Assembly (NCBI GenBank): GCA_025699005.1
Contig: JAILWI010000002.1
Coordinates: forward strand, 303,246-367,245
Source of the DNA: Chloroflexota bacterium
GTDB lineage: Bacteria > Chloroflexota > Limnocylindria > QHBO01
Direction: 5' to 3'
DNA length: 64,000 nt
Both the position numbers and the translations under genes were made by a program. Positions within the stretch are counted from its first letter, which is position 1; the number at the start of each line of letters is the position of its first letter. Under the pieces are notes generated by a model. It worked only from the letters and a program-made list of their open reading frames with translations, was not told the DNA's origin and did no database searches. This document shows, piece by piece, positions 1 through 64,000 of the stretch.

Positions 1-608
1 ACTCGAAGCGCCATGCCGCCGAGCTGGCAGAGCGGGGGATCGAATGGCTGGACATGGGGGTCTCGGGCGGCGTCTGGGGCCTTCAGGTCGGCTTCTGCGC
101 GATGCTCGGTGGGAAGCGCGAGGTGTTCGAACGCTTCGAGCCGGTCGTGAAGACGCTCGCCCCCGAAAACGGGTATCTGTACTGCGGCGATGCGGGCGCC
201 GGCCACTACACGAAGATGGTCCACAACGGGATCGAGTACGGGATCATGCAGGCCTACGGCGAGGGCTTCGACATCCTCCACGCGGGCGAGTACGACCTCG
301 ACCTGGCGGCCGTGGCGCGCATGTGGAACAACGGGTCGGTCATCCGCTCGTGGCTCCTCGAGCTGGCGGGCGACGCCTTCGAGAAGGAGGGCAATGACCT
401 CGAGGACATCCGGGGCTGGGTGGCTGACTCGGGCGAGGGCCGCTGGACGGTCGCCGAGGCGATCGACCACGACGTGCCGGCGCCGGTGATCACCCTGAGC
501 CTCCTCCAGCGATTCCGCAGCCGCCGCGAGCCGGACTCGTACTCGGACCGGGTCCTGGCGGCCCTGCGCAACGAGTTCGGCGGCCACGCGCTCAAGGAGC
601 GGGAGTAG
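1..608 (+). CDS. gnd: 6-phosphogluconate dehydrogenase (decarboxylating), C-terminal part; N-terminus lies before the window
   Basis: Translation GAGHYTKMVHNGIEYGIMQAYGEGFDIL...LSLLQRFRSRREPDSY matches the conserved 6PGDH C-terminal domain. The reading frame is open from the window start. It sits directly upstream of zwf. Confidence 0.8.
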   Translation, partial: SKRHAAELAERGIEWLDMGVSGGVWGLQVGFCAMLGGKREVFERFEPVVKTLAPENGYLYCGDAGAGHYTKMVHNGIEYGIMQAYGEGFDILHAGEYDLDLAAVARMWNNGSVIRSWLLELAGDAFEKEGNDLEDIRGWVADSGEGRWTVAEAIDHDVPAPVITLSLLQRFRSRREPDSYSDRVLAALRNEFGGHALKERE

Positions 609-611
609 CCG

Positions 612-2255
612 ATGGCGACTCGGGTCAGCGACGAGCGCGCCACGCCGCCAGCGGATGAGAAGTCCGAGGCCGACACCCAGCGCGTCGCGCCCGATCCGCG
701 TCAGCCGCGGCCGAACCCGCTGCGCGAGGGCCTGCGCCTCGAGCGCATGGCCGAGCCGTGCACGATGGTCATCTGCGGTGCCACCGGCGATCTGACCGAG
801 CGCAAGCTGGCACCGGCGCTCTACAACACGCTGCTCGGCGGCTTCCTGCCGCCGGAGTTCACGGTCGTCGGGTTCGCGCGACGCGAGCTCGATGACGAGG
901 CGTTCCGCGAGCACCTTCTCGAGGGGATCAACAGATTCAGCCGCAACCGTCCGGCGAAGGCCGCCATCTGGGACTCGTTCGCGCGCGGCATCGAGTATCA
1001 CCAGGGCGACTTCGACGACCCGAGCGCCTACGTCGAGCTCGCGAAGCGGCTCGACCGCATCGACCGTGATCGCGGGACCTCGGGCAACCGGCTCTTCTAT
1101 CTCGCGGTGCCGCCGACGCTCTACCCGGAGATCGTGAACCAGCTGGATCGCGCCGGCCTCGCGTCGCCCGGCGACCGACGCCGAAGCGGCCCGCGACGGG
1201 GCTGGACACGCGTCATCGTCGAGAAGCCATTCGGCTACGACCTCGAGAGCGCGCGGACGCTGAACCACGAGCTGGGCGAGGTCTTCGACGAGACGCAGGT
1301 CTATCGGATCGACCATTACCTGGGCAAGGAGACCGTCCAGAACCTCGCCGTATTCCGGTTCGGCAACGGCCTCTTCGAGCCGATCTGGAATCGGCGCTAC
1401 ATCGACTCGGTGCAGATCACCGTGGCCGAGACGGTGGGCGTCGAGGGCCGCGGCGAGTTCTACGACGCGACCGGCGCGCTGCGCGACATCGTCCAGGGCC
1501 ACGCCCTCCAGCTGATGGCGATGTTCGCCATGGACCCTCCGGTCGAGTTCCATGCCGAGGACCTTCGCGACGAGAAGCTCAAGGTGCTGCGCGGCGTGAA
1601 GCCGATGTCGCCCGCCGATGTGGCGACGAACACGGTCCGCGGCCAGTACGTCTCGGGCTGGGTCGAGGGCGAGAAGGTGCAGAGCTACCGCGACGACGAG
1701 AAGGTTGCTCCTGACTCGGACACCGAGACGTTCGTGGCGCTCAAGCTGGGAATCGACTCGTGGCGATGGGCAGGCGTGCCGTTCTACCTGCGCACCGGCA
1801 AGGCGCTGCCGAGCCGGGTGACCGAGATCGCGGTGCGATTCAAGCAGGCACCGCTGGCGCTGTTCGCCCGGGCCGGCGTCCCGCAGATCGAGCCGAACGT
1901 GCTCGCCATCCGCGTCCAGCCCGACGAGGGCATCCTCCTGCGCTTCGGCGCCAAGGTCCCCGGCCAGGGCCTCCAGATCCGCAGCGTGAACATGGACTTC
2001 CGTTACGGATCGAGCTTCGCCGTCGACTCGCCGGATGCCTACGAAACGCTGCTCCTGGATGCCATGGTCGGCGATGCGAGCCTCTTCACGCGCGACGACG
2101 AAGTCGAGCGGGCGTGGGAGATCCTCGATCCGGTGCTCGACGCATGGAAGGCCGGCGAGGGTGGACCGCTCCACTTCTACGGCGCCGGAACGTGGGGGCC
2201 GCCGGCCGCCGATGAGCTGCTGGAGCGTGACGGTCGCGCGTGGAGACGCCCATGA
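612..2255 (+). CDS. zwf: glucose-6-phosphate 1-dehydrogenase
   Basis: 547-aa ORF with GATGDLTERKL NADP-binding motif and RIDHYLGKE active-site motif. An alternative in-frame ATG at 747 lies closer to the GATGDL motif. Confidence 0.9.
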   Translation: MATRVSDERATPPADEKSEADTQRVAPDPRQPRPNPLREGLRLERMAEPCTMVICGATGDLTERKLAPALYNTLLGGFLPPEFTVVGFARRELDDEAFREHLLEGINRFSRNRPAKAAIWDSFARGIEYHQGDFDDPSAYVELAKRLDRIDRDRGTSGNRLFYLAVPPTLYPEIVNQLDRAGLASPGDRRRSGPRRGWTRVIVEKPFGYDLESARTLNHELGEVFDETQVYRIDHYLGKETVQNLAVFRFGNGLFEPIWNRRYIDSVQITVAETVGVEGRGEFYDATGALRDIVQGHALQLMAMFAMDPPVEFHAEDLRDEKLKVLRGVKPMSPADVATNTVRGQYVSGWVEGEKVQSYRDDEKVAPDSDTETFVALKLGIDSWRWAGVPFYLRTGKALPSRVTEIAVRFKQAPLALFARAGVPQIEPNVLAIRVQPDEGILLRFGAKVPGQGLQIRSVNMDFRYGSSFAVDSPDAYETLLLDAMVGDASLFTRDDEVERAWEILDPVLDAWKAGEGGPLHFYGAGTWGPPAADELLERDGRAWRRP

Positions 2256-3532
2256 GCCAGGCCCAGCCACCCGCGACCGAGGAGCACGCCGTTCACCGAC
2301 ACCTCATGCGCTTCGGTGAGGCGGAGAGCCTCGCGACGCCGATGTGGGAGGAGCGCGGCACGAGCGTGCGCGCCATCGCCGGCTACCTGGCCTCCCTGTG
2401 GGACGGCGAGCCGAGGCTCGACGCCGATGGCGCCCCGCTCGTCACGGAGAAGGGACTGCCTCACGGTCGCGCGTCGGTCCTCAACCTCATCGTGACGGTC
2501 ATCGACGAATCGGCCGCGGACCGCGTGGTGCGCACGCTCGAGGGGCTCGGCGTCCGCCACCCGTCGCGCGCCATCGTCCTGGTGCCGGAGCACGGCACCG
2601 GCGAGGCGCCGATCGACGCGCGCATCAGCACGCACTGCAACGAGGGGGGCAGCGGCCAGGAGCAGATCTGCTACGAGGAGGTGGTGCTCACCGTCCGGGG
2701 CGAGGCGTCGGAGCACCTCTCGGGCATCGTGGCCCCGCTGCTCATCCACGACCTTCCGACCCATATCTGGTGGCCCGGCGACCCGCCGTGGCGTGACCCG
2801 GTGTTCGATCAGCTCATCGACATGGGCGACCGGGTCATCGTCGACTCCTCGGACTTCGCCGACCTGCTGACGGGCCTGCGGCGCACCGCCAACCTGCGAC
2901 GCCGAAGTGGCGTCGGCGACCTGTCGTGGGAGCGCCTGACGTGGTGGCAGGAGCTCACCGCCCAGTTCTTCGATGCGCCGCGCTTCCGGCGCTACCTGCC
3001 GAACCTGAGCCGCCTGCTCATCCGGTACGCGGTCCCCACCCCAACCGCCGATCGACACGACGAGGACCTCGAGGTGGCTCCGGGTGTGCACGAGCCGATG
3101 GCCCAGGCCCTGCTCTACGCCGGCTGGATCGCGACCCGCCTGGGCTGGAAGCGCTACCGCACGATCGAGGCGCTGGCGGACGGGGCGCTTCGGCTGCGGC
3201 TCGAGGGCAAGCACGAGATGGTCGACCTCGTCATCAAGCCGACGGCCAGCGACGAGGTGCGTCCGGGCGACCTGCTCTCGGTACGCCTGCGGTCGCTCGG
3301 TGAGACGGGCGCCGCCGAGTTCATCATCGACCGCGACGCCGATGACGCCATCGTTGCCACGAACGCGGACGGCATGACCGCGCTGCTGCGCCGCGTGCCG
3401 ATGGAGTCGCCGAGCGAGGCCGAGCTGTTGAGCGCGCAGCTCACCATGGATGTCGCCGACCCGGTCTACGAGGCGGCGGTCCGGGCAGCGGCCATCCTGC
3501 TCGCGTCGTCCCGGGAGGCGGCTGCCGCATGA
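2252..3532 (+). CDS. opcA: glucose-6-phosphate dehydrogenase assembly protein OpcA
   Basis: Position immediately after zwf with an ATGA start/stop overlap. About 427 aa with the Ala/Leu-rich composition typical of actinobacterial OpcA. The zwf-opcA-pgl order is canonical. Confidence 0.75.
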   Translation: MSQAQPPATEEHAVHRHLMRFGEAESLATPMWEERGTSVRAIAGYLASLWDGEPRLDADGAPLVTEKGLPHGRASVLNLIVTVIDESAADRVVRTLEGLGVRHPSRAIVLVPEHGTGEAPIDARISTHCNEGGSGQEQICYEEVVLTVRGEASEHLSGIVAPLLIHDLPTHIWWPGDPPWRDPVFDQLIDMGDRVIVDSSDFADLLTGLRRTANLRRRSGVGDLSWERLTWWQELTAQFFDAPRFRRYLPNLSRLLIRYAVPTPTADRHDEDLEVAPGVHEPMAQALLYAGWIATRLGWKRYRTIEALADGALRLRLEGKHEMVDLVIKPTASDEVRPGDLLSVRLRSLGETGAAEFIIDRDADDAIVATNADGMTALLRRVPMESPSEAELLSAQLTMDVADPVYEAAVRAAAILLASSREAAAA

Positions 3533-4254
3533 CCAGGTTCGACGTGCACCCGGACGCGGCCGCCGTTGCCGAGGCCACCGCCGATCACTTCGTGAGGGCC
3601 GCGGTCGCGGCCATCGAGGAGCGTGGCATCTTCCGCGTTGCGCTCTCGGGCGGGGGGACGCCGAAGCAGGTCTACCCGCTGCTGCTCGAGCCGGCACGGC
3701 GCGACGCCGTGGACTGGGCCGCGGTCGAGTTCTTCTGGGGAGACGAGCGCTCGGTGCCCCCGGATCACCCCGAGTCGAACTTCGGCGTCGCGTACGGCAT
3801 GCTCATCTCGCAGCTGCCACGCGTGCGGCCGGATCGAATCCACCGCATGCCGGCGGAAGCCCCCGACATCGATGCGGCGGCGCTGTCGTACGAGAGCGAG
3901 ATCCGCCTCGCCTTCGATGCCCGCGGCGACGAGCCGCCGGCCTTCGACCTCATCTGGCTGGGCATGGGGCCGGATGGCCACACTGCCAGCCTCTTCCCGG
4001 GATCGGACGGCCTCGACGAGGTGCGCCGATGGGTGATCGGCAACTGGGCGCCCTCCCAGGAGACCTGGCGCATGACGCTGACCTTCCCGGTCCTCGATGC
4101 CGGCCGCGACGTCGTCGTGGCGGTGACGGGTGCCGACAAGGCCGACGCGCTGGGACGCATCCGCGAGGGAGGCTCCGACCTTCCGGCCGCTCGGGTCGAC
4201 GGCGAGCAGGTGACCTGGATCCTCGATCGGGCAGCCGCAGGGGAGCCGGCGTGA
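3529..4254 (+). CDS. pgl: 6-phosphogluconolactonase
   Basis: 241 aa. SGGGTPK motif and FWGDER motif of the DevB/Pgl family. ATGA overlap with the opcA stop. Confidence 0.85.
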   Translation: MTRFDVHPDAAAVAEATADHFVRAAVAAIEERGIFRVALSGGGTPKQVYPLLLEPARRDAVDWAAVEFFWGDERSVPPDHPESNFGVAYGMLISQLPRVRPDRIHRMPAEAPDIDAAALSYESEIRLAFDARGDEPPAFDLIWLGMGPDGHTASLFPGSDGLDEVRRWVIGNWAPSQETWRMTLTFPVLDAGRDVVVAVTGADKADALGRIREGGSDLPAARVDGEQVTWILDRAAAGEPA

Positions 4255-4907
4255 CGGCCGGCAGACCGGCGGGTACGACGGACGCACTTCGGATCCTCGA
4301 AGCGCAGCTCGGCCGCATGCGCGGGATGGTCTACCGCTATTACGAGCTGTTCTTCCGATTCACCGGCGCGGGCCTCGTCGCCAGCGGCGTGCTCTTCGTG
4401 GCCGCGTTCTGGCCGCCCACCCAGGCTTCGGCGCTGCTCCTCCCGTTCGTGATCCTCTACGTGGGCTTCCACGCCGCCTACCTGTTCAGCTACGTCATCT
4501 TCGCCAGGACCTACGCGGAAGCCCTGGAGCGGCGCATCAACACGGAGCTCGGTGAGGAGCTGCTCGTGGCGCATCGGCTGGAGGCGGTGTACTTCGGCGC
4601 ACCGGGCGACCCGCGGCTGGTCGCCGGGTCGCTCCGACGCCCCCTGAGCATGATCGCCGCCGAGACGTGGCACTTCGTGGTGATGGGGGCGGCGCTCTTC
4701 GCGGTGTCGACGTTCCTCGCCAACGCCACGGTCGCCCGGATCGGGGAGCCGTGGTCGACGTGGTTCCTGCCGGTCGTCATCGCCTGGGCGCTCGTGAACG
4801 GGGCGTATCTCGCCTGGTACTTCGGCGCGAACCGCGATCAGCGCGCCATTCAGCGCGTGCTCGACGAGGCGTACGGCCCGAGTCGCGCCTCGACCGAGTT
4901 CGACTGA
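4251..4907 (+). CDS. hypothetical integral membrane protein
   Basis: GTG start overlapping the pgl stop (GTGA). Translation has 4-5 hydrophobic helices (GAGLVASGVLFVAAFW, LLLPFVILYVGF, HFVVMGAALFAV, FLPVVIAWALVNGAYLAWY). Alternative ATG at 4318. Confidence 0.5.
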   Translation: MTAGRPAGTTDALRILEAQLGRMRGMVYRYYELFFRFTGAGLVASGVLFVAAFWPPTQASALLLPFVILYVGFHAAYLFSYVIFARTYAEALERRINTELGEELLVAHRLEAVYFGAPGDPRLVAGSLRRPLSMIAAETWHFVVMGAALFAVSTFLANATVARIGEPWSTWFLPVVIAWALVNGAYLAWYFGANRDQRAIQRVLDEAYGPSRASTEFD

Positions 4908-4912
4908 GCCCG

Positions 4913-5182
4913 ATGCCGCCGCTCGCGTGGCTCGTCGTCGCCATCGTCGCCGGCTTCGCCGCCTACCGGGTGGGGTGGCCCGCCTGGCAGGCCTACCGCT
5001 CGCGGGACGCTCGTGATTCCAACGCCGAGCGGTACCTCGCCTGGCGCGGCCGCGCGGTGCGTGGACAGCCATCGACCGTGCGCGAGGGAATGACCGGCGA
5101 GGAGCGCCGGCGGATCTACGCCGGCGCTGCCCTGGGCCTGATCGGGGCGGCGGCCCTCCTCGCCTTCTTCCTGACCAGCTAG
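4913..5182 (+). CDS. small membrane protein (89 aa)
   Basis: ATG 4913 lies 5 nt after the previous stop. Two predicted TM helices (LAWLVVAIVAGFAAY and AGAALGLIGAAALLAFFL). High-GC codon bias is consistent with coding. Confidence 0.35.
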   Translation: MPPLAWLVVAIVAGFAAYRVGWPAWQAYRSRDARDSNAERYLAWRGRAVRGQPSTVREGMTGEERRRIYAGAALGLIGAAALLAFFLTS

Positions 5183-6147
5183 CCCCTGAACGTCTCGAGG
5201 CGCCTGAGGACCAGCGCGCCGACCTTGGCGCCCTGCTCCAGCCCGATCTCGATGCCCATCGGGTAGTGGATGCCGCCATACAGCCGGCTCGTGGCCGCCT
5301 CGCTGGCCGCGTCCTGGAACGACGCAAAGTGGCGCGTGCCGGCCGACGGTGGACCGGTCAGCCGGTGGGTGTCGCTGAAGGCCACGCGCCCGAAGAGATC
5401 GGTGAGCACGGCCGCCGCCGCCTGCGAGGCGACCGAGTGTCCGGAGGTGTACTCGGGGAACTGCGGCGTCTTCACGAACGAGGTCCAGGCCGGATCGATC
5501 ACACGTTGGATGTACGTGATCGGGCGCAGCAGGTTGATCACGTATTTCGCGTGCCAGCACGAGATGAAGGCATCGGCCAGCGCCACGCCCAGCCTGGCGT
5601 ACATCTCGGCGGCATCGTCGAGGCGGAGCGAAAGGTGATCGACCAGCTGGTTGGCGATGATGAACCAGTGGCCGGCGGGAAGGCCGCTGGTCAGCGGGTT
5701 GTCCCGCCAGAACATCGCGATGAAGCGCTGCTCGTCGGTGAGGTTCTTGCTGACCTCGACCACGGCCGCCGCCTGGGCGTGGAAGGCGCTCGCCGGGCTC
5801 TCGTCGTACGGGATGTGCGGAGGCGGGAAGCAGGCGTCCGCCGACGGGAGGATGAACGGGCGCATTTGGCCCCAGTACGGCTCGATGGCCGGTCCGAAGT
5901 TCGGAGGCGTGGACTGCCACTTGTCGATGCCCGTGGGGGGCACGTAGGTCGGCAGGGCGCGAATCTCGGTGAGCCCATCGCCGTCCGACCACGTGGCCAC
6001 GGCCTCGCCGACCGCGCGTCCGTGTGCGATCGAGCGCTGGAGGACGGCCGGGTCGACCACTGCCGCCCGCTCGGCCTGGATCGATGCCTCGACCGCCCCG
6101 ATCTCTGTCGTGGTCTGTGGCAGGGGTGTCGGGAATTCTGTCGACAC
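5179..6147 (-). CDS. PAP2 superfamily / vanadium-haloperoxidase-like phosphoesterase
   Basis: PAP2 signature motifs in the minus-strand translation: K-x6-RP (HAKYVINLLRP), PSGH-like (PEYTSGHSV) and SR-x5-H (SRLYGGIHYPMG). GTG start at 6147. The track ORF extending to 7215 is antisense read-through across the proline dehydrogenase gene. Confidence 0.6.
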   Translation of the reverse strand: MSTEFPTPLPQTTTEIGAVEASIQAERAAVVDPAVLQRSIAHGRAVGEAVATWSDGDGLTEIRALPTYVPPTGIDKWQSTPPNFGPAIEPYWGQMRPFILPSADACFPPPHIPYDESPASAFHAQAAAVVEVSKNLTDEQRFIAMFWRDNPLTSGLPAGHWFIIANQLVDHLSLRLDDAAEMYARLGVALADAFISCWHAKYVINLLRPITYIQRVIDPAWTSFVKTPQFPEYTSGHSVASQAAAAVLTDLFGRVAFSDTHRLTGPPSAGTRHFASFQDAASEAATSRLYGGIHYPMGIEIGLEQGAKVGALVLRRLETFRG

Positions 6148-6219
6148 AGATTTGCCGGCATTCGGCGACCGATTTGACCTGCTCGGCGGGGGCCGGGCGA
6201 GACCGGTAGACTGCCCTCG

Positions 6220-7149
6220 ATGCTTGCTGCGGCCCTGCGTGCCCTCTTCCTGTGGCTCAGCAATCGCCGCTGGATGGCGCGCATCGCATTGGGAACCCCG
6301 CTTCTCCGCCGGATGCCGCTGCGTTTCGTGGCCGGGACGACCCTGGACGAGGCGGTCGCCGCTGTGCAGCGCCTCAATGCCTCGGGCGCGAGCGCCACGC
6401 TCGACGTCCTCGGCGAGTCGATCGAAGGTCGTGCATCGGCCGATCGGGCCGCCGCCGCCTACGTGGAGACGATCGAGCGGATTGCGCGGGACGGCCTCGA
6501 TGCCAATGTGAGCATCAAGCTCACCCAGATGGGCCTCGACCTCGGTGTCGATGCCTGTGTCGACGTCCTCGAGCCGGTGGTAAAGGCAGGGGATCAGGCC
6601 GGCATCTTCATTCGCATCGACATGGAGGGCTCGGCGTACACCGAGCAGACGCTCGAGGTCGTGCGCCGACTGCGTGCCGCCGGCCACGACGTCGGTCCGG
6701 TGGTGCAGGCCTACCTCCATCGCTCGGCCGCCGACGTCGAAGCGCTCGCGCGTGAGCGCGTGCGGGTTCGCGTCTGCAAGGGCGCGTACGCGGAGCCGCC
6801 CGAGATCGCCTACCAGGAGCGGGTCGCGATCGGCGACTCGTTCGTCACGCTCAGCGAGGAGCTGCTGCGCGCCGATGCGTATCCCGGCATCGCCACGCAC
6901 GACCCGGAGATGATCGATCGGGTGATCACGTTCGCGAAGGAGCATGGCATCGGCCCTGAGCGATTCGAGTTCCAGATGCTGTACGGCGTTCGGCGCGACC
7001 TCCAGCGGCAGCTGCTCGAGAAGGGCTATCGGCTGCGGGTGTACGTCCCCTTCGGCACCGAGTGGTACGCGTACTTCATGCGACGCCTGGCCGAACGCCC
7101 AGCGAACGTCCTGTTCGTGCTCCGCAGCGTCCTCGGGGAGCGGTCCTGA
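6220..7149 (+). CDS. proline dehydrogenase family protein
   Basis: 309 aa. Similarity to the PutA proline dehydrogenase catalytic barrel (VSIKLTQMGLDLG, VRVCKGAY, YVPFGTEWYAYFMRRLAERPANV). Confidence 0.8.
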   Translation: MLAAALRALFLWLSNRRWMARIALGTPLLRRMPLRFVAGTTLDEAVAAVQRLNASGASATLDVLGESIEGRASADRAAAAYVETIERIARDGLDANVSIKLTQMGLDLGVDACVDVLEPVVKAGDQAGIFIRIDMEGSAYTEQTLEVVRRLRAAGHDVGPVVQAYLHRSAADVEALARERVRVRVCKGAYAEPPEIAYQERVAIGDSFVTLSEELLRADAYPGIATHDPEMIDRVITFAKEHGIGPERFEFQMLYGVRRDLQRQLLEKGYRLRVYVPFGTEWYAYFMRRLAERPANVLFVLRSVLGERS

Positions 7150-7189
7150 CGGAGCCCGACGTCGCGGACTAGACTGGCGGCACCAGCTC

Positions 7190-7600
7190 ATGTCTGCCAG
7201 CAAACGGCCGAGCACCTCGAGCCTCCGCCGCTATCTCACATCCCGCCCCTACATCGCCGTCGCCGACATCCGCCGACGATTCGGACTCGAGCCCGATGCG
7301 ATGAGCGTCGTCAGCCGCAACGGGACGACGGCGTTCATCGGCCTGCCCGAGCGCGAGTCGGCGAAGATCCAGGACCTGTGGCAGCGCGACGAGATCGGCG
7401 TCGAGCTGTCGGTCGAGGTTCGCGCCCCGGTCGTCGTCGGGCTCTATCCGATGCGCATCGCCCGTTTCGTGATCGAGCAGGCGAATGGATCCGCTGCTCG
7501 CGCCGCCGAGCCGCATGGGTCGGGCGAGGTGCATGCCCCGGGCGACGCGCACGGCGGTGCCGAGCCCAAGGCGAACGAGCCATCGAGACCGAGCGCATGA
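7190..7600 (+). CDS. hypothetical protein (136 aa)
   Basis: In-frame ATG at 7190 with coding-like GC3 bias. Stop overlaps the next start (ATGA). No recognisable motif. Confidence 0.4.
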   Translation: MSASKRPSTSSLRRYLTSRPYIAVADIRRRFGLEPDAMSVVSRNGTTAFIGLPERESAKIQDLWQRDEIGVELSVEVRAPVVVGLYPMRIARFVIEQANGSAARAAEPHGSGEVHAPGDAHGGAEPKANEPSRPSA

Positions 7601-7935
7601 CGGTGCTCGCACTCGTGGATGACCTGCTGCTCGGCAGCCGAATCGAGGCCGCGGCGCGCGGGGCCGGGGTCGACTACGCCCGGGTGGCGTCCCTCGATGA
7701 TCTGCCGGAGCCGGATGACCGGCCTGTGGTTCTCTTCGTGGCGTGGGATGAGCGTGCCCCTGACTGGGGCGTGGGCCTTGCAGCCTGGTCGGGCTCAAGC
7801 CCGCGATTCAGGCTCGTCCTGTTCGGACCTCACACCGATCTCGCCGGGCATCGTGCCGCCAAAGAGCACGGCATCGGGCCGGTGCTTTCGCGCTCGAAAC
7901 TGATGTCGAGCCTGCCGGAGCTCGTTAGAGTCTGA
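7597..7935 (+). CDS. hypothetical protein (112 aa)
   Basis: ATG 7597 overlapping the upstream stop. Translation MTVLALVDDLLLGSRIEAAARGAG... has no motif I can assign. Confidence 0.4.
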   Translation: MTVLALVDDLLLGSRIEAAARGAGVDYARVASLDDLPEPDDRPVVLFVAWDERAPDWGVGLAAWSGSSPRFRLVLFGPHTDLAGHRAAKEHGIGPVLSRSKLMSSLPELVRV

Positions 7936-7938
7936 CGG

Positions 7939-8751
7939 TCAGGTCGCCTCGCGTCGCTGTTCCGTCCTATCGACCTGCGGTCGAGAGGACGGCTCACCGT
8001 CGCGGATTGGCAGCACCCGATCGTTGATGAGCGTGCGCAGGATGCGCAGCCCATCTCTGACGGCATTGAGGTTGGAGTCGCCGTGCATGCGCTCGGACTC
8101 GCGGCTGGCGACCTCGGTTACGCGGAGGTTCGAGCGCATGGCGCGCGTCACGATCTGGGTTTCGATCTCGAACCCGACCGCGGACAGCCGCAGCTCCGGA
8201 ATGGCCGAGCGCCGAAGCGCCATGTAGCCATAGCAGAGTTCGCTGAATCTTCCGCCGTAGAGCAGGTTGGACAGCATAAGAAGGGCGCCGTTTCCGATCT
8301 TCCTGACCAGGGTCATGTCCGTGGTGCCGCCGCCGTCGATGAAGCGTGAGCCCTTGACCAGGTCGTAGCCCTCATCGAGCCGCGCGACGAAGCGCTCGAT
8401 CTCGGCCGGATCCATCGAGCCGTCGGCGTCAAGCATCACGACGTAATCGCCGCGGGCCTCCCGAAATCCCGCGCGGACAGCGGCGCCTTTTCCCGGCTGC
8501 ATCTCGTGGACCACGACGACGTCGGGGGAGATCATCTTGGCGATCTCGAGGGTTCCGTCGTTGGAGAGACCGTCGACGATGATGACCTCATCGACGAAGG
8601 ACGGAATCCGCTCGAGGACCCACCCGATGTTTCGGGCCTCGTTCTTCGCGGGGATGATGACGCTGACAGTGGGCTGGGTCAGCTCGGGCGCAGGTGATTG
8701 CGGTGGCGAAACGCGCCTGATGATGGCTTCGATTGGTCGCGTGATGATCAT
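7939..8751 (-). CDS. family 2 glycosyltransferase (Dpm1/GtrB-like polyprenyl-phosphate sugar transferase)
   Basis: VSVIIPAKNEARNI...VIIVDGLSNDGTLEIA...VVMLDADGSMDP is the GT-A fold with a DxD motif. ATG at 8751 (MIITRPIE). Upstream in-frame extension to 8985 is unlikely. Confidence 0.75.
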   Translation of the reverse strand: MIITRPIEAIIRRVSPPQSPAPELTQPTVSVIIPAKNEARNIGWVLERIPSFVDEVIIVDGLSNDGTLEIAKMISPDVVVVHEMQPGKGAAVRAGFREARGDYVVMLDADGSMDPAEIERFVARLDEGYDLVKGSRFIDGGGTTDMTLVRKIGNGALLMLSNLLYGGRFSELCYGYMALRRSAIPELRLSAVGFEIETQIVTRAMRSNLRVTEVASRESERMHGDSNLNAVRDGLRILRTLINDRVLPIRDGEPSSRPQVDRTEQRREAT

Positions 8752-9017
8752 TAAGCTCTCTCTGCTCGAGGGCACATCCGAACAGGATGAGTCCAGCACC
8801 GTTGACCCCCAGTGGCGCGTGCGGACGTTGGTCGTACCATCCGGCGGGGCTAGGAACACAGTACCGTCGCCGGAGTAGTACTTCTGGGGGGCATTGTTGT
8901 TGACGTGCGCTTGACTGTCCAGCACACGAGGCGGGAACCGTTGCCGGACGGCACCACCCTCGGCTCGCGTCGTGCAACAATGCACGGCCAGATTTCCGTA
9001 CCGTCCGTGTCGTATCC

Positions 9018-9680
9018 GTGCCCAGCCATTCGGGCCGGCGGAAGCTAAGCAGCATCCGTCTGCGCCGCCAACTTATCCGAGACCTCCGGGCCGGTCATTC
9101 GCTGACCGACGCCGCCGCCCACGCGGACGTCAGCCTCACGACCGTGCATCGCGAGATGCGCCGATCCGGCTGGTTCGCGCGGGCGATCACGCGTGCCCGC
9201 GAGGGAGTCGAGGGGCCTGATTCCGATCACGTCGTGTCGCCGCGCATGCTTGTCGCGACGACGTCGCCGCGTCACCGAGGTGCGACGATCGAGCCGGCCA
9301 GGCCGGTAGATCTCGTGATCCCAGCGGTCGTGCTGATGCTGCAGCTCGGCATAGCGGCGACCCTGGGCACACTTGGCGTGACCCTGGCCGTGGGGGTCGT
9401 GATCTGCGTCGCGGTTGCCGTCGCGCTCAGCGGTGCGCTGCGGACGACGGGCGGTCACTACCGGCTGAAGCCGACCACCGAGGCGGTCGCGATCCCGATC
9501 GCCGACTCCGATCCGCGGCCATTGGGGCGGACACGTGCGGACGAGTCGCCGCGCCGAGACGCGCCCGAAGTGCGGCAGAACGGGGCTCGACGTGCCGAGC
9601 TCGGCTGGCTGCGGAACACGATCGGCGGTCCGGAGCTTTCCGGGCCGGAGATCATCGACTCGCGCGGTCGTCGACGGTGA
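9018..9680 (+). CDS. HTH-domain membrane protein
   Basis: GTG start. The N-terminus has a helix-turn-helix-like segment (LTDAAAHADVSLTTVHREMRRSG). It is followed by two hydrophobic helices (LVIPAVVLMLQLGIAATLGTLGVTLAVGVVICVAVAVALSGAL). Confidence 0.45.
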   Translation: MPSHSGRRKLSSIRLRRQLIRDLRAGHSLTDAAAHADVSLTTVHREMRRSGWFARAITRAREGVEGPDSDHVVSPRMLVATTSPRHRGATIEPARPVDLVIPAVVLMLQLGIAATLGTLGVTLAVGVVICVAVAVALSGALRTTGGHYRLKPTTEAVAIPIADSDPRPLGRTRADESPRRDAPEVRQNGARRAELGWLRNTIGGPELSGPEIIDSRGRRR

Positions 9681-10699
9681 ATGCGGTCGCCGCGACGGCC
9701 GCCACCCGGGCCCCATCCTTCTCCGTCGTCATCTGCTGCTACACGCTTGACCGATGGGATGACATCGAGAGCGCCGTCGCGTCCGTGGCATCGCAGGCGA
9801 TGCCGGCGCTCGAGACGATCGTGGTCGTCGATCACAACGACGCGCTGCTGGCACGGGCGACCGCGGCGTGGGCCGGTGATTCGGTCCAGGTCATCCCCAA
9901 CACCCGGCAGCAGGGACTGAGCGGGGCGCGGAACACGGGGCTCGAGGCGGCGCGTGGCGACGTCGTGGCATTTCTCGATGATGACGCGCGTGCAGACTCC
10001 GACTGGCTCGCCCAGCTCACGGCCGCGTATGACGATCCCAGCGTCCTTGGCGTCGGTGGCAGCAGCCTCGCAACCTGGGCGACCTCGCGTCCCGGGTGGT
10101 TCCCGGCCGAGTTTGACTGGGTGGTGGGGTGCACGTACCTCGGGCAGCCCGAGACGCGCGCACACGTGAGAAACGTGATCGGCTCCAACATGTCCTTCCG
10201 GCGGGAGGTCTTTGAGGCTGTCGGTGACTTTCGGTCGGACATCGGACGGATCGGCACCAAGCCGCTCGGATGCGAGGAGACGGAGCTCTGCATCCGTGCG
10301 CAGGTCGGAATTGACGGGGGGCGGATCGTCTTCGAGCCGCGCGCGGTCGTGCACCATCACGTGCCTGCATCCCGTGGCCGCGTCGGATACTTCGCGTCGC
10401 GCTGCTTCGCGGAGGGCCAGTCAAAGGCCATGGTGTCGAACATCGCCGGGTCCCGGTTGGGCCTGGCCACCGAGCGATCCTACGTGCGCAGCACGTTGCC
10501 GCGCGGTGTCGCGCGGGCGCTGGCCGCGGCTGCCCGGGGCGAGGTCAGCGGACTCGGCCGGGTGGCGGCGATCGTCTCGGGTCTCTGGATCACGACGGCG
10601 GGGTATCTCGCCGGCATCGTTGCGCTTCGGACCGGGCGCCTGAAGATCAGCGGAGCCGCGGGGCGCGTCGACGCCGGCTCCCGATCGGCCGATGGATGA
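9677..10699 (+). CDS. family 2 glycosyltransferase
   Basis: FSVVICCYTLDRW...IVVVDHNDA...VAFLDDDARADSDWL matches the GT2 GT-A fold with DDD motif. GTGA overlap with the upstream gene. Confidence 0.8.
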   Translation: MNAVAATAATRAPSFSVVICCYTLDRWDDIESAVASVASQAMPALETIVVVDHNDALLARATAAWAGDSVQVIPNTRQQGLSGARNTGLEAARGDVVAFLDDDARADSDWLAQLTAAYDDPSVLGVGGSSLATWATSRPGWFPAEFDWVVGCTYLGQPETRAHVRNVIGSNMSFRREVFEAVGDFRSDIGRIGTKPLGCEETELCIRAQVGIDGGRIVFEPRAVVHHHVPASRGRVGYFASRCFAEGQSKAMVSNIAGSRLGLATERSYVRSTLPRGVARALAAAARGEVSGLGRVAAIVSGLWITTAGYLAGIVALRTGRLKISGAAGRVDAGSRSADG

Positions 10700-11546
10700 C
10701 GAGTTGAACGGCACCGAGGATCAGCCGGCGAGGCGACTGCCGGTCAGCGTGATCGTGCCGGTCCGCAACGGTGAGTCGATGATCGAGGGGTGTCTCGAGT
10801 CGATCTTCGCGTCGGATCCCGCCGAGGTGATCGTCGTCGACGGCGTGTCGAGCGATAGGACCGTCGAGATCGCCGAACGACTGGGGGCCCGCGTCATCAG
10901 CGACGAGGGCCGCGGAGTCGCGGCAGCCCGCGTGATGGGAGCGGAGGCTGCCAGTGCAGAGGTCGTGGCGCTCGTGGACGTCGACGTTGTCCTGCCGCCC
11001 GACGCCCTCCGCGCGCTGCTCGAGGAACTGGTCGAGGGCTGCTACGTGGCGCTGCAGGCGGACCAGCTGAGCATCTCCGGACCAGGCTACTGGGGGCGGG
11101 CCCTCGTGGATCACCATCGGTCCGGGCGAAGCAAAGCGTGGTTCGGCCTCGTGGCGACGGTGATCTGGCGCGACGCCCTGCTGGCGGTCGGCCTGGACAC
11201 GACGTTCGCCTCGGGGGAGGACATCGAGCTGCGATGGCGTCTCGAGCGCTCGGGCGCTCGCATCGGCGTCTCGTCGCGGACCACCGTCTTCCATCGGTAC
11301 GGCGACTCGTTCGCGTTCGCGCGCGGGCAGTTTCTCGCCGACGGGGCCGGGCTGGCGCGCATGGCCCTCAAATTCGGATGGCGAGCCACGCCGCTCCTCG
11401 GGCTGCCGGCCGCTGCCGCCGTCCGCGGGGTCGGCCTCAGCCTCCTCCGCGCCAAGCCGCAGTGGATTCCGTACTACGTGACGTTCTGGGCCCTGAACTG
11501 GGCTGGCATGGTGCGCGCGTTGGGCGATCGGCTCCGAGGCTCCTGA
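10692..11546 (+). CDS. family 2 glycosyltransferase
   Basis: VSVIVPVRNGESMIEGCLESI...VIVVDGVSSDRTVEIA...LVDVDVVLPPDAL fits GT2. 8-nt overlap with the preceding GT2 gene. Confidence 0.8.
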   Translation: MDDELNGTEDQPARRLPVSVIVPVRNGESMIEGCLESIFASDPAEVIVVDGVSSDRTVEIAERLGARVISDEGRGVAAARVMGAEAASAEVVALVDVDVVLPPDALRALLEELVEGCYVALQADQLSISGPGYWGRALVDHHRSGRSKAWFGLVATVIWRDALLAVGLDTTFASGEDIELRWRLERSGARIGVSSRTTVFHRYGDSFAFARGQFLADGAGLARMALKFGWRATPLLGLPAAAAVRGVGLSLLRAKPQWIPYYVTFWALNWAGMVRALGDRLRGS

Positions 11547-11648
11547 CCGTTGGAACCGGGCGATGCCCGCGTGAGCTACGAGGCCATGCCCTTGCTGTAT
11601 CGGCTCGGCGGGCGGTTTCTTCGGCGGGGACCTGGGCCGAACGCGCAC

Positions 11649-12881
11649 ATGACCCTCAGCTCCGTGGCCCTCATCGCGGCCCGCGTCGCAGCGTCGGGCT
11701 TCGGTTTTCTGGCGTGGCTGCTTGCGGCGCGCTTGTTTGCCCCGGCCGAGGTGGGGCTGGCGGCCGGGGCGGTGGCGGCCATGATGCTGGCGGTGCAGAT
11801 CGCACTTGGCGGCTCCGGCTCAGCGGTGATCGCCCTGTTCCCGGGCCGACGCAGCGCCCCATCTCGCCTCTTCGACACGGCGGTCATTGTCGTCACGGTC
11901 GCGGCCCTCGTGGTGGCGATCGTGTTCCTCGTCCTCGCCGCGACCCGCCTCGACGAGCTGCGCGCCATCCCGGCCGATGCCGGCCTCGCCGTGGCGTTCG
12001 TCGTCATGACGCTGTTCGGGACGTTGAACACGCTCTATGACTACGTCTCGGTGGCGATGCGACGCGGAGATCACGTGCTCGTCCGAAACGTGGCCTTCGG
12101 CGTGATGACGCTGGTCGTCCTGGCTCTGGGGGCCGCTTCGGCGCTCGATGGGCCCTTCGCCATCCTGCTCGCGTGGGCGGTGGCGGGCTCCGCGGCGTGC
12201 GCGATTGCCTGGGCCCAGCTGCGCCACGCCGTCGGCTACGTCTTCGCCGCACGGCTCGACCCGGGACTCACGCGCTCGGTCGTCTCGACCGGCGTGCCGA
12301 ATTGGCTTCTCAGTCTGACCGAGCGGCTCCCCGCGCTGATCATGCCGGTGCTCGTGACCGAGCTGATCTCGCCTGAAGCCAACGCGTTCTGGTACGCCGC
12401 CTGGATGATGGCCTGGGTCGTACTGATCATCCCCACCTCCGTCGGGCAGAGCCTGTTCGCCGAAGCGGTCCACCGGCCCACTGAGATCCGGGAAGTCGTC
12501 CGTCATGGAACACGGACCGCTCTCCTGCTCGGCATCAGCGCCGCGGGGGGGATGCTGCTGCTCGCCGAGCTCGCCCTCGGCCTGCTGGGAGCGCAGTACA
12601 GCGCCGAGGGCGCGCTGCCGTTGCGCATTCTCGTCCTCAGCGTTGTGCCCTTCACGATCGTCCAGGCGTACTACGCCGTGAGCCGCGCCCTTGGACGCCT
12701 GCCCGAAGCCATCATCACCGGCGCGATCGGCGGCGCGGTCGCGGTCGCGGCCGCGGTCAGCGCCGGCATCGGGGGCGGGCTGGTGGCGATGGCCGCCGCC
12801 TGGCTGGCGTTCCAGTGCGCCCTCGGGGTGTGGGCCGCATGGCGCTTGAGCCGGATCAGCGCGGCGGTTTCGGACACCTGA
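11649..12881 (+). CDS. polysaccharide flippase (Wzx/MOP superfamily-like), about 12 TM
   Basis: Highly hydrophobic with multiple TM helices throughout. Position after the GT2 genes. An alternative TTG start at 11550 would give 443 aa. Confidence 0.6.
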   Translation: MTLSSVALIAARVAASGFGFLAWLLAARLFAPAEVGLAAGAVAAMMLAVQIALGGSGSAVIALFPGRRSAPSRLFDTAVIVVTVAALVVAIVFLVLAATRLDELRAIPADAGLAVAFVVMTLFGTLNTLYDYVSVAMRRGDHVLVRNVAFGVMTLVVLALGAASALDGPFAILLAWAVAGSAACAIAWAQLRHAVGYVFAARLDPGLTRSVVSTGVPNWLLSLTERLPALIMPVLVTELISPEANAFWYAAWMMAWVVLIIPTSVGQSLFAEAVHRPTEIREVVRHGTRTALLLGISAAGGMLLLAELALGLLGAQYSAEGALPLRILVLSVVPFTIVQAYYAVSRALGRLPEAIITGAIGGAVAVAAAVSAGIGGGLVAMAAAWLAFQCALGVWAAWRLSRISAAVSDT

Positions 12882-13034
12882 CGCGGCGATCGAGACGGGA
12901 CTGCCGTCAGTCCCTGATGGACGATCGCCGACCGCGCTCGGTACGAATTCGCCTCTCGCGTCATCGGGGTGGGTGACCGATCCTGCGTCGGGTCTGATCG
13001 ATCCGCCCCCCCTCGCTGACAGGTACCTTGCCCG

Positions 13035-14996
13035 GTGCGCACGAAGAGCCTTCCCATTTCCGTCCGCGCGACCCCGCGCACCCCTCGCGGTCCTCGTGCA
13101 CCGCGTCCGAACTCCCCCCCGAATCGCGTTGCCACCATCCTGGCCACAGCCATCATGCTGCTCGGTCTGCCGGCCGCAGTCGTCCCGTTCGGCGGGACGC
13201 TGGCAGCGGGCCCTAACCTCACCCTGACGCCCGCCGAGGCGGCCCCCGGCCAGGTAGTCGTCATTCGTGGACAGGCATTTGACCCAGGAGCCAAGGGGCA
13301 GCTGACCGCATCCGACTCCGCACTGCGGCTACCATCGTATCGTGCCGACCGTCGCGGACAGTTCTCCGTCCAATTCACCGTCCCCAGCATGAGCCCCACC
13401 ACCGTGTCGATCTCCGCAATGTCGCGCGTCACGGGGAAGAAGGCGGTTACGACCTCTGCTCAGATCCTGGCCACGGCCGTGCTGACGGTGGTGGTGCCGG
13501 CGTCAAGCCTGCCGCCCGCCGGATCCACCTCGACGCCGGTCGCGGCGAGCCCGAGCTCGAGCGCGACCGCCGCGCCATCCGGCAGCGCGACGGCCAGTGC
13601 CACCGCGTCAGCGCAGCCCTCCACGAGCGCCACTCCGTCGAGCTCGGCCACGCCGGGGACTCCGGGGACGAGCCCATCTGCCACGGCATCGACTGCCCCC
13701 GCATCGCCTGCCCCCACGGCGGCGCCGGTCACGCCGCAGCCGACCACACCGCCCCCCGCGGTCGCGGGTGCGTTCTACGTATCGACGACGGGGAACGACG
13801 GGGGGACCGGCTCCATCGATCGACCGTATCGAACGATCGCCCGCGCTGCCTCCGTCGTTCCGGCGGGAAGCACCGTGATCATCCGCGGCGGCACCTATGC
13901 CGGCTTCGAGGTCACCCGGTCGGGTCTCACCTTCAAGGCGTACCCCGGTGAGGTGGTCGTGGTCGCCGATGGGACGCGCGACGACGTCATCAAGTTCGAC
14001 GGCGTCTCTGGCGGCCAGATCAACGGCCTGATCGTCCAGGGATCCGTAATCCAGTACGGATCCGGTATCAAGATCAAGGAGTCGAGCGGCGTGAGCGTCA
14101 TCGGCTCAACGGTCCGCAACAACAAGACCTTCGGAATCGTGGTCGTGCGCTCGACGTCGGTGCGCCTCGAGGCCAACGACGTGTACGGCAACGCCAACGG
14201 CATCGAAGAGCGCTACGCCGACAAGCTCGTCATCACCGGTAACAAGATCCACGACAACACGACGCCCGTTGACAGCGGCCGCGGAGCCCAGGGCATCAAC
14301 TTCTACAAGTCCACGGGCTCGGTCACCGTGACCGGCAACTCCCTCTGGAACAACGGGACCCACTTCGAGGTCTACGGGGCCAGCAATCTGCTCATCAGCG
14401 GCAACGTGACCTGGAACGGCCAGATCATGGAGACCGGCACCGATGGGCCGCCCTGCGACAACAACCGCTACATCCGCAACATCGGCTACCGCGGTGCCGG
14501 CTTCAACGGCATCGCCAACGGCATGATCCTGCGCTGCGCGTCGAACAACCTGATCGCGCACAACACGCTCCAGGGCTTCGACCAGTTCGCCTTCGACGTC
14601 GTCGATGGCACGCAGGGCGTCGCGTACGGCGGCTCGATCGCCGGCCTCCGCATCGTGAACAACATCGCGGTTGGAGGCCGAGCCTTCAGCATCGACAACA
14701 CCCTGCCGGCTTCGGTGGTCATCGACCACAACCTCGTCTACAACGTGGGATCGACGGCCGTTTACGGCCACCATCTCGCGTACGTGGCCGGGAAGGGCAA
14801 CACATCGTCACTCGACACCTTCCGGTCGTGGACCGGACAGATGGCCAACGGCATCTTCGCCGACCCGAGGTTCGTCGACGGCGCCAACCGCGACTACCGG
14901 CTGCGGGCCGATTCGCCCGCCATCGATCGCGGCCAGGTCGTCCTGAGCGACGGGATGACTGGCGCGGCGCCGGACCTCGGTCGCTACGAGCGTTGA
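13035..14996 (+). CDS. secreted right-handed parallel beta-helix repeat protein (pectate-lyase-like fold) with Pro/Ser/Thr-rich linker
   Basis: GTG start. N-terminal hydrophobic signal-like segment and a long PST-rich linker. Repeated PbH1-like units (NNKTFGIVVVRSTSVRLEANDVYGNANGIEERYADKLVITGNKIHDNT; SLWNNGTHFEVYGASNLLISGNVTWNG). Confidence 0.65.
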   Translation: MRTKSLPISVRATPRTPRGPRAPRPNSPPNRVATILATAIMLLGLPAAVVPFGGTLAAGPNLTLTPAEAAPGQVVVIRGQAFDPGAKGQLTASDSALRLPSYRADRRGQFSVQFTVPSMSPTTVSISAMSRVTGKKAVTTSAQILATAVLTVVVPASSLPPAGSTSTPVAASPSSSATAAPSGSATASATASAQPSTSATPSSSATPGTPGTSPSATASTAPASPAPTAAPVTPQPTTPPPAVAGAFYVSTTGNDGGTGSIDRPYRTIARAASVVPAGSTVIIRGGTYAGFEVTRSGLTFKAYPGEVVVVADGTRDDVIKFDGVSGGQINGLIVQGSVIQYGSGIKIKESSGVSVIGSTVRNNKTFGIVVVRSTSVRLEANDVYGNANGIEERYADKLVITGNKIHDNTTPVDSGRGAQGINFYKSTGSVTVTGNSLWNNGTHFEVYGASNLLISGNVTWNGQIMETGTDGPPCDNNRYIRNIGYRGAGFNGIANGMILRCASNNLIAHNTLQGFDQFAFDVVDGTQGVAYGGSIAGLRIVNNIAVGGRAFSIDNTLPASVVIDHNLVYNVGSTAVYGHHLAYVAGKGNTSSLDTFRSWTGQMANGIFADPRFVDGANRDYRLRADSPAIDRGQVVLSDGMTGAAPDLGRYER

Positions 14997-15182
14997 CCCG
15001 CTAGGGGTGGGGGCGGCACGAATCGTGGTGCTGCCGCGCACCGGGACGGATCGCCGGGGTCCGGGTGGGAGCGTGGACTCCTGCCCGGCCCGGCTTGCGT
15101 CATGTGACGCCGCGCCTATGATGTCCCGGGCCATCATCATCCCACTGCCCGCCCATGCCCGGCGGCGGAGGCAATCCACACC

Positions 15183-17663
15183 GTGCCATCGCGCTCTCGT
15201 TCCGCTCGCCCAGGGTCACGCCTGACCTCGCTCCTGGCGTGCCTCGTCGTGGCCGGAACGATCCTGGCTGGGCTGACCCCCGGCCGAGCGGCCGCGAGCT
15301 CGGACGTTGGATACAGCGGTCCGTCGTACGGTACGGCATCGGCACCCACCGGCCAGAAGCCACAGAGCAAGCTGTGGTGGAACGACGGCCTGTGGTGGGG
15401 GAGCCTGTTCTCGGCCACGGTGAGGGACTTCACGATCCACCGGCTGGACTGGGCGTCGCAGCGCTGGATCGATACGGGCGTCGTCATCGACGAGCGGAGC
15501 CGGTCACAGGCCGATGCGCTGTGGGATGGCTCACGCCTGTGGGTCGCGACAGCTCAGCGTGAGGGGTCGAAGAGCGGAGACCTGAGCGCACGGATCGTGC
15601 GCTTCTCCTATGACGCGACGACGCGGACGTACAGCCGAGATTCGGGGTTCCCGGTCACCGTGTGGACGGGCGCCATCGAGGCCATGGTGCTGGACAGGGA
15701 TTCCACCGGGATGATTTGGGTCACGTGGACCTCGGAGAATGGGAGCGGCGGTCGCAACGTGTACCTCACCCACTCGACCGGCCCGAACACCTTCCGCAGC
15801 GCCTACATCCTGCCGCTGCCCCAGGCAACGACCCTGGACGCCGACGACATCTCCACGTTGGTGTCGTACAACGGGAAGATCGGCGTCATGTGGAGCAACC
15901 AGACCGAGTCGTCGGTCTACTTCGCCTCGCACGTGGACGGAACCTCGGACATGAGCTGGACGCTCAATCCCGCGCTCCAGGGCCCCAAGTACGCCGACGA
16001 CCACATCAACATCAAATCGCTCCAGGCCGATGCGTCGGGCCAGGTCTTCGCTGTCGTGAAGACGTCGCTGAACGATGTGAACCCGCCGACGTCGAGCCAG
16101 CCCCTGATCCTGGTGCTCACGCTCGACAACAACGGATCGTGGAAGCGCACCACGTTCAGCCGCGTCTCGGACAATCACACGCGCCCCCTGCTGTTGATCG
16201 ACAACGAGAACCGGCAGCTGTACGTGTTCGCCGCGTCGCCGTGCTGCAGCGGAGGCGTCATCTACTACAAGCAGACCTCGCTCGACAATCCGAGCTTCGC
16301 GCCGGGCATCGGCTCCCCGTTCATCCGCCTGGCCAGCGACACGACGATCAACAATCCGACGTCGACCAAGCAGGCTCTGTCGACCGCCACGGGCCTGGTG
16401 GTGCTTGCGGGCGATGATCGGACGAGCCGCTACGTGCACAACGCCATCAGCCTCGGTGGCGGCGACATCACGCCGCCCGCCGTCACGTCGACCGCGCCCG
16501 CGGGAGGCGCCACCGGGGTCGCCGCCTCGACCTCGGTCACCGCGACCTTCTCCGAGGCGATCGCGCCCGCCAGCGTCACGCCGTCGACGTTCACCCTCTC
16601 CGGTCCGGGAGGTCCGGTCGCGGCGAGCGCGAGCCAGGGTCCCGGGGCACAGACGGCGACGCTCACGCCGAGCACTGCGCTTCTCGCGAGCACGACGTAC
16701 ACGGCCACGCTGCGGGGAGGGTCCGGAGGCATCACGGATCTCGCCGGCAACGCGCTGTCCTCCGACGTCACCTGGAGCTTCACGACCGGAGCGCCGGTCG
16801 ACACCACGCCGCCCACGGTCAGCCTCAGCGCCCCGGCTCAGGGGGCAACGGTGAGCGGGGTCGTCACGATCTCAGCGTCGGCGTCCGACGACGTGGGCGT
16901 CACGCGGGTCGACTTCCTGGTTCGCGGAGTGCAGGTCGGGAGCGATCCATCGGCTCCCTACGAGTTCACGTGGGACTCGACGACCGTGGCCGACGGCGCC
17001 GCCGTGATCACGGCTCGGGCGATCGATGCGGCCGGCAATGCGGCCACGTCGAGTGCGTCGGTGACGGTCGCGAACGCACCGACCGGCGCCCTGTTCAGCG
17101 ACGGATTCGAGAGCGGCTCATTCGCGGCGTGGACCCAGGTGCGGACCGGGGCCGATGGGACGGCGACGGTGCAGTCGCAAACCGTGCGCACCGGCTCCTT
17201 CGCCGCCAGGCTCACCAGCACCTCGGCAACGGGCTCCTACGCGTACGCCCGCAGCACGCTCGACACGAGCCAGACCGCCCTCACCGTGAGCGGGGACTTC
17301 CAGGTCACCCAGGCCGGTGCGTCGAACGCGAACGTGCCGATCCTTCGCCTGTTCGATGCGTCGGGCGCGCGCGTCCTGAGCCTGTACCGGCAGAACGGGA
17401 CGAGCGACCAGATCTGGGTATGGGATGCCTCGGGCTATCGCGCCACCACAGGCCGCCTGCCCCTCGGGACGTGGGGCCGCCTGGACCTCGTCGTCACGGC
17501 CGGTGGGACGGGCAGCAGCACCGTGGAGGTGCGCCTCGATGGCGTCGTCGTGAACCGCACGACGACGGCCACTGTGCCCGCCATCAGGACTATCCAGATC
17601 GGAAACGAGACCACGAAGCAGGCCGGATCGATCGTGGTCGACAACGTGATGGTGACCAACTGA
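15183..17663 (+). CDS. secreted multidomain protein: N-terminal propeller-like domain (WWNDGLWWG motif, BNR-like strands), tandem bacterial Ig-like domains, C-terminal concanavalin/lectin-like domain
   Basis: GTG start and signal peptide (LLACLVVAGTILAGLTPGRAAAS). N-terminal domain is paralogous to residues about 430-779 of the 20889-23228 product. Ig-like repeats (DTTPPTVSLSAPAQGATVSGVVTISASASDDVGVTRVDFLV...). C-terminal DGFESGSFAAW...QIGNETTK beta-sandwich. Confidence 0.6.
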   Translation: MPSRSRSARPGSRLTSLLACLVVAGTILAGLTPGRAAASSDVGYSGPSYGTASAPTGQKPQSKLWWNDGLWWGSLFSATVRDFTIHRLDWASQRWIDTGVVIDERSRSQADALWDGSRLWVATAQREGSKSGDLSARIVRFSYDATTRTYSRDSGFPVTVWTGAIEAMVLDRDSTGMIWVTWTSENGSGGRNVYLTHSTGPNTFRSAYILPLPQATTLDADDISTLVSYNGKIGVMWSNQTESSVYFASHVDGTSDMSWTLNPALQGPKYADDHINIKSLQADASGQVFAVVKTSLNDVNPPTSSQPLILVLTLDNNGSWKRTTFSRVSDNHTRPLLLIDNENRQLYVFAASPCCSGGVIYYKQTSLDNPSFAPGIGSPFIRLASDTTINNPTSTKQALSTATGLVVLAGDDRTSRYVHNAISLGGGDITPPAVTSTAPAGGATGVAASTSVTATFSEAIAPASVTPSTFTLSGPGGPVAASASQGPGAQTATLTPSTALLASTTYTATLRGGSGGITDLAGNALSSDVTWSFTTGAPVDTTPPTVSLSAPAQGATVSGVVTISASASDDVGVTRVDFLVRGVQVGSDPSAPYEFTWDSTTVADGAAVITARAIDAAGNAATSSASVTVANAPTGALFSDGFESGSFAAWTQVRTGADGTATVQSQTVRTGSFAARLTSTSATGSYAYARSTLDTSQTALTVSGDFQVTQAGASNANVPILRLFDASGARVLSLYRQNGTSDQIWVWDASGYRATTGRLPLGTWGRLDLVVTAGGTGSSTVEVRLDGVVVNRTTTATVPAIRTIQIGNETTKQAGSIVVDNVMVTN

Positions 17664-17707
17664 GCCGGCGTTCTGGCCGATCGGTCCCGTCCCGCTAAGA
17701 TCGAACC

Positions 17708-19471
17708 GTGAGCGCCCCAGCCATCTCTCGTTCTGAGCGCGTGTCCCGCGTGTTCGCCGTCGATCGGCAGGCGGTCCTCGCGAGCGCGGTTGCGCTCGTG
17801 GCGCTGTTCGTATGGGCGCTCTCGCTCCAGGGGGTCGACCTCGGTCGCATCGACGACTTCGGCCTCATCTCGGCGCTCCCGCTGGCGACGACGCTCTCAA
17901 TGGTGGCGCTGACGGTCAGTTTCGGGCTTGCGGTCCTGGGCGCGCGTCCGAACCGCTTCGTTTTGGCACTTCACGTCGCCGTGCTGCTGCTCATGGTGTA
18001 CGGCCTGCCCTCGATCGTCGAGCCGCTGCCGCGCTTCAGTGTTGCCTGGCGCCACGTCGGGATCGCCGAGGTGCTCACCCGGACGGGCGGCATCGACCCG
18101 TCGGTCAGTGCGTATTTCAGCTGGCCCGGCTTCTTCGCGCTCGCGGGCCTCGTGTCCACCACCATGGGCTGGCAGGACACGATGCCCCTCGTCGGGTGGT
18201 CTCCACTGGCGTTCAACGTCCTGTACCTCGCGCCCGTTGGCATTCTGGCCCAGAGCCTGGTGGCCGATCGTCGCGTCCGGTGGCTCGCCGTGTGGCTGTT
18301 CCTCTCGACGAACTGGATCGGGCAGGACTACTTCTCCCCGCAGGCATTCGGCTTCCTCATCTACCTCTGGATCCTCGCGCTGCTGATCCGGTTCTTTGGC
18401 CGCGAACCAACCAGTTCCTGGCCGGTGCCGGCGAAGTGGCTCCAGCCTGACGTGCCGCCCGTCGAGATCAGCCGTCCCCAGCGTGCCGGACTGCTGGCGA
18501 TCATCTCGGTGCTGTTCTTCGTGCTCGTGGCCTCCCATCAGCTCACGCCGTTTGCCACGCTTGCCTCGATCGTCGTCCTCGTTGCCACCGGCCGGATCTC
18601 GACGGTGACAATGCCGGCGCTCATGGCCGTGCTTCTCGGGGCGTGGCTCAGTTACATGACGGTCACGTACCTCGCGGGCAACCTGAACCAGCTCCTCGAG
18701 AGCATCGGCAGTGTCGACTCGTCGGTCTCGGCGAGCCTGACTGATCGATTGCAGGGATCGCCGCAGCACGTCTTTGTGGCGGTCCTCCGATCTCTGGTGG
18801 CCGTCGCGCTCTGGTCGATCGCCGTTGTCGGCGTTCTTCTGCGCTTCCAGATCGGCCGCCGCGACGTGACGATGGCGCTCCTGGCGTTCATTCCCTTCGG
18901 CCTACTGGCGCTGCAGTCGTACGGTGGAGAGATCCTCCTGCGCATCTTCCTGTTCAGCCTGCCGTTCATGGCCCTGCTGGCGGCCCATGCCCTCGAGATC
19001 ACGGCCAGCGGGAGGCTCACCCGGGTCATGGTCGTTGCGGTGCTCGTCGTGTTCATGGGGGGCTCATTCGTCAGCCGCTACGGCAACGAGCGCATGGACA
19101 TCGTGACGGCCGATCAGATCGCGGCGACCGACGCGCTGTACGAGATCGCTGAACCTGGCTCGCTGCTCGTGGTCGCGGGGGACAACACGTTCTGGCAGTA
19201 TCGCGACTTCGAGCTGCACCGCTATCGGAAGCTCGATCGCGAGGTGGTCGCCGGCGACGTCGACGGCGCGATTGACCGGATCGCGGGGGAGGACCGGCCG
19301 GTCTACGTCATTCTTTCGGATTCGCAGTTCCGCGGGCTCGCGTTGCTGAAGGGAGTCACCGAACGTGAGTGGGCTGCCTTCGAGCGTCGATTTGCGGCGG
19401 ATCCGCGCGTCGAGCGGATCTACGACCAGCCGGCAGCTCGAATCTACCGGTTCGTGCCGGGAGGGTCGTGA
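17708..19471 (+). CDS. large polytopic membrane protein with C-terminal soluble domain (possible GT-C-type glycosyltransferase)
   Basis: 587 aa with about 12-14 TM helices followed by an about 120-aa soluble tail. The architecture is typical of GT-C / DUF2029-like mannosyl- and arabinosyltransferases. First gene of a run of overlapping ORFs. Confidence 0.45.
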   Translation: MSAPAISRSERVSRVFAVDRQAVLASAVALVALFVWALSLQGVDLGRIDDFGLISALPLATTLSMVALTVSFGLAVLGARPNRFVLALHVAVLLLMVYGLPSIVEPLPRFSVAWRHVGIAEVLTRTGGIDPSVSAYFSWPGFFALAGLVSTTMGWQDTMPLVGWSPLAFNVLYLAPVGILAQSLVADRRVRWLAVWLFLSTNWIGQDYFSPQAFGFLIYLWILALLIRFFGREPTSSWPVPAKWLQPDVPPVEISRPQRAGLLAIISVLFFVLVASHQLTPFATLASIVVLVATGRISTVTMPALMAVLLGAWLSYMTVTYLAGNLNQLLESIGSVDSSVSASLTDRLQGSPQHVFVAVLRSLVAVALWSIAVVGVLLRFQIGRRDVTMALLAFIPFGLLALQSYGGEILLRIFLFSLPFMALLAAHALEITASGRLTRVMVVAVLVVFMGGSFVSRYGNERMDIVTADQIAATDALYEIAEPGSLLVVAGDNTFWQYRDFELHRYRKLDREVVAGDVDGAIDRIAGEDRPVYVILSDSQFRGLALLKGVTEREWAAFERRFAADPRVERIYDQPAARIYRFVPGGS

Positions 19472-19472
19472 G

Positions 19473-19853
19473 ATGCCGCTGATCGCGCCGATCGTCATCC
19501 TGGCCTTGACCATGGCTGCCGAGATCGTCGTCCTCGCCAGCGGAGACGGGGTGGTGCGGATGGTGCTCGTGGGCGGCTTCCTGGCGTTTGCCCCCGGGGC
19601 TGCCGCTCTTCGTCCCCTCCAGCTGCCGCTGCAGTCGCTGGCTTGGGCTGGCTTCGCCGTGACGCTCAGCCTCGCAATCACCGGAATCGTGGCCGGAAGC
19701 CTGCTCTACCTGGGTGCATGGTCGGGTGAGCTGGGGGTCACGATTCTGGCACTGATCGTCGTGGTCCTCACGCTGGTCGATCTCCCGACGGTGCGCTCGG
19801 GCGCCCGTGCGCTCGTGCGCATGCTGGGATCGCAGCAGGAGCGAGGCTCGTGA
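19473..19853 (+). CDS. small membrane protein (126 aa)
   Basis: ATG starts 1 nt after the previous stop. 3-4 TM helices. Confidence 0.4.
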   Translation: MPLIAPIVILALTMAAEIVVLASGDGVVRMVLVGGFLAFAPGAAALRPLQLPLQSLAWAGFAVTLSLAITGIVAGSLLYLGAWSGELGVTILALIVVVLTLVDLPTVRSGARALVRMLGSQQERGS

Positions 19854-20095
19854 CCGTCGTCTTCCCCGAGTTCGCGCAGCAGTATGCAGCGAGCTTCACC
19901 TACGACTTTCGCACCACCACCGTCGGGGTCATCGCGGTGATCCTGCTGGTTGTCCTGCTCATCGTCCGCGAGCTCGTGACCGCGTGGCGACTGCCGAGTG
20001 GAGTGCTGAAGCTGGAGCCGATCGACATCGCCATCCCACCTCTGCTGCTGACGTTCGGCGTGGTCGTCCTCGGCCGTTTGGCGGACCTGCTGTGA
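19850..20095 (+). CDS. small membrane protein (81 aa)
   Basis: GTG start overlapping the previous stop. Two hydrophobic helices (VGVIAVILLVVLLIV and IAIPPLLLTFGVVVLG). Confidence 0.35.
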   Translation: MTVVFPEFAQQYAASFTYDFRTTTVGVIAVILLVVLLIVRELVTAWRLPSGVLKLEPIDIAIPPLLLTFGVVVLGRLADLL

Positions 20096-20892
20096 TCGAC
20101 ACCGAGGCCCGCTCGGCGTTCGCACGAGCCGGTCAGCCGTCGGCGGAGGCGGCGGTCACCGTCGCGTACCTCGCAGGCCTGGCCGCGGCCGAACTGACGT
20201 TGGTGGCCGCCGGGCCGATTCCCGGCGCGCTGGCCCATGCGGCGCTCCTCCTCGGCCTGGCCATCCACGCAACGATGCTGCCGGATGCGCCGTACCAGCG
20301 GATGCTCGCCGCTATCACGCTCGCTCCCATGATCCGGCTGCTCAGCCTGCTCCTGCCGATCTCGGGCGTGCCCCCGGTCTTCTCCATCGCGCTCGTCGGT
20401 GGCCTGAGCCTCGTCGGAGTCGCCGTCGCGGTCCGTGTGCTCATGGTGCGATGGGCCGATCTCGGCTTCCGTCGTTTCGACTGGGGCGTTCAGTCGATCA
20501 TCGCCGCTGCGGGCTTTCCCTCGGGCCTGGCGATCTGGGTCGCAGCCCGCCCGTTAGCGGTCGTCCCCGAGCTGAGCATCGAATGGGTCGTGCTGAGCAT
20601 CGTGGTGTTCACCGTCTTCGTCGCCGGTGTCGAGGGCCTCGCATTTCGCGGCCTCATCCAGACCATGGCTCGTGAGCGGTTCGGGACCGTGGCGTCGATC
20701 GCCATCGCAACGCTCGTGCCGTCGGTCCTCCTCCTGAGCGCCCTCGACCCGATCGCGATCCTCCTGCTCACCGCGCTGAACCTGGCGCTGGCTTGGGCCG
20801 TCGACTGGAGCCGATCCACGGTGGGTGCCATCGGCGCCCACGCGCTCGCCCTGTTCGGGATGCTCGTGCTCTGGCCGCTCACTCTCGGATGA
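20092..20892 (+). CDS. CPBP family intramembrane metalloprotease (CAAX protease / bacteriocin-processing family)
   Basis: Polytopic protein with a degenerate EExxxR-like motif (GVEGLAFRGL) and a later His-containing helix (GAHALALFG). GTG start overlapping the upstream stop. Confidence 0.55.
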   Translation: MIDTEARSAFARAGQPSAEAAVTVAYLAGLAAAELTLVAAGPIPGALAHAALLLGLAIHATMLPDAPYQRMLAAITLAPMIRLLSLLLPISGVPPVFSIALVGGLSLVGVAVAVRVLMVRWADLGFRRFDWGVQSIIAAAGFPSGLAIWVAARPLAVVPELSIEWVVLSIVVFTVFVAGVEGLAFRGLIQTMARERFGTVASIAIATLVPSVLLLSALDPIAILLLTALNLALAWAVDWSRSTVGAIGAHALALFGMLVLWPLTLG

Positions 20893-23228
20893 GCACTACG
20901 GGCGACAGGCGCGGCCACCGCCGAAGCCGCCGCATCCTCGTCGGTCTGGTTCTCGGCGCACTGGTGCTCGTCAACGGGGCGCTCATCTGGTACGCCGTGA
21001 GCCGGCTGACGCCGGGCGATTCGGCCACTGCGAGTGCTCTGATCTATGCGCAGGGGAACGTCCGAGCCGGGCCCGGCTCGGCGGCGCCGCAGGTCGCAAC
21101 GATGCTCGGTCGACACAACTTCGACGCGCTGCTGATGCTGGGCGACCAGGTCTCCGGCATGGGAGCCCTCACCGAGTTCGAGGACGAGTATGACCCCGTC
21201 TTCGGCTCGTTCGCCCAGCGGACCCGACCCACACCGGGGGATGGCGAGTACTCGATCCCCGAGGCCCGCGGGTATTTCACGTACTTCACCGACCGAGGCC
21301 GGCACCTCGACCGTCGCCCGTACTACGCCTTCTCCTTCGGCGGATGGCGGCTCTACTCACTGAACTCCGAAATCGCGCATGGCACGCCCGACGCGCCCAT
21401 GTTCCAGTGGCTCTTGTCCGACCTGGAGGCGCGACCCAGCGACTGCATTCTGGCCTACTGGCACGGCGGCCACCGCGCCGACGGTGAGGCAACGGAGGGC
21501 ATGGAGCTGATCGAAACGGTCCTGGCGGCCCGCGGGGCCGAGATCATCCTCGATGCGTCGGAGCGTAACTACCAGCGACACGCGCCGAGATCCGGCGTGA
21601 CTCGCTTCGTCGTGGGCACGGGCGGTGAGGCACTCGAGCCGCTGCCAGCCGCCACGGATGGCGTGGCGTTCGCGGTCGATGACACGCACGGCTCGCTCGA
21701 GCTGGTCCTGCGGCCGGGCGTCGCGCGGTACGGGTTTCGGACCGTTGACGACAAACTGATCGACGAGGGGGAGTTGCGCTGCCAGCCGCCCGACGGTGGC
21801 CCGGACGAGGTCCCGCCCACGCTGCCGACCGACGCGCAGTACGAAGCCGGGGAGACGGGGGACCGGATCACCTGGGGCGCGAGCACCGACGACCGTGGGC
21901 TGCTCGGGTACGTGGTGACCCGCGGCCTCGATCCCGTTGCCTTCACCACCGAGCCGATGATCGACCTCCCGCCGGCGAGCGGTACCGCCGTGTACGGTGT
22001 GGCGGCCATCGATCAAGCGGGCAATCTCTCGGACGCCGTCCGCGCCGCAGGCACCGCCACGACGGCCGGGTTCCGCGACTTCGAGTGGGGGACGCTCGAC
22101 GAGAACCCGGTTGCGCCGACCGCCGACAAGGCCCAGAGCAAGGTGTGGTGGCACGACGGAAGCTGGTGGGGGCTGCTGTTCCGGCCCGGGAGCGCTGACA
22201 CGCGCGGCTTCCACATCATGCGCCTCGATGGGGCCAGTCAGAGCTGGGTCGACACGGGAGCCCGCGCCGATGAGCGCGATCGCAGCCGCGCCGACGTGCT
22301 GTGGGACGAATCGGCGGAGAAGCTCTACATCCTCTCAACGGCCAGGCGTGGGTCGATCAAGCTTTACCGCTACTCGTACGAGTCGGGTGCCTTCGCATTG
22401 GACGAGGGCTATCCGGCGCGTATCAGCGAGGATGGCTCGGAATCGGTGGCGATCGCACGCGACTCGAATGGTGTCCTGTGGGCCACCGCCACGAAGACAC
22501 CCGAGGGCGGTCAGTGCGTCGAGGAGAGTCCATGCACCGTGCAGGTCGCGCACTCGCTCGATCGCGATTTCCGCTGGACGCCATTTACGACACTGCCGTT
22601 CGATCAGGCGACCGTCTCACCCGACGACATCTCGGCGGTCGCGGCCTACGGCGAGGATGAGATTGGCGTCATCTTCTCGAACCAGGCGGTCGGTGGCTTC
22701 TTCTTCGCGAGCCGCGCCGACGACGCGGCGGACGACGAGTGGACGATCGAGGTCATCGAGGAGAATCCGCGCGTCTCGGACGATCACATGAACTTCAAGG
22801 TCGACGCTCAGGGGAGGCCGGTCGTCGTCGGCAAGACATCCCTGAATGATCCGGCGAACGCACCCCCGGACCTCGCCCTGGTCACGCTCTACATTCGGGA
22901 AGGGGAGAACCAGTGGCGACGTGCGACCATCTGGACCGTGGCCGATGACGTCACCCGCCCACAGGTCGTCGTCACGGAGGACGAGATCGTCGCCGTTGCC
23001 GCCTATCCCTCGGGCGGAGGAGCCATCTACGCGAAGCGGGCGCCGCTCACGGATCCCGTGTTCGTTCCTGGCCTCGGGGACCTCCTGATGACCGACGCCG
23101 ACCTCAACAACCCGACGATGACCAAGCAGCTGATCACCGTAGAGATGGGATCGCCCCTGGTCCTAGCCAGCGCCGATGAGACGCGCACGTACTGGCATGC
23201 GGTCGTCGGGTCGGGGCCGCCCGAATGA
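20889..23228 (+). CDS. membrane-anchored calcineurin-like metallophosphoesterase (purple-acid-phosphatase-like) fused to a propeller-like domain (WWHDGSWWG)
   Basis: ATGA overlap with the CPBP gene. N-terminal TM anchor. MPP motifs: LMLGDQVSG, PGDGEY, YYAFSFGGWRLYSLNSE, ILAYWHGGHRAD, VVGTGGE. C-terminal half is paralogous to the N-terminal domain of the 15183-17663 protein (KVWWHDGSWWGLLF..., BNR-like DSNGVLWATAT). Confidence 0.65.
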   Translation: MSTTGDRRGHRRSRRILVGLVLGALVLVNGALIWYAVSRLTPGDSATASALIYAQGNVRAGPGSAAPQVATMLGRHNFDALLMLGDQVSGMGALTEFEDEYDPVFGSFAQRTRPTPGDGEYSIPEARGYFTYFTDRGRHLDRRPYYAFSFGGWRLYSLNSEIAHGTPDAPMFQWLLSDLEARPSDCILAYWHGGHRADGEATEGMELIETVLAARGAEIILDASERNYQRHAPRSGVTRFVVGTGGEALEPLPAATDGVAFAVDDTHGSLELVLRPGVARYGFRTVDDKLIDEGELRCQPPDGGPDEVPPTLPTDAQYEAGETGDRITWGASTDDRGLLGYVVTRGLDPVAFTTEPMIDLPPASGTAVYGVAAIDQAGNLSDAVRAAGTATTAGFRDFEWGTLDENPVAPTADKAQSKVWWHDGSWWGLLFRPGSADTRGFHIMRLDGASQSWVDTGARADERDRSRADVLWDESAEKLYILSTARRGSIKLYRYSYESGAFALDEGYPARISEDGSESVAIARDSNGVLWATATKTPEGGQCVEESPCTVQVAHSLDRDFRWTPFTTLPFDQATVSPDDISAVAAYGEDEIGVIFSNQAVGGFFFASRADDAADDEWTIEVIEENPRVSDDHMNFKVDAQGRPVVVGKTSLNDPANAPPDLALVTLYIREGENQWRRATIWTVADDVTRPQVVVTEDEIVAVAAYPSGGGAIYAKRAPLTDPVFVPGLGDLLMTDADLNNPTMTKQLITVEMGSPLVLASADETRTYWHAVVGSGPPE

Positions 23229-23238
23229 GGTCGGACCG

Positions 23239-24366
23239 ATGATCGTCACGATGCCCGGACCGGTGACCCTGCATATCGCCAGCCACGACGAGCGTGTTCG
23301 GTCGGTGGTCCTGGAGCAGCTCGACCCGTTTCGCGGCGCCGAACCGCCAGAGGGCGCCCCCGCGGACGTTGTGATCGAGGACCTCGATCCGGCCGCCGTG
23401 CGGGTGTCCGAGATGCAGCGGTTGGCGGGGGACGGCTTCGAGACTGTGAGCGACGGCACCAGCCTGTACGCGGTGACCGGCGACACCCTGTGCCGCCTGC
23501 CGGACGCCGCGGGGGACGGGCCGCTCCGGTTCGCCGTCGGCCCCGGATTCCCGCTGCGGCCGATGTTCCGGTCGATGGTTCGCCCGACGCTCCAGGCACG
23601 GATGCTGGATCGCGGTGCCCTGGCGATCCATGGCGCCTGCGTGCATCACGGTGATGGGGCCGTGCTCGTGACCGGGTGGTCGGAGAGCGGGAAGACGGAG
23701 ACGGCGCTCGCCCTGCTGGAGCGGGGTGCGACCTTCGTTTCAGACAAGTGGACCGTGGTGGAGCCCGGGGCGCGCGCAGGGACGTTTCCGGTCGGGGTCG
23801 GGATTCGGCGCTGGATGCTTCCGTACGCCCCCAAGCTCGCGAACCATCTGCCACGCGCTGCTCGGATGCAGCTGACGGGAGCCGGAGTCGCGGGAGCGGT
23901 TTCATCACCGGTCCGCCGCATGCAGCCCCGCGGCCGGCTCGGCCGCTTGCTCGTCGGGACGGTCGATCGGGCGGTGCAGCTGGCCGACCGGGTGGCTCTG
24001 ACGCCGACCGATCTCGCGACGATCTACGGCTCGCCCGGAGATCCGGACGCAACGTGGCCGATCCGCGGCGTCGTCATCCTGCGCACCGTGCCGGGCGACG
24101 AGGTGTCCGCAGGGACGGTCGACGTGAGCGCGATCGCTCGACGGCTGGCATGGTCCGCGATGGTCGAGCGCGCCGAGTTCCACGCCTATCGTCACCGTGC
24201 GGCCTACGCGCTCGCCTGGGGCGAGGACGACCTCGCGCGTCGGATGTTCGACATCGAGTCGTCCCGCATCGGCGCGTTGCTGGCGGAAGTCCCGAGCGTA
24301 GAGGTTGCGGCGCCCTTCCCGATGGACCCCGGTCGCATCGTGGACGCAGCCCTAACAAGACTGTGA
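23239..24366 (+). CDS. HprK/P C-terminal-domain-like P-loop kinase (HprK-related kinase)
   Basis: Walker A-like GWSESGKTETALALLERGATFVSDKWTVV resembles the HprK/P nucleotide-binding loop (GxSGxGKSExALEL...GH.LVaDD). There is no N-terminal HprK domain and no PTS genes nearby. Confidence 0.6.
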   Translation: MIVTMPGPVTLHIASHDERVRSVVLEQLDPFRGAEPPEGAPADVVIEDLDPAAVRVSEMQRLAGDGFETVSDGTSLYAVTGDTLCRLPDAAGDGPLRFAVGPGFPLRPMFRSMVRPTLQARMLDRGALAIHGACVHHGDGAVLVTGWSESGKTETALALLERGATFVSDKWTVVEPGARAGTFPVGVGIRRWMLPYAPKLANHLPRAARMQLTGAGVAGAVSSPVRRMQPRGRLGRLLVGTVDRAVQLADRVALTPTDLATIYGSPGDPDATWPIRGVVILRTVPGDEVSAGTVDVSAIARRLAWSAMVERAEFHAYRHRAAYALAWGEDDLARRMFDIESSRIGALLAEVPSVEVAAPFPMDPGRIVDAALTRL

Positions 24367-25379
24367 GCGCCGGCGATCGGGTGGTGCTCGACACCGAGCC
24401 CGTCCCGGGCGTGCCACTCCGCATCCGGGGAGACGGTGCGGTGGTCGATCACTTCCGCCGTGAGTATGGCTCCGGCGACGTGATCGGCGGTGCCGCGCCG
24501 GCGCTGGACGTGACGTTCGGTGCGGCCCCGGCCGGTGCCACGCCACCGACGATCGTGGGCCGTCACAAGACGGTCGGTTGGAAGGTGTGGCCTCCGCGGC
24601 CCCAGACCGATGATCCCGCCATGGAGATCATGCTGTCCGGTCGGCCGCGCTGGTTCGCGCTCTCGCTCGTGCAGGGGTACATCGTTGAGCCGATGCTCTC
24701 GCTGGCAGCCGCCCGGCGTCGGTCAGTACTGCTGCCCGCCGCGGCCATCGCGTCACCCAACGGCGCCGCGGTGCTCGTGGGTCGCTCACGGACGGGCAAG
24801 AGCTCCGTGTGCGCGATGGCCCTGGCGAACGGGCATGCGGTGCTCGGGGACGACCAGGTCGTCATCGATGCCAGCGGGGTCTCGCGGTTCCCGCGCCGTA
24901 TGCGGTTCTACGATGACCTGGAGCGCACGGCACCGTCGGCGTTCCGACGGCTCACGGCGACGCATCGCGCCTCGCTGCTGATCCGGCGTGTCGTGCGAAT
25001 CGGGACTCGCGGCCTGGTTGCGCCGTCACTTGCCGTTCCGGCCGAGGATCTCGGCCAGGTTGCGTGGGGTCCGCTGCCGGCCACACGCGTGTTCTGGATC
25101 GAGCGCGGCGCCAAGGGGGATGCGCTCCACCGTCGCGACCTGTCCCTCGACGAGCTGCTCGACGCGTCCTCGGCGATTCTGGCCGCGCAGCGCCAGGCGC
25201 TCGGCGCATGGACGGACCAGGCACCGAGCGTGAGCCTCAGAGCGATCGGCGACGGCGAGCGGGCAACGCTCGCCGCAGCGTTCGCCGACGCATCGCTCGA
25301 GCGCCTCGCGATTCCCGACGCGTGGGACGCGTCGAGATCCGTGCGGGAGGTGGCGCGGGTGGTTGGTGTTGCGTCGTGA
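24363..25379 (+). CDS. HprK/P C-terminal-domain-like P-loop kinase (second paralog)
   Basis: GTGA overlap with the previous gene. VLVGRSRTGKSSVCAMALANGHAVLGDDQVVID closely matches the HprK/P P-loop plus the downstream GH..DD segment. Confidence 0.6.
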   Translation: MSAGDRVVLDTEPVPGVPLRIRGDGAVVDHFRREYGSGDVIGGAAPALDVTFGAAPAGATPPTIVGRHKTVGWKVWPPRPQTDDPAMEIMLSGRPRWFALSLVQGYIVEPMLSLAAARRRSVLLPAAAIASPNGAAVLVGRSRTGKSSVCAMALANGHAVLGDDQVVIDASGVSRFPRRMRFYDDLERTAPSAFRRLTATHRASLLIRRVVRIGTRGLVAPSLAVPAEDLGQVAWGPLPATRVFWIERGAKGDALHRRDLSLDELLDASSAILAAQRQALGAWTDQAPSVSLRAIGDGERATLAAAFADASLERLAIPDAWDASRSVREVARVVGVAS

Positions 25380-26302
25380 TGGTCCCCTGGCATTTCTCCG
25401 TCGTGTTCGTCGTCCTGGGCGCTGTCCTGACCGCGTGCCAGTCCTCGAGCGCACCGACGCCACAGGCCACGGTCAGCCACGCGGCGACGACACCGAGCAT
25501 GGAGCCCGCCACGCCGCCGCCGTCGGGAAGCACGGTGCCGGCGCGTCCGAGCCGCGTGTTCGCGGTCGGCGACATGGCGAGCGACAACGATCGAGACGAG
25601 CGGGTCGTGAACATGATCGAATCCCATGATCCGGACGCCCTGCTGGCGCTGGGCGATCTCGTCTACCCCGACGGGACGATCGAGAACTACAGCGCGTTCT
25701 ATGCGACGAGCTACGGCACCTTCGACGGCATCGTGTGGCCGACGCCGGGCAACCACGACTACGTGGAGGACGACCTCTCCGGCTACCGCGCGTACTTCGG
25801 CACGCACGCGCCGCACGTGCCGGATGCGCCGTACTACGAGTTCGAACTGGGCGGCTGGCATTTGTTCGCGCTCAACTCGGAGATCGGCGAGGGTGAGGCG
25901 GGCAGCGACCAGTACGCGTGGCTCGAGGAGCGCTTGGAGGGCCGGGACGAGGCCTGCGTGGCGGCGTACTGGCACTCGCCGGTGTACACCATCGGCCGCA
26001 AGCCGTTCGACGAGGACGGCATGCTCGAGCTGCTGGAGCTGCTGATGGAGCACGACGTCGATCTCGTGCTGACCGGCCACGACCACAACTACCAGCGCTG
26101 GGAGCTCGACGGGCTCGCGTACTTCGTGGTCGGCACAGGGGGCCGATCGCGATACGACCTCGAGCGGACCGATGACCGCGTGATGGCCGCCACGGATGAC
26201 GAGAACGGAGCCCTCGAGTTGGTGCTCGAACCCGGCGGCGCGGCCTTCCGGTATTTCACCATGAGGGACGAGATCTTCGACCGGGGCAGCATCACCTGCT
26301 GA
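25379..26302 (+). CDS. calcineurin-like metallophosphoesterase lipoprotein (purple-acid-phosphatase-like)
   Basis: Start overlaps the upstream stop. Lipobox LTAC after the signal peptide. MPP motifs GDMASDND, GDLVYPDG, GNHDY, LTGHDHNYQR, VVGTGG. Confidence 0.7.
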   Translation: MVPWHFSVVFVVLGAVLTACQSSSAPTPQATVSHAATTPSMEPATPPPSGSTVPARPSRVFAVGDMASDNDRDERVVNMIESHDPDALLALGDLVYPDGTIENYSAFYATSYGTFDGIVWPTPGNHDYVEDDLSGYRAYFGTHAPHVPDAPYYEFELGGWHLFALNSEIGEGEAGSDQYAWLEERLEGRDEACVAAYWHSPVYTIGRKPFDEDGMLELLELLMEHDVDLVLTGHDHNYQRWELDGLAYFVVGTGGRSRYDLERTDDRVMAATDDENGALELVLEPGGAAFRYFTMRDEIFDRGSITC

Positions 26303-26307
26303 CCCCG

Positions 26308-26350
26308 GAGTGGTGCCAGCTGTCACCACTCGCCAGTACGAAAGTACTGG
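26308..26350. terminator. two consecutive perfect-stem hairpins/palindromes immediately after the 25379-26302 gene
   Basis: GAGTGGTG-CCAGCTGT-CACCACTC (26308-26331) then CCAGTAC-GAAA-GTACTGG (26333-26350). Likely terminator and/or operator between the phosphoesterase operon and the RND locus. Confidence 0.35.
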
Positions 26351-26600
26351 ACAAACCGGGACCGATCTGCACATCATCGGCCCACGTCGGATGAGACGCC
26401 GGGTGCACTCCGAGCACACCAGGCGACGGGGGAACCGACACGGAGGATAGGGACCGTGCATCGCCCGAGGATGCGCCGTACCGGCTCTCTCGCTGCTGCG
26501 GCGAACGATCCGCGCGACCTGGGAAGCATCGGCTGACCATGCCTCGCATGCTGCCCGCCAGGCCGTTCCGAACCAGCATCCACCATCCGGTGACTGCGTG

Positions 26601-29600
26601 ATGGCAGGCATCGTCCGCTGGAGCCTACGCTTCCGCCGGCTCGTCGTGGCACTCGCCGCGGTCACGATCATCTTCGGCTTCACCCAGCTGTCGAGCGCGC
26701 CGGTCGACACCCTGCCCGAGTTCTCGCCACCGTACGTGGAGGTGCAGACCGAGGCCCTGGGCCTGTCCGCCGAGGAGGTGGAGCAGCTCATCACCGTGCC
26801 GCTCGAGGCCGACCTGCTCAACGGCGTGGCGTGGCTGGACAAGATCGAGTCGCAGTCCGTCCAGGGCCTCTCGTCGATCGTGATGACCTTCGAGCCAGGC
26901 ACGGACCCGATCCGCGCCCGGCAGGTCGTGGCGGAGCGCCTGACCCAGGCCCACGCCCTTCCGAACGTCTCCAAGCCGCCGGTCATGCTGCAGCCGCTCT
27001 CGTCGTCGAACCGCGTGCTGATGATCAGCCTGACGTCGGACGAGCTGTCGCTGATTGACATGTCGGTGCTCGCGCGCTGGACCGTCAAGCCGCGACTGCT
27101 CGGTGTCCCCGGGGTGGCCAACGTGTCCATCTGGGGCCAGCGGGAGCGCCAGCTCCAGGTCCTCGTCGACCCGCATCACCTGCAGGCGGCGGGCGTGTCC
27201 CTCGACGAGGTGGTCGAGACGGCCGGCAACGCGCTGTGGGTCTCCCCCTTGAGCTTCCTCGAGGCCTCGACCCCCGGCACGGGCGGCTTTATCGACACCC
27301 CGAACCAGCGGCTCGGGGTGCAGCACGTGCTGCCGATCGACTCGGCCGATGACCTCGCCCAGGTCACGGTCGCCAGCGAGGACGCCCGGTACCGCCTAGG
27401 GGACGTCGCCACGGTGGTGGAGGACCATCAGCCGCTCATCGGCGACGCCATCGTCGGCGAGGGCGACGGCCTGCTTCTCGTCGTCGAGAAGTTCCCCGGC
27501 ACCGACACCCTGACCGTCACGCGCGACGTCGAGGACGCCATGGCGGCGCTCGCGCCCGCGATCACCGGGATCGACGTGGACACCACGCTCTTCCGGCCGG
27601 CGACGTTCCTGGAGCAGGCGCTCGACAACGTCACGCTGGCCATCCTCATCGGCCTCATCCTGGCGATCGCCGTGATCACGGCACTGCTCCGCGACTGGCG
27701 TGCGGGCGTGGTCAGCCTGGTCACGATTCCGCTGTCGCTGGTGCTCGGGGGCCTCGTGCTCCTGGCGCTCGGCGCGACGTTCAACGCCATGGTCGCCGCA
27801 GGCCTCGTCGTCGCGCTCGCCATCGTCATCGACGACACGGTGACGACGAGCGCCAGCATCAGGGCACGCGCCGATGGGGCCTCCGGCGGCACGGACGAGG
27901 CGTCGACCCTCGCGCGCACCGTGCGCGGCGTGATCGCCGTCCGCGGCACCACCTTCTACACCCTGGTGGTGCTCGGACTGAGCGTCATTCCGCTGTTCTT
28001 CGTCGGCTCGGAGCTGGGGGCCATGCTCCCGTCGCTCGCCACGGCGCTCATCGTCGCCCTGCTGGCGTCGGTGCTCGTTTCGATCACGGTCGCCCCGGCC
28101 CTGGCCTTCATGCTCGGCAGTGGCCGCCCCGCGCCGGCGCGCGAGACGCGCCTCATCGCCCGCGGGCAGGCCGCCTACGGCACCACGCTGACCCGCGTGC
28201 TCGATCGGTCGAGGCCGATGCTCCTGGGGGTATCGGCCGTCGCCGTGGTCGCCGTCCTCGGCTTTGGCGCATGGGTCGCCCCCGGCGTCGCGAGCTCGGC
28301 CACGCCGGAGTTCCGCGATCGCAACATTCTGGTCCACTGGGACGGCGCGCCCGGATCCTCACACGGGGCCATGCGCCGCATCGTGGCGGAGGCCAGTGCC
28401 GACCTGCGCGCCATCCCGGGCCTCGAGAACGTCGGGGCCCACATCGGGCGGGCCATTTTCTCCGACCAGGTGGGAGGCATCAACGACGGCGATATCTGGC
28501 TGACCATCGCGCCCGACGCCGACTATTCGGCGACGGTGGCCGCGGTCGAGCAGGTGGTCGCCGGGTTCCCCGGCATGAGCCGGGGGGTGGCAACCTACGG
28601 CGCCGATCGCGTGGAGCAGATCGTGGGCACGGAGACCGACGACATCGTGGTCCGCGTGTACGGCGAGGATCAGGCGGTCCTGGGGACGCAGGCAGATGCG
28701 GTGCTCGGTGCCGTGCGCACCATTCCGGGCGTTGCGGAGGCGCGCATCGACGCCCCGACCATGGAGCCGACCGTTCGGATCACCGTTGACCTCGCGGCCG
28801 CCGAGCTCAATGGCCTGACGCCCGGCGCCGTGCGCCGGACGGCGACGACTCTGCTCTCGGGCCTGGAGGTCGGCAGCCTCTTCGAGGGCCAGAAGGTCTT
28901 CGAGGTCGTGGTCTGGGGCGTCCCCGCACTGCGGGAGAATCTCTCGACCATCCAGGCCCTGCCGATCGAGACGTCCACCGGCCGGATGGTGACCCTCGCT
29001 GACGTCGCCGACATCGAGATCGCGCCGGCGCCGGTCAGCATCTATCGCGAGGGCGTGCAGCGCGTGCTCGACGTCGCCATCTCGGTGGCGGGTCGTGACG
29101 TCGGCGGCGTGCTGCGCGATGTCGAGACGGCCCTGGCCGGCGTGGCGTTCCCCGTGGAGACGCACGCCGAGGTGCTGGGCCTCACCGCGGAGCGCTCGGC
29201 TCAGCAGGGCGCGCTTCTCGCCGTGGGAGCGGCGGCCCTCATCGGCATCCTGCTCGTGCTCCAGGCCGCGCTCGTCAGCTGGCGTGTCGCGGCGCTCGTG
29301 CTCCTCAGCCTGCCGGCGGCACTGTCGGGCGGCATCGTGGTGGCGCTCGTGTTGGGCACGCAGGCCACGTTCGGGGCACTGCTCGGGCTGCTGGCGGTGC
29401 TCGCCATCGCCGTGAAGCAGGCGCTGCTGCTCATGGACCATTACCGCGACCTCGAGGCCGGCGGAGCGACGCGGGACGAGTGGCTCGTGATCCGGGGAGC
29501 CCGGGAGCGAATGGTGCCGACGGTGACCACCGCGCTCGCCGTCGCGGCGGCCCTGGTGCCGTTCGCGATCCTCGGCAACCAGGCGGGAGCCGAGATCATT

Positions 29601-29762
29601 CATCCGATGTCGCTCGTGGTGCTGGGCGGGCTCGGGACCACGCTGCTCGTGAACCTGTTCTTCCTGCCGTCACTCCTGACGCCCATGGGCATGAGCCCCG
29701 AGGTCGAGGAGGTGGCGATCCCCGTAGAGACCGCCGAACGCCGCGTGATTGGAGCGAGCTGA
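26601..29762 (+). CDS. HME-type RND efflux permease (CzcA/CusA family)
   Basis: 1054 aa. N-terminus (IVRWSLRFRRLVVALAAV...LSSAPVDTLPEFSPPYVEVQT) matches the CzcA-type N-terminal consensus. About 12 TM helices and two large periplasmic loops. A GTG at 26598 is also possible. Confidence 0.85.
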   Translation: MAGIVRWSLRFRRLVVALAAVTIIFGFTQLSSAPVDTLPEFSPPYVEVQTEALGLSAEEVEQLITVPLEADLLNGVAWLDKIESQSVQGLSSIVMTFEPGTDPIRARQVVAERLTQAHALPNVSKPPVMLQPLSSSNRVLMISLTSDELSLIDMSVLARWTVKPRLLGVPGVANVSIWGQRERQLQVLVDPHHLQAAGVSLDEVVETAGNALWVSPLSFLEASTPGTGGFIDTPNQRLGVQHVLPIDSADDLAQVTVASEDARYRLGDVATVVEDHQPLIGDAIVGEGDGLLLVVEKFPGTDTLTVTRDVEDAMAALAPAITGIDVDTTLFRPATFLEQALDNVTLAILIGLILAIAVITALLRDWRAGVVSLVTIPLSLVLGGLVLLALGATFNAMVAAGLVVALAIVIDDTVTTSASIRARADGASGGTDEASTLARTVRGVIAVRGTTFYTLVVLGLSVIPLFFVGSELGAMLPSLATALIVALLASVLVSITVAPALAFMLGSGRPAPARETRLIARGQAAYGTTLTRVLDRSRPMLLGVSAVAVVAVLGFGAWVAPGVASSATPEFRDRNILVHWDGAPGSSHGAMRRIVAEASADLRAIPGLENVGAHIGRAIFSDQVGGINDGDIWLTIAPDADYSATVAAVEQVVAGFPGMSRGVATYGADRVEQIVGTETDDIVVRVYGEDQAVLGTQADAVLGAVRTIPGVAEARIDAPTMEPTVRITVDLAAAELNGLTPGAVRRTATTLLSGLEVGSLFEGQKVFEVVVWGVPALRENLSTIQALPIETSTGRMVTLADVADIEIAPAPVSIYREGVQRVLDVAISVAGRDVGGVLRDVETALAGVAFPVETHAEVLGLTAERSAQQGALLAVGAAALIGILLVLQAALVSWRVAALVLLSLPAALSGGIVVALVLGTQATFGALLGLLAVLAIAVKQALLLMDHYRDLEAGGATRDEWLVIRGARERMVPTVTTALAVAAALVPFAILGNQAGAEIIHPMSLVVLGGLGTTLLVNLFFLPSLLTPMGMSPEVEEVAIPVETAERRVIGAS

Positions 29763-29763
29763 G

Positions 29764-30207
29764 ATGACCGGACAACGCCGACTGCTGCTGGTGGGGACCC
29801 TCGCGCTGGTGGTCCCGCTGGGCGCCTGCGCCGAAGGGAGTTCGGAGCATCACGGCGAGGAGCCCGCGGTCCTGGAGCCGGTGGGAGGTGACGACGGCCT
29901 TCTTCGCATCCGCCTCACCGAGAACGCCGCGGCGCGGCTGGCCATCGAGACGGCACCGATCGAGTCGGCCTCGGGCGGCATGTCGTCCGTGCCCTACGGA
30001 GCCATCTTCTACGGCACTGATGGAGAGACCTGGGTCTACATCAGCCCCGAGCCCCTGGTCTTCATGCGCGAGCCGGTCGTGGTCGATCGGATCGAGGACG
30101 GCGTGGCCCTCCTGACCAACGGACCGCCCGAGGGCACGGCCGTGGCGACGGTCGGCGTGGCCGAGCTGTTCGGCACCGAGATCGGCATGGGCGGGGCCGC
30201 CCACTAA
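29764..30207 (+). CDS. small lipoprotein (147 aa) between the two RND genes
   Basis: ATG 29764 is 2 nt after the RND stop. Signal peptide plus lipobox (LVVPLGACAEG). It may be a minimal periplasmic adaptor-like beta-domain, which is inference only. Confidence 0.45.
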   Translation: MTGQRRLLLVGTLALVVPLGACAEGSSEHHGEEPAVLEPVGGDDGLLRIRLTENAAARLAIETAPIESASGGMSSVPYGAIFYGTDGETWVYISPEPLVFMREPVVVDRIEDGVALLTNGPPEGTAVATVGVAELFGTEIGMGGAAH

Positions 30208-30239
30208 GCAAACCCCGCACGAAGGACGCGGTCCCCGCC

Positions 30240-33200
30240 ATGCGCGCCATCATCTCCGCCAGCCTCCGGTTCCGTTACATCGTCGTGGCCCTCACCGCCG
30301 CGATGATGGCGTTCGGCATCGGCGAGGTGCAGCGCATGCCGGTGGACGTGTTCCCCGAGTTCGCTCCGCCACGCGTGGAGATCCAGACCCCGTCCTTGGG
30401 CCTGTCGGCCGCCGACGTCGAGGAGCTCGTCACCGTTCCGCTGGAGGAGGTGCTGGCCGGCGTCGACGGACTCGACGTCATCCGCTCGAAGTCCGTGCGC
30501 GACCTGTCTTCGGTGCTCCTCATCTTCGAGCCGGGCACCGATCTCATCCAGGCGCGCCAGCTCGTCCAGGAACGGGTGAATCAGGTCACGCCGTCGCTGC
30601 CCAGCTGGGCGAGTCCGCCGTTCATGCTCCAGCCGCTCTCGTCCACGAGCCGCGTGATGAAGATCGGCATGACCTCGGACACGCGGTCGCTCATGGACAT
30701 GTCGATGACCGCCTACTGGAAGGTGCGGGCTCGGCTGCTCGGCGTCCCCGGGGTGGCGCACGTCGCCATCTGGGGCGAGCGTCTCCAGATGCTCCAGGTG
30801 CAGATGGACCCCGTGCGTATGGCGCGGCACCGCGTGACGGTGCACGAGGTCATGGAGTCGACTTCGGCCTCGTTGGACGAGGGCATCCTCCAGTTCAGCG
30901 ACGGCAACATCATCGGTACCGGCGGGTTCATCGACACGCCCAACCAGCGGCTGGCCATCGCCCACGTGCCGCCGATCAAGCAGCCGGACGACCTCCAACA
31001 CGTCATGGTCGAGACGCGGGACGGTCGCCAGGTGCCGATCACCTCGGTGGCGGAGCTCGTCACCGACCACCAGCCGCTAATCGGCGACGCGGTCATTGAC
31101 GACGGGCCGGGCTTGATGCTCATCGTCGAGAAGTTCCCGTGGGCGAACACGCTGGACGTGACGCGAGGCGTGGAGGCGGCCCTGGCCGAGCTGGAGCCGG
31201 CCATGGGCGGGATCGTGGTCGATGCCGAGATCTTCCGTCCAGCCACGTTCATCGAGACGGCCCTGGAGAACTTGACCCGCGCCCTTCTTCTGGGCTCGAT
31301 CCTCGTGGTGATCGTGCTGCTCCTGTTCCTGTTCGAGTGGCGCACGGCACTCATCAGCATCATCGCCATCCCTACCTCGCTGATGGCGGCGGCACTCGTG
31401 CTGAACTGGCAGGGCGCGACCATCAACACCATGGTGCTTGCGGGATTCGTCATCGCCGTCGGCGTGGTGGTGGACGACGCCATCATCGATATTGAGAACA
31501 TCGTCCGCCGCCTGAGGCAGCATCGCCGCGCCGGGAGCACGAAGTCGACCACGTCGATCGTGATCGAGTCATCGCTCGAGGTCCGCTCGGCGATCCTGTA
31601 TGCCACGCTCATCGACGTGGTGGCGGTGGCGCCGATCTTCTTCATCGGCGGGCTGTCGGGCGCGTTCTTCCAGCCGCTGATCCTCGCCTACGCGCTCGCC
31701 ATCCTGGCCTCCATGGTGGTCGCGCTGACGATCACTCCGGCCCTCGCCTACGTGCTGCTGCGCAATGCTCCGACCGAGCGCAGCGAGTCGCCGTTCGCCG
31801 AGTGGCTCCGTCGCGGCTACGAGCGCGTGCTCTCGAAAATCGTGGTCAGGCCCCGGAATGCCTACGCGGCCGTCGGCTCGATCATGCTCGCCGGCGCCCT
31901 CGTCTATCCGCAGCTCGGCCAGTCGCTCCTCCCCGATTTCAAGGAGCGTGACTTCCTGATGCACTGGCTGACCGCCCCCGGCACGTCATTGCCGGAGGAG
32001 GTGCGCATCTCCGAGCGCGCCTGCGTCGAGCTCCAGACCATCCCGGGGGTGCGCAACTGCGGCGCCCACATCGGCCAGGCGCTGCTCATGGACGAGGTGG
32101 TGGGCGTGGACTTCGGCGAGAACTGGATCAGCGTCGATCCGTCGGTCGACTACGACGCCACGCTCGCCTCGGTCCAGGAGGTCGTCGACGGCTATCCCGG
32201 GCTGATCCGCGACGTCCAGACCTACCTCAAGGAGCGCATCCGCGAGGTCCTGACGGGGTCGAGTGACGCCATCGTGGTCCGGATCCACGGCCGCGACCTC
32301 GACGTGCTGCGCGACGTTGCCGAGGACGTCGAGGAGGAGATGGCTGCGATCGACGGGCTGGTTGATCTCCATGTCGAGCGCCAGCGAGAGATCCCGGAGA
32401 TCACCGTCGAAGTCGATCTCGAGGCTGCGCTCGTGCACGGCATCAAGCCGGGAGATGTCCGTCGCGTCGCATCGACCCTCATTGCCGGCGAGGAGGTTGG
32501 AGATATCTTCTTCGGTGGCCGCGCCTATGACGTGCAGGCATGGAGCACTCCAGAGACACGTGCCGATCTGACGAGCATCGAGGAGCTGCTCATCGACACC
32601 CCGTCGGGCAATCGAATCCCTCTGGGTGAAGTGGCGCGGATCACCATGGCGCCGACGCCGAACGCCATCTTCCACGAGGGGCTGTCGCGACGGCTCCACG
32701 TCGAGGCCAACGTTCGTGGCCGCGATCTGGGTGCCGTGGTGCGCGACGTCGAGGCCGCCATCGCCCGGGTCGAGTTCCCGCAGGAGTACCACCCCGAGCT
32801 TCTCGGTGAGCTGCAGGAACGCGAGGCTGCAGAAGGGCGCCTCCTGCTCTTCGGCATCGGCGCCGCATTCGGCATCTTCATCCTGCTCGTTACCTCCTTC
32901 GGCGTCGTGCGTGTCGCGCTGCTGTCGTTCCTGACTCTGCCGTCGGCGCTCGTGGGTGGCGTCCTCGCTGCCTGGGTCGGCGGTGGAGTCATCTCACTCG
33001 GTTCCCTCGTCGGGTTCTTCACGATCCTCGGGATCGCTGCTCGCAACGGCATCATGATGATCAATCACTTCCAACACCTTGAACGCTACGAGGGCATGGA
33101 GTTCGGTCCCGAGCTCGTCATTCGCGGCGCCCGCGAGCGCCTCGCGCCGATCCTCATGACGGCGTCGGCCACGGGCCTGGCGCTCATTCCGCTCGTGATC

Positions 33201-33377
33201 GCCGGCGATCTGCCCGGGCACGAGATCGAGCACCCGCTCGCGATCGTCATCCTGGGAGGCCTCGTGACGTCCACGCTCCTCAACCTGTTCGTCGTCCCGT
33301 CGCTCTACCTCCGCTTCGCTCGTGACTGGCGACGCCACGGATCCGATGGCGACGCGCAGGCGGGAACCCCGGCGTGA
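30240..33377 (+). CDS. HME-type RND efflux permease (CzcA/CusA family), second paralog
   Basis: 1045 aa, collinear with 26601-29762 (MRAIISASLRFRYIVVALTAAMMAFGIGEVQRMPVDVFPEFAPPRVEIQT...). Confidence 0.85.
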   Translation: MRAIISASLRFRYIVVALTAAMMAFGIGEVQRMPVDVFPEFAPPRVEIQTPSLGLSAADVEELVTVPLEEVLAGVDGLDVIRSKSVRDLSSVLLIFEPGTDLIQARQLVQERVNQVTPSLPSWASPPFMLQPLSSTSRVMKIGMTSDTRSLMDMSMTAYWKVRARLLGVPGVAHVAIWGERLQMLQVQMDPVRMARHRVTVHEVMESTSASLDEGILQFSDGNIIGTGGFIDTPNQRLAIAHVPPIKQPDDLQHVMVETRDGRQVPITSVAELVTDHQPLIGDAVIDDGPGLMLIVEKFPWANTLDVTRGVEAALAELEPAMGGIVVDAEIFRPATFIETALENLTRALLLGSILVVIVLLLFLFEWRTALISIIAIPTSLMAAALVLNWQGATINTMVLAGFVIAVGVVVDDAIIDIENIVRRLRQHRRAGSTKSTTSIVIESSLEVRSAILYATLIDVVAVAPIFFIGGLSGAFFQPLILAYALAILASMVVALTITPALAYVLLRNAPTERSESPFAEWLRRGYERVLSKIVVRPRNAYAAVGSIMLAGALVYPQLGQSLLPDFKERDFLMHWLTAPGTSLPEEVRISERACVELQTIPGVRNCGAHIGQALLMDEVVGVDFGENWISVDPSVDYDATLASVQEVVDGYPGLIRDVQTYLKERIREVLTGSSDAIVVRIHGRDLDVLRDVAEDVEEEMAAIDGLVDLHVERQREIPEITVEVDLEAALVHGIKPGDVRRVASTLIAGEEVGDIFFGGRAYDVQAWSTPETRADLTSIEELLIDTPSGNRIPLGEVARITMAPTPNAIFHEGLSRRLHVEANVRGRDLGAVVRDVEAAIARVEFPQEYHPELLGELQEREAAEGRLLLFGIGAAFGIFILLVTSFGVVRVALLSFLTLPSALVGGVLAAWVGGGVISLGSLVGFFTILGIAARNGIMMINHFQHLERYEGMEFGPELVIRGARERLAPILMTASATGLALIPLVIAGDLPGHEIEHPLAIVILGGLVTSTLLNLFVVPSLYLRFARDWRRHGSDGDAQAGTPA

Positions 33378-34312
33378 CGCGCACGCTCGGCCGCGTTCGC
33401 GTCCTGCCCATCCCGATGGTGGCCGCGCTGCTGCTGTCAGCCTGCGGCTTGGTTGCGGGTACCCCGCTGCCGACGGTCGCCCCCGCGAGTGCCGGGGCCA
33501 CGCCCACCGTCGCCCCGTCGCCGAGCGCCTCGGCGCCGGACGGCGACCTGCCGCCACCGTTCCCGTACGAGAGCCTCGGCGACCCCACCACCGTCACGAA
33601 CCCGTACCTGCCCTTGGTGCCGGGCACCTACTGGAGATGGGAGGGTGTGACCGTGGAGGACGACGAGGAGATCCCGCACCAGATCATCACCATGGTCACC
33701 GACATGACGAAGATGATCGACGGCGTGTCGACCATCGTCGGGTACGACGAGGACTGGGCGGACGGCGAGCTGGTCGAAGCCGAGATCTTCTTCGCCGTCC
33801 AGGACGACGACGGCAATGTGTGGCGTCTCGGCGAGTACCCCGAGGAATACGAGGGTGGGCAGATGGTCGCCAACCCGGCATGGGTCGCGGGGGCGGACGG
33901 CGCGCTCGCGGGCGTCATGATGCCGGCCGAGCCGGCGCGCGGCGGACAGAGCTACGCGCAGGGCTGGGGACCGGGGGTCGGCTGGGCAGATCGCGGATGG
34001 GTGATCGTCGACGGCGACCAGGATTGCGTGCCCGCCGGGTGCTACGAGGACGTGATCGTCGTCCAGGAATGGGACATCGCCGAGCCACTGGCCCGCCAGC
34101 TGAAGTTCCATGCCCCGGGGGTCGGGGTGATTCGCGTCGACTGGTCGGGGAGCGCCGACCAGAGCCAGGAGTCCCTCGAGCTGGTCGAGTTCCGCCAGCT
34201 GACGGACGAGGAGCTGGCGGACCTTCGCGAGAAGGCGCTGGCCCTGGAGGAACGAGCTCACGACACACTTCCCGGGCTCTTCTCCGATACCGAGCGCATG
34301 CAGCCGATCTGA
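33374..34312 (+). CDS. hypothetical lipoprotein (312 aa)
   Basis: GTGA overlap with the RND gene. Signal peptide plus lipobox (LLLSACGLVAG) and a PST-rich linker. No identifiable catalytic motif. Confidence 0.5.
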   Translation: MTRTLGRVRVLPIPMVAALLLSACGLVAGTPLPTVAPASAGATPTVAPSPSASAPDGDLPPPFPYESLGDPTTVTNPYLPLVPGTYWRWEGVTVEDDEEIPHQIITMVTDMTKMIDGVSTIVGYDEDWADGELVEAEIFFAVQDDDGNVWRLGEYPEEYEGGQMVANPAWVAGADGALAGVMMPAEPARGGQSYAQGWGPGVGWADRGWVIVDGDQDCVPAGCYEDVIVVQEWDIAEPLARQLKFHAPGVGVIRVDWSGSADQSQESLELVEFRQLTDEELADLREKALALEERAHDTLPGLFSDTERMQPI

Positions 34313-34337
34313 ATTCATCGAGGGAGGGCGACCGAAG

Positions 34338-35336
34338 GTGGGCGTTTCCAGTCTCGAGCCGGCCGATGGCTCAACGTTCCTCCTGCAGGCGCACGACCTG
34401 CAGATGTCGTACGGCCCGCGCCGGGCGCTGCGCGGACTCTCGTTCTCGCTCGGTGCCGGGAGGATCCTCGGCTTCCTGGGGCCCAACGGAGCGGGAAAGA
34501 CGACGGCCATCCGCATCCTGACCACCGTGCTCGAGCCGACGGCCGGCCATTTCGAGGTCGGCGGCATCCGCTCCGACGAGCCGGATCGAATCCGCGGACG
34601 GATCGGCGTGCTGCCCGAGAATCTCGGCTTCCCGCGCCACATGACCGGGCTCGAGTACCTGACCTATTTCGGCGAGCTGTTCGGGCTCGCGCAATCCGCC
34701 GCCCGGGAGCGGGCCATCGGCCTGCTGGATGACGTCGGGCTGGCGCAGCGCGGGACGTCCCGCATCGGCTCGTACAGCCACGGCATGCGCCAGCGCCTCG
34801 GCATCGCCCGTGCCCTCGTCAACGAGCCGCTCGTGATCTTCCTGGACGAGCCCACGCTCGGGCTCGATCCGCGTGGCCAGCAGGAGCTGCTGGCGCTCAT
34901 CCGGCGCGTGGCGAGTGAGCGCGGCGCGAGCATCGTGCTGTGCAGCCACTCGCTCCCCGAGATCGAGGGGATCTGCGACGACGTCGTGATCCTGAATCTC
35001 GGTCAGGTCGTCGCCGCGGGGACGGTCGCGGAGGTCATCGACCAGGCGGGGAGCGAGGTGCTCCACGTGCGCGTCGACCCCGCATCGGCTGAGCGCGCGC
35101 GCGACGCGCTCCTGGCGGTCGTCGGGGTCGCGGACGCCTCGGTCAGCGACGCGCTCACCGGCCGGGTGGTGATCAGGCTCGGCGAGGCGGCAGACGGGCC
35201 GCCGGACAGACCGGGCATTCGCGACGCCGTTCTTGCCGCCCTGGTAGCCGCCGAGATCCCGGTGATCAGCTTCGGCTACACCGGAAATCGACTCCAGGAC
35301 CTGTTCCTCCAGGTCACGGATGAGGCGATCTCATGA
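34338..35336 (+). CDS. ABC transporter ATP-binding protein
   Basis: Walker A GPNGAGKTT, ABC signature SHGMRQRLGIARAL, Walker B VIFLDEPTLGLD. Confidence 0.85.
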   Translation: MGVSSLEPADGSTFLLQAHDLQMSYGPRRALRGLSFSLGAGRILGFLGPNGAGKTTAIRILTTVLEPTAGHFEVGGIRSDEPDRIRGRIGVLPENLGFPRHMTGLEYLTYFGELFGLAQSAARERAIGLLDDVGLAQRGTSRIGSYSHGMRQRLGIARALVNEPLVIFLDEPTLGLDPRGQQELLALIRRVASERGASIVLCSHSLPEIEGICDDVVILNLGQVVAAGTVAEVIDQAGSEVLHVRVDPASAERARDALLAVVGVADASVSDALTGRVVIRLGEAADGPPDRPGIRDAVLAALVAAEIPVISFGYTGNRLQDLFLQVTDEAIS

Positions 35337-37324
35337 GCGAATCGATCCAGGAGCTCGGGGCGCTCCAGCCCGGGGCGCGGGTCCGGACGGCGACACGCGT
35401 GCGCCCCACGTGGTGGGTGGTGATGGCCAACGAGATCCACGGCCTGTGGGTGGGCGGCAAGGCGCCGATCCTGCTGCTGCTCTACAGCATCGTGCTGGGC
35501 GCGCACGCCTTCGTGACGGCGTACAACGTCGAGCTCAGCCTGATGCCGCCCAACGAGATGGTGTACGAGACGGTGAAGACCGCCATCTCGGTGGGGATCT
35601 TCCTGGGGATGATGATCGGCGCCGATGCCATCAGCGGGGAACGGGAGCGAGGAACGCTCGAGGCTCTGCTCCTGACCCCCACCCGTCGCCGGCAGGTGGT
35701 GATCGGCAAATTCCTGGCCGCGCTCACCCCGTGGCCGGTTGCCTTCGTGCTGACCATCCCGTACCTCGCGGTGCTCGGGCAGGGCCACGAGGTCCTGCTG
35801 CCGGCCATCGCCTGGGGTGCCGTGCTCGGCACCGTGCTGACCGTGGCGTACACGGGAACGGGGCTGCTCGTCAGCCTATGGTCGAACAACAACCGCACCA
35901 GCTACCTCGTCAGCCTGGGCATCTACATCCTCATCCTCGTCCCGTCGCAGCTTCCCGGTCGGGCCCAGACGGGCGCCGCCGGCCAGTTCCTGCAGCAGGT
36001 CAACCCGCTCGCCGCCCTCAACCATTTCCTGTCGAAGATCCTCGTCAACAACCGCACCTTCGAGGAATTCGGCACCTGGCTGCTCTCGCCGATCATCTTC
36101 GCGACGGTGGTGATGGTCCTGCTCGTCGGCGTCTCGGCCCCGCGCCTGCGACTCGAGGCCGGGCGCCTTGCTCGCGCCGACGGCGTGATCGGCCGGGCGT
36201 TCGGGCGCCTGGGCGGGCTGTTCGTCCTCGTGGCCGCGCTGGTCATCCCTGCCGCATCCTTCGCCTCATCGACCACGGGCACGGTGGCGCCGTCCAGCCA
36301 GGTGGCGTCGGATGGGGTCCCGGTCGAGATCTCCGTGGATCTCGAGTACCAGACGGTCAACACCGGCGATGCGGTGTTCTTCGACACGGTGGTGACGAAC
36401 CCGACCGACGTCGCGAGCGCGCCCCTCATCGTGGCGATGAACATCATCAACCTCGACCAAGAGGGCGACGTCGTCGACCCCGAGGACTGGTCGCCCGAGC
36501 GAACCCAGTACGTCGACCGGCTGGATCCGGGTCAGTGGGCCATCCTCTCCTGGCGTGTGAACGCCATCCTGGATGGCGACTACATCGTGTACATGGTGGT
36601 CATGCCGCAGCCCGCCGCGGCGGACGCCACGAGCCAGGCGGTGGCAAGCTCGGGCATCCACCTGACCGTGCTTCCGTTCACGCGGCTGAATCCCGGAGGT
36701 GTCATGCCGCTGGTGCTGGGGGCGCCGACCGTGCTCGCCATCGGCACGGGTCTGATCCTGTCGATTCGGCGGCGTGAGACCGGTGGCGGAGGCCGCCCGC
36801 TGAAGTACCTGCGGCTCCCGGTGGTGCTGGGTGGTGTGGTGCTCTCCCTGGTCGTCCTCAGCGGCTTCGCGGTGATGTCGCAGCCACCGTCCGCCGGGAT
36901 TCCCGGCCAGAGTGGGGTCCGCACCGAGGACGACGGAAGCACGACAATGACGGTAGAGACGCTCACCGGCGCCGAGGACTTTGCGTACGCGCAGACGGCG
37001 TACGAAGTTCCGGCAGGAGCTCCGCTCACCGTCGAGCTCTATAACCGGACCGATCCGGCCGATGAGATCGGTCACAACTGGGTGCTCGTCGAACCCGGTC
37101 AGGAGGCGGCCGTTCTGGCCAGCGGTTTGGAGGCGGGAGATGACCTCGATTGGCTCGACATCGACGCGCCCGGGATGATCGCCCACGTTCCGCTCATCGA
37201 AGGCGGGGAGAGCAACGCTGTCACGTTCGACCCGCCGCCGCCCGGCACCTACACGTTCATCTGCACGTTCCCGGAACATCATGCCGGTGGGATGATCGGG
37301 ACACTGACGGTTGTGGAGCCATGA
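35333..37324 (+). CDS. ABC-2 family permease (NosY-like) fused to a C-terminal extracytoplasmic type-1 copper (cupredoxin) domain
   Basis: ATGA overlap with the ATPase. N-terminal 6-TM ABC-2 permease with the GERERGTLEALL motif. An extra TM is followed by a cupredoxin domain carrying all four type-1 Cu ligands (His in IGHNWVLVEPG; Cys/His/Met in CTFPEHHAGGM). Confidence 0.7.
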   Translation: MSESIQELGALQPGARVRTATRVRPTWWVVMANEIHGLWVGGKAPILLLLYSIVLGAHAFVTAYNVELSLMPPNEMVYETVKTAISVGIFLGMMIGADAISGERERGTLEALLLTPTRRRQVVIGKFLAALTPWPVAFVLTIPYLAVLGQGHEVLLPAIAWGAVLGTVLTVAYTGTGLLVSLWSNNNRTSYLVSLGIYILILVPSQLPGRAQTGAAGQFLQQVNPLAALNHFLSKILVNNRTFEEFGTWLLSPIIFATVVMVLLVGVSAPRLRLEAGRLARADGVIGRAFGRLGGLFVLVAALVIPAASFASSTTGTVAPSSQVASDGVPVEISVDLEYQTVNTGDAVFFDTVVTNPTDVASAPLIVAMNIINLDQEGDVVDPEDWSPERTQYVDRLDPGQWAILSWRVNAILDGDYIVYMVVMPQPAAADATSQAVASSGIHLTVLPFTRLNPGGVMPLVLGAPTVLAIGTGLILSIRRRETGGGGRPLKYLRLPVVLGGVVLSLVVLSGFAVMSQPPSAGIPGQSGVRTEDDGSTTMTVETLTGAEDFAYAQTAYEVPAGAPLTVELYNRTDPADEIGHNWVLVEPGQEAAVLASGLEAGDDLDWLDIDAPGMIAHVPLIEGGESNAVTFDPPPPGTYTFICTFPEHHAGGMIGTLTVVEP

Positions 37325-37413
37325 GCCGGCCCGCGTCACGCGAAGTCGCTACCCGATGGCGAATCGGCACACGGCGGCGTACTGTGATGGCCGGCAAGCG
37401 ATCGACGCGGGGG

Positions 37414-37726
37414 ATGGAGGCGCCCCGTTTCCGACACCGACGTTGATGACGACTGGCACCTGACGCCCCGCGAGCGCGACGTCCTCATCCAGGCGTCCCT
37501 GGGGAAGAGCAATCGCGAGATCGGTGAGGCGCTGTCCATCGCCGAGCAGACCGTGAAGAACCACCTCGGCAACGCGATGCACAAGCTCTCCCTCAACGAC
37601 CGGACGCACGCCGTGGTCGTCGCGATCAGCCGCGGCCTGATTCCTTTGCCCGTGGCGTCTCAGCGGCCGACGGGATCGGAGACTGAGCGCCCGGAAGAGG
37701 TCGAAGGTCCTCGCTCGACTCCCTAG
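37414..37726 (+). CDS. GerE/LuxR-type HTH small regulator with irregular start (possible frameshift or non-canonical initiation)
   Basis: Frame-2 translation LTPRERDVLIQASLGKSNREIGEALSIAEQTVKNHLGNAMHKLSLNDRTHAVVVAISRGLI is a complete LuxR C-terminal HTH (GerE-like). That frame has no ATG/GTG/TTG between the upstream stop (37385) and the HTH. An ATG at 37414 lies in frame 1 and terminates at 37446. Stop TAG at 37724-37726. Confidence 0.4.
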
Positions 37727-37795
37727 CCTCGCGAGCTCGAGGCGACACCCGGCGCAAAACCTCGGGCTGGCTCCCGTCATCATCGCACTCGGCTA

Positions 37796-39202
37796 TCAGC
37801 GCCGAGCGGTCACCTGTCCCTCCGGCGTGTCGCGTACCTCGACCCCCAGCTCCTCGAGCCTGTCGCGCAGCGCGTCCGAAGCGGCGAAGTCGCGCGCCGC
37901 CCGAGCCTTTGCTCTCCGCTCCAGAAGCTCCGCAGCGCCATCGGGCAAGACCGTTTCCGGCTGTGGCGCATCGAGCGAGAGACCGAGGACGCGGTCGAAA
38001 TCACGTATCAGCGCGGCGCGTTGTCGATCGGTGAGGTCGGACGCCGACGCCACCTCGTGCGCCAGTGCCAGCGCACGGGGCGTGGCGAGATCGTCCGAGA
38101 GGGCATCGCGAAAGCGGGAACGGTAGGTCGCCATCGGCTCGTCGCTGAGGTCGAGTGTGCCGCTCTCGCTGGCGGCCGCGCGCCGAAGCTTCGCGAGTCC
38201 CGAGGTCGCGGCGTGCATGGCCGCATCGGTGAAGTCGAGCTTCGACCGGTAGTGGGCAGTCAGCGCGAGATAGCGGAAGGCCAGGGGCTCGTATCCCATC
38301 GCCGGGAGATCGGCGACGCGGATGATGTTGCCCGCGCTCTTCGCCATCTTCGCGTCGTCCATCGTCAGGAACTCGCCGTGCAGCCAGACGCTGACGACCG
38401 GGTGGCCGAGCGCACCCTCCGACTGGGCGATCTCGTCCTCGTGGTGCGGGAACTTGAGGTCGATGCCACCGGTGTGGATGTCGAACCGCTCGCCGAGGTG
38501 CTTGATCGACATCGCCGAGCACTCGATGTGCCACCCCGGGAACCCCTCGCCCCAGGGAGACGGCCATGACATGAGGCGATGCTCACCGGCGTGCTTCCAG
38601 AGGGCGAAGTCGGCCGGGTTGCGCTTGTCCGCCTCCACGTCCACGCGATGGCCGGCGTGCGTCTCCTCCACCTTCTGGCCGGAGAGCCGGCCGTAGGCCG
38701 GGAACGCGGAGACGTCGAAGTAGATCGTGCCGTCGACCTCGTACGCGAGGCTGCGCTCGAGCAGCCGCCGGGTGAGCTCGATCATCTCGCCGATGTGGTC
38801 GGTCGCCTTCGGCATCAGGTCGGCGGGCAGGATGTTGATGAGGCGCTCGTCCTCGAGCCAGGCGTCGGTGTAGAACGCCGCGATCTCCGCCGGGGACTTG
38901 CCTTCCGTCTCGGCCGCGAGCTCGATCTTGTCCGGTCCGCTGAGCGAATCGAGCTGGTCGTCCCGCATGTGCCCGACGTCGGTGATGTTCTTCACGTAGC
39001 GCACCTCGTAGCCGAGGTACTCGAGGGTGCGGTGCAGGACATCGCCGAAGAGGTAGGTCCGCAGGTTGCCGATGTGCGCGTACTTGTAGACCGTGCTGCC
39101 GCAGGTGTAGATAGTCACCCTGCCCGGCTCGATCGGGTCGAGCGGCTCGGTTCGACGCGTCAGCGTGTTGTGCAGGCGCACCTGCGGCGGGGAATCCGAC
39201 AT
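37796..39202 (-). CDS. cysS: cysteine--tRNA ligase
   Basis: 468 aa. Class I HIGH (CGSTVYKYAHIGN) and KMSKS (KMAKSAGN) motifs. Zinc-binding Cys and C-terminal anticodon-binding helical domain. The length favours CysS over MshC. Confidence 0.8.
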   Translation of the reverse strand: MSDSPPQVRLHNTLTRRTEPLDPIEPGRVTIYTCGSTVYKYAHIGNLRTYLFGDVLHRTLEYLGYEVRYVKNITDVGHMRDDQLDSLSGPDKIELAAETEGKSPAEIAAFYTDAWLEDERLINILPADLMPKATDHIGEMIELTRRLLERSLAYEVDGTIYFDVSAFPAYGRLSGQKVEETHAGHRVDVEADKRNPADFALWKHAGEHRLMSWPSPWGEGFPGWHIECSAMSIKHLGERFDIHTGGIDLKFPHHEDEIAQSEGALGHPVVSVWLHGEFLTMDDAKMAKSAGNIIRVADLPAMGYEPLAFRYLALTAHYRSKLDFTDAAMHAATSGLAKLRRAAASESGTLDLSDEPMATYRSRFRDALSDDLATPRALALAHEVASASDLTDRQRAALIRDFDRVLGLSLDAPQPETVLPDGAAELLERRAKARAARDFAASDALRDRLEELGVEVRDTPEGQVTARR

Positions 39203-39261
39203 GGCCCGCGCATTGTAGCGAGCGCGCCCGCGCGACCCGTAGCGGGCGGTCGCCTCCAGCG

Positions 39262-39684
39262 TCAGTGAACCCGGTCGTGATCCAGCGAGCGCAGTCGCTG
39301 CGCGACCGTCTCCAGCACGTGGAGCCGAACCTCCGGGAAGTCGTCCATGAGCGTGTGGAACTCACGTCGCGCGAGGACGAGGAGGCGTGAGTCGGCCTTG
39401 AGGGTGACGCTCGCCGTCCGCGGACCGCCGTCGATCAGTGCGATCTCGCCGAGCACCGTGCCCGGTCCACGCTCGCCCAGTGATTCGCCGTCGCGCTCGA
39501 CGTCGGCCGCCCCATCGATGAGGATGAACATCTCGGCGCCGCGTTCACCCTGCGCCATGATGCGGCGCCCTGCGGGCAGGTCGACGATGTCCGCCAGCGA
39601 GCCGATCCTCTCGAGCTCGCGGTCGCGCAGCCCTTCGAACAGGGGCACCGCTCGCAGCAGGTCGATCTTCTCGTCGTGGCCCAC
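39262..39684 (-). CDS. cyclic nucleotide-binding domain protein (140 aa)
   Basis: Crp-like cNMP-binding beta-roll (LLRAVPLFEGL...IMAQGERGAEMFILIDGAADVER...GPGTVLGEIALIDGGPRTASVTL). GTG start at 39684. The longer track ORF would overlap the divergent NUDIX gene. Confidence 0.55.
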   Translation of the reverse strand: MGHDEKIDLLRAVPLFEGLRDRELERIGSLADIVDLPAGRRIMAQGERGAEMFILIDGAADVERDGESLGERGPGTVLGEIALIDGGPRTASVTLKADSRLLVLARREFHTLMDDFPEVRLHVLETVAQRLRSLDHDRVH

Positions 39685-39777
39685 CGAACCCTCCCGATGC
39701 GATGAATGGGTCGCCGTAGCGTAGCGCCTCGGGACGGCGCTGCGAAGAGGGGAATCCCACGTCGCTACCATGCAGGC

Positions 39778-40368
39778 ATGCCGCAGCGCGACGTCTCCGA
39801 CGCCTTTCCCCTGACGCTCGGGGAGAACCCGCGCTTCTGCCCGGCCTGTGGTGACTCCGTCGAGGCCCGGACGCTCGAGGACGACCATCGTCCACGCCTC
39901 GTGTGTCCTCGCGGCCATGTCACGTGGCGCAACCCCCGCGTGGTGGTGGGTGCCATCCCCGTCGCGGACGGTCGAATCTACCTCGGGCGGCGTGCCATCG
40001 AGCCCGCCCGGGATCGTTGGACGTATCCCGGCGGCTTCCTCGAGATCGGTGAATCGGCGCAGGAAGGAGCACGGCGCGAGACGGAGGAGGAGACGGAGCT
40101 GCTCGTGGAGATCGGCCGGCTCGTCGGCGTGTACTCGCGGCCGCATGCCGGGATCGTGGCCATCGTCTTCGAGGCGTCGGTCGTGGGCGGGCGGCCGGAA
40201 CCCTCGGCGGAGACGAGCGAGGTCCGCGCGTTCGGCCCCGACGAGATTCCCTGGGATGAGCTCGCGTTCAGCACGGTAGAGAGCGCGCTCCGGGACTGGG
40301 TCGCGGCGCTGCCGGGACGCGGCCCGCGCCACGAGCCCCAGCTCTACGTCGAGGGTGACCCGGCGTAG
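39778..40368 (+). CDS. NUDIX hydrolase with N-terminal zinc-ribbon (NudC-like)
   Basis: Nudix box GGFLEIGESAQEGARRETEEETEL. Upstream CPACG...VCPRGH ribbon. Confidence 0.75.
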   Translation: MPQRDVSDAFPLTLGENPRFCPACGDSVEARTLEDDHRPRLVCPRGHVTWRNPRVVVGAIPVADGRIYLGRRAIEPARDRWTYPGGFLEIGESAQEGARRETEEETELLVEIGRLVGVYSRPHAGIVAIVFEASVVGGRPEPSAETSEVRAFGPDEIPWDELAFSTVESALRDWVAALPGRGPRHEPQLYVEGDPA

Positions 40369-40817
40369 CGCGTGACGTCTCCGCGCAGCGGCACGCCCGC
40401 TCCGAGCAGCAGGCCGTAGGCGACCGACGCGAGCGCCGGAATCGGGTGCGTGGCGAACGCCGTGACCGCCGAGTCCGGCGCGAGGGCGGCCGCGACCAGG
40501 CCCCAGGCAAGGAGCGCGAATGCAGGTCCAGCCACGATCACGGTGCTGCGAACGGTGAAGAAGCGGCCGAAGAAGTACGCGAACGTCATCCCCACCAGGG
40601 CTCCCGCGGCCTGGACTCCGGCGAGGCCGACGACGAAGCCGAGCTCCGGGCTGAGCTGGAGCGGCGAGATCGCGGCCGCCAGCGGGCGAAGGGGCGCCAG
40701 CGCGTCACCCTGCGTCATCGCGGCGAGCACCATGGCGAGCGCCGCCCAGACGTATGCCCCGGCAAGGCCGGCGACGAAGCCACGATAGGCGAGCCGAAGC
40801 CCGTTGATCTCGGTCAC
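40344..40817 (-). CDS. hypothetical membrane protein (157 aa)
   Basis: 4 TM helices. Convergent with the NUDIX gene, with tails overlapping by 25 nt. Confidence 0.4.
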   Translation of the reverse strand: MTEINGLRLAYRGFVAGLAGAYVWAALAMVLAAMTQGDALAPLRPLAAAISPLQLSPELGFVVGLAGVQAAGALVGMTFAYFFGRFFTVRSTVIVAGPAFALLAWGLVAAALAPDSAVTAFATHPIPALASVAYGLLLGAGVPLRGDVTRYAGSPST

Positions 40818-40897
40818 GGCCCGAGCCTAGGCCGCGCGGCGCCTCGATCCGACTGGTCGAAGGTCCGGTCCGGCCCCGTACGCGCGGCGGGTGGGCC

Positions 40898-42166
40898 TCA
40901 GCCGGCGTACCGCGTGAAGACGCTGACGGCGTTCTGCCCCCCGAACCCGAAGCCGTTGGCGATCGCGACGTCGACCGAAGCGGTTCGGGCCGTGTTCGGA
41001 ACGTAGTCCAGATCGCACGCGGGATCGGGGGTCTCGAGATTGATCGTCGGCGGGATCGTGCCGTCGCGGATGGCGAGCACCGCGGCGAGGCCGGAGATCG
41101 CCCCGGCCGCGCCGAGCGTGTGGCCCACCATCGACTTGTTGCTGCTGACGGCCAGCCGATCCGCATGAGCGCCGAACGCCGCGCGGATGGCCTTCGTCTC
41201 GGTGGCGTCGTTCAATGGCGTGGACGTGCCGTGGGCGACGACATAGTCGACCTGCTCGGGGGCGAGGTGCGCATCCCGCACCGCTCGCTGCATGGCCATC
41301 GTCGCGCCGTACCCCGCCGGGTCCGGCGCCGAGATGTGGAAGGCGTCGCCGCTGAGGGCGCCGCCCGCGACCTCCCCGATGATCTCCGCGCCACGTGCCT
41401 CCGCGTGCTCCGCCGCCTCGATGACCATGACGACCGCCGCCTCCCCGAAGACGAAGCCGTCGCGGTCGGCGTCGAACGGCCGCGAAGCGCCAGCCGGATC
41501 GTCGTTCCGGGTGGAGAGCGCGCCCATGTTGCCGAGGGCGGCGAACGAGACCGGCATGATGGCGCTCTCGGTGCCGCCGGTGACCACGACGTCCACATCA
41601 CCGTGCTCGATGAGGCGCTGTGCCTCGACGAAGGCCTGGATGCCCGACGCGCACGCGGCCACCGAGGTGATCACCGGGCCTCGGATGCCGTTCTGGATGC
41701 TCACCTGGCAGGCGGCCATCGACGGCGACATCATCGGCACCATGAAGGGGCTGACCCGATCGGGGCCGCGTTCCGTCAGCGTCACCTCGCCGATGGCAAC
41801 CTCCTGAAGACCGCCACCGCCGGTGTTGATGACGACCGCGATGTCATCCCGGTTGGCGTCGCCGATCTCGAGGCGCGACTGGTCGATCGCCTGCCGTGCG
41901 GCCGCGACGGCGAGCTGCGAGAAGCGGCTCATCCTTCGCGCCTGCTTGAAGTCCATCCAGTCCTTCGGCTCGAAGTCCTTGACCTCGGCAGCGATCCGAA
42001 CCTCGAGATCCGACGCGTCGAACAGGCTGATCGGCGCGACGCCCGACACGCCGCCGACGAGGTTGCGCCAGAACGTCTCGACGTCGTTGCCGATGGGCGT
42101 GATGGCGCCCAGGCCGGTCACGACGGCCCGGCGTGCCGGGTCACGCGGCGGCGGGGTGCGGGTCAT
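40898..42166 (-). CDS. fabF: beta-ketoacyl-[ACP] synthase II
   Basis: Active-site Cys context SVAACASG, His motifs VVAHGTSTPLND and MVGHTLGAAG. ATG at 42166 preceded by a strong SD (CAGGAGGATCC). The track ORF extension to 42994 is antisense to the next gene. Confidence 0.85.
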   Translation of the reverse strand: MTRTPPPRDPARRAVVTGLGAITPIGNDVETFWRNLVGGVSGVAPISLFDASDLEVRIAAEVKDFEPKDWMDFKQARRMSRFSQLAVAAARQAIDQSRLEIGDANRDDIAVVINTGGGGLQEVAIGEVTLTERGPDRVSPFMVPMMSPSMAACQVSIQNGIRGPVITSVAACASGIQAFVEAQRLIEHGDVDVVVTGGTESAIMPVSFAALGNMGALSTRNDDPAGASRPFDADRDGFVFGEAAVVMVIEAAEHAEARGAEIIGEVAGGALSGDAFHISAPDPAGYGATMAMQRAVRDAHLAPEQVDYVVAHGTSTPLNDATETKAIRAAFGAHADRLAVSSNKSMVGHTLGAAGAISGLAAVLAIRDGTIPPTINLETPDPACDLDYVPNTARTASVDVAIANGFGFGGQNAVSVFTRYAG

Positions 42167-42219
42167 GAAGGATCCTCCTGGTGCTGGGCGCGCGGCCGAC
42201 CGCCGGACGGCGAAGCCGC

Positions 42220-43500
42220 CTATCGGTCGAAGCGTCGCAGGATGACGGTGCTGTTGTGGCCGCCGAGGCCCATCGAGTTCGAGAGCGCGACCTCGACCTG
42301 GGCCGCCCGGGCCTCGTTCGGCACGTAGTCGAGCGTCAGCTCGGGGTCGGGGTGGCGATAGTTGATGGTGGGCGGGATGCACCCGGTCTGGAGCACCCTC
42401 GCGCAGACGAAGGCCTCGATCGCCCCGGCCGCGCCCATGGCATGTCCGGTCATCGACTTCGTGCTGCTCACCGCCAGGCGATCCGCGTGCTCGCCGAAGA
42501 CCTCGCGGATGGCCATCGTCTCGTAGCGGTCGTTGAGCGGCGTGCTCGTCCCGTGGGCGTTGATGTAACCGACCTCGGTCGGGTCGATGCCGGCGCGGGC
42601 CAGCGCCGCACGCATGGCGCGCTGGTTCCCCTCGCCGCGGTCGGCCGGGGCCGCCATGTCGTAGGCATCGGCGGACGATCCGTAGCCGATCACCTCGGCG
42701 ATCGGGCGCGCCCCGCGCGCCAGCGCATGCTCCATCTCCTCGAGCACGAGCACGGCCGAGCCCTCGGCCACCACGAACCCGTCGCGGGTCGCGTCGAACG
42801 GGCGCGACGCCATCGGTGGGCTGTACTCGCCGGAGTCGGGGTCCTTCGGCGTGCCGAGGGCGCGCATCTGGCCGAACCCGGCGAAGGCGAGCGGCACGAG
42901 CGGCGCCTCGGTGCCGGCGCCGAGCATGATGTCGGCCTGGCCTCGCACGATGGCCTCCATCGCCTCGCCGATGGCGTGGCCGCCGGTCGCGCATGCGCTG
43001 ACCACGGCCATGTTCGGGCCGCGGATGCCGTACTCGATGGCGACCTGTCCCGAGGCGGAGTCGGGGAGCATGTGGGGGAGCATGAACGGCGAGACGCGCC
43101 GCGGCCCGCGCTCGAGCAGGGTCTGGTGCCCGTCGAGCATCATGCCGATCCCGCCGATGCCGGTGCCGAAGACCATGCCGAACCGGTCGGCGTCCACGTC
43201 ACCGTTGACACGGCCGTCGTCGCCGAGCAGGCCGGCGTTGCGAAGTGCCTCGCCGCTCGCCGCGACGGCGAAGTGCGTGTTGCGGTCGTGGCGGCGCACG
43301 TCCTTGGCGTCCATGTACCGGGTGGCGTCGAAATCCTTAACCTCGCCGGCCACGCGGACCTCGAAGGGCGACGCATCGAAGAGCGTGATGTCAGCGATGC
43401 CGGATCGGCCCGAGACCAGGGCGTCCCAGGACGCCTCGACCCCGATCCCGACCGGTGAAACGATGCCGAGGCCGGTGACCACGGCGCGCCGGACCGTCAC
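42220..43500 (-). CDS. beta-ketoacyl-[ACP] synthase (KasA/FabF-like, second paralog)
   Basis: VSACATGG active site, INAHGTSTPLND, MTGHAMGAAG. GTG start overlapping the fabD stop. Confidence 0.85.
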   Translation of the reverse strand: MTVRRAVVTGLGIVSPVGIGVEASWDALVSGRSGIADITLFDASPFEVRVAGEVKDFDATRYMDAKDVRRHDRNTHFAVAASGEALRNAGLLGDDGRVNGDVDADRFGMVFGTGIGGIGMMLDGHQTLLERGPRRVSPFMLPHMLPDSASGQVAIEYGIRGPNMAVVSACATGGHAIGEAMEAIVRGQADIMLGAGTEAPLVPLAFAGFGQMRALGTPKDPDSGEYSPPMASRPFDATRDGFVVAEGSAVLVLEEMEHALARGARPIAEVIGYGSSADAYDMAAPADRGEGNQRAMRAALARAGIDPTEVGYINAHGTSTPLNDRYETMAIREVFGEHADRLAVSSTKSMTGHAMGAAGAIEAFVCARVLQTGCIPPTINYRHPDPELTLDYVPNEARAAQVEVALSNSMGLGGHNSTVILRRFDR

Positions 43501-44486
43501 GCGGGGAGCTCACGCAGCGTGGCGAGGAACGAGCGATCGCTGGGCCCGTCGGCGACGTGGGTCTCCGCATCGGGGCTGATGCGTCGGATGAGGCCGGAGA
43601 GCACGCGACCGGGGCCGACCTCCACGAAGTCGGTCACGCCGGTCCCCACCAGGCGGCGCACCGTCTCCGTCCACTGGACGCCATGGACGAGGTGCTCGCT
43701 GAGCTCGGCGCGGAGGCCGTCGGCGGTGTTGATGACCGTGGCGTGCACGTTCCCGAGCATCGGGACCTGCGGGTCGCGGAACGGGACGAGGCTGAGGATC
43801 TTGCCGAACTCGTCGCGTGCACGGCGCATGAGCGGGGAGTGGCTCGCCACGCTGACGGTGAGGCGTGCCGCCTTTCGCGCGCCGACCGTCTTGCTCATCT
43901 CGAGCGCGAAGACGAGGGCCGGGATGACGCCCGACAGCACGATCTGTCCGGGGGCGTTCGCGTTCGCCACGCTGATCTCACCGTGCTGCCGTGCCTCGGC
44001 CACGATCTCGTGGACCTGCTCGTCGGAAAGGCCGATGACGGCGCCCATCCCGCCGGCGATGCCGCGCTCCTGCATGATCCGGCCACGTTCGCGGACGAGG
44101 CGCAGGGCATCGGCGTAGTCGATGGCGTCGGCCGCGACCGCCGCGGCGTACTGGCCGGCCGAATGCCCGGCCATGGCGGTGGGACGGATCTCGACGCCCG
44201 CGTCGCGGGCCTCGGCGCGGATCGCCTCCAGGAACGCGACGCTCGTGGCCAGGATGGCCGGTTGGGCATTGATCGTCTCGTCCAGCTCCTCGGCGGGGCC
44301 CTCCAGGATCATCCGGGACAGCGGGATGCCGAGCGCAGCGTCGGCGCGGGCGTAGACCTCGGCCGCGGCGGGCGAGCGCGCGACGAGATCGGCCCCCATG
44401 CCGACGTACTGCGAGCCCTGGCCCGGGAAGACGAAAGCGATGGATCGCGAGCGAGGCCGGTCGCTCGCATCGGTGGAGTGCGTCAT
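43497..44486 (-). CDS. fabD: [acyl-carrier-protein] S-malonyltransferase
   Basis: FVFPGQGSQ and GHSAGQYAA motifs. ATG at 44486. Confidence 0.85.
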   Translation of the reverse strand: MTHSTDASDRPRSRSIAFVFPGQGSQYVGMGADLVARSPAAAEVYARADAALGIPLSRMILEGPAEELDETINAQPAILATSVAFLEAIRAEARDAGVEIRPTAMAGHSAGQYAAAVAADAIDYADALRLVRERGRIMQERGIAGGMGAVIGLSDEQVHEIVAEARQHGEISVANANAPGQIVLSGVIPALVFALEMSKTVGARKAARLTVSVASHSPLMRRARDEFGKILSLVPFRDPQVPMLGNVHATVINTADGLRAELSEHLVHGVQWTETVRRLVGTGVTDFVEVGPGRVLSGLIRRISPDAETHVADGPSDRSFLATLRELPA

Positions 44487-44562
44487 CACATCAAGTCCCA
44501 GAATGCACGCGCGAGTATAGCCGAGCACGCTCGGGCCAGCGATCTCGGGGGTGGTCCGGCGG

Positions 44563-45957
44563 TCAGTCGACCACGTACGACCGCACGACGTCGAGGAGGA
44601 CCGGCAGGCCGAACGCGATGGCGCTGACGGGGACGCGCTCGTCGTGGCCGTGGAAGAGCTTGAGGAACGGGAAGTCCGCTTCGAGCCGAAGGGGCGCGAA
44701 GCCGTAGCACGGGATGCCGAGCTGGGCGAGAGCCTTCGCGTCCGTGCCCGGCGTGATCATCATCGGCAGAGGGATGCCTTCGGGATCGGCTCGCTCGAGG
44801 GCGTCACGCATGTGATCGACGATCGGCGCGTCGGTGGGCCACTCGATCGCCGGCAGGGCGACCACCGGCTCGACCTCCGCGTCGTCGCCGACGACGTCGC
44901 GCAGATGGGCCAGGAGCGTTTCCTGGTCCGTTCCCGGCAGCGTGCGGACGTCGAGCTCGGCCTCGCCGGCTCCCGGCATCACGTTGACCTTCTTGCCGGA
45001 GCGCAGGATCGTCGGCGTCACGGTGTCGCGCAGCATGGCGTCGAGTGATCGACGCACGACCGGATCGGTGACGCGTTCTTCGAGGATCGATCTCGCGGCA
45101 TCCGGGTCCGAGGTCGCGAGCTCAGCCACCTCGCCCAGGCCGATCGCCTCCAGCATCTCGGCCACGAGCGGGGTCACCACCGCCCGGCGTCCCGCCTGGT
45201 CCTCCGCGAGCGCCGCGACGGCGCGGGCCAGCCTGACGGCCGCGTTGTCGGTGTGCGGCATCGAGGCATGCCCCGGTGATCCGGTGGATCGCAGCCGTGT
45301 CCAGACGATGCCCTTCTCGGCGACCTGCAGCGTGTAGAAGCGCCGGCCGTCGAGCGTCATCGAGTAGCCCCCGACCTCGTTGAGCGCAGCTTCCGCGGGC
45401 CGTCCGTGCGCGTCGCGGAACAGGTCGGGCCGTCGCTCGACGAGCCCGCGCGCGCCGAACTCGCCGCCGGCCTCCTCGTCGGCGACGGCCGCGAAGATGA
45501 CGTCGCGTCGCAACGGGGCACCGGACCGCTTGAGCGCGAGCATCACCGCCAGCTCCATGGCGACCATGTCCTTCATGTCGACGGCGCCACGTCCCCACAC
45601 CTCGCCGTCGATGAGCTCGCCGCCGAAGGGATCCCGCGACCACGACTCGGCGTCGACCGGAACCACGTCGAGGTGCGAGAGGAGGATGAGCGGCGCCTCG
45701 GGTTCTGAGACCGACGCCGGCAGCCGGGCGATGCAGCTGCCCCGGCCCGGCTCGATCTCGACGACCTCCGTGCCGATGCCGACGGCTCCCAGCGCGTCGG
45801 CGCAGTACTGCGCGGCGGCGCGTTCGGCGCCCGCGGAGTCGAGTCCGGCGGCCGCTTCGGGAACGCCCGGCGGGTTCACCGACGGGATGCGGATCAGCGC
45901 GCGCAGGTGCTCGATGCACTCGTCGAGGTCGAGAAGGGAGGACGCATCACGGCTCAT
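44563..45957 (-). CDS. M20 family metallopeptidase (ArgE/DapE/ACY1/CPG2-like)
   Basis: 464 aa with the metal-binding region ILLSHLDVVP...DMKDMVAMEL and a dimerisation domain. Confidence 0.75.
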   Translation of the reverse strand: MSRDASSLLDLDECIEHLRALIRIPSVNPPGVPEAAAGLDSAGAERAAAQYCADALGAVGIGTEVVEIEPGRGSCIARLPASVSEPEAPLILLSHLDVVPVDAESWSRDPFGGELIDGEVWGRGAVDMKDMVAMELAVMLALKRSGAPLRRDVIFAAVADEEAGGEFGARGLVERRPDLFRDAHGRPAEAALNEVGGYSMTLDGRRFYTLQVAEKGIVWTRLRSTGSPGHASMPHTDNAAVRLARAVAALAEDQAGRRAVVTPLVAEMLEAIGLGEVAELATSDPDAARSILEERVTDPVVRRSLDAMLRDTVTPTILRSGKKVNVMPGAGEAELDVRTLPGTDQETLLAHLRDVVGDDAEVEPVVALPAIEWPTDAPIVDHMRDALERADPEGIPLPMMITPGTDAKALAQLGIPCYGFAPLRLEADFPFLKLFHGHDERVPVSAIAFGLPVLLDVVRSYVVD

Positions 45958-46853
45958 GCCGGGGAGCGTAGCGCGTGACGCCGCCGTGCCAGGGCGCCGA
46001 GCGGCACCTCGGCGAGCAGGAGGGCGAGCGCCACGAGGAGCAGCACCGGTTCGCTGACGGCCAGGCCGAGCGCCAGCAGCGCAACGAGGAAGACGAGGTG
46101 GATGGCGATCCGGATCGCGAACGCCAGCCGCAGGTCGACGATCCGGACCGCATCCGCATTCGGTGCCACCCGGTCAGGACCCCAGATGGCCCACGCGCTC
46201 ACGGCGGAGAACGCCGCCAGGCAGATCCAGAAGATCACGAGACCCCCACCGGGCACGTCATCGACGATCGGCACCAGGAAGCTGAACGCCATGATGCTCA
46301 GGAACAGGAGCGCGAAGGCAGGGAGCGGGACGAGCAGCTGGAGCCAGGCCAGCATCGGACGGCGCAGCGCCGGCTCGCGGAGCCAGCGGGTGAGGAGGCT
46401 GAAGGCCGCGGTCACGAACAGCCAGGCATAGAAGTTCCCGGCCGGCACACCGAACCAGCCGTCCGTCGGTCCGATCTCGCGCCAGGTCCAGAGCCCCATC
46501 CGGATCGCGACGGCGTCGAAGGCGAGGTCGAGCATGATCGCGAGCACGCTGTCAACGAACGGGGCGTAGCGACGGCGGACGCCCAGCGCATCGGTGATCC
46601 GCATCGCACCGGCGATGATGAGCGCCCACGTGAGACCGATGACCACCGGGGCCCGGTCGATCGCCAGCACGAACTCGGGCGAGTACTCGTACGTCTCGAA
46701 CAGGATCTGGTTTCCCTGCTCGAGGAGCAGGCCGAAGGCTGCGGCACTGGCGAGCTCGAGAAACGGCAGCCGTCCGCGACGGAATGCCAGCCATCCGGCG
46801 ATCACGAAGAAGGCGCCGCCACCGAGCTCGATGAGGGCGAAGGTCAGGTTCAC
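45954..46853 (-). CDS. hypothetical integral membrane protein (299 aa)
   Basis: 8 or more TM helices. GTG start. Overlaps the M20 gene start by 4 nt. Confidence 0.45.
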   Translation of the reverse strand: MNLTFALIELGGGAFFVIAGWLAFRRGRLPFLELASAAAFGLLLEQGNQILFETYEYSPEFVLAIDRAPVVIGLTWALIIAGAMRITDALGVRRRYAPFVDSVLAIMLDLAFDAVAIRMGLWTWREIGPTDGWFGVPAGNFYAWLFVTAAFSLLTRWLREPALRRPMLAWLQLLVPLPAFALLFLSIMAFSFLVPIVDDVPGGGLVIFWICLAAFSAVSAWAIWGPDRVAPNADAVRIVDLRLAFAIRIAIHLVFLVALLALGLAVSEPVLLLVALALLLAEVPLGALARRRHALRSPA

Positions 46854-46973
46854 GATGGGGAGTACGTCCCGGTGCGGGGGCGCGGATCAGCAGCGGTCGT
46901 CGATCGATCATCCGGCCGCCGGACTGCCCGGCCCGAGTGTGCCACACGAGCCGCGGAGCTCCCCGGCCGTAGA

Positions 46974-47342
46974 ATGCGGGCGATGACGAACGCGTCCCCC
47001 CGCTTCGCCCGCGTGCTCGCGGCCGATGAGCTGCGCGACGGCGAGCTCATGCCGGTCGAGATCGACGGAACGCCGGTCGTGCTCGTGCGGCACCTCGGTG
47101 CGTTCTACGCCGTGCAGAACAACTGCAGCCATCGGGACTTCCCGCTGTCGGAGGCGGGCTTCGATCCGCGCGACGCCGTGCTGGTCTGCGCGTGGCACGG
47201 CGGCTGTTTCGACGTGCGGTCGGGCGCCGCCGTCGTGCCCCCGGCGACCGAGGCGGTCGAGACGTTCCCCGTACGGGTCCGTGATGGGTGGGTCGAGATC
47301 GGCCTGACGGGTTCGCTCGCACCGCAGCGCGGCGCCGCCTGA
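46974..47342 (+). CDS. Rieske [2Fe-2S] domain protein (ferredoxin subunit-like)
   Basis: CSHRDFPLS...CAWHGGCF gives the two CxH / CxxH Rieske boxes. Alternative ATG at 46983. Confidence 0.7.
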   Translation: MRAMTNASPRFARVLAADELRDGELMPVEIDGTPVVLVRHLGAFYAVQNNCSHRDFPLSEAGFDPRDAVLVCAWHGGCFDVRSGAAVVPPATEAVETFPVRVRDGWVEIGLTGSLAPQRGAA

Positions 47343-47348
47343 GGACCG

Positions 47349-48128
47349 ATGCAGATCGAGGCGCTCCCCTTCGTCAACTGGATCTTCTGGACCGCGCTCT
47401 CGTCGGGCACGCTGCTCGTCGTCGGGGTGACCGAGGTCGTGGGAGGAACGACGCGCGGGTACCGGCTGTTCATGGCGTGGCTGCTGGCGGTGTTCGCCGC
47501 CGTCCTCGTCGTCAGCGACCTCAACCTGCCGCTCGGCGTCGAGGCCGCCTCGACCGCCGATCTGCGTCGACTCCTCGTCATCGGGTTCGCCGCCGGCTGC
47601 ATCGCGTACCTGGCGGCGTCGATCGCCGACCGTCCGAGGAGCTGGCTCGCCGTCGCGACCGCCGTCGTCGGACTGCTCGCGCTCGTCGTGCTCGCCGCGG
47701 CCGGCGGAAGCGAGAGCACGCCGCTGTTTGCGAGCCAGCTCGTCCTCGGCGCCCTCGCGCTCGGCGCCGTGAACGCGGCGATGCTGCTCGGCCACTGGTA
47801 TCTCGTGACCCCGAAGCTGTCGCCGGCTCCGCTGCGCCGGATGATGTGGCTGCTCGGCGGCGTGCTCGTCGTCCAGGGGCTCGTGTTCGGCGTGGCCCTC
47901 GCCGCCGTCGGCGGCGGCGCGCTCGATGGCGGACTCGCGTGGCTCGCCTGGCTCCGCCTCGGCGCGGGCATCCTCCTCCCGATCGTCGTCACCGCGCTCG
48001 CGCTGCTGGCATCGCGGGCGGCATCGCTGCAGGCCTCGACCGGGCTGCTCTACATCGGCCTGGCGCTCGTCATGGCGGGATCGATCGCGGGCTGGAGCAT
48101 CACCTACCTCAGCGGCGTCCCGGTCTGA
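47349..48128 (+). CDS. hypothetical integral membrane protein (259 aa)
   Basis: 7-8 TM helices. Starts 7 nt after the Rieske gene. Confidence 0.45.
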   Translation: MQIEALPFVNWIFWTALSSGTLLVVGVTEVVGGTTRGYRLFMAWLLAVFAAVLVVSDLNLPLGVEAASTADLRRLLVIGFAAGCIAYLAASIADRPRSWLAVATAVVGLLALVVLAAAGGSESTPLFASQLVLGALALGAVNAAMLLGHWYLVTPKLSPAPLRRMMWLLGGVLVVQGLVFGVALAAVGGGALDGGLAWLAWLRLGAGILLPIVVTALALLASRAASLQASTGLLYIGLALVMAGSIAGWSITYLSGVPV

Positions 48129-48133
48129 CGTCG

Positions 48134-48787
48134 ATGCCGATCACCGCACGCTGCTTCGCCTCCCTGCGTGAGATCGCGGGCGACCGCACGACGCTCGACG
48201 TGCATGCGGGAAGCACGGTCGCCGATGCCTGGCGCCGGCTCACAGAGCTGCATCCGGCACTCGAGCCGCACCGGCCATACGTGCGCGCGGCGCGGAATGG
48301 CGTATACGCGGCATGGGACGACCAGCTTGCCGATGACGACGTGATCGCATTCCTTCCCCCCGTCAGTGGCGGGGCCACGACCGACCTCGTCGCGGGACCG
48401 ATCGACGTGCCGGCGCTCGAACGGTCGGCCGCCGATGCCGGCCATGGCGCGGTGGTCACGTTCGTCGGGCGCGCCCGCGACCGGGCCGATGATGGTCGCC
48501 ACGTGCTCGAGCTCGCGTACGAGGTCTACCCCGAGATGGCGGCCGCCACCCTGGCCGAGATCGCCGACGAAGCCGAGCGCCGTTGGCCGGCGTCGGTGAG
48601 CGTCGTCCATCGCCACGGCGTCGTGCCCATCGGCGAGGCGGCCGTCGCGATCGTCACCGCGGCGGCGCACCGTGCGGAGGCCTACGAGGCGAACCGCTTC
48701 GTCATCGAGGCGATCAAGGAGCGCCTTCCGATCTGGAAGCGCGAGCGGTTCGCCGACGGCAGCGAGTGGAAGCGGCCCGGCGCATGA
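48134..48787 (+). CDS. molybdopterin synthase MoaD-MoaE fusion protein
   Basis: N-terminal ThiS/MoaD-like domain ending in a GG motif (VIAFLPPVSGG). C-terminal MoaE domain (VVTFVGRARD...EVYPEMA...NRFVIEAIKERLPIWKRERF). Confidence 0.7.
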   Translation: MPITARCFASLREIAGDRTTLDVHAGSTVADAWRRLTELHPALEPHRPYVRAARNGVYAAWDDQLADDDVIAFLPPVSGGATTDLVAGPIDVPALERSAADAGHGAVVTFVGRARDRADDGRHVLELAYEVYPEMAAATLAEIADEAERRWPASVSVVHRHGVVPIGEAAVAIVTAAAHRAEAYEANRFVIEAIKERLPIWKRERFADGSEWKRPGA

Positions 48788-49548
48788 TCAGCCGTCCCCT
48801 CGGCCTGCTCGCCGTCGCGGTCGGCGGGCTCGCGGCGCTCGTCGCGGTCGAGCTGAACATGCTGTCGCGGCGCGAGTACCTGCCGTCGCCCGAGTACCGC
48901 GTCGATCTCCGGCTGGAGCCGAACGAACCGCGCCCGGATGTGCAGAACCCGCTTCGGCTTGCGGTGCTTGGCGACTCGACGGTCGCCGGCATCGGTTCGC
49001 CGACCGAGCGTGAGTCGCTGCCCGCGCTCATCGCCGCGCGCGTCGCCGATCGGCTGGGCCGGCCGGTCGACGTCGTCGGATTCGGGGTTTCGGGAGCCAG
49101 GACGGCCGATGTCGTCGCCTCCCAGGTCCCTCGCATCGGCGATGACTTCGATGCGGTCGTGGTGGTCGTGGGATCGAACGATGCCACCCACGCGACCCCG
49201 TGGTGGGACGTGCGCCGCGACACGGAACGGCTTCTGCGCGAGCTTCGCTCGACCGGTGGCCGAGCCGTGCTGGCCGGAACGCCGCGCTTCATCGGCAACC
49301 AGATCATTCCCGAGCCCTTGAAGACGGCGGTCGATCGCTACTCGGGGCTGCTGCGCGGCGAGCAGCGCGCCGCCGTGGAGGCCGTGGACGGCGCCCGGTT
49401 CGTCGACATCGCCGCCCATGCGAGCCCGAGGTTCGAAGGACGCCCGGACGCGACGAGCTCCGACGGGTTCCATCCCTCGCCCGTTGGCTACGGCTTCTGG
49501 GCCGATGCGATCGCTCCGGTGGTCGAGGACGCGCTGACCGACGGTTGA
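48784..49548 (+). CDS. SGNH/GDSL hydrolase family protein
   Basis: ATGA overlap. N-terminal TM or signal. GDS(L) block VLGDSTVAG. Later GSND and DGFHP blocks carry the catalytic Asp/His. Confidence 0.65.
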   Translation: MISRPLGLLAVAVGGLAALVAVELNMLSRREYLPSPEYRVDLRLEPNEPRPDVQNPLRLAVLGDSTVAGIGSPTERESLPALIAARVADRLGRPVDVVGFGVSGARTADVVASQVPRIGDDFDAVVVVVGSNDATHATPWWDVRRDTERLLRELRSTGGRAVLAGTPRFIGNQIIPEPLKTAVDRYSGLLRGEQRAAVEAVDGARFVDIAAHASPRFEGRPDATSSDGFHPSPVGYGFWADAIAPVVEDALTDG

Positions 49549-49614
49549 GCGGAGCGCTCGTCGACCCGCTGCGCACGTGCAAAGGCCGGCCCGGGAAGGC
49601 ACAATGCCGCAGAC

Positions 49615-50784
49615 ATGGCGACTCCGAAGCCGGGCGAGATCCGGTGTCCGACCTGCCACCGCTCGACGGTGCCCGCCGCGTTCTGCACCCAGTGCGGATC
49701 GGCGATCCCTTCGGATGCGCGGATCCGTCCGCGCGGCATGGACCGCGACGAGCTCCAGGATCGCATCCGTGCGCGTCGGTCCGGCGCCGAGCCGTACCGG
49801 CGTGGAGGAGCGGCCGACGACATCGGCCCGGGCTACGAGAAGTTCGAGCCCGAGCCTGAGGATGCCCGCGCCCGGCGCGGTCGCGAGGAGCAGCGGCGGC
49901 GTGACGAGCTCCACGAGACGGCTGAGCCTGCGGAGCGTCCCTCAGTTCCTCCCCCCGCAGCCGTTCCTCCGCCCCAGCCGGCCGACCGGCCCGACATCAC
50001 GCGCGAGCACGACGACTGGGCCGATCGCCCGCGCGCGGCCGCGCCGACGCCTCCGCCTGCGGTCGCGCCTCCTCCCGCGGCCGCCGCGGCACCGACGCTC
50101 GAGGCCGACCACGTCGACAACTACGACGACAGCGCCTACGACCCCGGCGAGTACCCGTACGAATACGACGAGTGGGACGACGATCGCGAGCGACGGTCGT
50201 CCGGCGCCGGAGCCTTCGCGATCCTCGGCTTCCTCGGGCTCGGCGTCCTGGCGCTCCTCGGCGGCGCCGTCCTGGCGGGCGTCTTCAGCGGGGACCCGAA
50301 CACCGGCGGGGTGGATCCGACGTTGACCCCGAGCCCGACCATTTCCGCGAGCATCGCCCCGAGTGATGCACCGAGCACGGATCCGAGCGCCGATCCGAGC
50401 GCCGATCCGAGCTCGGGTCCGCCGGCCAGCGGCGAGCCGGTCGTCTTCCCCGACGGGTTCACGGCGGAGGCACAGCCCTGCATCCCCGGAAGCCCGAACG
50501 TCGACGGTTGTGACTCGAACGCGGTCAGCAACAACGGAAACCTGTGGGTCTGGGTCGGCTTCACGAACGGCACGGAGAACGACGTGATCGGCGTCGAGAT
50601 CGTCGGTCCCGACGGCACGACCGTGGGTGACGGGTCGATCCCCCTGGCGCGCATCGGCTGCAGCCCGCGATGCCCGGGCGGGTGGACGTACTTCCCGTTC
50701 GGGGGCCTCGGTCCCGGCACCTACGACGTCGAGGTCACGCGCAACGGCGACCCTGCCGGCTCGACGAGCTTCGAGGTCTCCTAG
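49615..50784 (+). CDS. zinc-ribbon / Pro-rich linker / TM / extracytoplasmic domain protein
   Basis: N-terminal CPTCH...CTQCG ribbon and a long Pro/Ala-rich segment. One TM (FAILGFLGLGVLALLGGAVLAGVF). The C-terminal domain is paralogous to the 50830-51447 product. Confidence 0.5.
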   Translation: MATPKPGEIRCPTCHRSTVPAAFCTQCGSAIPSDARIRPRGMDRDELQDRIRARRSGAEPYRRGGAADDIGPGYEKFEPEPEDARARRGREEQRRRDELHETAEPAERPSVPPPAAVPPPQPADRPDITREHDDWADRPRAAAPTPPPAVAPPPAAAAAPTLEADHVDNYDDSAYDPGEYPYEYDEWDDDRERRSSGAGAFAILGFLGLGVLALLGGAVLAGVFSGDPNTGGVDPTLTPSPTISASIAPSDAPSTDPSADPSADPSSGPPASGEPVVFPDGFTAEAQPCIPGSPNVDGCDSNAVSNNGNLWVWVGFTNGTENDVIGVEIVGPDGTTVGDGSIPLARIGCSPRCPGGWTYFPFGGLGPGTYDVEVTRNGDPAGSTSFEVS

Positions 50785-50829
50785 GCCCCGGGTTGGGGCT
50801 GGCCCCCAACCTGCACGGTGGTGAGCGAC

Positions 50830-51447
50830 ATGTCCCGCTCCACGTTCGAGATCATCCGGGTTCCCGCCGCCGTCCTTCTTCTGGCGATCGCCGCCTTCGT
50901 CCTCTGGCCGCGCGGCGGCGACGCGTCGCCGGCCGCGGATGCCGCGTCGGCGACGCCCAGCATCGTCGTGGGCCAGCCCGGCGGCGAGGTCGTTCCACCC
51001 AGCGAGGAGCCCTCCGCCAGCGAGCAGGCCACGCCGATCCCGACCCTGACTCCGGCACCCACCGCCACGACGGCTCCCACGCCGGAGCCGACACCCGATC
51101 CGACACAGCCGCCCGGGCCGAACGGCTTCACGGCCGAGGTGCTCGTCTGCCGCTCGATCTCCGGGTCGTCCTGCAACGATCGCCTCGAGCGCATCCCGCC
51201 GAACCTCGCGACGTTCACGGCGCTCGTGCGATTCACCGATGCGCGCGCCGGCGATGTCATCAACGCCGTCCTCAGCGGCCCGAGCGGCACGATCCCGGGC
51301 GGGGCCTACACCCTCCAGGGCGGAGGTGACGGCTACTACTACTCGACGTTCCAGGCCCGCGGCCTGCCCGCCGGTGACTACACGATGACGGCGACCCGCA
51401 ACGGCGAGGAGGTCGCCTCCACGCGTCTCGTCAAGGGCGGGGGCTGA
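50830..51447 (+). CDS. membrane-anchored secreted protein, paralog of the C-terminal domain of the upstream gene
   Basis: Signal-anchor and Pro/Thr-rich linker. Shared domain GFTAEVLVC...SC...DYTMTATRNGEEVAS versus GFTAEAQPC...TYDVEVTRNGDPAGS. A GTG at 50818 is also possible. Confidence 0.45.
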   Translation: MSRSTFEIIRVPAAVLLLAIAAFVLWPRGGDASPAADAASATPSIVVGQPGGEVVPPSEEPSASEQATPIPTLTPAPTATTAPTPEPTPDPTQPPGPNGFTAEVLVCRSISGSSCNDRLERIPPNLATFTALVRFTDARAGDVINAVLSGPSGTIPGGAYTLQGGGDGYYYSTFQARGLPAGDYTMTATRNGEEVASTRLVKGGG

Positions 51448-51453
51448 GCGTCC

Positions 51454-52554
51454 TCAGCCGCCGCCCGACGAGTCGGTGCCGGCTCCCAGATCGGCGATCG
51501 GCCCGGCTCCCGACGCGCGCCGCTTCGCCGCCAGCGCGCTGATCGCCTCGAGCACGCAGCGGTGGGCCGCAGCGGCGGTCACCTCCGCCTGGTCGAATGG
51601 CGGCGAGACTTCCACCACGTCCATGCCCGCCAGCTCGACCCGTCCCACGATCTGCCGAACGGCGCGCAGCAGCTCGCGCGTCAACATGCCACCCGGCTCG
51701 GGCGTACCAGTCCCCGGCGCCATGCCCGGATCGATGACGTCGATGTCGACCGACAGGTAGATGAGCTCCGGACCGTCGAGCGCCTGGTCGATGGCTTCGG
51801 CGATGACCGTCTCGGCGCCGCGCTCCTCGATTTCGGTCATGAGGTGCCAGCGCATGCCCTGCTCGCGCATCCACTCCATCGTCTCGGCGCCGGGCCAGTA
51901 GCCGCGGAGGCCGACCTGGACGAAGTTCCGGCCGGCGACGGCGCCGGACTCGATGAGCCGGCGCATCGGGGCGCCATGGGATCGGAGCGTGCCCCAGGTC
52001 GAGTTCGCCGCATCGGCGTGGGCGTCGAAGTGGACGATGCCGAGGCGCTTCGGCGCGACGTGGCGTGCGATGGCGGTCGCCGATGGATAGGTGATCGAGT
52101 GGTCGCCGCCCAGGATGATCGGCACCGCGCCGGTGCTCGCCACGTCGGCGACCTTGCGCTCGATCACCGCGTGCCCGCGCTCGATGTTCATCGGCGTGAC
52201 CGGGGCGTCGCCGGCATCGACCACGCTGATCCAGTCGTACGGCTCGATCTCGAGCTGGAGCGAGTTGATGGCCCCCGAGTGATAGCTCGCCTGACGGATG
52301 GCGCGCGGGCCGAAGCGGGCGCCGGGCCGGTGGCTCACCGCGTCGTCGAACGGGGCGCCGACGATGGCGACGTCGGGTCGTGCGGCCCGCAGATCCTCGA
52401 GATCGGGGATCCAGGGGAGCTTCTGGAAGGACGGCAGTCCGGCGTAGGCGGGCAGGTTGAAGTCGTCGTAGGCGGTGTAGGGGTCGCCGCCCGGCGCGGC
52501 CTCGTCGTTCATCCCGCGTGCCTGGCGGTCACGCTCGTCGGGCATGGCGCACAT
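51454..52554 (-). CDS. agmatinase / ureohydrolase (arginase family) protein
   Basis: Mn-binding motifs GGDHSITYP, DAHAD, SVDIDVIDP. The start is uncertain and could be any of three in-frame ATGs (52554, 52542, 52512). Confidence 0.75.
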   Translation of the reverse strand: MCAMPDERDRQARGMNDEAAPGGDPYTAYDDFNLPAYAGLPSFQKLPWIPDLEDLRAARPDVAIVGAPFDDAVSHRPGARFGPRAIRQASYHSGAINSLQLEIEPYDWISVVDAGDAPVTPMNIERGHAVIERKVADVASTGAVPIILGGDHSITYPSATAIARHVAPKRLGIVHFDAHADAANSTWGTLRSHGAPMRRLIESGAVAGRNFVQVGLRGYWPGAETMEWMREQGMRWHLMTEIEERGAETVIAEAIDQALDGPELIYLSVDIDVIDPGMAPGTGTPEPGGMLTRELLRAVRQIVGRVELAGMDVVEVSPPFDQAEVTAAAAHRCVLEAISALAAKRRASGAGPIADLGAGTDSSGGG

Positions 52555-52646
52555 GCGCTCACCTCCGGCGGTCGAACCGGCGCCGTCGCGATGCGGAGCA
52601 GGCCAGTCCGGTCGCCGATCCTAGCACGCTACCATCGGCCCCACCC

Positions 52647-53039
52647 ATGGACGATGACGACCCGATCTACACCGTCGAGCAGGCGCGCGCGATGCTGCCG
52701 CTCATCCGCGGCTCGATCCTGCAGCTGGCGGTGGAGCGTCGTCGGGTGGACGACGCCCACGACGCGCTCCATCATCGGCTCCACGGGGGAGGCGGTGGCG
52801 GACCCCGGGAGCAGGCGCGGCTCGAGGCGGTGAACACCGAGCTCCGTGCGCGCGTTCGTGATCTGCTCGATCACCTCGAGTCGCTCGGGATCGTGATCCG
52901 GGACCTCGACGAGGGGCTGGTGGATATCCCGACGCTGCGCGACGGCGAGCGCGCGTGGCTGTGCTGGCGGCTGTCCGATCCGACGCTCGACTACTGGCAC
53001 ACGACGCACGAGGGATTCAGCTCGAGGCGCCAGCTGTGA
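52647..53039 (+). CDS. hypothetical protein (130 aa)
   Basis: ATG 52647 with an acidic N-terminus (MDDDDPIY). No motif assigned. Confidence 0.4.
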   Translation: MDDDDPIYTVEQARAMLPLIRGSILQLAVERRRVDDAHDALHHRLHGGGGGGPREQARLEAVNTELRARVRDLLDHLESLGIVIRDLDEGLVDIPTLRDGERAWLCWRLSDPTLDYWHTTHEGFSSRRQL

Positions 53040-53914
53040 GCGATCGTCCCGTCGCGGTCACGGTGATCGGCGACGCGCTGCTCGACGTGACGGCGACACT
53101 TCGGGAGCCGATGCGCCACGGAGAGGACGTGCCCGCTGCGATCGCCCCGCGTCCGGGCGGCCAGGGCGCCAACGTCGCCGTGCGGCTCGCCCGGCGCGGG
53201 GTCGGCGTGCGTCTCGTCTGCGGATTGGGTGACGACGTCGCCGGCCGGCTCATTCGCGAAGCGCTCGCCGCGGAAGGCGTCGAGCTTGCGCCGCTGCCGG
53301 TCGACGCGACCGGCAGCGTCCTGATCATCGTCGACGACACCGGCGAGCGGACGATGCTGAGCCATCGAGCTCCATTCACGGACCAGCTCACGTCGGAGGT
53401 GCTGCCTGACGCGCCCTGGACCATCGTGTCCGGCTACGCGCTGGCCGAGCCGGGAGCCGACGCCGCCGCCACATCGCTGGCCTCGCACCCCGGCCGGCGC
53501 GCCGTGCTGGGCTGCGCCGTATCGTCGACCCTGCGAGCGACGTGGCGCGCAGCAGCGAAGGCCCTGCGTGCCGACCTCGTCATCGCCAATGCCGACGAGG
53601 CTCGTAACCTCGCGCCGCTCGAGGAGCTCGCGGCGAATGTCGTCGTCACCTCGGCCGACGGGGCTGCCGCCACCCTCGCCGGGATCCCGATGAGCGTCGC
53701 CGGCGAACGCGATTCGAACGTCGCCGATGCCACCGGTGCCGGCGACGCCTTCGCGGCGGCGTTGCTGGCAGGACTGGTGCGCGGCACGTGGCCGCCGCCC
53801 CGCGCGGACTTCGAGACCGCGCTCGCAGCCGCGGTGGGCGTTGCCGGGGAGGTCGCGCGCGTGGCCGGCGCCCAGGGCCGGGTCCCGAGCGAGACGGTCG
53901 GATCAACCCCGTGA
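53036..53914 (+). CDS. psuK: PfkB-family carbohydrate kinase, probable pseudouridine kinase
   Basis: Ribokinase-like fold with the GAGDAF anion-hole motif and an N-terminal VTVIGDALLDV. GTGA overlap and genetic coupling with psuG. Confidence 0.65.
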   Translation: MSDRPVAVTVIGDALLDVTATLREPMRHGEDVPAAIAPRPGGQGANVAVRLARRGVGVRLVCGLGDDVAGRLIREALAAEGVELAPLPVDATGSVLIIVDDTGERTMLSHRAPFTDQLTSEVLPDAPWTIVSGYALAEPGADAAATSLASHPGRRAVLGCAVSSTLRATWRAAAKALRADLVIANADEARNLAPLEELAANVVVTSADGAAATLAGIPMSVAGERDSNVADATGAGDAFAAALLAGLVRGTWPPPRADFETALAAAVGVAGEVARVAGAQGRVPSETVGSTP

Positions 53915-54840
53915 GCTCCGCAGAGCGGCCGCCGCTCGCCATCGCCGACGAGATCCGCGACGCGCTCGACGCCGGCCGACCGGTGGTGGCGCTCGAGTCG
54001 AGCCTCATCGCGCAGGGCCTGCCCGTGCCGCACAACCTCGAGACGGCGCTCGCCGCCGAGCAGGCGATCCGCGATTCCGGTGCCGTGCCGGCCACGACGG
54101 CCGTCCACGGCGGCCGCCTCATCATCGGCGCAGATCGTGATCTGCTCCACCAGCTGGCCGATCCCGACCGGGTCATCGCGAAGGCCGGATCACGTGACCT
54201 CGGACCGCTGCTCGCCGCCGGGCAGCTGGCGTCGACCACGGTGAGCGCCACGATGCGCCTGGCGCATCTCGCCGGGATCACCGTCTTCGCCACCGGTGGG
54301 ATCGGCGGCGTGCATCGCGATGCCGCCACCGGTTTCGATGTCTCGAGCGACATCGACGAGCTCTCGGCCACGCCGGTGGCCGTCGTCGCCTCCGGCGCGA
54401 AGTCGATCCTCGACCTGCCGGCCACGCTCGAGATGCTCGAGACACGGCGCGTGCCGGTCGTCGGTTACGGCGTCGACGAGCTGCCGGCGTTCTACAGCAC
54501 GAGCTCGGGACTGCGTGTGCCCCATCGCGTCGATGGACCGGACGCCGCCGCGGCCATGATCCGGGCCCATCGTTCGATTCCGGGCGCGGGCGGGGTGCTC
54601 ATCGTGCAGCCGCCGCCGGCCGAGCTCGCGCTCGATGCGGCCGAGGTCGAGGCGTGGATCCAGGAGGGCCTGCGCGACGCGGCCGCCTCCGGAGTCCGTG
54701 GCGGCGCGGTGACGCCGCACCTGCTCGGACACGTGGCCCGAGCGTCCGGGGGCCGGACCCTGCAGACGAACATCGCCCTCATCGTCGGCAACGCCCGGAC
54801 CGCCGGAGCCATTGCAGCGTCGCTGGCGACCTTGACCTGA
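53911..54840 (+). CDS. psuG: pseudouridine-5'-phosphate glycosidase
   Basis: IndA/PsuG hallmark FATGGIGGVHR plus the VVALESSLIAQG N-terminal block. Confidence 0.8.
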   Translation: MSSAERPPLAIADEIRDALDAGRPVVALESSLIAQGLPVPHNLETALAAEQAIRDSGAVPATTAVHGGRLIIGADRDLLHQLADPDRVIAKAGSRDLGPLLAAGQLASTTVSATMRLAHLAGITVFATGGIGGVHRDAATGFDVSSDIDELSATPVAVVASGAKSILDLPATLEMLETRRVPVVGYGVDELPAFYSTSSGLRVPHRVDGPDAAAAMIRAHRSIPGAGGVLIVQPPPAELALDAAEVEAWIQEGLRDAAASGVRGGAVTPHLLGHVARASGGRTLQTNIALIVGNARTAGAIAASLATLT

Positions 54841-54895
54841 CCCTCGCTCGGGGTATCCTCGGGCGGCCGGGAAGCCAGACGGAGGCGCGCGTTCC

Positions 54896-55420
54896 ATGCG
54901 GATCTACGACGGAAGCCCGCGGCAGGACTGGGAAGAGGTTCTCCGCAGCATCGGCGCGTTCGTCGACAGCGAACGCCTCAAGGAGGTCCTCCTGCTCGAG
55001 CTGGAGGGTGGGTTCCTCCTCCAGGGTCTCGGCGTGGCGGGCGGTGCCGCCGACGCGGACACCTACGGCTCCATGGTGAAACGGACGCACGAGCTGACCG
55101 ACGAGCAGGTGGGACAGCTCATGGACGCATCGGCCGCGCGCCGCGGCAGCGCGGAGAACGATCGCGCGAAGCCCGACCTCGTCAACTACTACGAGCTGGG
55201 GATGCGGATCATCGGCGCCTACGTCGACAGCCAGAAGGCGCACGACGTGTTCCTCTTCGAGCAGGGCGGGTCGTTCGTGCTTCGCCTGTTCAAGGTCGGC
55301 GGTCCCCGGAGCAGCGCCCACGAGCTGGCCGAATTCACTCGGGACGAGATCTTGGCTATGATCGAGTCCGCACCTGAGCAGCGTCAGAAGGGCGCCCCCG
55401 AGAAGCGGGACGCGTCGTAG
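54896..55420 (+). CDS. hypothetical protein with an internal tandem duplication
   Basis: Two about 35-aa repeats (SIGAFVDSERLKEVLLLELEGGFLLQGLGVAGG and IIGAYVDSQKAHDVFLFEQGGSFVLRLFKVGG). Confidence 0.45.
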   Translation: MRIYDGSPRQDWEEVLRSIGAFVDSERLKEVLLLELEGGFLLQGLGVAGGAADADTYGSMVKRTHELTDEQVGQLMDASAARRGSAENDRAKPDLVNYYELGMRIIGAYVDSQKAHDVFLFEQGGSFVLRLFKVGGPRSSAHELAEFTRDEILAMIESAPEQRQKGAPEKRDAS

Positions 55421-55436
55421 TCAGGGAGTCAACTCC

Positions 55437-55589
55437 ATGAAGGCCATCAAGGTTCTCCTCATCAGCGTCCTCGCCCTCATCGCGGCGATGATAGTCATCC
55501 CGCTCACGATCCTGGCCGGACTCTTCGTCTGGCTGAAGCTCACGGAAGAGACCGACGACGAGATGATGGAGCTCGACGACGCGATCTGA
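55437..55589 (+). CDS. small membrane peptide (50 aa), not in the ORF track
   Basis: ATG preceded by AGGGAG 7 nt upstream. One TM helix (VLLISVLALIAAMIVIPLTILAGLFVWL) and an acidic C-terminus (TEETDDEMMELDDAI). Confidence 0.3.
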   Translation: MKAIKVLLISVLALIAAMIVIPLTILAGLFVWLKLTEETDDEMMELDDAI

Positions 55590-55648
55590 GCGCGCGAGCA
55601 CGTCGACCTGAGCAGAGCGCGGCCGCCGAAGCGGTCGCGTTTTCGCAT

Positions 55649-56452
55649 TCAGCCAGTCGCGAGCGCCCACGCCGCGGTCCACGTGACGGCCGCGACGAGC
55701 AGCCCGGCCCAGAGCGGGCCAGGCCCGCGGAGGCCCTGGCCGACCGCCGCGAGTCCCGCGAGACCCAGGACCACGCTGACCGTCTCGAGACGGCCCGCCA
55801 CGCCGAAGGCGATGCCGACGCCGATGCCCACCACCATGGCGATCCCCCACGCGCCGACGAATGCCGCGCGGCGACCGATGCGCTGGGACAGGTTCCCCGA
55901 GCCGATGCGCGCGTCCTGGTCGAAGTCCCGCACGGTGTTCGCCAGGTGCGCTGCCACCGCGAACGGACCGACCAGCAGGGGGGCGGCCGCGACCCGCTCG
56001 AGCGACGCGCCGACGCCACTCGCGATCCACAGCGGCAGGAGCCCGAAGCTGACGAGGTAGGGGAGGAAGCTGAGAACCGTGCGTGACAGCCACAGGTCGT
56101 ATGCAACGGCCGACGCGCTCGCCGCGACGCCGAGCATGAGCGGCAGCGGTCCGAGCGGCACCGATGCGCCGAGCTGCAGCGCGAACCCGGCGAGCGCGAC
56201 GATCAGGGCGCCCCGCGGCGAGATCGCGCCGGATGGAATCGGCTTCGATGCCTGGACCGCCGCGTCTCGCTCCCGGTCCGCCCAGTCGTTCAACGCCCCG
56301 GTCATGATCTGCGAGCCGAGCACGGCGAGCGCAACGAGAAGCACGCGAGCGTCGGTGGCACCGCGGCCTGCCTGGACCGACAGAAGGGCGCCGAGCACCA
56401 GGCTGAGCAGCACGACCGCGGCGGCCGGTGCGGGGTGGACGAGGCGAATCAC
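55649..56452 (-). CDS. UbiA family prenyltransferase
   Basis: Polytopic. Asp-rich motifs NDWADRERD and DFDQD typical of UbiA. GTG start at 56452 gives 268 aa. Upstream in-frame extension to 56809 is non-hydrophobic and unlikely. Confidence 0.6.
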   Translation of the reverse strand: MIRLVHPAPAAAVVLLSLVLGALLSVQAGRGATDARVLLVALAVLGSQIMTGALNDWADRERDAAVQASKPIPSGAISPRGALIVALAGFALQLGASVPLGPLPLMLGVAASASAVAYDLWLSRTVLSFLPYLVSFGLLPLWIASGVGASLERVAAAPLLVGPFAVAAHLANTVRDFDQDARIGSGNLSQRIGRRAAFVGAWGIAMVVGIGVGIAFGVAGRLETVSVVLGLAGLAAVGQGLRGPGPLWAGLLVAAVTWTAAWALATG

Positions 56453-56684
56453 GGACGGCACCCGCCGATCGTAGAGGTATCTCGGCGCGCACAGCGCTGA
56501 TCCGTATCTACGCGCGGAGTGGGCACGCCCGATGCGGAGTTCGCGGTCGCCGGCTGACAACGTCGGTCCCACCCCACGCGGCGCTTCGCGCATTGCGGTA
56601 AGATCAACCCCCGAGTGGCACAGAGGCGATGCCGCTCGCGCGCGGCCCCGGAGCCCACCCGCCGCCGCTCCAGCCCACTCTTGA

Positions 56685-59509
<2,825 letters not shown>

Positions 59510-59713
59510 CCGTTTGACCGCACGTGATCCCGAGCACGAACCCTCGACCCCCGGCCGTTCCCACGACCCTGCGGTCGACCTCTTCAACTGTCGTTCCTGC
59601 CGACGATTCACCAGGACCCTCATGACGGATCGAGGGTGGTGCAGCAGGGATGGCTCCCCGAAGCTCATCGAGGTCAGGTCCTACATGAAGCACTGCTGGC
59701 AGGCGAGGCGACC

Positions 59714-61186
<1,473 letters not shown>

Positions 61187-61209
61187 CGATCCTCCGCGTC
61201 CCGGGCCTC

Positions 61210-62586
61210 ATGCGACCTCGCTCCGCCTCGCTTGCCGCGATCGCCACGCTCGCCGTGGTGCTGGCCGCGTGTGGCGGGTCGCCCGTCGCCTCGCCCGAAG
61301 TCACGGCGTCGGCTCGTCCCGCGTCCCCGCCGGCATCGGCCGCTGCCAGCCCCGTGGCCAGTGGCGACGTGGAGCCCGCTCCGGGGTCGTCGAGCCGTGT
61401 CTATGCAGCGAATCCGGGTGCGATCGTGGTGGCCATCGACGCCGGCCATGGCGGCTGCCTCGACTGGGGAGTGCCCGATCCCTCGGAGCGCGGTGTCGAG
61501 CTGGCTGAGAAGACCCTGACCCTGGCGATCGCATCGCGACTGGCCGAGAAGCTCGAGGCCGAGGGTATCGGCGTCGTCATGCTGCGCGACGAGGACGAGG
61601 CGCTGGCGGGCGATGATTACGAGCCCCTCGGCTGCAGCGGGGCACCGTGGCGCGACGTGAACGGCGACGGAATCAGCGGATTCGGTCCCGACGTGCCGGA
61701 GGCCACGCGGACGCGGGACGAGCTCCAGGCGCGCCTCGACCTGGCGAACGTCTCCGGCGCCGATGCGCTCGTGAGCATCCACATCAACTCACCGAGCGAG
61801 GGTGGCCGGCGGATCGAGATCGCATTCAGCGAGACGTTCTACACCGATGAGACGCCCTGGGGTCCATCGGCGACCGCCGACCTGGCCCTGGCCGTTCAGC
61901 AGGGCGTCGTGGATCGCCTCGCGCCCCTCGCGTCGTACGAGCGCGGTGACCGCGGCATCACCGCCCACAACCTCTACCTCGTCGCGCCGCCGCTGTTCGA
62001 GCCGACCGAAGACCGACCCGATCCGGTCAAGCAGCCGACGCGCGGCGCCCTGATGCCCGTCGTGCTAGTGGAGGTCGGATCGATCACGCTGAGAGCGGAG
62101 CACGACCTCCTCGCCTCCGGTGCCGGCCAGGATGCGGTGGCCGATGGCCTGCTCGACGGGCTGGCCGCCTATCTCGGCGAGCGTGAGCTCGCCGCCCGCA
62201 TCGGCCTCGCCGGCGAGGTGATCCCGACCATTCCCCCGACCCAGCCGGGCCGCGGGCCGATGTTCTGGGCGCCGGCCGCGCCGGATGGCCCGGTCGAGCT
62301 GCGATTGACGAACACGGGAGCGGGTCCATGGCCGAGCGGTCTCGTGCTCGTCGCGGGCTGGGAAGTCACGGACGAGCCGTACCTGCGTCGTGCCCCGGAC
62401 GTCCTCGCGCCGCTCGACGTCGCCGTGCCTGCGTTGGAGCCCGGCGAGGCGGTGGCAGTCGAGGTCGATCTGGGCTCGCCGCCGCCGTCGGGGCGCTCCG
62501 TGGCATGGATCTCGCTAAGCAACGGCAGTACGACGACCGCCGATCTCGGGTCTCCCGCGCTCCAGCTCTCCAGCGAAGCGCCCTGA
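61210..62586 (+). CDS. N-acetylmuramoyl-L-alanine amidase (Amidase_3 family) lipoprotein
   Basis: Lipobox LAACGG. Amidase_3 blocks VVAIDAGHGG, ALVSIHINS, VLVEVGSITL. C-terminal extension of about 150 aa. Confidence 0.75.
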   Translation: MRPRSASLAAIATLAVVLAACGGSPVASPEVTASARPASPPASAAASPVASGDVEPAPGSSSRVYAANPGAIVVAIDAGHGGCLDWGVPDPSERGVELAEKTLTLAIASRLAEKLEAEGIGVVMLRDEDEALAGDDYEPLGCSGAPWRDVNGDGISGFGPDVPEATRTRDELQARLDLANVSGADALVSIHINSPSEGGRRIEIAFSETFYTDETPWGPSATADLALAVQQGVVDRLAPLASYERGDRGITAHNLYLVAPPLFEPTEDRPDPVKQPTRGALMPVVLVEVGSITLRAEHDLLASGAGQDAVADGLLDGLAAYLGERELAARIGLAGEVIPTIPPTQPGRGPMFWAPAAPDGPVELRLTNTGAGPWPSGLVLVAGWEVTDEPYLRRAPDVLAPLDVAVPALEPGEAVAVEVDLGSPPPSGRSVAWISLSNGSTTTADLGSPALQLSSEAP

Positions 62587-62797
62587 ACCGCTTCGGAGCA
62601 CACCGCTCCGATCAGCCCGAAGGTCCGCCTCCGCGTACCCGGATGTTTCCGTTTGACCCCCCGCGTCGGCCGCTGGTACGATGTCGCCCGCATGGAACCG
62701 GCCCTTCGGCGACGGGGGAGCATTCGGTCTGTCGGACGGTTGCGGCGGTCCGTGCACAGCGTTGACGTGATCATCCGGAAGCGGAGCTGACTTTCTA
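62587..62797 (+). promoter_or_regulatory. about 210-nt structured 5' leader upstream of the M23 peptidase gene; candidate riboswitch (c-di-AMP/ydaO-type suspected)
   Basis: Long non-coding gap in otherwise tightly packed DNA. Contains CCCGAAGG, GACGGGGGAGC and GGAACC elements and several complementary GC stems. The assignment to ydaO-type is by analogy, not a confirmed match. Confidence 0.25.
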
Positions 62798-63583
62798 TTG
62801 CCTGATTTGCGACGGCTGACCCGCCGCGTTGCCGAAAGCCATCTGCCGACGAGGGTGATCGCCCACCTCTCCGTGGTGAGCCTCGTGGTCCTTGCGACCG
62901 CCGCAGGCGTTGCCCAGTCGCAGGGCACCGGGTCCCTCGACTCGGCTCGGACCGAGACCGGCTTCCCGACGATCGTCTCCACGGTCCGCGGTTTCGCCGA
63001 CGCTCCCCAGACTCAGGAACCCTCGGCCTTCGGCGTCGCCGTTCATCCCGCCGACCAGCTCACCGCCGTCAACCGCGCCGCTCCGGCCCACGTGCCGTCC
63101 GAGCCCCTTCCGACCCCGGTCGCCATCGATCCCAACGCGACGCCGCTCGCCGCCCCGAACAGCGTCGGTGACGTTGCGGGCGCCAGCGGGCCGACCTCTC
63201 GGGGCGCCGCTCCCGCACCGGCAACCGGGCGGCTCGTATGGCCGGTTCCGGTCGGGTCGATCAGCCAGTACTACCACGCGGGCCATCTCGCGCTCGACAT
63301 CGCCGCCCCCTACGGCTCCCAGGTCGTCGCATCGCAGAGCGGCATCGTGACCTCCGCCGGCTGGCGCAACAACGGCGGCGGCTACGTCATCAGCATCGAC
63401 CACGGGAACGGCCTCCAGACGGTCTACAACCACCTCGGCTCGATCTGGGTCAGCCCGGGCCAGGCGGTCGCGGCCGGCCAGGGCATCGGCGGTGTGGGAT
63501 GCACGGGCTTGTGCACCGGTCCGCACGTTCACTTCGAGGTGATCGTGAACGGCGTGATCGACAACCCCCAGCGGTACTTCTAG
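62798..63583 (+). CDS. M23 family metallopeptidase (LytM/lysostaphin-like peptidoglycan endopeptidase)
   Basis: HxxxD motif (GHLALDIAAP) and HxH motif (GPHVHFEV). Signal-anchor. Apparent TTG start at 62798. Confidence 0.75.
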   Translation: MPDLRRLTRRVAESHLPTRVIAHLSVVSLVVLATAAGVAQSQGTGSLDSARTETGFPTIVSTVRGFADAPQTQEPSAFGVAVHPADQLTAVNRAAPAHVPSEPLPTPVAIDPNATPLAAPNSVGDVAGASGPTSRGAAPAPATGRLVWPVPVGSISQYYHAGHLALDIAAPYGSQVVASQSGIVTSAGWRNNGGGYVISIDHGNGLQTVYNHLGSIWVSPGQAVAAGQGIGGVGCTGLCTGPHVHFEVIVNGVIDNPQRYF

Positions 63584-63607
63584 TCACCTCGCCCCGATCC
63601 AGACGCA

Positions 63608-63630
63608 GCGCCGGCGTACGACGCCGGCGT
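63608..63630 (+). terminator. GC-rich hairpin downstream of the M23 peptidase gene
   Basis: GCGCCGGCGT-ACG-ACGCCGGCGT gives a 9-10-bp stem with a 3-nt loop, 25 nt after the stop. There is no U-tract, which is common in high-GC actinobacteria. Confidence 0.4.
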
Positions 63631-63646
63631 CGCCATCTGTCCTGCC

Positions 63647-64000
63647 GTGTTCTCTGATCGAGCGCGCATCCTCGTGGCGGGTGGGACCGGCGGCGATGGC
63701 GCATCCACGTTCCGTCGCGAGGCGCACGTCCCGCGTGGGGGACCCGATGGTGGTGACGGCGGCCGTGGCGGCAGCGTGATCCTCGTTGTCGAGGCCGGCA
63801 TGACGACGCTCGGCGACTTCAAACGATCCAGGCACTTCCGCGCCGCGCATGGCGGTCGTGGGATGGGACGCCGCGCGCACGGCAAGAACGCGCCGGACGT
63901 GACGATCCGCGTGCCCCCCGGGACCCTCGTCCGTTCGCATCCCGATGGCGAGTTCCTCGGCGAGCTGCTCGAGGCCGATGCACGCCTGGTCGTGGCCCAC
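63647..64000 (+). CDS. obg: GTPase Obg, N-terminal part (continues beyond the window)
   Basis: GTG start. Translation FSDRARILVAGGTGGDGASTFRREAHVPRGGPDGGDGGRGGSVIL is the Obg glycine-rich N-terminal fold. Confidence 0.85.
   Translation, partial: MFSDRARILVAGGTGGDGASTFRREAHVPRGGPDGGDGGRGGSVILVVEAGMTTLGDFKRSRHFRAAHGGRGMGRRAHGKNAPDVTIRVPPGTLVRSHPDGEFLGELLEADARLVVAH

Follow-up and report, generated by a model that had tools for sequence, protein, structure and literature searches.

Seven-bladed beta-propellers of an undescribed family as accessories of a conserved glycan-assembly cassette in Chloroflexota and Actinomycetota: putative glycan-processing enzymes

The L-Rha-alpha-1,4-GlcA lyases and rhamnohydrolases of family PL42, formerly GH145 (FoRham1, 7esk; BT3686, 5muk/5mul; BACINT_00347, 5mum), and the related ulvan lyases of families PL24 and PL25 are among the closest known systems to the domain described here, with which they share the seven-bladed beta-propeller fold. 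Their anterior pocket contains a catalytic histidine acting as base/acid, a neighbouring histidine, an arginine neutraliser and a tyrosine. The PLL-family seven-bladed propeller lectins (BP39L, 6gxr; PLL, 5c9o; CV39L, 6gxs; PLL5, 8q83) are also among the closest systems; in PLL-type lectins the seven blades are near-identical repeats, each of them providing a binding site. At the level of the operon, the exopolysaccharide glycanases and lyases PslG, PelA, BcsZ and AlgL are operon-encoded, secreted or periplasmic, and trim the polymer of their own operon. Protein-glycosylation loci present a layout of GT2 glycosyltransferases, a flippase and a GT-C enzyme.

In the window, i.e. the whole stretch of 64,000 nucleotides of Chloroflexota DNA that was analysed, two proteins carrying a paralogous propeller are encoded on the + strand. 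Both open reading frames are as described in an earlier note on this DNA: the first one (15183..17663) codes for a protein of 826 aa, hereafter ProtA, and the second one (20889..23228) for a protein of 779 aa, ProtB, 100% identical to the NCBI MAG protein K5924_06425. The homology that the earlier note had proposed between residues about 60-400 of ProtA and about 430-779 of ProtB was borne out by BLASTP, in which residues 54-425 of ProtA (15342..16457, +) and 409-776 of ProtB (22113..23216, +) were 38% identical over 394 columns (E 1e-64). As this E value was obtained with composition-adjusted scoring, the extended match is not due to low-complexity segments, and the shared motifs quoted at that time (QSKLWWNDGLWWG / QSKVWWHDGSWWG, among others) were found in the two proteins.

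The AlphaFold model of the shared domain (pLDDT 93.5) is a seven-bladed beta-propeller of about 28 strands whose best structural matches are seven-bladed propellers, in agreement with the propeller-like fold that had been suggested and not with an unrelated one. The proposed kinship with sialidases was not supported. The GH33 sialidases and BNR proteins are, like the present domain, beta-propellers, and they act on or bind glycans, as it probably does; 3h6j, 4irt and 8gn6 were weak Foldseek matches (TM 0.46-0.54). However, the sialidase propeller has six blades, and sialidases only reached Foldseek TM values of 0.46-0.52. Moreover, strict and relaxed regular expressions for the Asp-box SxDxGxTW gave zero matches in ProtA and ProtB, so that the repeated BNR-like SxDxGxxW strands reported earlier were not recovered, the FRIP motif ([FYW]R[IV]P) was absent from both proteins, and neither of them matched Pfam BNR at E<=10. 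A loose DG..W turn occurs in some C-D hairpins of the propeller (e.g. VDGTSDMSW) and may be what was read as Asp-boxes.

The domain common to ProtA and ProtB is an extracytoplasmic propeller of an undescribed family. Pfam and NCBIfam scans of ProtA and ProtB at permissive thresholds returned nothing for the propeller, the PDB, searched by sequence with single queries as well as a profile, gave no match to it, and literature searches on propeller lyases, CBM96, new PL families, ScmC/SynChlorMet, and GT-C together with propeller and Chloroflexi brought up no account of the family or its cassette. At least 2,460 clusters at 50% identity were collected at E<=1e-3 (1,099 at E<=1e-30), and a search of species-representative genomes with a trimmed alignment of 7 propeller sequences highlighted 478 stretches. 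The hosts are Chloroflexota and Actinomycetota, and the domain occurs in thousands of proteins of soil members of these phyla with no family model, name or literature attached to it. The cultured hosts Kribbella, Georgenia and Micromonospora make it directly testable as enzyme or lectin. The propeller begins at median residue 50 in proteins of median length 654 aa, which is consistent with a signal peptide directly before it. Among the 120 top matches, its C-terminal partners are CBM96 (18/120) and Big_5 (17/120), besides RTX, discoidin, malectin and SLH modules; such partners are typical of secreted carbohydrate-active enzymes and were counted in favour of an enzyme.

Across propeller sequences that are 35-65% identical overall, about 20 polar residues are conserved at >=95%. 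Of the 19 loop-end polar residues conserved to this extent, 16 map to the same face and the remaining 3 to the opposite one; they were placed by strand order and standard propeller topology, with the register of blades 1-2 inferred. On this model, a single conserved polar pocket should be present on one face, lined in ProtA numbering by K59, K63, R105, D111, D222, D272-D273-H274, K293, R334, N390, K396-Q397 and Y417. The family conserves H274, R334 and Y417, and less strictly H250 and H419. Both copies of the window keep the conserved site. Of the 20 polar residues that the family conserves best, copy B keeps 19, its sole departure being H to R at 609; the loss of this histidine, conserved in 95% of the family, was counted against an enzymatic role.

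The pocket could be a catalytic site cleaving or trimming the glycan made by the neighbouring cassette. Our preferred reading, to which we give somewhat less than an even chance, is that the propeller proteins are putative secreted enzymes processing this glycan, probably an acidic or phosphate-bearing polymer. The main rival, which we consider rather unlikely, makes the propeller a non-catalytic glycan-binding module, lectin or anchor, whose pocket holds a cell-envelope polymer made by the cassette and which tethers the variable C-terminal modules of ProtA or a membrane-bound scaffold in ProtB, in the manner of SLH or other wall-binding domains. A conserved N-terminal domain followed by a variable C-terminus is indeed the layout of many surface proteins, and modules of surface proteins (SLH, RTX, cadherin-like or PKD-like) occur in some members of the propeller family. 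The propeller nevertheless departs from PLL-type lectins with their near-identical blades: local alignments of blade against blade displayed no sequence repeat (mean z 0.19, maximum 2.4 versus shuffles), and the about 20 polar residues conserved at >=95% form a single asymmetric ring with many Asp, His, Lys and Arg, a pattern more usual in enzymes. A lectin would also have little need of the frequent fusion to dedicated carbohydrate-binding modules (CBM96, discoidin, malectin). As an enzyme, the propeller would found a new CAZy-type family and point to a hitherto unrecognised envelope polymer in two major phyla of soil bacteria; as a lectin, it would represent a new type of module for wall anchoring.

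ProtA is composed of a signal peptide, the propeller, a Big_5 and a Big_7 domain and a C-terminal beta-rich domain. A GGAGG-like motif lies 5' of its GTG start, and its N-terminus reads as a basic and hydrophobic leader ending in AAA/SS. The two Ig-like domains (16464..17015, +) correspond to Big_5 at residues 428-535 (Pfam E 2.4e-25) and Big_7 at residues 544-611 (Pfam E 3.5e-20), and the PDB sequence matches of this region are Ig/Fn3-like modules of glycoside hydrolases. The description of one copy as a secreted protein with two Ig-like domains is therefore upheld by the leader and the Pfam matches. A concanavalin-like C-terminus had also been announced; for this domain of about 190 aa (17085..17660, +), a ConA/jelly-roll-like fold is suspected from sub-threshold matches only (Pfam Polysacc_lyase, E 0.018 over 40 residues; NCBIfam NTTRR-F1, E 0.0027). 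In the preferred enzyme reading, ProtA would act in soluble form, with its Ig-like and C-terminal modules directing it to its target, and ProtB would be tethered to the membrane.

ProtB, whose ATG overlaps the stop codon of the preceding gene as ATGA, consists of a hydrophobic N-terminal anchor, a degenerate phosphoesterase, a Fn3-like domain and the propeller. The calcineurin-like phosphoesterase homology domain covers residues ~51-298 (21039..21782, +), and the Fn3-like linker, residues ~309-388 (21813..22052, +), is weakly detected by a PDB sequence match to the chitinase A1 FnIII (E 0.0056); Pfam fn3 is carried by more distant phosphoesterase relatives from the ProtB search (e.g. P0141, P0142 and P0147). 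Three genes downstream of ProtB, an intact calcineurin-like paralogue of its N-terminal half, ProtC, is encoded (25379..26302, +; Pfam Metallophos E 1.8e-14). Its five motifs and all 8/8 canonical metal and catalytic residues are present, and it is probably a lipoprotein, since the long ORF (25064-26302; ATG at 25379) has an LTAC lipobox whose cysteine is residue 125. Residues 68-298 of ProtB are 37% identical to the product of this long ORF (E 1e-41). The N-terminal half of ProtB is thus like the calcineurin-like, purple-acid-phosphatase-type metallophosphoesterases (PF00149) in its homology to ProtC and to PF00149-positive orthologues and in its equal motif spacing, but differs from them by substitutions in motifs I, II (Tyr), III and V (GD to GN, GDxxY to GDQVS, GNHD to GDGE and GHDH to ASER, with WH at motif IV). 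Only 2 of the 8 residues are kept, and Pfam Metallophos (PF00149) is not matched even at E<=10. By its residues, the calcineurin-like domain of ProtB is a pseudoenzyme.

About 20 clusters of orthologues share the fused architecture of ProtB at 43-48% identity, and most of them carry PF00149. All eight canonical residues are present in nine of 19 orthologues, and the others have lost motifs while the propeller stays conserved, indicating that phosphoesterase catalysis is dispensable for the fusion. A decaying pseudogene was considered for ProtB and rejected: the ORF is intact, the architecture is conserved, and the phosphoesterase and propeller are 77% and 82% identical, respectively, to the closest relative, P0122. 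The repeated decay of the fused phosphoesterase in an otherwise conserved architecture clearly illustrates how pseudoenzymes arise in nature, and it is a reminder that homology of a domain does not by itself establish its function. The coupling of the propeller with a pseudoenzyme would also fit the binding or scaffold role mentioned above.

These data bear on the earlier proposal of a sialidase-like propeller acting together with a phosphatase of the same polypeptide to hydrolyse phosphodiester-linked sugars, as in teichoic-acid-like or phosphoglycan substrates. The link between the two domains is real at the family level: besides the conserved fusion, with its orthologues retaining all eight residues, one protein of 2,752 aa (P0300) combines propeller, beta-helix, Metallophos and CBM96, 14 of 41 loci encode a phosphoesterase no more than 10 kb from the propeller, and ProtC provides an intact paralogue close by. 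Elsewhere, the phosphoesterase subfamily is fused to a NAGPA phosphodiester glycosidase, a GH99-like domain or CBM96. However, in most of the family (the A-type members) the propeller protein contains no phosphoesterase, and in ProtB the absence of sialidase features and the loss of the phosphatase residues make concerted hydrolysis unlikely. We consider this proposal very improbable as a whole, although such an activity is conceivable for orthologues with intact motifs. From the earlier description there stand the homology, the motifs, the Ig-like domains, the membrane anchor with its calcineurin-like homology, the secreted or anchored layout and the propeller-phosphoesterase association; the BNR-like strands, the sialidase likeness and the active phosphatase are not supported, and the concanavalin-like C-terminus is a suspected fold. 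Returning to the propeller as glycan-processing enzyme, the calcineurin-like domain of ProtB, having lost its metal site, would be at most a spacer or binding module, and phosphoester hydrolysis, if the cassette needs any, could be the task of ProtC.

The propeller is an accessory of a conserved glycan-assembly cassette in Chloroflexota and Actinomycetota. In the window, the biosynthetic part, cytoplasmic and membrane (7942..12881, mixed strands), contains three GT2 glycosyltransferases (7942-8985, -; 9677-10699, +; 10692-11546, +; Pfam Glycos_transf_2 for each) and a Wzx-like flippase (11550-12881, +; Pfam Polysacc_synt). It is followed by a secreted protein that combines a right-handed beta-helix and a long linker of Ser, Thr, Pro and Ala (13035..14996, +; Pfam Beta_helix E 5e-25, NosD), encoded directly upstream of ProtA; this recurrent partner of the cassette has homologues carrying Pel9A-like_beta_helix in two other loci (L001 and L002). 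Directly downstream of ProtA, a polytopic membrane glycosyltransferase of 587 aa with a C-terminal globular domain is encoded (17708..19471, +). Its predicted model is a multi-helix GT-C membrane fold with an extracytoplasmic domain, and D50, just past the first helix, is nearly invariant. Between the GT-C gene and ProtB lie the genes of a small hydrophobic and probably membrane-embedded protein of about 126 aa and of a CPBP/Rce1-like intramembrane protease (19473..20892, +; Pfam Rce1-like). A CPBP-dependent C-terminal sorting signal was rejected for ProtA and ProtB, neither of which ends in a hydrophobic helix and basic tail.

The gene order of the cassette recurs in four other loci (L001-L004), including that of the small hydrophobic protein and the CPBP protease, and GT2 and Wzx-like genes also flank the propeller in L001, L003 and L004. 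Within +-10 kb of the propeller, GT2 genes were found in 27/41 loci, a Wzx-like gene in 25/41 and a GT-C homologue in 18/41; as GT2 is a very common family, its co-occurrence carries less weight than that of the GT-C homologue. About half of the 41 loci have no GT-C homologue within 10 kb, which was weighed against the enzyme reading. A 657-aa protein beside the propeller in another locus (L007), considered as a GT-C homologue, was identified by tblastn as a third propeller copy.

Since GT2s, a flippase and a GT-C are arranged here much as in protein-glycosylation loci, the propeller proteins might be cargo rather than processing factors, i.e. surface glycoproteins serving as acceptors of the adjacent GT-C as in a pgl/agl or PMT-type locus. 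The GT-C model resembles the oligosaccharyltransferases STT3B, AglB and PglB and the PMTs, including an AglB-type C-terminal domain, and the neighbouring beta-helix protein has its long Ser/Thr/Pro-rich linker. Nevertheless, ArnT and AftA, whose acceptors are glycolipids or glycans, match the GT-C model equally well, inspection of the GT-C sequence revealed no WWDYG-type OST signature, and propeller genes are also found without GT-C nearby. An acceptor role would, in addition, leave the about 20 invariant polar residues on one propeller face unexplained, and we hold it to be the most improbable of the alternatives.

The position of the propeller relative to the GT2, flippase and GT-C genes is equivalent to that of PslG, PelA, BcsZ and AlgL, although their folds, TIM barrel or alpha/alpha toroid, are unrelated. 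By analogy with these enzymes of other exopolysaccharide operons, the propeller may act on the product of its own cassette. A more specific form of the enzyme reading, which we advance with greater reserve, is that it is the catalytic domain of a new family of carbohydrate-active enzymes, lyase or hydrolase, with a His/Asp/Arg/Lys pocket unrelated in sequence to those of PL42, PL24 and PL25. It would remodel the product of an undescribed GT2/Wzx/GT-C envelope-glycan pathway common to Chloroflexota and Actinomycetota, with membrane-tethered versions whose phosphoesterase repeatedly decayed to a pseudoenzyme. The propeller is in any case tied to a cassette as unannotated as itself, with its GT2s, flippase, novel GT-C, secreted beta-helix protein, phosphoesterase and CBM96 modules.

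Downstream of ProtB, two HprK/ScmC-like P-loop proteins, conserved in the cassette, are encoded (23176..25379, +; Pfam Hpr_kinase_C E 6e-6 and NCBIfam HprK_rel_B E 7e-8, the second copy being weak). The ScmC-like annotation (PF27840) appears, weak or faint, in L001 and L007, and tblastn detected a homologue of the first HprK-like protein at the equivalent position in L001 and L002.

The forward-strand open reading frames at 15183-17663 (826 aa, ProtA) and 20889-23228 (779 aa, ProtB, NCBI MAG protein K5924_06425 from 'Chloroflexi bacterium') lie in a window of about 69% GC, which is identical to a contig of that MAG. BLASTP with composition-based scoring aligned residues 54-425 of ProtA with residues 409-776 of ProtB over 394 columns (38% identity, 54% positives, E = 1e-64). 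This long match spans the entire domain and does not stem from low-complexity sequence, which confirms the paralogy proposed in an earlier note. The Ig-like domains announced there for ProtA were also found, as Big_5 (428-535) and Big_7 (544-611); the proposed concanavalin-like C-terminus received sub-threshold support only. Repeated BNR-like SxDxGxxW strands had been described too, but strict and relaxed Asp-box patterns match neither protein, and a pattern search revealed no FRIP motif in ProtA or ProtB. Loose DG..W turns in a few C-D hairpins are probably the origin of that remark. Judging from an N-terminal leader in ProtA and a membrane anchor in ProtB, both read from the sequence, the two proteins should be extracytoplasmic.

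No Pfam or NCBIfam model matches the shared domain, even at E ≤ 10, and no match was retrieved among PDB sequences by single sequence or by profile. Structural matches are just 10-13% identical to the query. In agreement, the top match with Foldseek was BT3686 (TM 0.62), and six-bladed 'neuraminidase' entries gave a TM no higher than 0.46-0.54. Both copies of the shared domain were shown to be seven-bladed propellers and paralogues within a large unnamed family. The propeller fold and the general theme of the secreted glycan-active propeller are already known. Neither Pfam (2025 copy), NCBIfam (2026 copy) nor the searched literature contains a description of this family, of its conserved site or of its cassette.

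In an alignment of 270 domain sequences, 20 polar residues are conserved at 95% or more (ProtA numbering): K59, K63, R105, D111, Y143, D173, D222, H250, D272, D273, H274, K293, T294, T333, R334, K363, N390, K396, Q397 and Y417. ProtB retains 19 of them, the exception being H250, replaced by R609. Using the strand order given by DSSP for the model, together with the standard four-strand blade topology, we assigned conserved residues to a face, by strand alternation alone for blades 3-7 and with an additional register set by sequence analogy for blades 1-2. According to this inferred placement, 16 of the 19 conserved residues in loop-end regions are at D-to-A or B-to-C ends, on one face, and 3 on the opposite face, so that the conserved residues may line one exposed pocket. 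No blade-versus-blade sequence repetition was detectable (mean z 0.19 against shuffles) and the conservation therefore describes one asymmetric ring about the axis of the propeller. Such a ring would point to one site, active or binding, and not to a multi-site repeat lectin.

The calcineurin-like homology proposed for the N-terminal half of ProtB is confirmed by the similarity of residues 68-298 to the product of ORF 25064-26302 (37% identity, E = 1e-41). Within this ORF, ProtC (25379-26302, +) has an ATG at 25379, carries an LTAC lipobox, matches Pfam Metallophos (E = 1.8e-14) and displays all five purple-acid-phosphatase-type motifs; it is the intact phosphoesterase paralogue within the locus. 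Co-transcription with the cassette is suggested by an overlap between its ATG and the stop codon of the HprK-like gene before it. In ProtB, GN is found where GD is expected (motif I), GDQVS for GDxxY (motif II), GDGE for GNHD (motif III) and ASER for GHDH (motif V), whereas the WH of motif IV is kept. Two of the eight canonical metal/catalytic residues are left and Pfam gives no Metallophos match even at E ≤ 10. As read from these motifs, the domain is a predicted pseudoenzyme. The phosphatase function attributed to ProtB, and with it the phosphatase-based mechanism of the earlier note, consequently fails for this protein. That propeller and phosphatase jointly hydrolyse phosphodiester-linked sugars, excluded in ProtB by the dead motifs, is possible in orthologues with intact motifs and is, overall, quite unlikely.

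About 20 clusters, at 43-48% identity, share the architecture of ProtB (anchor, phosphoesterase, Fn3-like domain, propeller); nine orthologues keep 8/8 canonical residues, one 7/8 and the remainder 2-5 of 8. Mean identity is 68% in the phosphoesterase domain versus 60% in the propeller for intact orthologues, and 53% versus 57% for degenerate ones; between ProtB and its closest relative, the values are 77% and 82%. This pattern and the conserved architecture indicate that the ProtB phosphoesterase domain was kept as a folded module after catalytic constraint was lost, in a gene that is not decaying. Motif loss is repeated within this one fusion architecture, from 8/8 down to 2/8 among 19 orthologues (P0122-P0140), and the substitutions differ between lineages (window copy 20889-21782, +). 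Elsewhere, the same phosphoesterase subfamily is fused to CBM96, fn3, a GH99-like domain or a NAGPA phosphodiester glycosidase.

Upstream, the stretch 7942-12881 encodes three GT2 glycosyltransferases together with a Wzx-like flippase, followed by a secreted right-handed beta-helix protein with Pel9A-like homologues (13035-14996, +), located between the flippase and ProtA. Ahead of its helix, a Ser/Thr/Pro/Ala-rich linker of about 90 residues is present, which could be O-glycosylated and is a candidate acceptor for the membrane protein encoded directly after ProtA (17708-19471, +; 587 aa, polytopic, identical to K5924_06405). The latter has no Pfam or NCBIfam match, and its AlphaFold model (pLDDT 87.8) shows a GT-C glycosyltransferase fold with an AglB-like C-terminal domain. 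Its family counts more than 1,100 database matches, every one labelled hypothetical, with D50 following helix 1, NWIGQDYFSPQ, GGEMLLR and RYGNERMD among its conserved motifs. That the propeller proteins are themselves acceptor glycoproteins of this GT-C enzyme is very unlikely.

Between the GT-C gene and ProtB (19473-20892, +) are the genes of a small (about 126 aa) hydrophobic protein, without Pfam match, and of a CPBP/Rce1-like intramembrane protease; the stop codon of the latter gene and the ATG of ProtB overlap. Three genes are implied by the NCBI locus-tag numbers, and the mechanical ORF 19807-20892 (361 aa) is therefore probably a small gene merged with the CPBP gene (about 270 aa); at other loci two small ORFs occupy this position. 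The protease has no evident substrate. Two consecutive HprK/ScmC-like P-loop proteins (23176-24366 and 24402-25379, +) stand between ProtB and ProtC. Their relatives are otherwise tied to peptide-maturation cassettes. In 8/41 genome loci, homologues occur no farther than 10 kb from the propeller; the first has a tblastn homologue at the equivalent position in loci L001 and L002, and for L001 and L007 the records contain a weak or faint ScmC-like annotation.

The gene order of the cassette is also found in four distant MAGs (L001-L004). Both types of copy are present in L001, with 57% identity to ProtA for type A and 53% to ProtB for type B, and the duplication is therefore old. In L007, three tandem propeller paralogues (384-5513; 348, 580 and 657 aa), a local amplification of the family, adjoin a 1,030-aa CBM96/beta-helix/Metallophos fusion, and in L005 the propeller lies within a Wzy/Wzz/BY-kinase/LCP exopolysaccharide locus with an adjoining phosphoesterase. 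Among 41 species-representative loci of at least 18 kb, partners within 10 kb on either side of the propeller included GT2 (27 loci), a Wzx-like flippase (25), a homologue of the window's GT-C (18), a phosphoesterase (14) and further propeller copies (12). By our rough estimate, well below 1% of such windows should contain a family with a few copies per genome. The analysis shows that the propeller family is linked to the GT2/Wzx/GT-C cassette as well as to modules of the beta-helix, phosphoesterase and CBM96 types.

When 1.84 billion cluster representatives were searched exhaustively with phmmer, 2,460 relatives of the propeller passed E ≤ 1e-3, and 1,099 passed E ≤ 1e-30; among genomes sampled at one per species, 478 coding stretches were found. 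Two phyla are covered: Chloroflexota (Chloroflexia, Anaerolineales, Limnocylindria, Thermomicrobiales) and Actinomycetota, the latter with the cultured Kribbella caucasensis, K. orskensis, Georgenia ruanii and Micromonospora sp. CB01531 and with Rubrobacteraceae, Solirubrobacterales and Acidimicrobiia. The propeller usually starts near residue 50 (median protein length 654 aa), which fits a signal peptide right upstream. C-terminal partners in the best 120 matches were CBM96 (18), Big_5 (17), RTX (4), discoidin (2), and cadherin-like, malectin, SLH, fn3 and Polysacc_lyase-like domains; the 2,752-aa fusion P0300 gathers propeller, TIG, beta-helix, Metallophos, Big_5 and CBM96. The founding member of CBM96 binds alginate, a polyuronate (PMC9971899).

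We tentatively favour, at a little under even confidence, a glycan-cleaving or trimming enzyme, the pocket of which would be catalytic and act on the glycan made by the cassette. Four features speak for this reading: Asp, His, Lys and Arg residues that are invariant and densely placed; a presumed 'catalytic' domain at the N-terminus, with Ig spacers and a CBM behind it; the propeller lyases and hydrolases among structural neighbours; and the glycanases encoded in exopolysaccharide operons elsewhere (PslG, PelA, BcsZ, AlgL). Lectins are structurally as close to the propeller and ProtB is otherwise a pseudoenzyme scaffold, both compatible with a non-catalytic glycan-binding or anchoring module, which we consider rather unlikely. 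The CBM96, Pel9A-like beta-helix and phosphoesterase partners hint at an acidic or phosphate-bearing polymer. Function remains a prediction; as a lead the family is solid and, with its cultured hosts, testable.

Downstream of the cassette are two large RND (AcrB-family) transporters and a cysteinyl-tRNA synthetase (26451-33377, +; 37799-39361, -); the same neighbours also occur in L002, so that synteny with that distant MAG reaches past the cassette. Upstream are the gene of a PAP2-domain protein, at about 5199-5592 (-), and an ordinary pentose-phosphate operon unrelated to the propeller (glucose-6-phosphate dehydrogenase, OpcA, 6-phosphogluconolactonase) at 612-4254 (+).

Follow-up and report, generated by a model that had tools for sequence, protein, structure and literature searches.

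The HME pumps CusCBA, ZneCBA and CzcCBA are the best-scoring NCBIfam and PDB relatives of two RND proteins, RND1 and RND2, encoded close together in the window (the whole 64-kb stretch of DNA analyzed here), yet the identity is only 27%. An outer-membrane factor (OMF), a full adaptor and CusF are all missing from this locus, and at a transmembrane helix 10 (TM10) position where the HME pumps have Glu or Leu, the proteins described here have Arg. Other systems resemble the locus in single features. In Escherichia coli MdtABC, an MdtB2C heterotrimer is known (PMC7015380). The present locus is like MdtABC and MuxABC-OpmB in placing two RND paralogues of ancient duplication in one operon; however, MdtB and MdtC belong to HAE-1, which separates with 100% bootstrap support, both keep DD, K and EN, and they pair with MdtA, which is a full adaptor, and with TolC, whereas here one paralogue is largely degenerate. 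Borrelia BesA is an adaptor without the alpha-hairpin only, the lipoyl and barrel domains being kept along with an OMF partner, BesC (PMC4446572); the 147-aa lipoprotein encoded between RND1 and RND2 keeps the membrane-proximal (MP) domain alone. The MmpS-MmpL systems likewise combine a small membrane-anchored accessory protein with an adjacent RND gene in a Gram-positive lineage, but the RND proteins here are of the ACR_tran type and the fold of the small protein is that of an adaptor MP domain.

The sister lineage consists of plasmid TolC-adaptor-RND operons from Methylomonas sp. DH-1, Hymenobacter yonginensis and Sphingobium yanoikuyae, which are annotated generically and none of which, to our knowledge, has been characterized. 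Their RND proteins are 50-54% identical to RND2 and have in common with it the TM4 motif VVDDAIIDxEN, H575, H610, four Glu, R935, R967 and E997, and their adaptors have the same C-terminal MP domain, with the signature TVGVAELFGTEFG. The sister operons differ in encoding one RND protein rather than two and an adaptor of 314-414 aa rather than 147 aa, in carrying a TolC-family gene and a two-component system that the present locus lacks, and in their setting among mer and ars genes (mercury and arsenic resistance) in diderm hosts. The arrangement of RND gene, small gene and RND gene (the triad) is a widespread and undescribed efflux-pump operon.

Organization of the locus

The original prediction of two tandem RND genes flanking a gene for a 147-aa lipoprotein is borne out: the three genes are co-directional, the calls are backed by a third-position GC content of 0.87-0.93 (Table 1), and the RND proteins are 44% identical over 1030 residues. 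An alternative GTG start at 26598 would lengthen RND1 to 1054 aa. The TGA codon of RND1 ends at 29762 and the lipoprotein ATG begins at 29764, a gap of 1 nt by coordinates and not of 2 nt as first stated; 32 nt separate the end of the lipoprotein gene from the start of RND2. The operon also extends 3′ of RND2, which had been missed, into genes for a 312-aa lipoprotein, an ABC ATPase and an ABC-2 permease, with short gaps or overlaps throughout; the first of these overlaps RND2 by 4 nt.

Table 1. Features of the operon and its leader (positions are those of the window)
Feature	Coordinates	Strand	Description
Intergenic leader 5′ of RND1	26303..26600	+	298-nt gap after metallophosphoesterase gene
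RND1 (RND-A)	26601..29762	+	1053 aa; PF00873 ACR_tran 511.7 bits
147-aa lipoprotein gene	29764..30207	+	signal peptide and lipobox; putative adaptor MP domain
RND2 (RND-B)	30240..33377	+	1045 aa; PF00873 703 bits
312-aa lipoprotein gene	33374..34312	+	LolA-like open beta-barrel
ABC transporter ATPase, DrrA-like	34338..35336	+	PF00005 96 bits
ABC-2 permease with cupredoxin tail	35333..37324	+	PF12679 71.8 bits; PF00127 Copper-bind 44.6 bits

That no MFP, OMF or metal regulator lies near the pair was also correctly predicted. A Pfam scan of 46 high-GC3 ORFs over the 64-kb window, all nine genes from 20793 to 37324 among them, gave no match to HlyD/MFP, OEP/TolC or metal-sensor families, an OMF elsewhere in the genome being possible. 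Two ORFs just 5′ of the operon, of 396 and 412 aa, were considered as MFPs and rejected; they encode an HPr-kinase-like protein and a metallophosphoesterase, respectively. With no full-length adaptor or OMF encoded alongside the pump, the locus is not a tripartite CBA operon. The leader is likely to be the promoter region of the operon; it contains a single weak sigma-70-like match (26348-26377) and no match to any Rfam family even at E ≤ 1. Neither a metal regulator nor a riboswitch was found for the operon, which lies among housekeeping genes and adjoins polysaccharide and surface-protein genes.

The fold of the 312-aa lipoprotein is an open beta-barrel similar to LolA, LppX and LmcA. Its gene, a frequent accessory of the cluster, is found with the triad at 28 of 65 loci and is missing from all Arthrobacter loci. 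The ABC ATPase is an occasional accessory, with orthologues within the cluster at loci L042, L044, L045, L048, L051 and L096; its best NCBIfam family is drrA, at a score below the cutoff. The last gene product joins an ABC-2 permease to an extracytoplasmic domain, a further TM helix and a cupredoxin resembling azurin, in which GHNWV and CTFPEHHAGGM are the ligand motifs of a type-1 copper site. Gemmatimonadales and Chloroflexia loci have within-cluster orthologues of the permease and middle domain; the cupredoxin tail has no match in any other fetched locus.

The two RND proteins

Both proteins belong to the RND superfamily, RND1 covering positions 8-1016 and RND2 positions 2-1020 of the 1021 in PF00873 (cutoff 28 bits; scores in Table 1). 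In a neighbor-joining tree with few reference sequences, three of them HME, the upstream (A) and downstream (B) proteins of the triad are products of one duplication, with bootstrap values of 100% for A plus B, 100% for A, 81% for B and 100% for the clade that A and B form with the plasmid tripartite proteins. The classical HME proteins form a separate clade (100%), and both clades stand opposite HAE-1 (100%). Clustering with HAE proteins, which the original prediction had named as its refutation, was thus not seen.

The CzcA/CusA-type label that came with that prediction holds only insofar as the tree puts both proteins on its HME side. TIGR00914 (CusA/CzcA) is the top-scoring NCBIfam family for both, yet RND2 (567.8) and RND1 (361.3) fall below its cutoff of 701.45, and both lie outside the clade of CusA and CzcA-family proteins; database names for the orthologues are generic at NCBI and "CzcA family" at JGI. 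The TMH IV signature DFG-DGA-VEN that marks HME1 and HME2 as defined by Nies (PMC3637150) is absent, the corresponding segments being VIAVGVVVDDAIIDIEN in RND2 and VVALAIVIDDTVTTSAS in RND1 (ZneA, for comparison, has AIDFGIIVDGAIVVMEN). A CusA-type (HME4) pump for Cu(I)/Ag(I) is recognized by an M573/M623/M672 site and a D405/E939/K984 relay. Neither RND1 nor RND2 has the three-methionine site; B-group proteins have H/F/V at the Met positions, and Arg replaces E939 and Ile replaces K984, both in 58 of 58 proteins, and we reject this assignment as well. MmpL/MmpS (HAE-2) proteins are also excluded, with TIGR00833 scoring 17.9 bits against a cutoff of 874.7 and no MmpS match. To judge from tree and motifs, RND1 and RND2 are a separate clade on the HME side and are not bona fide CusA/CzcA proteins.

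RND2, whose top PDB matches are ZneA and then CusA, is probably the catalytic member, a conserved RND pump. Its invariant residues comprise D412, D413, D417, E419, N420, R935, R967, T974, E995, E997, H575, H610, E619, E627, E665 and E669, all of them identical in the plasmid tripartite proteins. The two His and the last four Glu cluster in the periplasmic cleft, in which no conserved aromatic pocket was noted.

RND1 differs at many of these positions. Its TM4 is IVIDDTVTTSAS, without the near-universal EN; the equivalent of E997 is Ile, and the equivalents of Glu619 and Glu669 are Gln. Since RND1 keeps D412, D413, K935 and R967, some proton coupling may persist. Across the family the proton relay is intact in 10 of 56 A proteins versus 55 of 58 B proteins, and the six-residue site in 3 of 56 versus 57 of 58. 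Loop 1 is as well conserved in A as in B, and the least preserved parts of A are TM4, TM10-11 and residues 641-680. In other words, the two RND proteins are paralogues, as proposed, but they are not equivalents, the group of RND1 having lost most relay and substrate-site residues; RND1 is a divergent paralogue and probably non-catalytic.

The 147-aa lipoprotein

The 147-aa protein begins MTGQRRLLLVGTLALVVPLGAC, a signal peptide followed by the lipobox LGAC. After the signal peptide and a linker, its structural model consists of an MP-like domain alone, with the N-terminal strand and C-terminal block of that fold and with SilB and CusB as best structural matches; beta-barrel, lipoyl and alpha-hairpin domains are absent. 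The family aligns to CusB 323-382 and AcrA 306-365, the C-terminal MP segments of those adaptors, and hhalign against the C-termini of three PGAP-annotated sister-operon adaptors gave probabilities of 98.5-99.3% (E 1e-15 to 1e-20). Relatives of 240-336 aa carry an insert exactly where the chain of an MFP leaves the MP domain, a point that is empty in the 147-aa protein; in members of 321-336 aa this insert consists of HlyD_D23 and HlyD_3 domains, matched above gathering scores. None of 41 family members, the 147-aa protein included, matches a Pfam MFP model, and no member matches the MmpS model. The invariant positions all fall within the MP fold, and the conserved block corresponds to the pump-docking block of CusBA. 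Like an adaptor, the protein is membrane anchored and encoded next to a transporter, a position kept in 52 of 58 loci. The suggestion that the small lipoprotein is a minimal adaptor, for which a structural comparison with MFP domains had been proposed, gains from its modeled fold, from profile homology to annotated adaptors and from the longer relatives. By homology and model, the 147-aa lipoprotein is a periplasmic adaptor (MFP) of which only the membrane-proximal domain is left.

Distribution, substrate and working model

The triad recurs in 52 of the 58 loci with enough flanking sequence, so its arrangement is not due to chance; two paralogues of one duplication in one operon is the gene pattern expected of heteromeric RND pumps. 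The downstream protein is type B in 52 of 52 triads, and A is kept in 52 of 58 loci, always with B. In variant loci, ABC transporter genes split A and B, or three RND genes are consecutive. Among 80 fetched loci, 51 come from Actinomycetota, cultured Arthrobacter included, and 15 from Chloroflexota. Together these two phyla account for 66 of 80 loci, which, with the kinship to a tripartite pump, agrees with the proposal of a stripped-down system suited to a monoderm envelope. Thirteen of the 80 loci, however, belong to diderm lineages, and loss of the outer membrane is therefore not the full explanation. In place of an OMF gene, at least four diderm loci (L036, L046, L077 and L085) have an orthologous Porin_O_P gene, as does L002, which has no assigned lineage. 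Of 86 loci searched by tblastn with CusB, AcrA and CusC, 84 had no match within 8 kb; L005 and L017 gave weak CusB matches, the one in L005 falling in the adaptor gene of a neighboring ABC system of the MacB type. In diderm hosts, an unlinked TolC may take part.

From the fold and homology of the adaptor, the tree, the patterns of key residues and the conservation of gene order, we consider it fairly probable that the operon encodes an OMF-independent pump, with a catalytic B, a structural A and an MP-only adaptor, derived from a tripartite lineage distinct from classical HME. RND2 would be the proton-driven transporter, using its complete Asp-Asp/Arg/Arg/Thr relay and the two-His/four-Glu cluster in the cleft. 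RND1 would be an ancient paralogue that has lost most of its relay and site and kept its first periplasmic loop; within a mixed A/B trimer its part would most likely be structural or regulatory, on the pattern of MdtB/MdtC in E. coli. Co-occurrence and the decay of A incline us slightly toward such a hetero-oligomer. The lipoprotein would be what remains of the cognate adaptor after loss of the hairpin, lipoyl and barrel domains, the MP part, by which adaptors dock on the periplasmic domains of the pump, having stayed. We think there is a reasonable likelihood that it binds and activates the pump, probably by stimulating the transport cycle or presenting substrate; cargo presentation and energy coupling are roles already proposed for the MP domain (PMC4446572). 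A single-membrane envelope requires no duct leading to an outer channel, and the substrate would exit by the funnel of the pump itself.

A metal cation is our best guess for the substrate, one that could go either way. The proximal site of ZneA, which we take to be E136, D602, E610, D654 and D658, is acidic at these positions in the 4k0e sequence; the RND2 equivalents are R138, E619, E627, E665 and E669, four of five acidic, and the four Glu are conserved in 57-58 of 58 B proteins. The relay pairs DD with a basic TM10 residue, as in AcrB. This would suit export of lipids, glycolipids or other hydrophobic constituents of the envelope, the LolA-like lipoprotein taking the cargo outside the membrane and the adaptor, A and B acting as above. 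LppX and LprG act much in this way with transporters in mycobacteria, and the fold of the 312-aa lipoprotein is typical of lipid carriers; in addition, ABC-2 exporters of the DrrA/NodI/GldA type recur within the cluster, and both the lack of a metal sensor or riboswitch and the housekeeping surroundings fit. We nevertheless regard lipid export as unlikely: the invariant Glu and His fit a cation better, the tree places the clade on the HME side, the adaptor is structurally closest to SilB and CusB, the sister operons sit amid metal resistance genes with two-component systems, and the LolA-like gene is missing in more than half of the loci.

Tandem RND genes of separate function occur in many genomes, and RND1 and RND2 might be independent homotrimers for different substrates, expressed from one operon with the lipoprotein accessory to one or both. 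The relay residues kept in RND1 of the window and the loci with intervening ABC genes or three tandem RND genes would agree with this, but it seems distinctly improbable, given that the core relay is missing from 46 of 56 A proteins and the substrate site from 53 of 56, that the TM4 of RND1 lacks EN, that A is still kept in 52 of 58 loci, always with B, that both arose by a single duplication, and that selection on A spares loop 1 and not the energy-coupling helices. The mature N-terminus of the lipoprotein, rich in His and Glu (CAEGSSEHHGEE), and the Gly-His ending of its close relatives bring to mind a soluble chaperone that binds the substrate in the manner of CusF or of the metal-binding CusB/SilB N-terminus, with no part in regulating the pump. 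These His and Glu residues vary across the family, however, the invariant positions lie elsewhere, in the MP fold, that fold differs from the OB-fold of CusF, and the conserved block matches the docking block of CusBA; we hold such a role to be improbable.

Returning to the mixed A/B pump with its MP-only adaptor, we tentatively raise the possibility that it represents a distinct and widespread RND class of single-membrane Actinomycetota and Chloroflexota, in which an MP-domain-only adaptor would suffice to activate the transporter and a catalytically dead RND paralogue would be an obligate structural part of the mixed trimer. If this is true, nature has already separated the pump-activating role of the adaptor from its duct-building role.

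A small lipoprotein gene between two RND genes

Since the window has a GC content of about 70%, third-position GC was used to sort real genes from spurious ORFs. By this criterion, and from end-to-end matches to Pfam ACR_tran (511.7 bits for RND1, the upstream gene, and 703 bits for RND2, the downstream one; the two products are 44% identical) and a signal peptide with the lipobox LGAC at the start of the intervening product, the original prediction of adjacent RND genes flanking a small lipoprotein gene is borne out, although the gap from the RND1 stop to the next start is 1 nt and not the 2 nt claimed. The predicted absence of a periplasmic adaptor (MFP), a TolC-type outer-membrane factor (OMF) and a metal sensor also stands: a Pfam scan of the 46 high-GC3 ORFs in the 64-kb window found none. 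The two neighbouring upstream ORFs (396 and 412 aa) were considered as the missing MFP, but Pfam points to an HPr-kinase-like protein and a metallophosphoesterase. Genes of a housekeeping kind make up the surroundings (pentose-phosphate enzymes, cysS, fatty-acid synthesis, CTP synthase, Rho). No riboswitch or other known RNA was detected in the window at gathering thresholds, or between 26200 and 26700 at E <= 1; the same search of eight related loci returned tRNAs only. In cultured Arthrobacter, Cryobacterium and Naasia, no regulators adjoin this RND/small gene/RND triad, just unrelated metabolic genes.

The operon runs on past RND2 through three further genes, encoding a 312-aa lipoprotein (overlapping RND2 by 4 nt), an ABC ATPase and a cupredoxin-tailed ABC-2 permease. 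The 312-aa lipoprotein, found in 28 of 65 loci (about 40%), belongs to a family of more than 1100 clusters without a Pfam domain, some relatives reaching about 500 aa; its AF2 model (pLDDT 87) shows an open beta-barrel of LolA type, with a helix at the C-terminus. The permease (PF12679) is fused to a middle domain that is conserved and extracytoplasmic, to an additional TM helix and, C-terminally, to an azurin-like cupredoxin that retains the type-1 copper ligand motifs GHNWV and CTFPEHHAGGM, an unusual placement for a blue-copper domain. Because orthologues occur in only about 6-8 of 80 loci, where they share the middle domain, and the cupredoxin tail is matched in none of them, we reject the ABC-2/cupredoxin genes as core parts of the system.

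Several features upstream of the triad deserve mention in their own right. The HPr-kinase-C-like P-loop protein scores under the Pfam cutoff, and a second protein in another frame carries a GxxGxGKS motif and has no Pfam match. Secreted metallophosphoesterase/purple-acid-phosphatase-like genes lie just upstream of the triad here and recur there in unrelated loci (L001/L009, L014, L024, L036, L046); this proximity could be chance or could reflect a functional link, such as metallation of exported enzymes. Farther upstream, two large probable surface proteins, one a NosD-like beta-helix and the other combining Big_5 and Big_7 domains with a weak match to CopC, are preceded by a glycosyltransferase and polysaccharide-export cluster.

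Coordinates of features in the window and in loci (L numbers) fetched from other genomes
Feature	Location	Remarks
Glycosyltransferase and polysaccharide-export cluster	window 9677-12881	
Two surface-protein genes	window 13035-17663	
Metallophosphoesterase/purple-acid-phosphatase-like genes	window 20793-23228 and 25064-26302	
HPr-kinase-C-like P-loop protein	window 23176-24366	
Uncertain gene calls	window 24367-25063	
GxxGxGKS protein	window ~24420-25379	
RND1	window 26601-29762	co-directional with the other two; alternative GTG start at 26598
Small lipoprotein gene	window 29764-30207	co-directional; 147 aa
RND2	window 30240-33377	co-directional with RND1
312-aa lipoprotein	window 33374-34312	
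ABC-2 permease with cupredoxin	window 35333-37324	
Porin_O_P gene	L036 11520-12785	diderm
Porin_O_P gene	L046 9534-10946	diderm
Porin_O_P gene	L085 599-1879	diderm
Porin_O_P gene	L077 14366-15448	diderm
Porin_O_P gene	L002 14891-16258	host unassigned
Adaptor-family match without a nearby RND gene	L058 8001-8423	Arthrobacter sp. ISL-28
Adaptor and two tandem RND genes	L093 1325-9039	Nostoc sp. C057 plasmid

The membrane-proximal domain adaptor

The small lipoprotein has no Pfam or NCBIfam match, none of 41 family members matches a Pfam MFP model, phmmer against the PDB gave at best E 0.3 (to 4l8j), and the family profile, compared with CusB or AcrA alone, gave no better than E 0.02-0.05. Since recognition from sequence failed, the assignment had to come from structure prediction and from adaptors within the clade itself. 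The predicted fold matches the membrane-proximal (MP) domain of MFPs, with structural match scores of 10.5 for a SilB N-terminus plus MP construct, 10.3 for CusB in the CusBA complex, 9.8 for BesA, 9.4 for MacA and 5.5 for TriAB, the next, unrelated structure scoring 4.3; Foldseek agrees, with local matches of about 60-70 columns to CusB, AcrA, ZneB, BesA and TriA.

The majority of family members are about 145 aa long. Relatives of about 250 aa align with them at both ends and carry an insert of about 100 residues between the N-terminal strand (LTxxAAERLGIETAPV) and the C-terminal block (VVPYxAVxY...), at the point where the MFP chain exits the MP domain to build its other domains. An exhaustive search with the family profile yielded 2,691 representative clusters, with lengths from about 145 aa through 240-336 aa up to a few at 417-525 aa, and in members of 321-336 aa Pfam places HlyD_D23 (the "barrel-sandwich domain of CusB or HlyD") and HlyD_3 within the insert, above gathering scores. 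In three PGAP-annotated adaptors of related operons, the final 73-89 residues match the family profile (hhalign probability 98.5-99.3%, E 1e-15 to 1e-20), a match that includes the signature TVGVAELFGTEFG. The profile search, the HlyD matches in the insert and the homology to the PGAP adaptors close the argument: the 147-aa protein is an adaptor reduced to its MP domain, and the idea of a minimal adaptor is upheld by fold and profile homology alike. Adaptors of 242, 255 and 336 aa also occur in two-RND clusters without TolC, so adaptor length varies within the architecture. Adaptors of Gram-positive bacteria had been expected to lack hairpins, yet had them, and the MP domain has been proposed to act in cargo presentation and energy coupling (2015 review, PMC4446572). 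We found no description of an MP-only form in the searchable literature, including reviews from 2015, 2021 and June 2026.

Lineage and divergence of the RND pair

The best NCBIfam family for both RND proteins is CusA/CzcA (TIGR00914), at 568 bits for RND2 and 361 for RND1 against a cutoff of 701, and their closest PDB relatives are ZneA and then CusA. The TM4 motif DFG-DGA-VEN that defines HME1/2 (PMC3637150) is absent, TM4 of RND2 reading VIAVGVVVDDAIIDIEN where ZneA has AIDFGIIVDGAIVVMEN, and the positions of the three-methionine site of CusA are H/F/V. In a neighbour-joining tree (36 sequences, 1025 columns, 200 bootstraps) HAE-1 (AcrB, MdtB, MdtC) splits from all others and classical HME forms its own clade, each at 100%; the RNDs studied here form a separate 100% clade of three groups, A (RND1 and its like, 100%), B (RND2 and its like, 81%) and TRI (96%). 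Having missed the cutoff, motif, methionine site and classical HME clade, these proteins do not sustain the label "CzcA/CusA-type", and the tree, while setting them apart from classical HME, shows no clustering with HAE-1. An MmpS/MmpL-type system is rejected by the family models and by the adaptor fold.

The TRI pumps are encoded on plasmids of Methylomonas, Hymenobacter and Sphingobium and are 50-54% identical to RND2. Their operons, unlike the triad, are classical, with a single RND accompanied by a TolC-family gene, an adaptor of 314-414 aa and a two-component system; mercury resistance genes lie near the Methylomonas operon and arsenic resistance genes beside that of Sphingobium. Groups A and B join at 100% bootstrap, so a single duplication, after divergence from the TRI lineage, gave rise to both. 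A Nostoc plasmid carries a more distant relative, a 557-aa adaptor followed by two tandem RND genes, the first of which is sister to the A+B+TRI clade (77% bootstrap) and shares its DD / D / EN / Arg pattern. With a sister lineage in TolC-adaptor-RND operons, the idea of a stripped-down system is supported. In our reading the triad arose by reduction from a tripartite RND lineage: it does without an OMF, its adaptor is minimal and one of its two paralogues is a pseudo-pump.

Scanning a single genome for each GTDB species gave 265 loci. The 80 fetched comprise 51 from Actinomycetota (among them cultured Arthrobacter globiformis, A. pascens, Cryobacterium gelidum and Naasia), 15 from Chloroflexota, 13 from diderm lineages (Gemmatimonadota, Pirellulales, Bacteroidota, Chlamydiae, Omnitrophota and two Proteobacteria) and one without host assignment. 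RND genes flank the small gene on both sides in 52 of 58 informative loci (those with at least 3.4 kb on either side of it), the downstream one always B-type, and metagenomic contigs show the same order. The exceptions are four loci ordered RND-A, ABC ATPase, ABC-2 permease, adaptor, RND-B (L042 and L045, read from Pfam; L048 and L051, from tblastn), a Chlamydiae locus ordered adaptor, RND, RND, and an Arthrobacter locus with no nearby RND. In L058 no RND gene lies within 8 kb on either side of the adaptor-family match and no bases are masked; this could be a copy that stands alone, or the locus may have decayed. Three RND genes stand in a row around the adaptor gene in L023, L029 and L035; L029 has a B-type gene, not an A-type one, upstream of the adaptor. 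At five loci, from Bacteroidota, Chlamydiae, Pirellulales and the unassigned host, an orthologous Porin_O_P gene adjoins the triad and no OMF is matched, the porin replacing the TolC-type channel; mutual identities of 44-56% across phyla suggest that the porin travels together with the operon.

The original prediction implied that the two RNDs are equivalent, which a comparison of 58 B-type with 56 A-type sequences contradicts. At least 56 of the 58 B-type proteins keep D412, D413, D417, E419 and N420 in TM4, R935 in TM10 (the position of AcrB K940), R967 and T974 in TM11, E995 and E997, together with H575, H610, E619, E627, E665 and E669 in the periplasmic cleft, and all of these are identical in the TRI pumps. 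The four cleft glutamates align with D602, E610, D654 and D658 of ZneA, which with E136 (Arg here) we take to be its proximal Zn site; we found no confirmation of these residues in the searchable literature. Of the 56 A-type proteins, just 10 have an intact core relay and 3 an intact six-residue site, and TM4 of RND1, IVIDDTVTTSAS, lacks the EN present in every reference RND. A-type conservation is relaxed in TM4, TM10-11 and residues 641-680, and the first periplasmic loop is as conserved as that of the B-type (ratio 1.00), as one would expect if the A-type were a non-catalytic structural subunit. The nearest precedent with paired RND paralogues is the MdtB2C pump (PMC7015380), although MdtB and MdtC both keep the relay that the A-type has mostly lost. 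No account of this A/B pair turned up in the literature that could be searched.

Mechanism, substrate and implications

Having observed the homology, fold, phylogeny, residue patterns and synteny of the triad proteins, we infer their physical association, stoichiometry, adaptor function and substrate. On the best-supported reading, RND-B would be a proton-driven pump and RND-A its structural or regulatory partner, probably within a mixed trimer; the MP-only lipoprotein may dock on the periplasmic domains and there stimulate the cycle or deliver cargo. Export from an envelope with one membrane involves no outer membrane, so substrate would exit straight from the funnel of the pump.

We favor a cation as that substrate, judging by the Glu/His cluster, the place of the clade on the HME side of the tree, the likeness of the adaptor to SilB and CusB, and the plasmid setting of the sister operons. 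The alternative is that the system exports a lipid or amphiphile, and it remains a live rival given four points that run against a cation: our searches found no metal regulator or riboswitch, the genomic setting is a housekeeping one, the relay is of the AcrB type, and the accessory 312-aa lipoprotein has a LolA-like fold.

In tripartite pumps the adaptor has two tasks, bridging to the outer-membrane channel and, apparently, switching on the inner-membrane pump, and these are hard to tease apart in Gram-negative models; an MP-only adaptor in cells without an outer channel isolates the second. RND pumps like AcrB and CusA are described as nearly confined to Gram-negative bacteria. The latest phylogenomic survey of HME, NFE and HAE-1 pumps, from 2024, left out Actinobacteria, Chloroflexi and Firmicutes by design (PMC10872679). 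In the group thus overlooked, the small-protein family alone comprises 2,691 representative clusters and is present in the genomes of at least 265 species. Public annotation of the RND orthologues is generic or "CzcA family", and metagenome labels such as "CzcA family heavy metal efflux pump" on these genes should be treated with caution. Since the hosts include cultured strains (Arthrobacter globiformis NBRC 12137, A. pascens DSM 20545 and Cryobacterium gelidum), the system is directly testable, and the degenerate A paralogue, a possible pseudo-transporter, would be a new case of a non-catalytic transporter copy kept as a structural subunit.

Follow-up and report, generated by a model that had tools for sequence, protein, structure and literature searches.

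Introduction

Blue-copper proteins carry electrons, either in solution or on a tether, and ABC-2 permeases work as exporters. Auracyanins B and A of Chloroflexus and Roseiflexus (PDB 1ov8/1qhq, 2aan, 6kol) are membrane-tethered type-1 blue copper carriers; auracyanins in general, whether tethered or soluble, carry electrons from alternative complex III (ACIII) to a reaction centre or an oxidase (PMC3150298). Laz of Neisseria (PDB 3ay2), a lipid-modified azurin, is encoded by a stand-alone gene with no link to an ABC permease. A cupredoxin-fold protein at the outer face of a permease is found in FtrB-FtrC, EfeO-EfeU and Fet3p-Ftr1p (PMC11966278). For the transporter parts, the relevant systems are NosY of NosDFY (PDB 7o0y), the CusCBA / CzcCBA pumps and the DrrABC - MmpL7 - LppX system of Mycobacterium.

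We describe here a locus, lying in a 64-kb stretch of DNA (the window), in which one polypeptide joins an ABC-2 permease to an auracyanin-type cupredoxin within an operon for two RND transporters. A full-text literature search found no paper on such a permease-cupredoxin fusion or on the RND/lipoprotein/ABC cluster that encodes it.

A cupredoxin domain fused to an ABC-2 permease

The initial annotation of the window read the ORF at 35333..37324 as an ABC-2 permease fused to a type-1 copper cupredoxin. The ORF was indeed found on the + strand, with a translation of 663 aa, and Pfam recognised both parts: ABC2_membrane_2 at residues 84-268 (E 7.4e-20, 71.8 bits, cut-off 27.2) and the Copper-bind family, PF00127, at residues 543-660 (E 2e-11, 44.6 bits against a cut-off of 21.2). 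These scores place the fusion far beyond chance. The AF2 model of the whole protein had a pLDDT of 86.2 and a pTM of 0.76, with a drop in pLDDT at the linker. The protein is built as follows.

35333..37324, + strand: fused protein, ABC-2 permease, outer domain and auracyanin-type cupredoxin, 663 aa
35462..36136, + strand: 6-TM ABC-2 (type V) core, residues 44-268
36179..36265, + strand: TM7, residues 283-311, preceded by a cytoplasmic loop with 6 Lys/Arg
36266..36709, + strand: outer beta-sandwich domain, residues 312-459, with the invariant motif GDVVDPEDWSPxRTQY
36710..36784, + strand: TM8, residues 460-484, followed by the cytoplasmic loop RRRETGGGGRPLKYLR
36815..36877, + strand: TM9, residues 495-515, putative anchor and former lipoprotein signal peptide, as judged from the junctions of split homologues
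36878..36913, + strand: flexible low-complexity linker of variable length, residues 516-527
36914..37315, + strand: auracyanin-type cupredoxin domain, predicted type-1 copper, residues 528-661
37070..37075, + strand: Gly580-His581, predicted N-terminal His ligand within DEIGHNWVLV, codons confirmed
37262..37294, + strand: predicted ligand loop Cys644-x4-His649-x4-Met654 (CTFPEHHAGGM), codons confirmed

Profile and topology both place the permease in the ABC-2 group. Its 6-TM core has both ends in the cytoplasm and adopts a NosY-type fold, which makes it the membrane component of a type-V ABC machine (ABC-2, NosY-like fold) whose partner, the translationally coupled ATPase, is encoded at 34338-35336. 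Since the operon holds only one permease gene, the permease is likely a homodimer. Where a single extra TM helix had been noted, three follow the core. Each protomer would run from the core through TM7 to an acidic beta-sandwich outside, return by TM8 to a short Arg-rich cytoplasmic loop, and cross again by TM9 to the linker and an external cupredoxin. The outside location proposed for the cupredoxin agrees with predictions of two kinds. The loops preceding TM7 and TM9 contain 6 Lys/Arg each, while K/R and D/E number 4 and 19 in the outer domain and 2 and 24 in the cupredoxin region; and the split homologues of the cupredoxin carry signal peptides with a lipobox. Linker length in the homologues lies between about 10 and 90 residues.

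The outer domain between TM7 and TM8, on which the initial annotation was silent, is a conserved, acidic unit of 150 aa that was found in 90/90 related loci. It matched no Pfam family even at an E of 1, and its fold matches were generic Ig-like sandwiches only.

The same fusion recurs in over 24 protein clusters that are independent of one another and stem from different samples. An assembly artefact was rejected as its source because of these clusters and because TM9 lacks the lipobox Cys.

The cupredoxin is a distinct auracyanin-like subfamily

Both motifs from which the copper site had been proposed were found, GHNWVLVEPG at residues 580-589 and CTFPEHHAGGM at residues 644-654. All four ligands are present, but their spacing, C-x4-H-x4-M, exceeds the pattern first written by one residue. 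This spacing is identical to that of auracyanin B (CTFPGHYLAGM), with whose ligands His581, Cys644, His649 and Met654 align (HMMER alignment). The domain has a Greek-key beta-sandwich fold superimposable on blue-copper proteins; its nearest relatives in sequence and structure are auracyanins, and like them it is, by prediction, tethered at the outer face of the membrane. It scored 54.9 bits against the azurin equivalog TIGR02695, below the NCBIfam cut-off of 105.1, and is, by its sequence, a relative of azurin and not an azurin orthologue.

Conservation in orthologues had been named as the test of the site. His581, Cys644 and His649 were invariant in 24/24 fused homologues (57-77% identity), and the His, Cys and His ligands are also kept in cupredoxins of the split form described below. 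The domain is predicted to bind copper as a type-1 site. The axial position varies, with Met in 18, Gly in 4 and Glu in 2 of the 24 fused proteins, which is unusual for one dedicated electron-transfer chain.

These cupredoxins form a distinct subfamily with the signature D-E-[IV]-G-H-N-W-V-L-V ... C-T-F-P-[ED]-H-x-A-G-G-M. A rough NJ tree, too crude to tell a single from a multiple origin of the fusion, grouped the subfamily apart from five generic auracyanin-like proteins. Its signature includes conserved acidic residues, Asp577, Glu578 and Glu/Asp648, which should lie beside the two His ligands. One could imagine these residues as the substrate site of a permease-coupled metal oxidase, on the model of FtrB-FtrC, EfeO-EfeU or Fet3p-Ftr1p, which would oxidise Fe2+, Cu+ or Mn2+ at the mouth of the transporter. 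Since the domain has a single type-1 centre and no O2-reducing site, such an enzyme would require a further electron sink. Moreover, FtrB and EfeO belong to another cupredoxin class with other ligands, and no ABC-2 exporter is known to be powered by oxidising its substrate. We consider a metal oxidase highly improbable.

The operon belongs to a widespread RND/lipoprotein/ABC cluster

The fused gene closes an operon that reads, in order, RND, mini-adaptor lipoprotein, RND, LolA-like lipoprotein, ATPase and permease.

26348..26377, + strand: weak sigma-70-like promoter match (TGGACA-18-CATCAT, 9/12)
26598..29762, + strand: RND transporter 1 (RND1), a divergent copy, 1054 aa (ACR_tran 4.6e-153)
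29749..30207, + strand: mini periplasmic-adaptor lipoprotein (C-terminal part of an MFP), 152 aa, lipobox PLGAC
30240..33377, + strand: RND transporter 2 (RND2), 1045 aa (ACR_tran 7.7e-211)
33374..34312, + strand: LolA-like open beta-barrel lipoprotein by predicted fold, 312 aa, its start overlapping the RND2 stop
34338..35336, + strand: DrrA-like ABC ATPase, 332 aa (ABC_tran 3.9e-27)

In the region of the weak promoter match upstream of the operon, two sites were observed against 0.4 expected. The likely true start of the mini-adaptor is the ATG at 29764, 1 nt past the RND1 stop. The 312-aa LolA-like lipoprotein has no Pfam family. The ATPase, whose best NCBIfam match was the drrA subfamily (231 bits, cut-off 312), does precede the permease as had been stated, its stop overlapping the permease start by 4 nt (ATGA). 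The permease system had also been said to sit directly after two RND pumps; it does follow them, but the operon contains two lipoprotein genes as well.

The arrangement is conserved. The ATPase was present in 45/45 species loci with enough flank, and in these same loci at least one RND was found in 36, at least two in 31 and the mini-adaptor in 33. A mini-adaptor between two RND genes also occurs in loci L001-L004 and L009, and its homologue in L007 matches RND_mfp TIGR01730 (1.3e-9). Two RND pumps are thus the usual companions of the ABC module in its cluster, along with two lipoproteins, the stub adaptor and the LolA-like protein. At least 213 species genomes, from phyla of soil and sediment, have this cluster. 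The groups in which it was found are Chloroflexota, Acidobacteriota, Gemmatimonadota, KSB1 and others. A metallophosphoesterase gene upstream of RND1 was excluded from the system because it is not conserved beside the cluster in the 45 loci.

The RND pumps had been called Cus/Czc-type. Their nearest relatives are indeed of this kind: the CusA/CzcA model TIGR00914 was the best NCBIfam match of RND1 (361.3 bits) and gave 567.8 bits with RND2, and among solved structures RND1 matched ZneA best (1.4e-68) while RND2 matched ZneA (1.3e-110) and CusA (7e-89). Both TIGR00914 scores, however, fall below the family cut-off of 701.45, and the diagnostic residues are missing. In an alignment to CusA (chain numbering offset 7), RND2 has His, Phe and Glu in place of the Met triad M573, M623 and M672. 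Neither protein has the CzcA/ZneA signature D-x5-D-x6-E (DFG..DGA..VEN) in TM4. RND2 reads VVDDAIIDIEN, within the region AVGVVVDDAIIDIEN, from which the first Asp of the signature is absent and where the DD pair is AcrB-like; RND1 reads VIDDTV and has no EN.

These observations bear on the proposal that the cupredoxin serves copper detoxification by passing copper to or from the Cus/Czc-like RNDs or the ABC exporter. The kinship of both RNDs with ZneA and CusA speaks for it, as do the predicted acidic residues beside the His ligands and a two-component pair inside the cluster at L007, for which "heavy metal sensor kinase / response regulator" was the first or second best NCBIfam match. Yet the two-component scores, like those of the RNDs, lie below cut-off, and the Met triad and the first TM4 Asp are absent from RND2. 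The only adaptor in the operon is the 152-aa lipoprotein matching the C-terminal part of an MFP, instead of a full-length CusB/CzcB; it has no conserved Met/His, its N-terminal His pair not being kept in 6 homologues. The window yielded neither an outer-membrane factor nor CusF, and Pfam searches covering nearly all of its ORFs found no CopA, CopZ, CsoR, Sco or multicopper oxidase. At the cupredoxin-positive loci L006, L012, L031 and L044, no RND lies within 10 kb. Finally, the predicted His-Cys-His-Met site is superimposable on that of auracyanin, and type-1 centres with these ligands are buried electron-transfer sites, not exchange sites. Copper capture or hand-over is, in our judgement, distinctly improbable.

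The cupredoxin began as a neighbouring lipoprotein

A cupredoxin was present in only 5/80 related species loci, spanning Chloroflexota and Actinomycetota (Terrabacter, Intrasporangium); in all five it lies within about 400 nt of the outer domain. It is thus an accessory in a minority of the RND/lipoprotein/ABC clusters and, since 75/80 loci are without it, is not needed for their core function. The closest stand-alone relatives of the domain are lipoproteins, and stand-alone members of the subfamily were found directly 3' of an ABC2 plus outer-domain permease in 5/5 cases looked up. The junction in split homologues consists of RR, a hydrophobic stretch and a LAAC lipobox; among the 24 fused homologues A513, S516 and Q517 are invariant at the end of TM9. 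The cupredoxin domain began as a separate neighbouring lipoprotein gene. Comparison of the junctions shows how the fusion arose: the stop codon and the intergenic gap were lost, and the lipoprotein signal peptide became TM9.

A second fusion partner of the cupredoxin is the LolA-like lipoprotein domain (P0255, P0256 and P0258). In these proteins Cys is replaced by Ser and the C-terminal His by Asn or Gln, so that the domain can evidently be kept once its copper site is lost; for these proteins at least, this suggests a role in structure or docking.

The cupredoxin could be an ordinary respiratory auracyanin for which the permease is only an anchor or a means of co-expression, with no functional coupling. 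Its closest characterised relatives are membrane-tethered respiratory or photosynthetic electron carriers, and a long, flexible and variable linker is what a roaming carrier would have. Against such passive tethering, adjacency held in all five independent look-ups, in two phyla and in fused as well as split forms, the linked cupredoxins are a subfamily of their own with a signature absent from generic auracyanins, and in other genomes this domain occurs joined to a further cluster component. We consider passive tethering unlikely. Rather, a stable, selected fusion, together with split versions in two phyla and the second fusion within this cluster, indicates that permease and cupredoxin cooperate physically.

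Such cooperation might also be that of an assembly machine and its client, if an ATP-driven, NosDFY-like module inserted copper into an extracytoplasmic cuproprotein, with the outer domain replacing NosD and the cupredoxin as client. The permease has the NosY-type fold; its identity to NosY is 16%, no NosY-specific model matched it, and the operon has no NosD or NosL homologue. The statement that nosZ, nosD and nosL are absent held up, as Pfam searches of nearly all ORFs found no NosZ or NosL in the window. The sole NosD-Pfam match there was a beta-helix protein that lies 20 kb upstream in the company of glycan genes; this Beta_helix/NosD-Pfam protein (13035-14996) and another beside the L002 permease sit with polysaccharide genes and are probably unrelated. 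Furthermore, 75 of the 80 related systems have no adjacent cupredoxin to serve, a client covalently fused 1:1 to its own assembly machine would be odd, and variants without the Cys and the His could not be clients for copper. Type-1 copper proteins are, in general, not known to depend on a dedicated ABC machine. Copper insertion therefore seems to us very unlikely.

Discussion

The interpretation first given to this locus is, overall, partly supported. We favour, with an even chance of being right, the reading that the cupredoxin serves an ABC/RND envelope machine as a one-electron redox module on a tether, and is not a copper-capture site. The redox centre would be held at the outer mouth of the transporter and would exchange electrons with a partner protein or an exported species, a role comparable to that of auracyanin in electron transport and distinct from that of a labile site of copper capture or hand-over. 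What the machine carries is hinted at from two sides: the LolA-like lipoprotein and DrrA-like ATPase suggest a hydrophobic envelope component, and RNDs whose nearest relatives are HME proteins suggest a metal ion.

Pfam searches of nearly all ORFs found no ACIII, oxidase, cytochrome, act, cox or substrate-defining gene in the window, and we count the lack of a redox partner or substrate-defining gene there against the one-electron redox reading. The missing act and cox genes say little, because in Chloroflexus, too, the auracyanin genes are far from ACIII (PMC3150298).

A bolder and rather doubtful extension is that a phylum-spanning machine has, in some Chloroflexota and Actinomycetota, recruited a blue-copper centre that couples export or assembly at the outer face to one-electron redox chemistry. 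What is oxidised might, for example, be a metal ion or a redox-active lipid on its way out, whose electron the type-1 copper would pass on to the respiratory chain. Redox-assisted ABC/RND transport, if true, would be a mechanism without precedent, and a copper centre acting on the cargo would be a new coupling of transport to redox chemistry; a merely tethered auracyanin would be a modest curiosity of domain architecture. The fusion also gives a first functional handle on an RND/adaptor stub/RND/LolA-like/ABC cluster without a described function, and it illustrates one route in the evolution of membrane-protein architecture, the conversion of a lipoprotein signal peptide into an extra TM helix. 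Terrabacter lapilli JCM 15628, which is cultured and carries the split form, opens the cupredoxin question to genetics.

Comparison with known systems

CusCBA / CzcCBA are the nearest characterised relatives of both RNDs by overall similarity; here the RNDs score below cut-off, the adaptor has shrunk to 152 aa and the outer-membrane factor and CusF are missing from the window. Compared with NosY (16% identity), the permease has three extra TM helices, a beta-sandwich of its own and a fused cupredoxin, and its operon has RND pumps and no NosD, NosL or NosZ. Laz is anchored by lipid, whereas the fused protein lacks a lipobox and uses a TM helix. In contrast to the auracyanins, the domain is anchored through the C-terminus of an ABC-2 permease; DE[IV]GH and CTFP[ED]H replace the xQH and CTFPGH of auracyanins, the axial ligand varies, and the subfamily is genetically tied to an ABC module and not to ACIII.

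The DrrABC - MmpL7 - LppX system of PDIM export likewise combines a DrrA-type ABC-2 transporter, an RND and a LolA-like lipoprotein (PMC11539658). It is not known to contain a cupredoxin. The RNDs described here are 12-TM and HME/HAE1-like, not MmpL, and there is no sequence relation to LppX, so that the likeness is one of parts and logic only. FtrB-FtrC, EfeO-EfeU and Fet3p-Ftr1p resemble our protein in placing a cupredoxin fold at a permease, and EfeO and FtrB were among its fold matches. They differ in cupredoxin class, in ligands and in permease family (Ftr1/EfeU, not ABC-2), and they import, whereas the system described here presumably exports.

Architecture of the fused protein

The ORF at 35333..37324 (+) is a real gene for a protein of 663 aa. 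Its GC3 of 0.88 is the bias typical of genuine genes of the window (G+C content 69.7%), and an identical copy of the protein is on record under 'MAG: Chloroflexi bacterium'. Pfam assigned residues 84-268 to ABC2_membrane_2 (E 7.4e-20) and, as the initial annotation had anticipated, residues 543-660 to Copper-bind (PF00127; E 2e-11), each above its curated cut-off. The two motifs in which that annotation had located the copper ligands, GHNWVLVEPG and CTFPEHHAGGM, lie at residues 580-589 and 644-654. Nine TM helices are indicated alike by hydropathy, by the distribution of charges and by AlphaFold2 modelling (mean pLDDT 86.2, pTM 0.76).

Layout of the fused protein (residues)
First part, ahead of the core: cytoplasmic N-terminus
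44-268: 6-TM ABC-2 core
Between core and TM7: Arg-rich cytoplasmic loop
283-311: TM7
312-459: outer domain, acidic beta-sandwich of 150 aa (4 K/R versus 19 D/E)
460-484: TM8
Between TM8 and TM9: cytoplasmic loop RRRETGGGGRPLKYLR
495-515: TM9
Between TM9 and cupredoxin: short, low-complexity linker
528-661: cupredoxin (2 K/R versus 24 D/E in this region)

The extra TM helix noted initially is present, but it is one of three, and the outer domain had been overlooked. This domain carries the invariant motif GDVVDPEDWSPxRTQY and matched no family in a Pfam search. By the positive-inside rule, both it and the cupredoxin lie outside the cytoplasm. At the outer end of TM9 (residues 510-517, window 36860-36883), Ala513, Ser516 and Gln517 are invariant in 24 homologues; judging from its sequence, the V/I/T-x-S|Q pattern found there would suit signal peptidase I, and the cupredoxin might be released after insertion.

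An auracyanin-type copper site

Among solved structures, the best sequence match of the cupredoxin was Chloroflexus auracyanin B (3.7e-22), followed by Roseiflexus auracyanin (1.1e-20), auracyanin A (1.6e-18) and azurins (about 1e-14). Residues His581, Cys644, His649 and Met654 align onto the copper ligands of auracyanin B, with the same loop spacing, C-x4-H-x4-M (CTFPGHYLAGM in auracyanin B). The domain is best classed as a member of the azurin/auracyanin family and not as an azurin orthologue, because its score with the NCBIfam azurin equivalog (54.9 bits) falls below the cut-off of 105.1. In 24 full-length homologues (57-77% identity), Gly580, His581, Cys644 and His649 are invariant; 18 of them have Met at the axial position, 4 have Gly and 2 have Glu. 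The auracyanin-type site, described at the outset as a complete type-1 centre, is intact in nearly all members.

The permease-linked cupredoxins form a distinct subfamily, with 12 representatives at E ≤1e-30 among 1.8 billion proteins. It is marked by the sequences D-E-[IV]-G-H-N-W-V-L-V and C-T-F-P-[ED]-H, in place of the x-Q-H-N-W-V-L-V and C-T-F-P-G-H of generic auracyanin-like proteins. A rough NJ tree set it apart from five of these generic proteins. Specific to the subfamily are an invariant Asp577-Glu578 pair ahead of His581 and a Glu or Asp at position 648, ahead of His649. From the alignment and the known azurin structure, we take these positions to map to the hydrophobic electron-transfer patch of azurin (Val43, Gly116). 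By analogy, an acidic rim round the exposed His might favour a basic partner protein or serve as a cation-binding site. Cation binding could liken the domain to FtrB and EfeO, metal oxidases that work with permeases (PMC11966278); that the domain itself is a permease-coupled metal oxidase appears highly improbable.

The same subfamily domain occurs in a second fusion. In P0255, P0256 (L052:4694-6799) and P0258 it is fused N-terminally to a LolA-like lipoprotein domain with a long helical tail. All three have Ser in place of the Cys, and Asn or Gln in place of the C-terminal His. Their domain is thus a copper-less cupredoxin within the same system, and the fusion a second tie of the cupredoxin to the extracytoplasmic assembly. 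Since the domain persists without a type-1 site, part of its role may be structural. These ligand-less variants would fit a purely structural role, against which the invariance of the ligands elsewhere speaks.

Split forms and origin of the fusion

A search with TM9 plus the cupredoxin retrieved stand-alone proteins of 183-217 aa (45-65% identity). For all five that were looked up (P0130, P0127, P0122, P0124 and P0128), the gene directly upstream encodes an ABC-2 permease (474-513 aa) having the same outer domain as the fused protein, and the gap between the two genes is -4 to +65 nt. A scan of one genome per species yielded 213 genomes with a permease relative, from which 80 loci were kept. 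The cupredoxin is encoded at five of these, in each case no more than about 400 nt 3' of the outer domain: fused in an Anaerolineae MAG, split in Terrabacter lapilli JCM 15628, an Intrasporangium MAG and two Chloroflexota MAGs. At the gene level, then, coupling of the cupredoxin and the ABC module is seen whether the two are fused or split.

At the N-terminus of the split cupredoxins, an Arg-rich n-region is followed by a hydrophobic segment and a lipobox (LLAAC|S), which marks them as exported lipoproteins, as are auracyanin A and Neisseria Laz. In the split permeases only RRRR and a short tail follow TM8. Comparison of the junctions showed these elements to be joined in the fused proteins, with loss of the lipobox Cys. 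Thus, the fusion made TM9 from a lipoprotein signal peptide, which independently supports the outside location. Together with the positive-inside rule, this places the cupredoxin outside the cytoplasm, as initially claimed, and the architecture of the protein is likewise established. Of the two findings that would have counted against the initial claim, ligands that vary among orthologues or a cytoplasmic domain, neither was made.

The T. lapilli locus (L012, NZ_BAAAPU010000003.1) comes from a cultured actinobacterium. It encodes an ATPase, a permease of 750 aa (tandem ABC2 plus the outer domain) and a cupredoxin lipoprotein of 199 aa, in which the axial residue is Glu. This organism is tractable for the genetics of the split form.

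A conserved RND/ABC/lipoprotein cluster

The fused gene is the last of a tightly packed operon whose genes overlap or almost touch.

Genes of the operon (window coordinates)
26598-29762: RND1, pump
29749/29764-30207: mini-adaptor, 152-aa lipoprotein
30240-33377: RND2, pump
33374-34312: 312-aa lipoprotein, probably LolA-like
34338-35336: ATPase
35333-37324 (+): fused permease

Genes beyond it (cysS and others) are on the opposite strand. The same gene order recurs around fused homologues (L001, L002) and around cupredoxin-less relatives of about 800 aa from Acidobacteriota and Gemmatimonadota, in which tandem ABC2-ABC2 is combined with the outer domain of the fused protein and a last TM helix.

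Components across 45 species loci whose upstream sequence covers 9 kb or more
ATPase: 45/45
At least one RND: 36/45
At least two RNDs: 31/45
Mini-adaptor: 33/45
312-aa lipoprotein family: at least 23/45 (in some arrangements it lies beyond the flank)

No RND was found within 10 kb of four cupredoxin-positive loci (L006, L012, L031 and L044); the cupredoxin therefore travels with the ABC module and not with the RND pumps. We regard it as unlikely that the domain is an ordinary respiratory auracyanin that has only borrowed an anchor.

The mini-adaptor is a lipoprotein by its lipobox and matches the C-terminal part of RND adaptors, its L007 homologue matching RND_mfp; no conserved Met/His motif was found in it. 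The ATPase is nearest the DrrA subfamily (NCBIfam). RND1 and RND2 are nearest ZneA, then CusA, and their nearest NCBIfam model is CusA/CzcA, but neither reaches the cut-off of that model. RND2 has His/Phe/Glu opposite the CusA triad Met573/623/672, and its TM4 (VVDDAIIDIEN) has an AcrB-like DD pair and lacks the first Asp of the CzcA signature; TM4 of RND1 reads VIDDTV. The initial designation of the pumps as 'Cus/Czc-type' therefore holds as a nearest-neighbour label but not as family membership.

No Pfam family matched the 312-aa lipoprotein family (window 33374-34312; P0134, P0136, P0138). A C-x4-C pair (C218, C223) is almost invariant among its members, some of which are tandem duplications of about 500 aa; the paralogue at L001:7753-8955 is extended at its C-terminus by a helical segment. 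At L007:5247-7275 (-), and also in L008, an OmpR-type regulator and a histidine kinase separate the RND half from the ABC half. In NCBIfam, the L007 kinase matches a heavy-metal type best and its regulator has one as second-best match, both below cut-off. Pfam scans of nearly all ORFs found neither copper-homeostasis nor respiratory genes elsewhere in the window. A small secreted PepSY-like protein is encoded 3' of the permease in cupredoxin-less clusters on contigs with the 800-aa relatives (L003:12426-12752, L004:14059-14388, L005:5581-5925). Only in L003 is it directly 3', about where the cupredoxin stands in Chloroflexota/Actinomycetota versions; in L004 and L005 it is 1.6-2 kb, several genes, downstream.

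Other genes of the window
13035-14996: Beta_helix/NosD-Pfam protein, 653 aa, among GT2 and Polysacc_synt genes (7939-12881)
15183-17663: Big_5/Big_7 protein, 826 aa, among the same genes
17708-19471 and 20793-23228: large ORFs (587 and 811 aa), good coding statistics, no Pfam match
37349-37783 (-): 144-aa ORF without family match, just 3' of the operon
39262-40332 (-): 356-aa protein with a C-terminal cyclic-nucleotide-binding domain, beyond cysS
40898-46853 (-): in a row, ketosynthase (698 aa, N-terminal extension of about 280 aa), second ketosynthase, acyltransferase, M20 peptidase and Caroten_synth-family gene

The Beta_helix/NosD and Big_5/Big_7 proteins are probably surface-glycan machinery, as is a CBM96/Beta_helix/NosD protein that lies directly 3' of the fused permease in L002 (11889-14180). 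The ketosynthase row may be a lipid or pigment biosynthesis cluster and is not conserved beside the operon in L001 or L002.

Proposed role and relation to known systems

Both domains belong to known families, and their pairing is already in automatic annotation: JGI names P0003 'ABC-type transport system involved in multi-copper enzyme maturation permease subunit/plastocyanin'. A full-text literature search found no published description of this fusion or of the cluster. What is new here is that the two domains are combined, that fused and split forms make up an evolutionary series, that a second fusion joins the cupredoxin to the LolA-like protein, and that these proteins are linked to an RND/ABC/lipoprotein cluster which is widespread and uncharacterised.

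The permease had been called NosY-like, and its fold is correctly described so; by its context it does not belong to the Nos system, nosD, nosL and nosZ being absent from the operon. That the system is a NosDFY-like machine and the cupredoxin its copper client is quite unlikely.

We infer that the cupredoxin would act as a one-electron redox centre, kept by a flexible linker at the outer mouth of an ABC-2 homodimer, and that this machine would cooperate, in most lineages, with two RND pumps and the LolA-like lipoprotein; all functional statements on the fused protein and the cluster are of this kind. His-Cys-His-Met centres of the cupredoxin fold are buried electron-transfer sites. What is reported of auracyanin function (PMC3150298) backs an electron-transfer reading of the site. 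The alternative, capture or hand-over of copper by the cupredoxin, is distinctly improbable. We favour the redox role over it because the site is of this buried type, because no Cu(I)-type Met/His/Cys motif was found in the partner proteins, because most related systems work without a cupredoxin, and because the domain follows the ABC module and not the metal-like RNDs.

As to the cargo, the sequences of the HME-like RNDs hint at metals, and the combination of parts hints, by analogy, at a hydrophobic envelope component. The DrrA-like ABC-2 transporter, RND pumps and LolA-like lipoprotein of the cluster recall the export of mycobacterial PDIM by DrrABC, MmpL7 and LppX, as described in PMC11539658.
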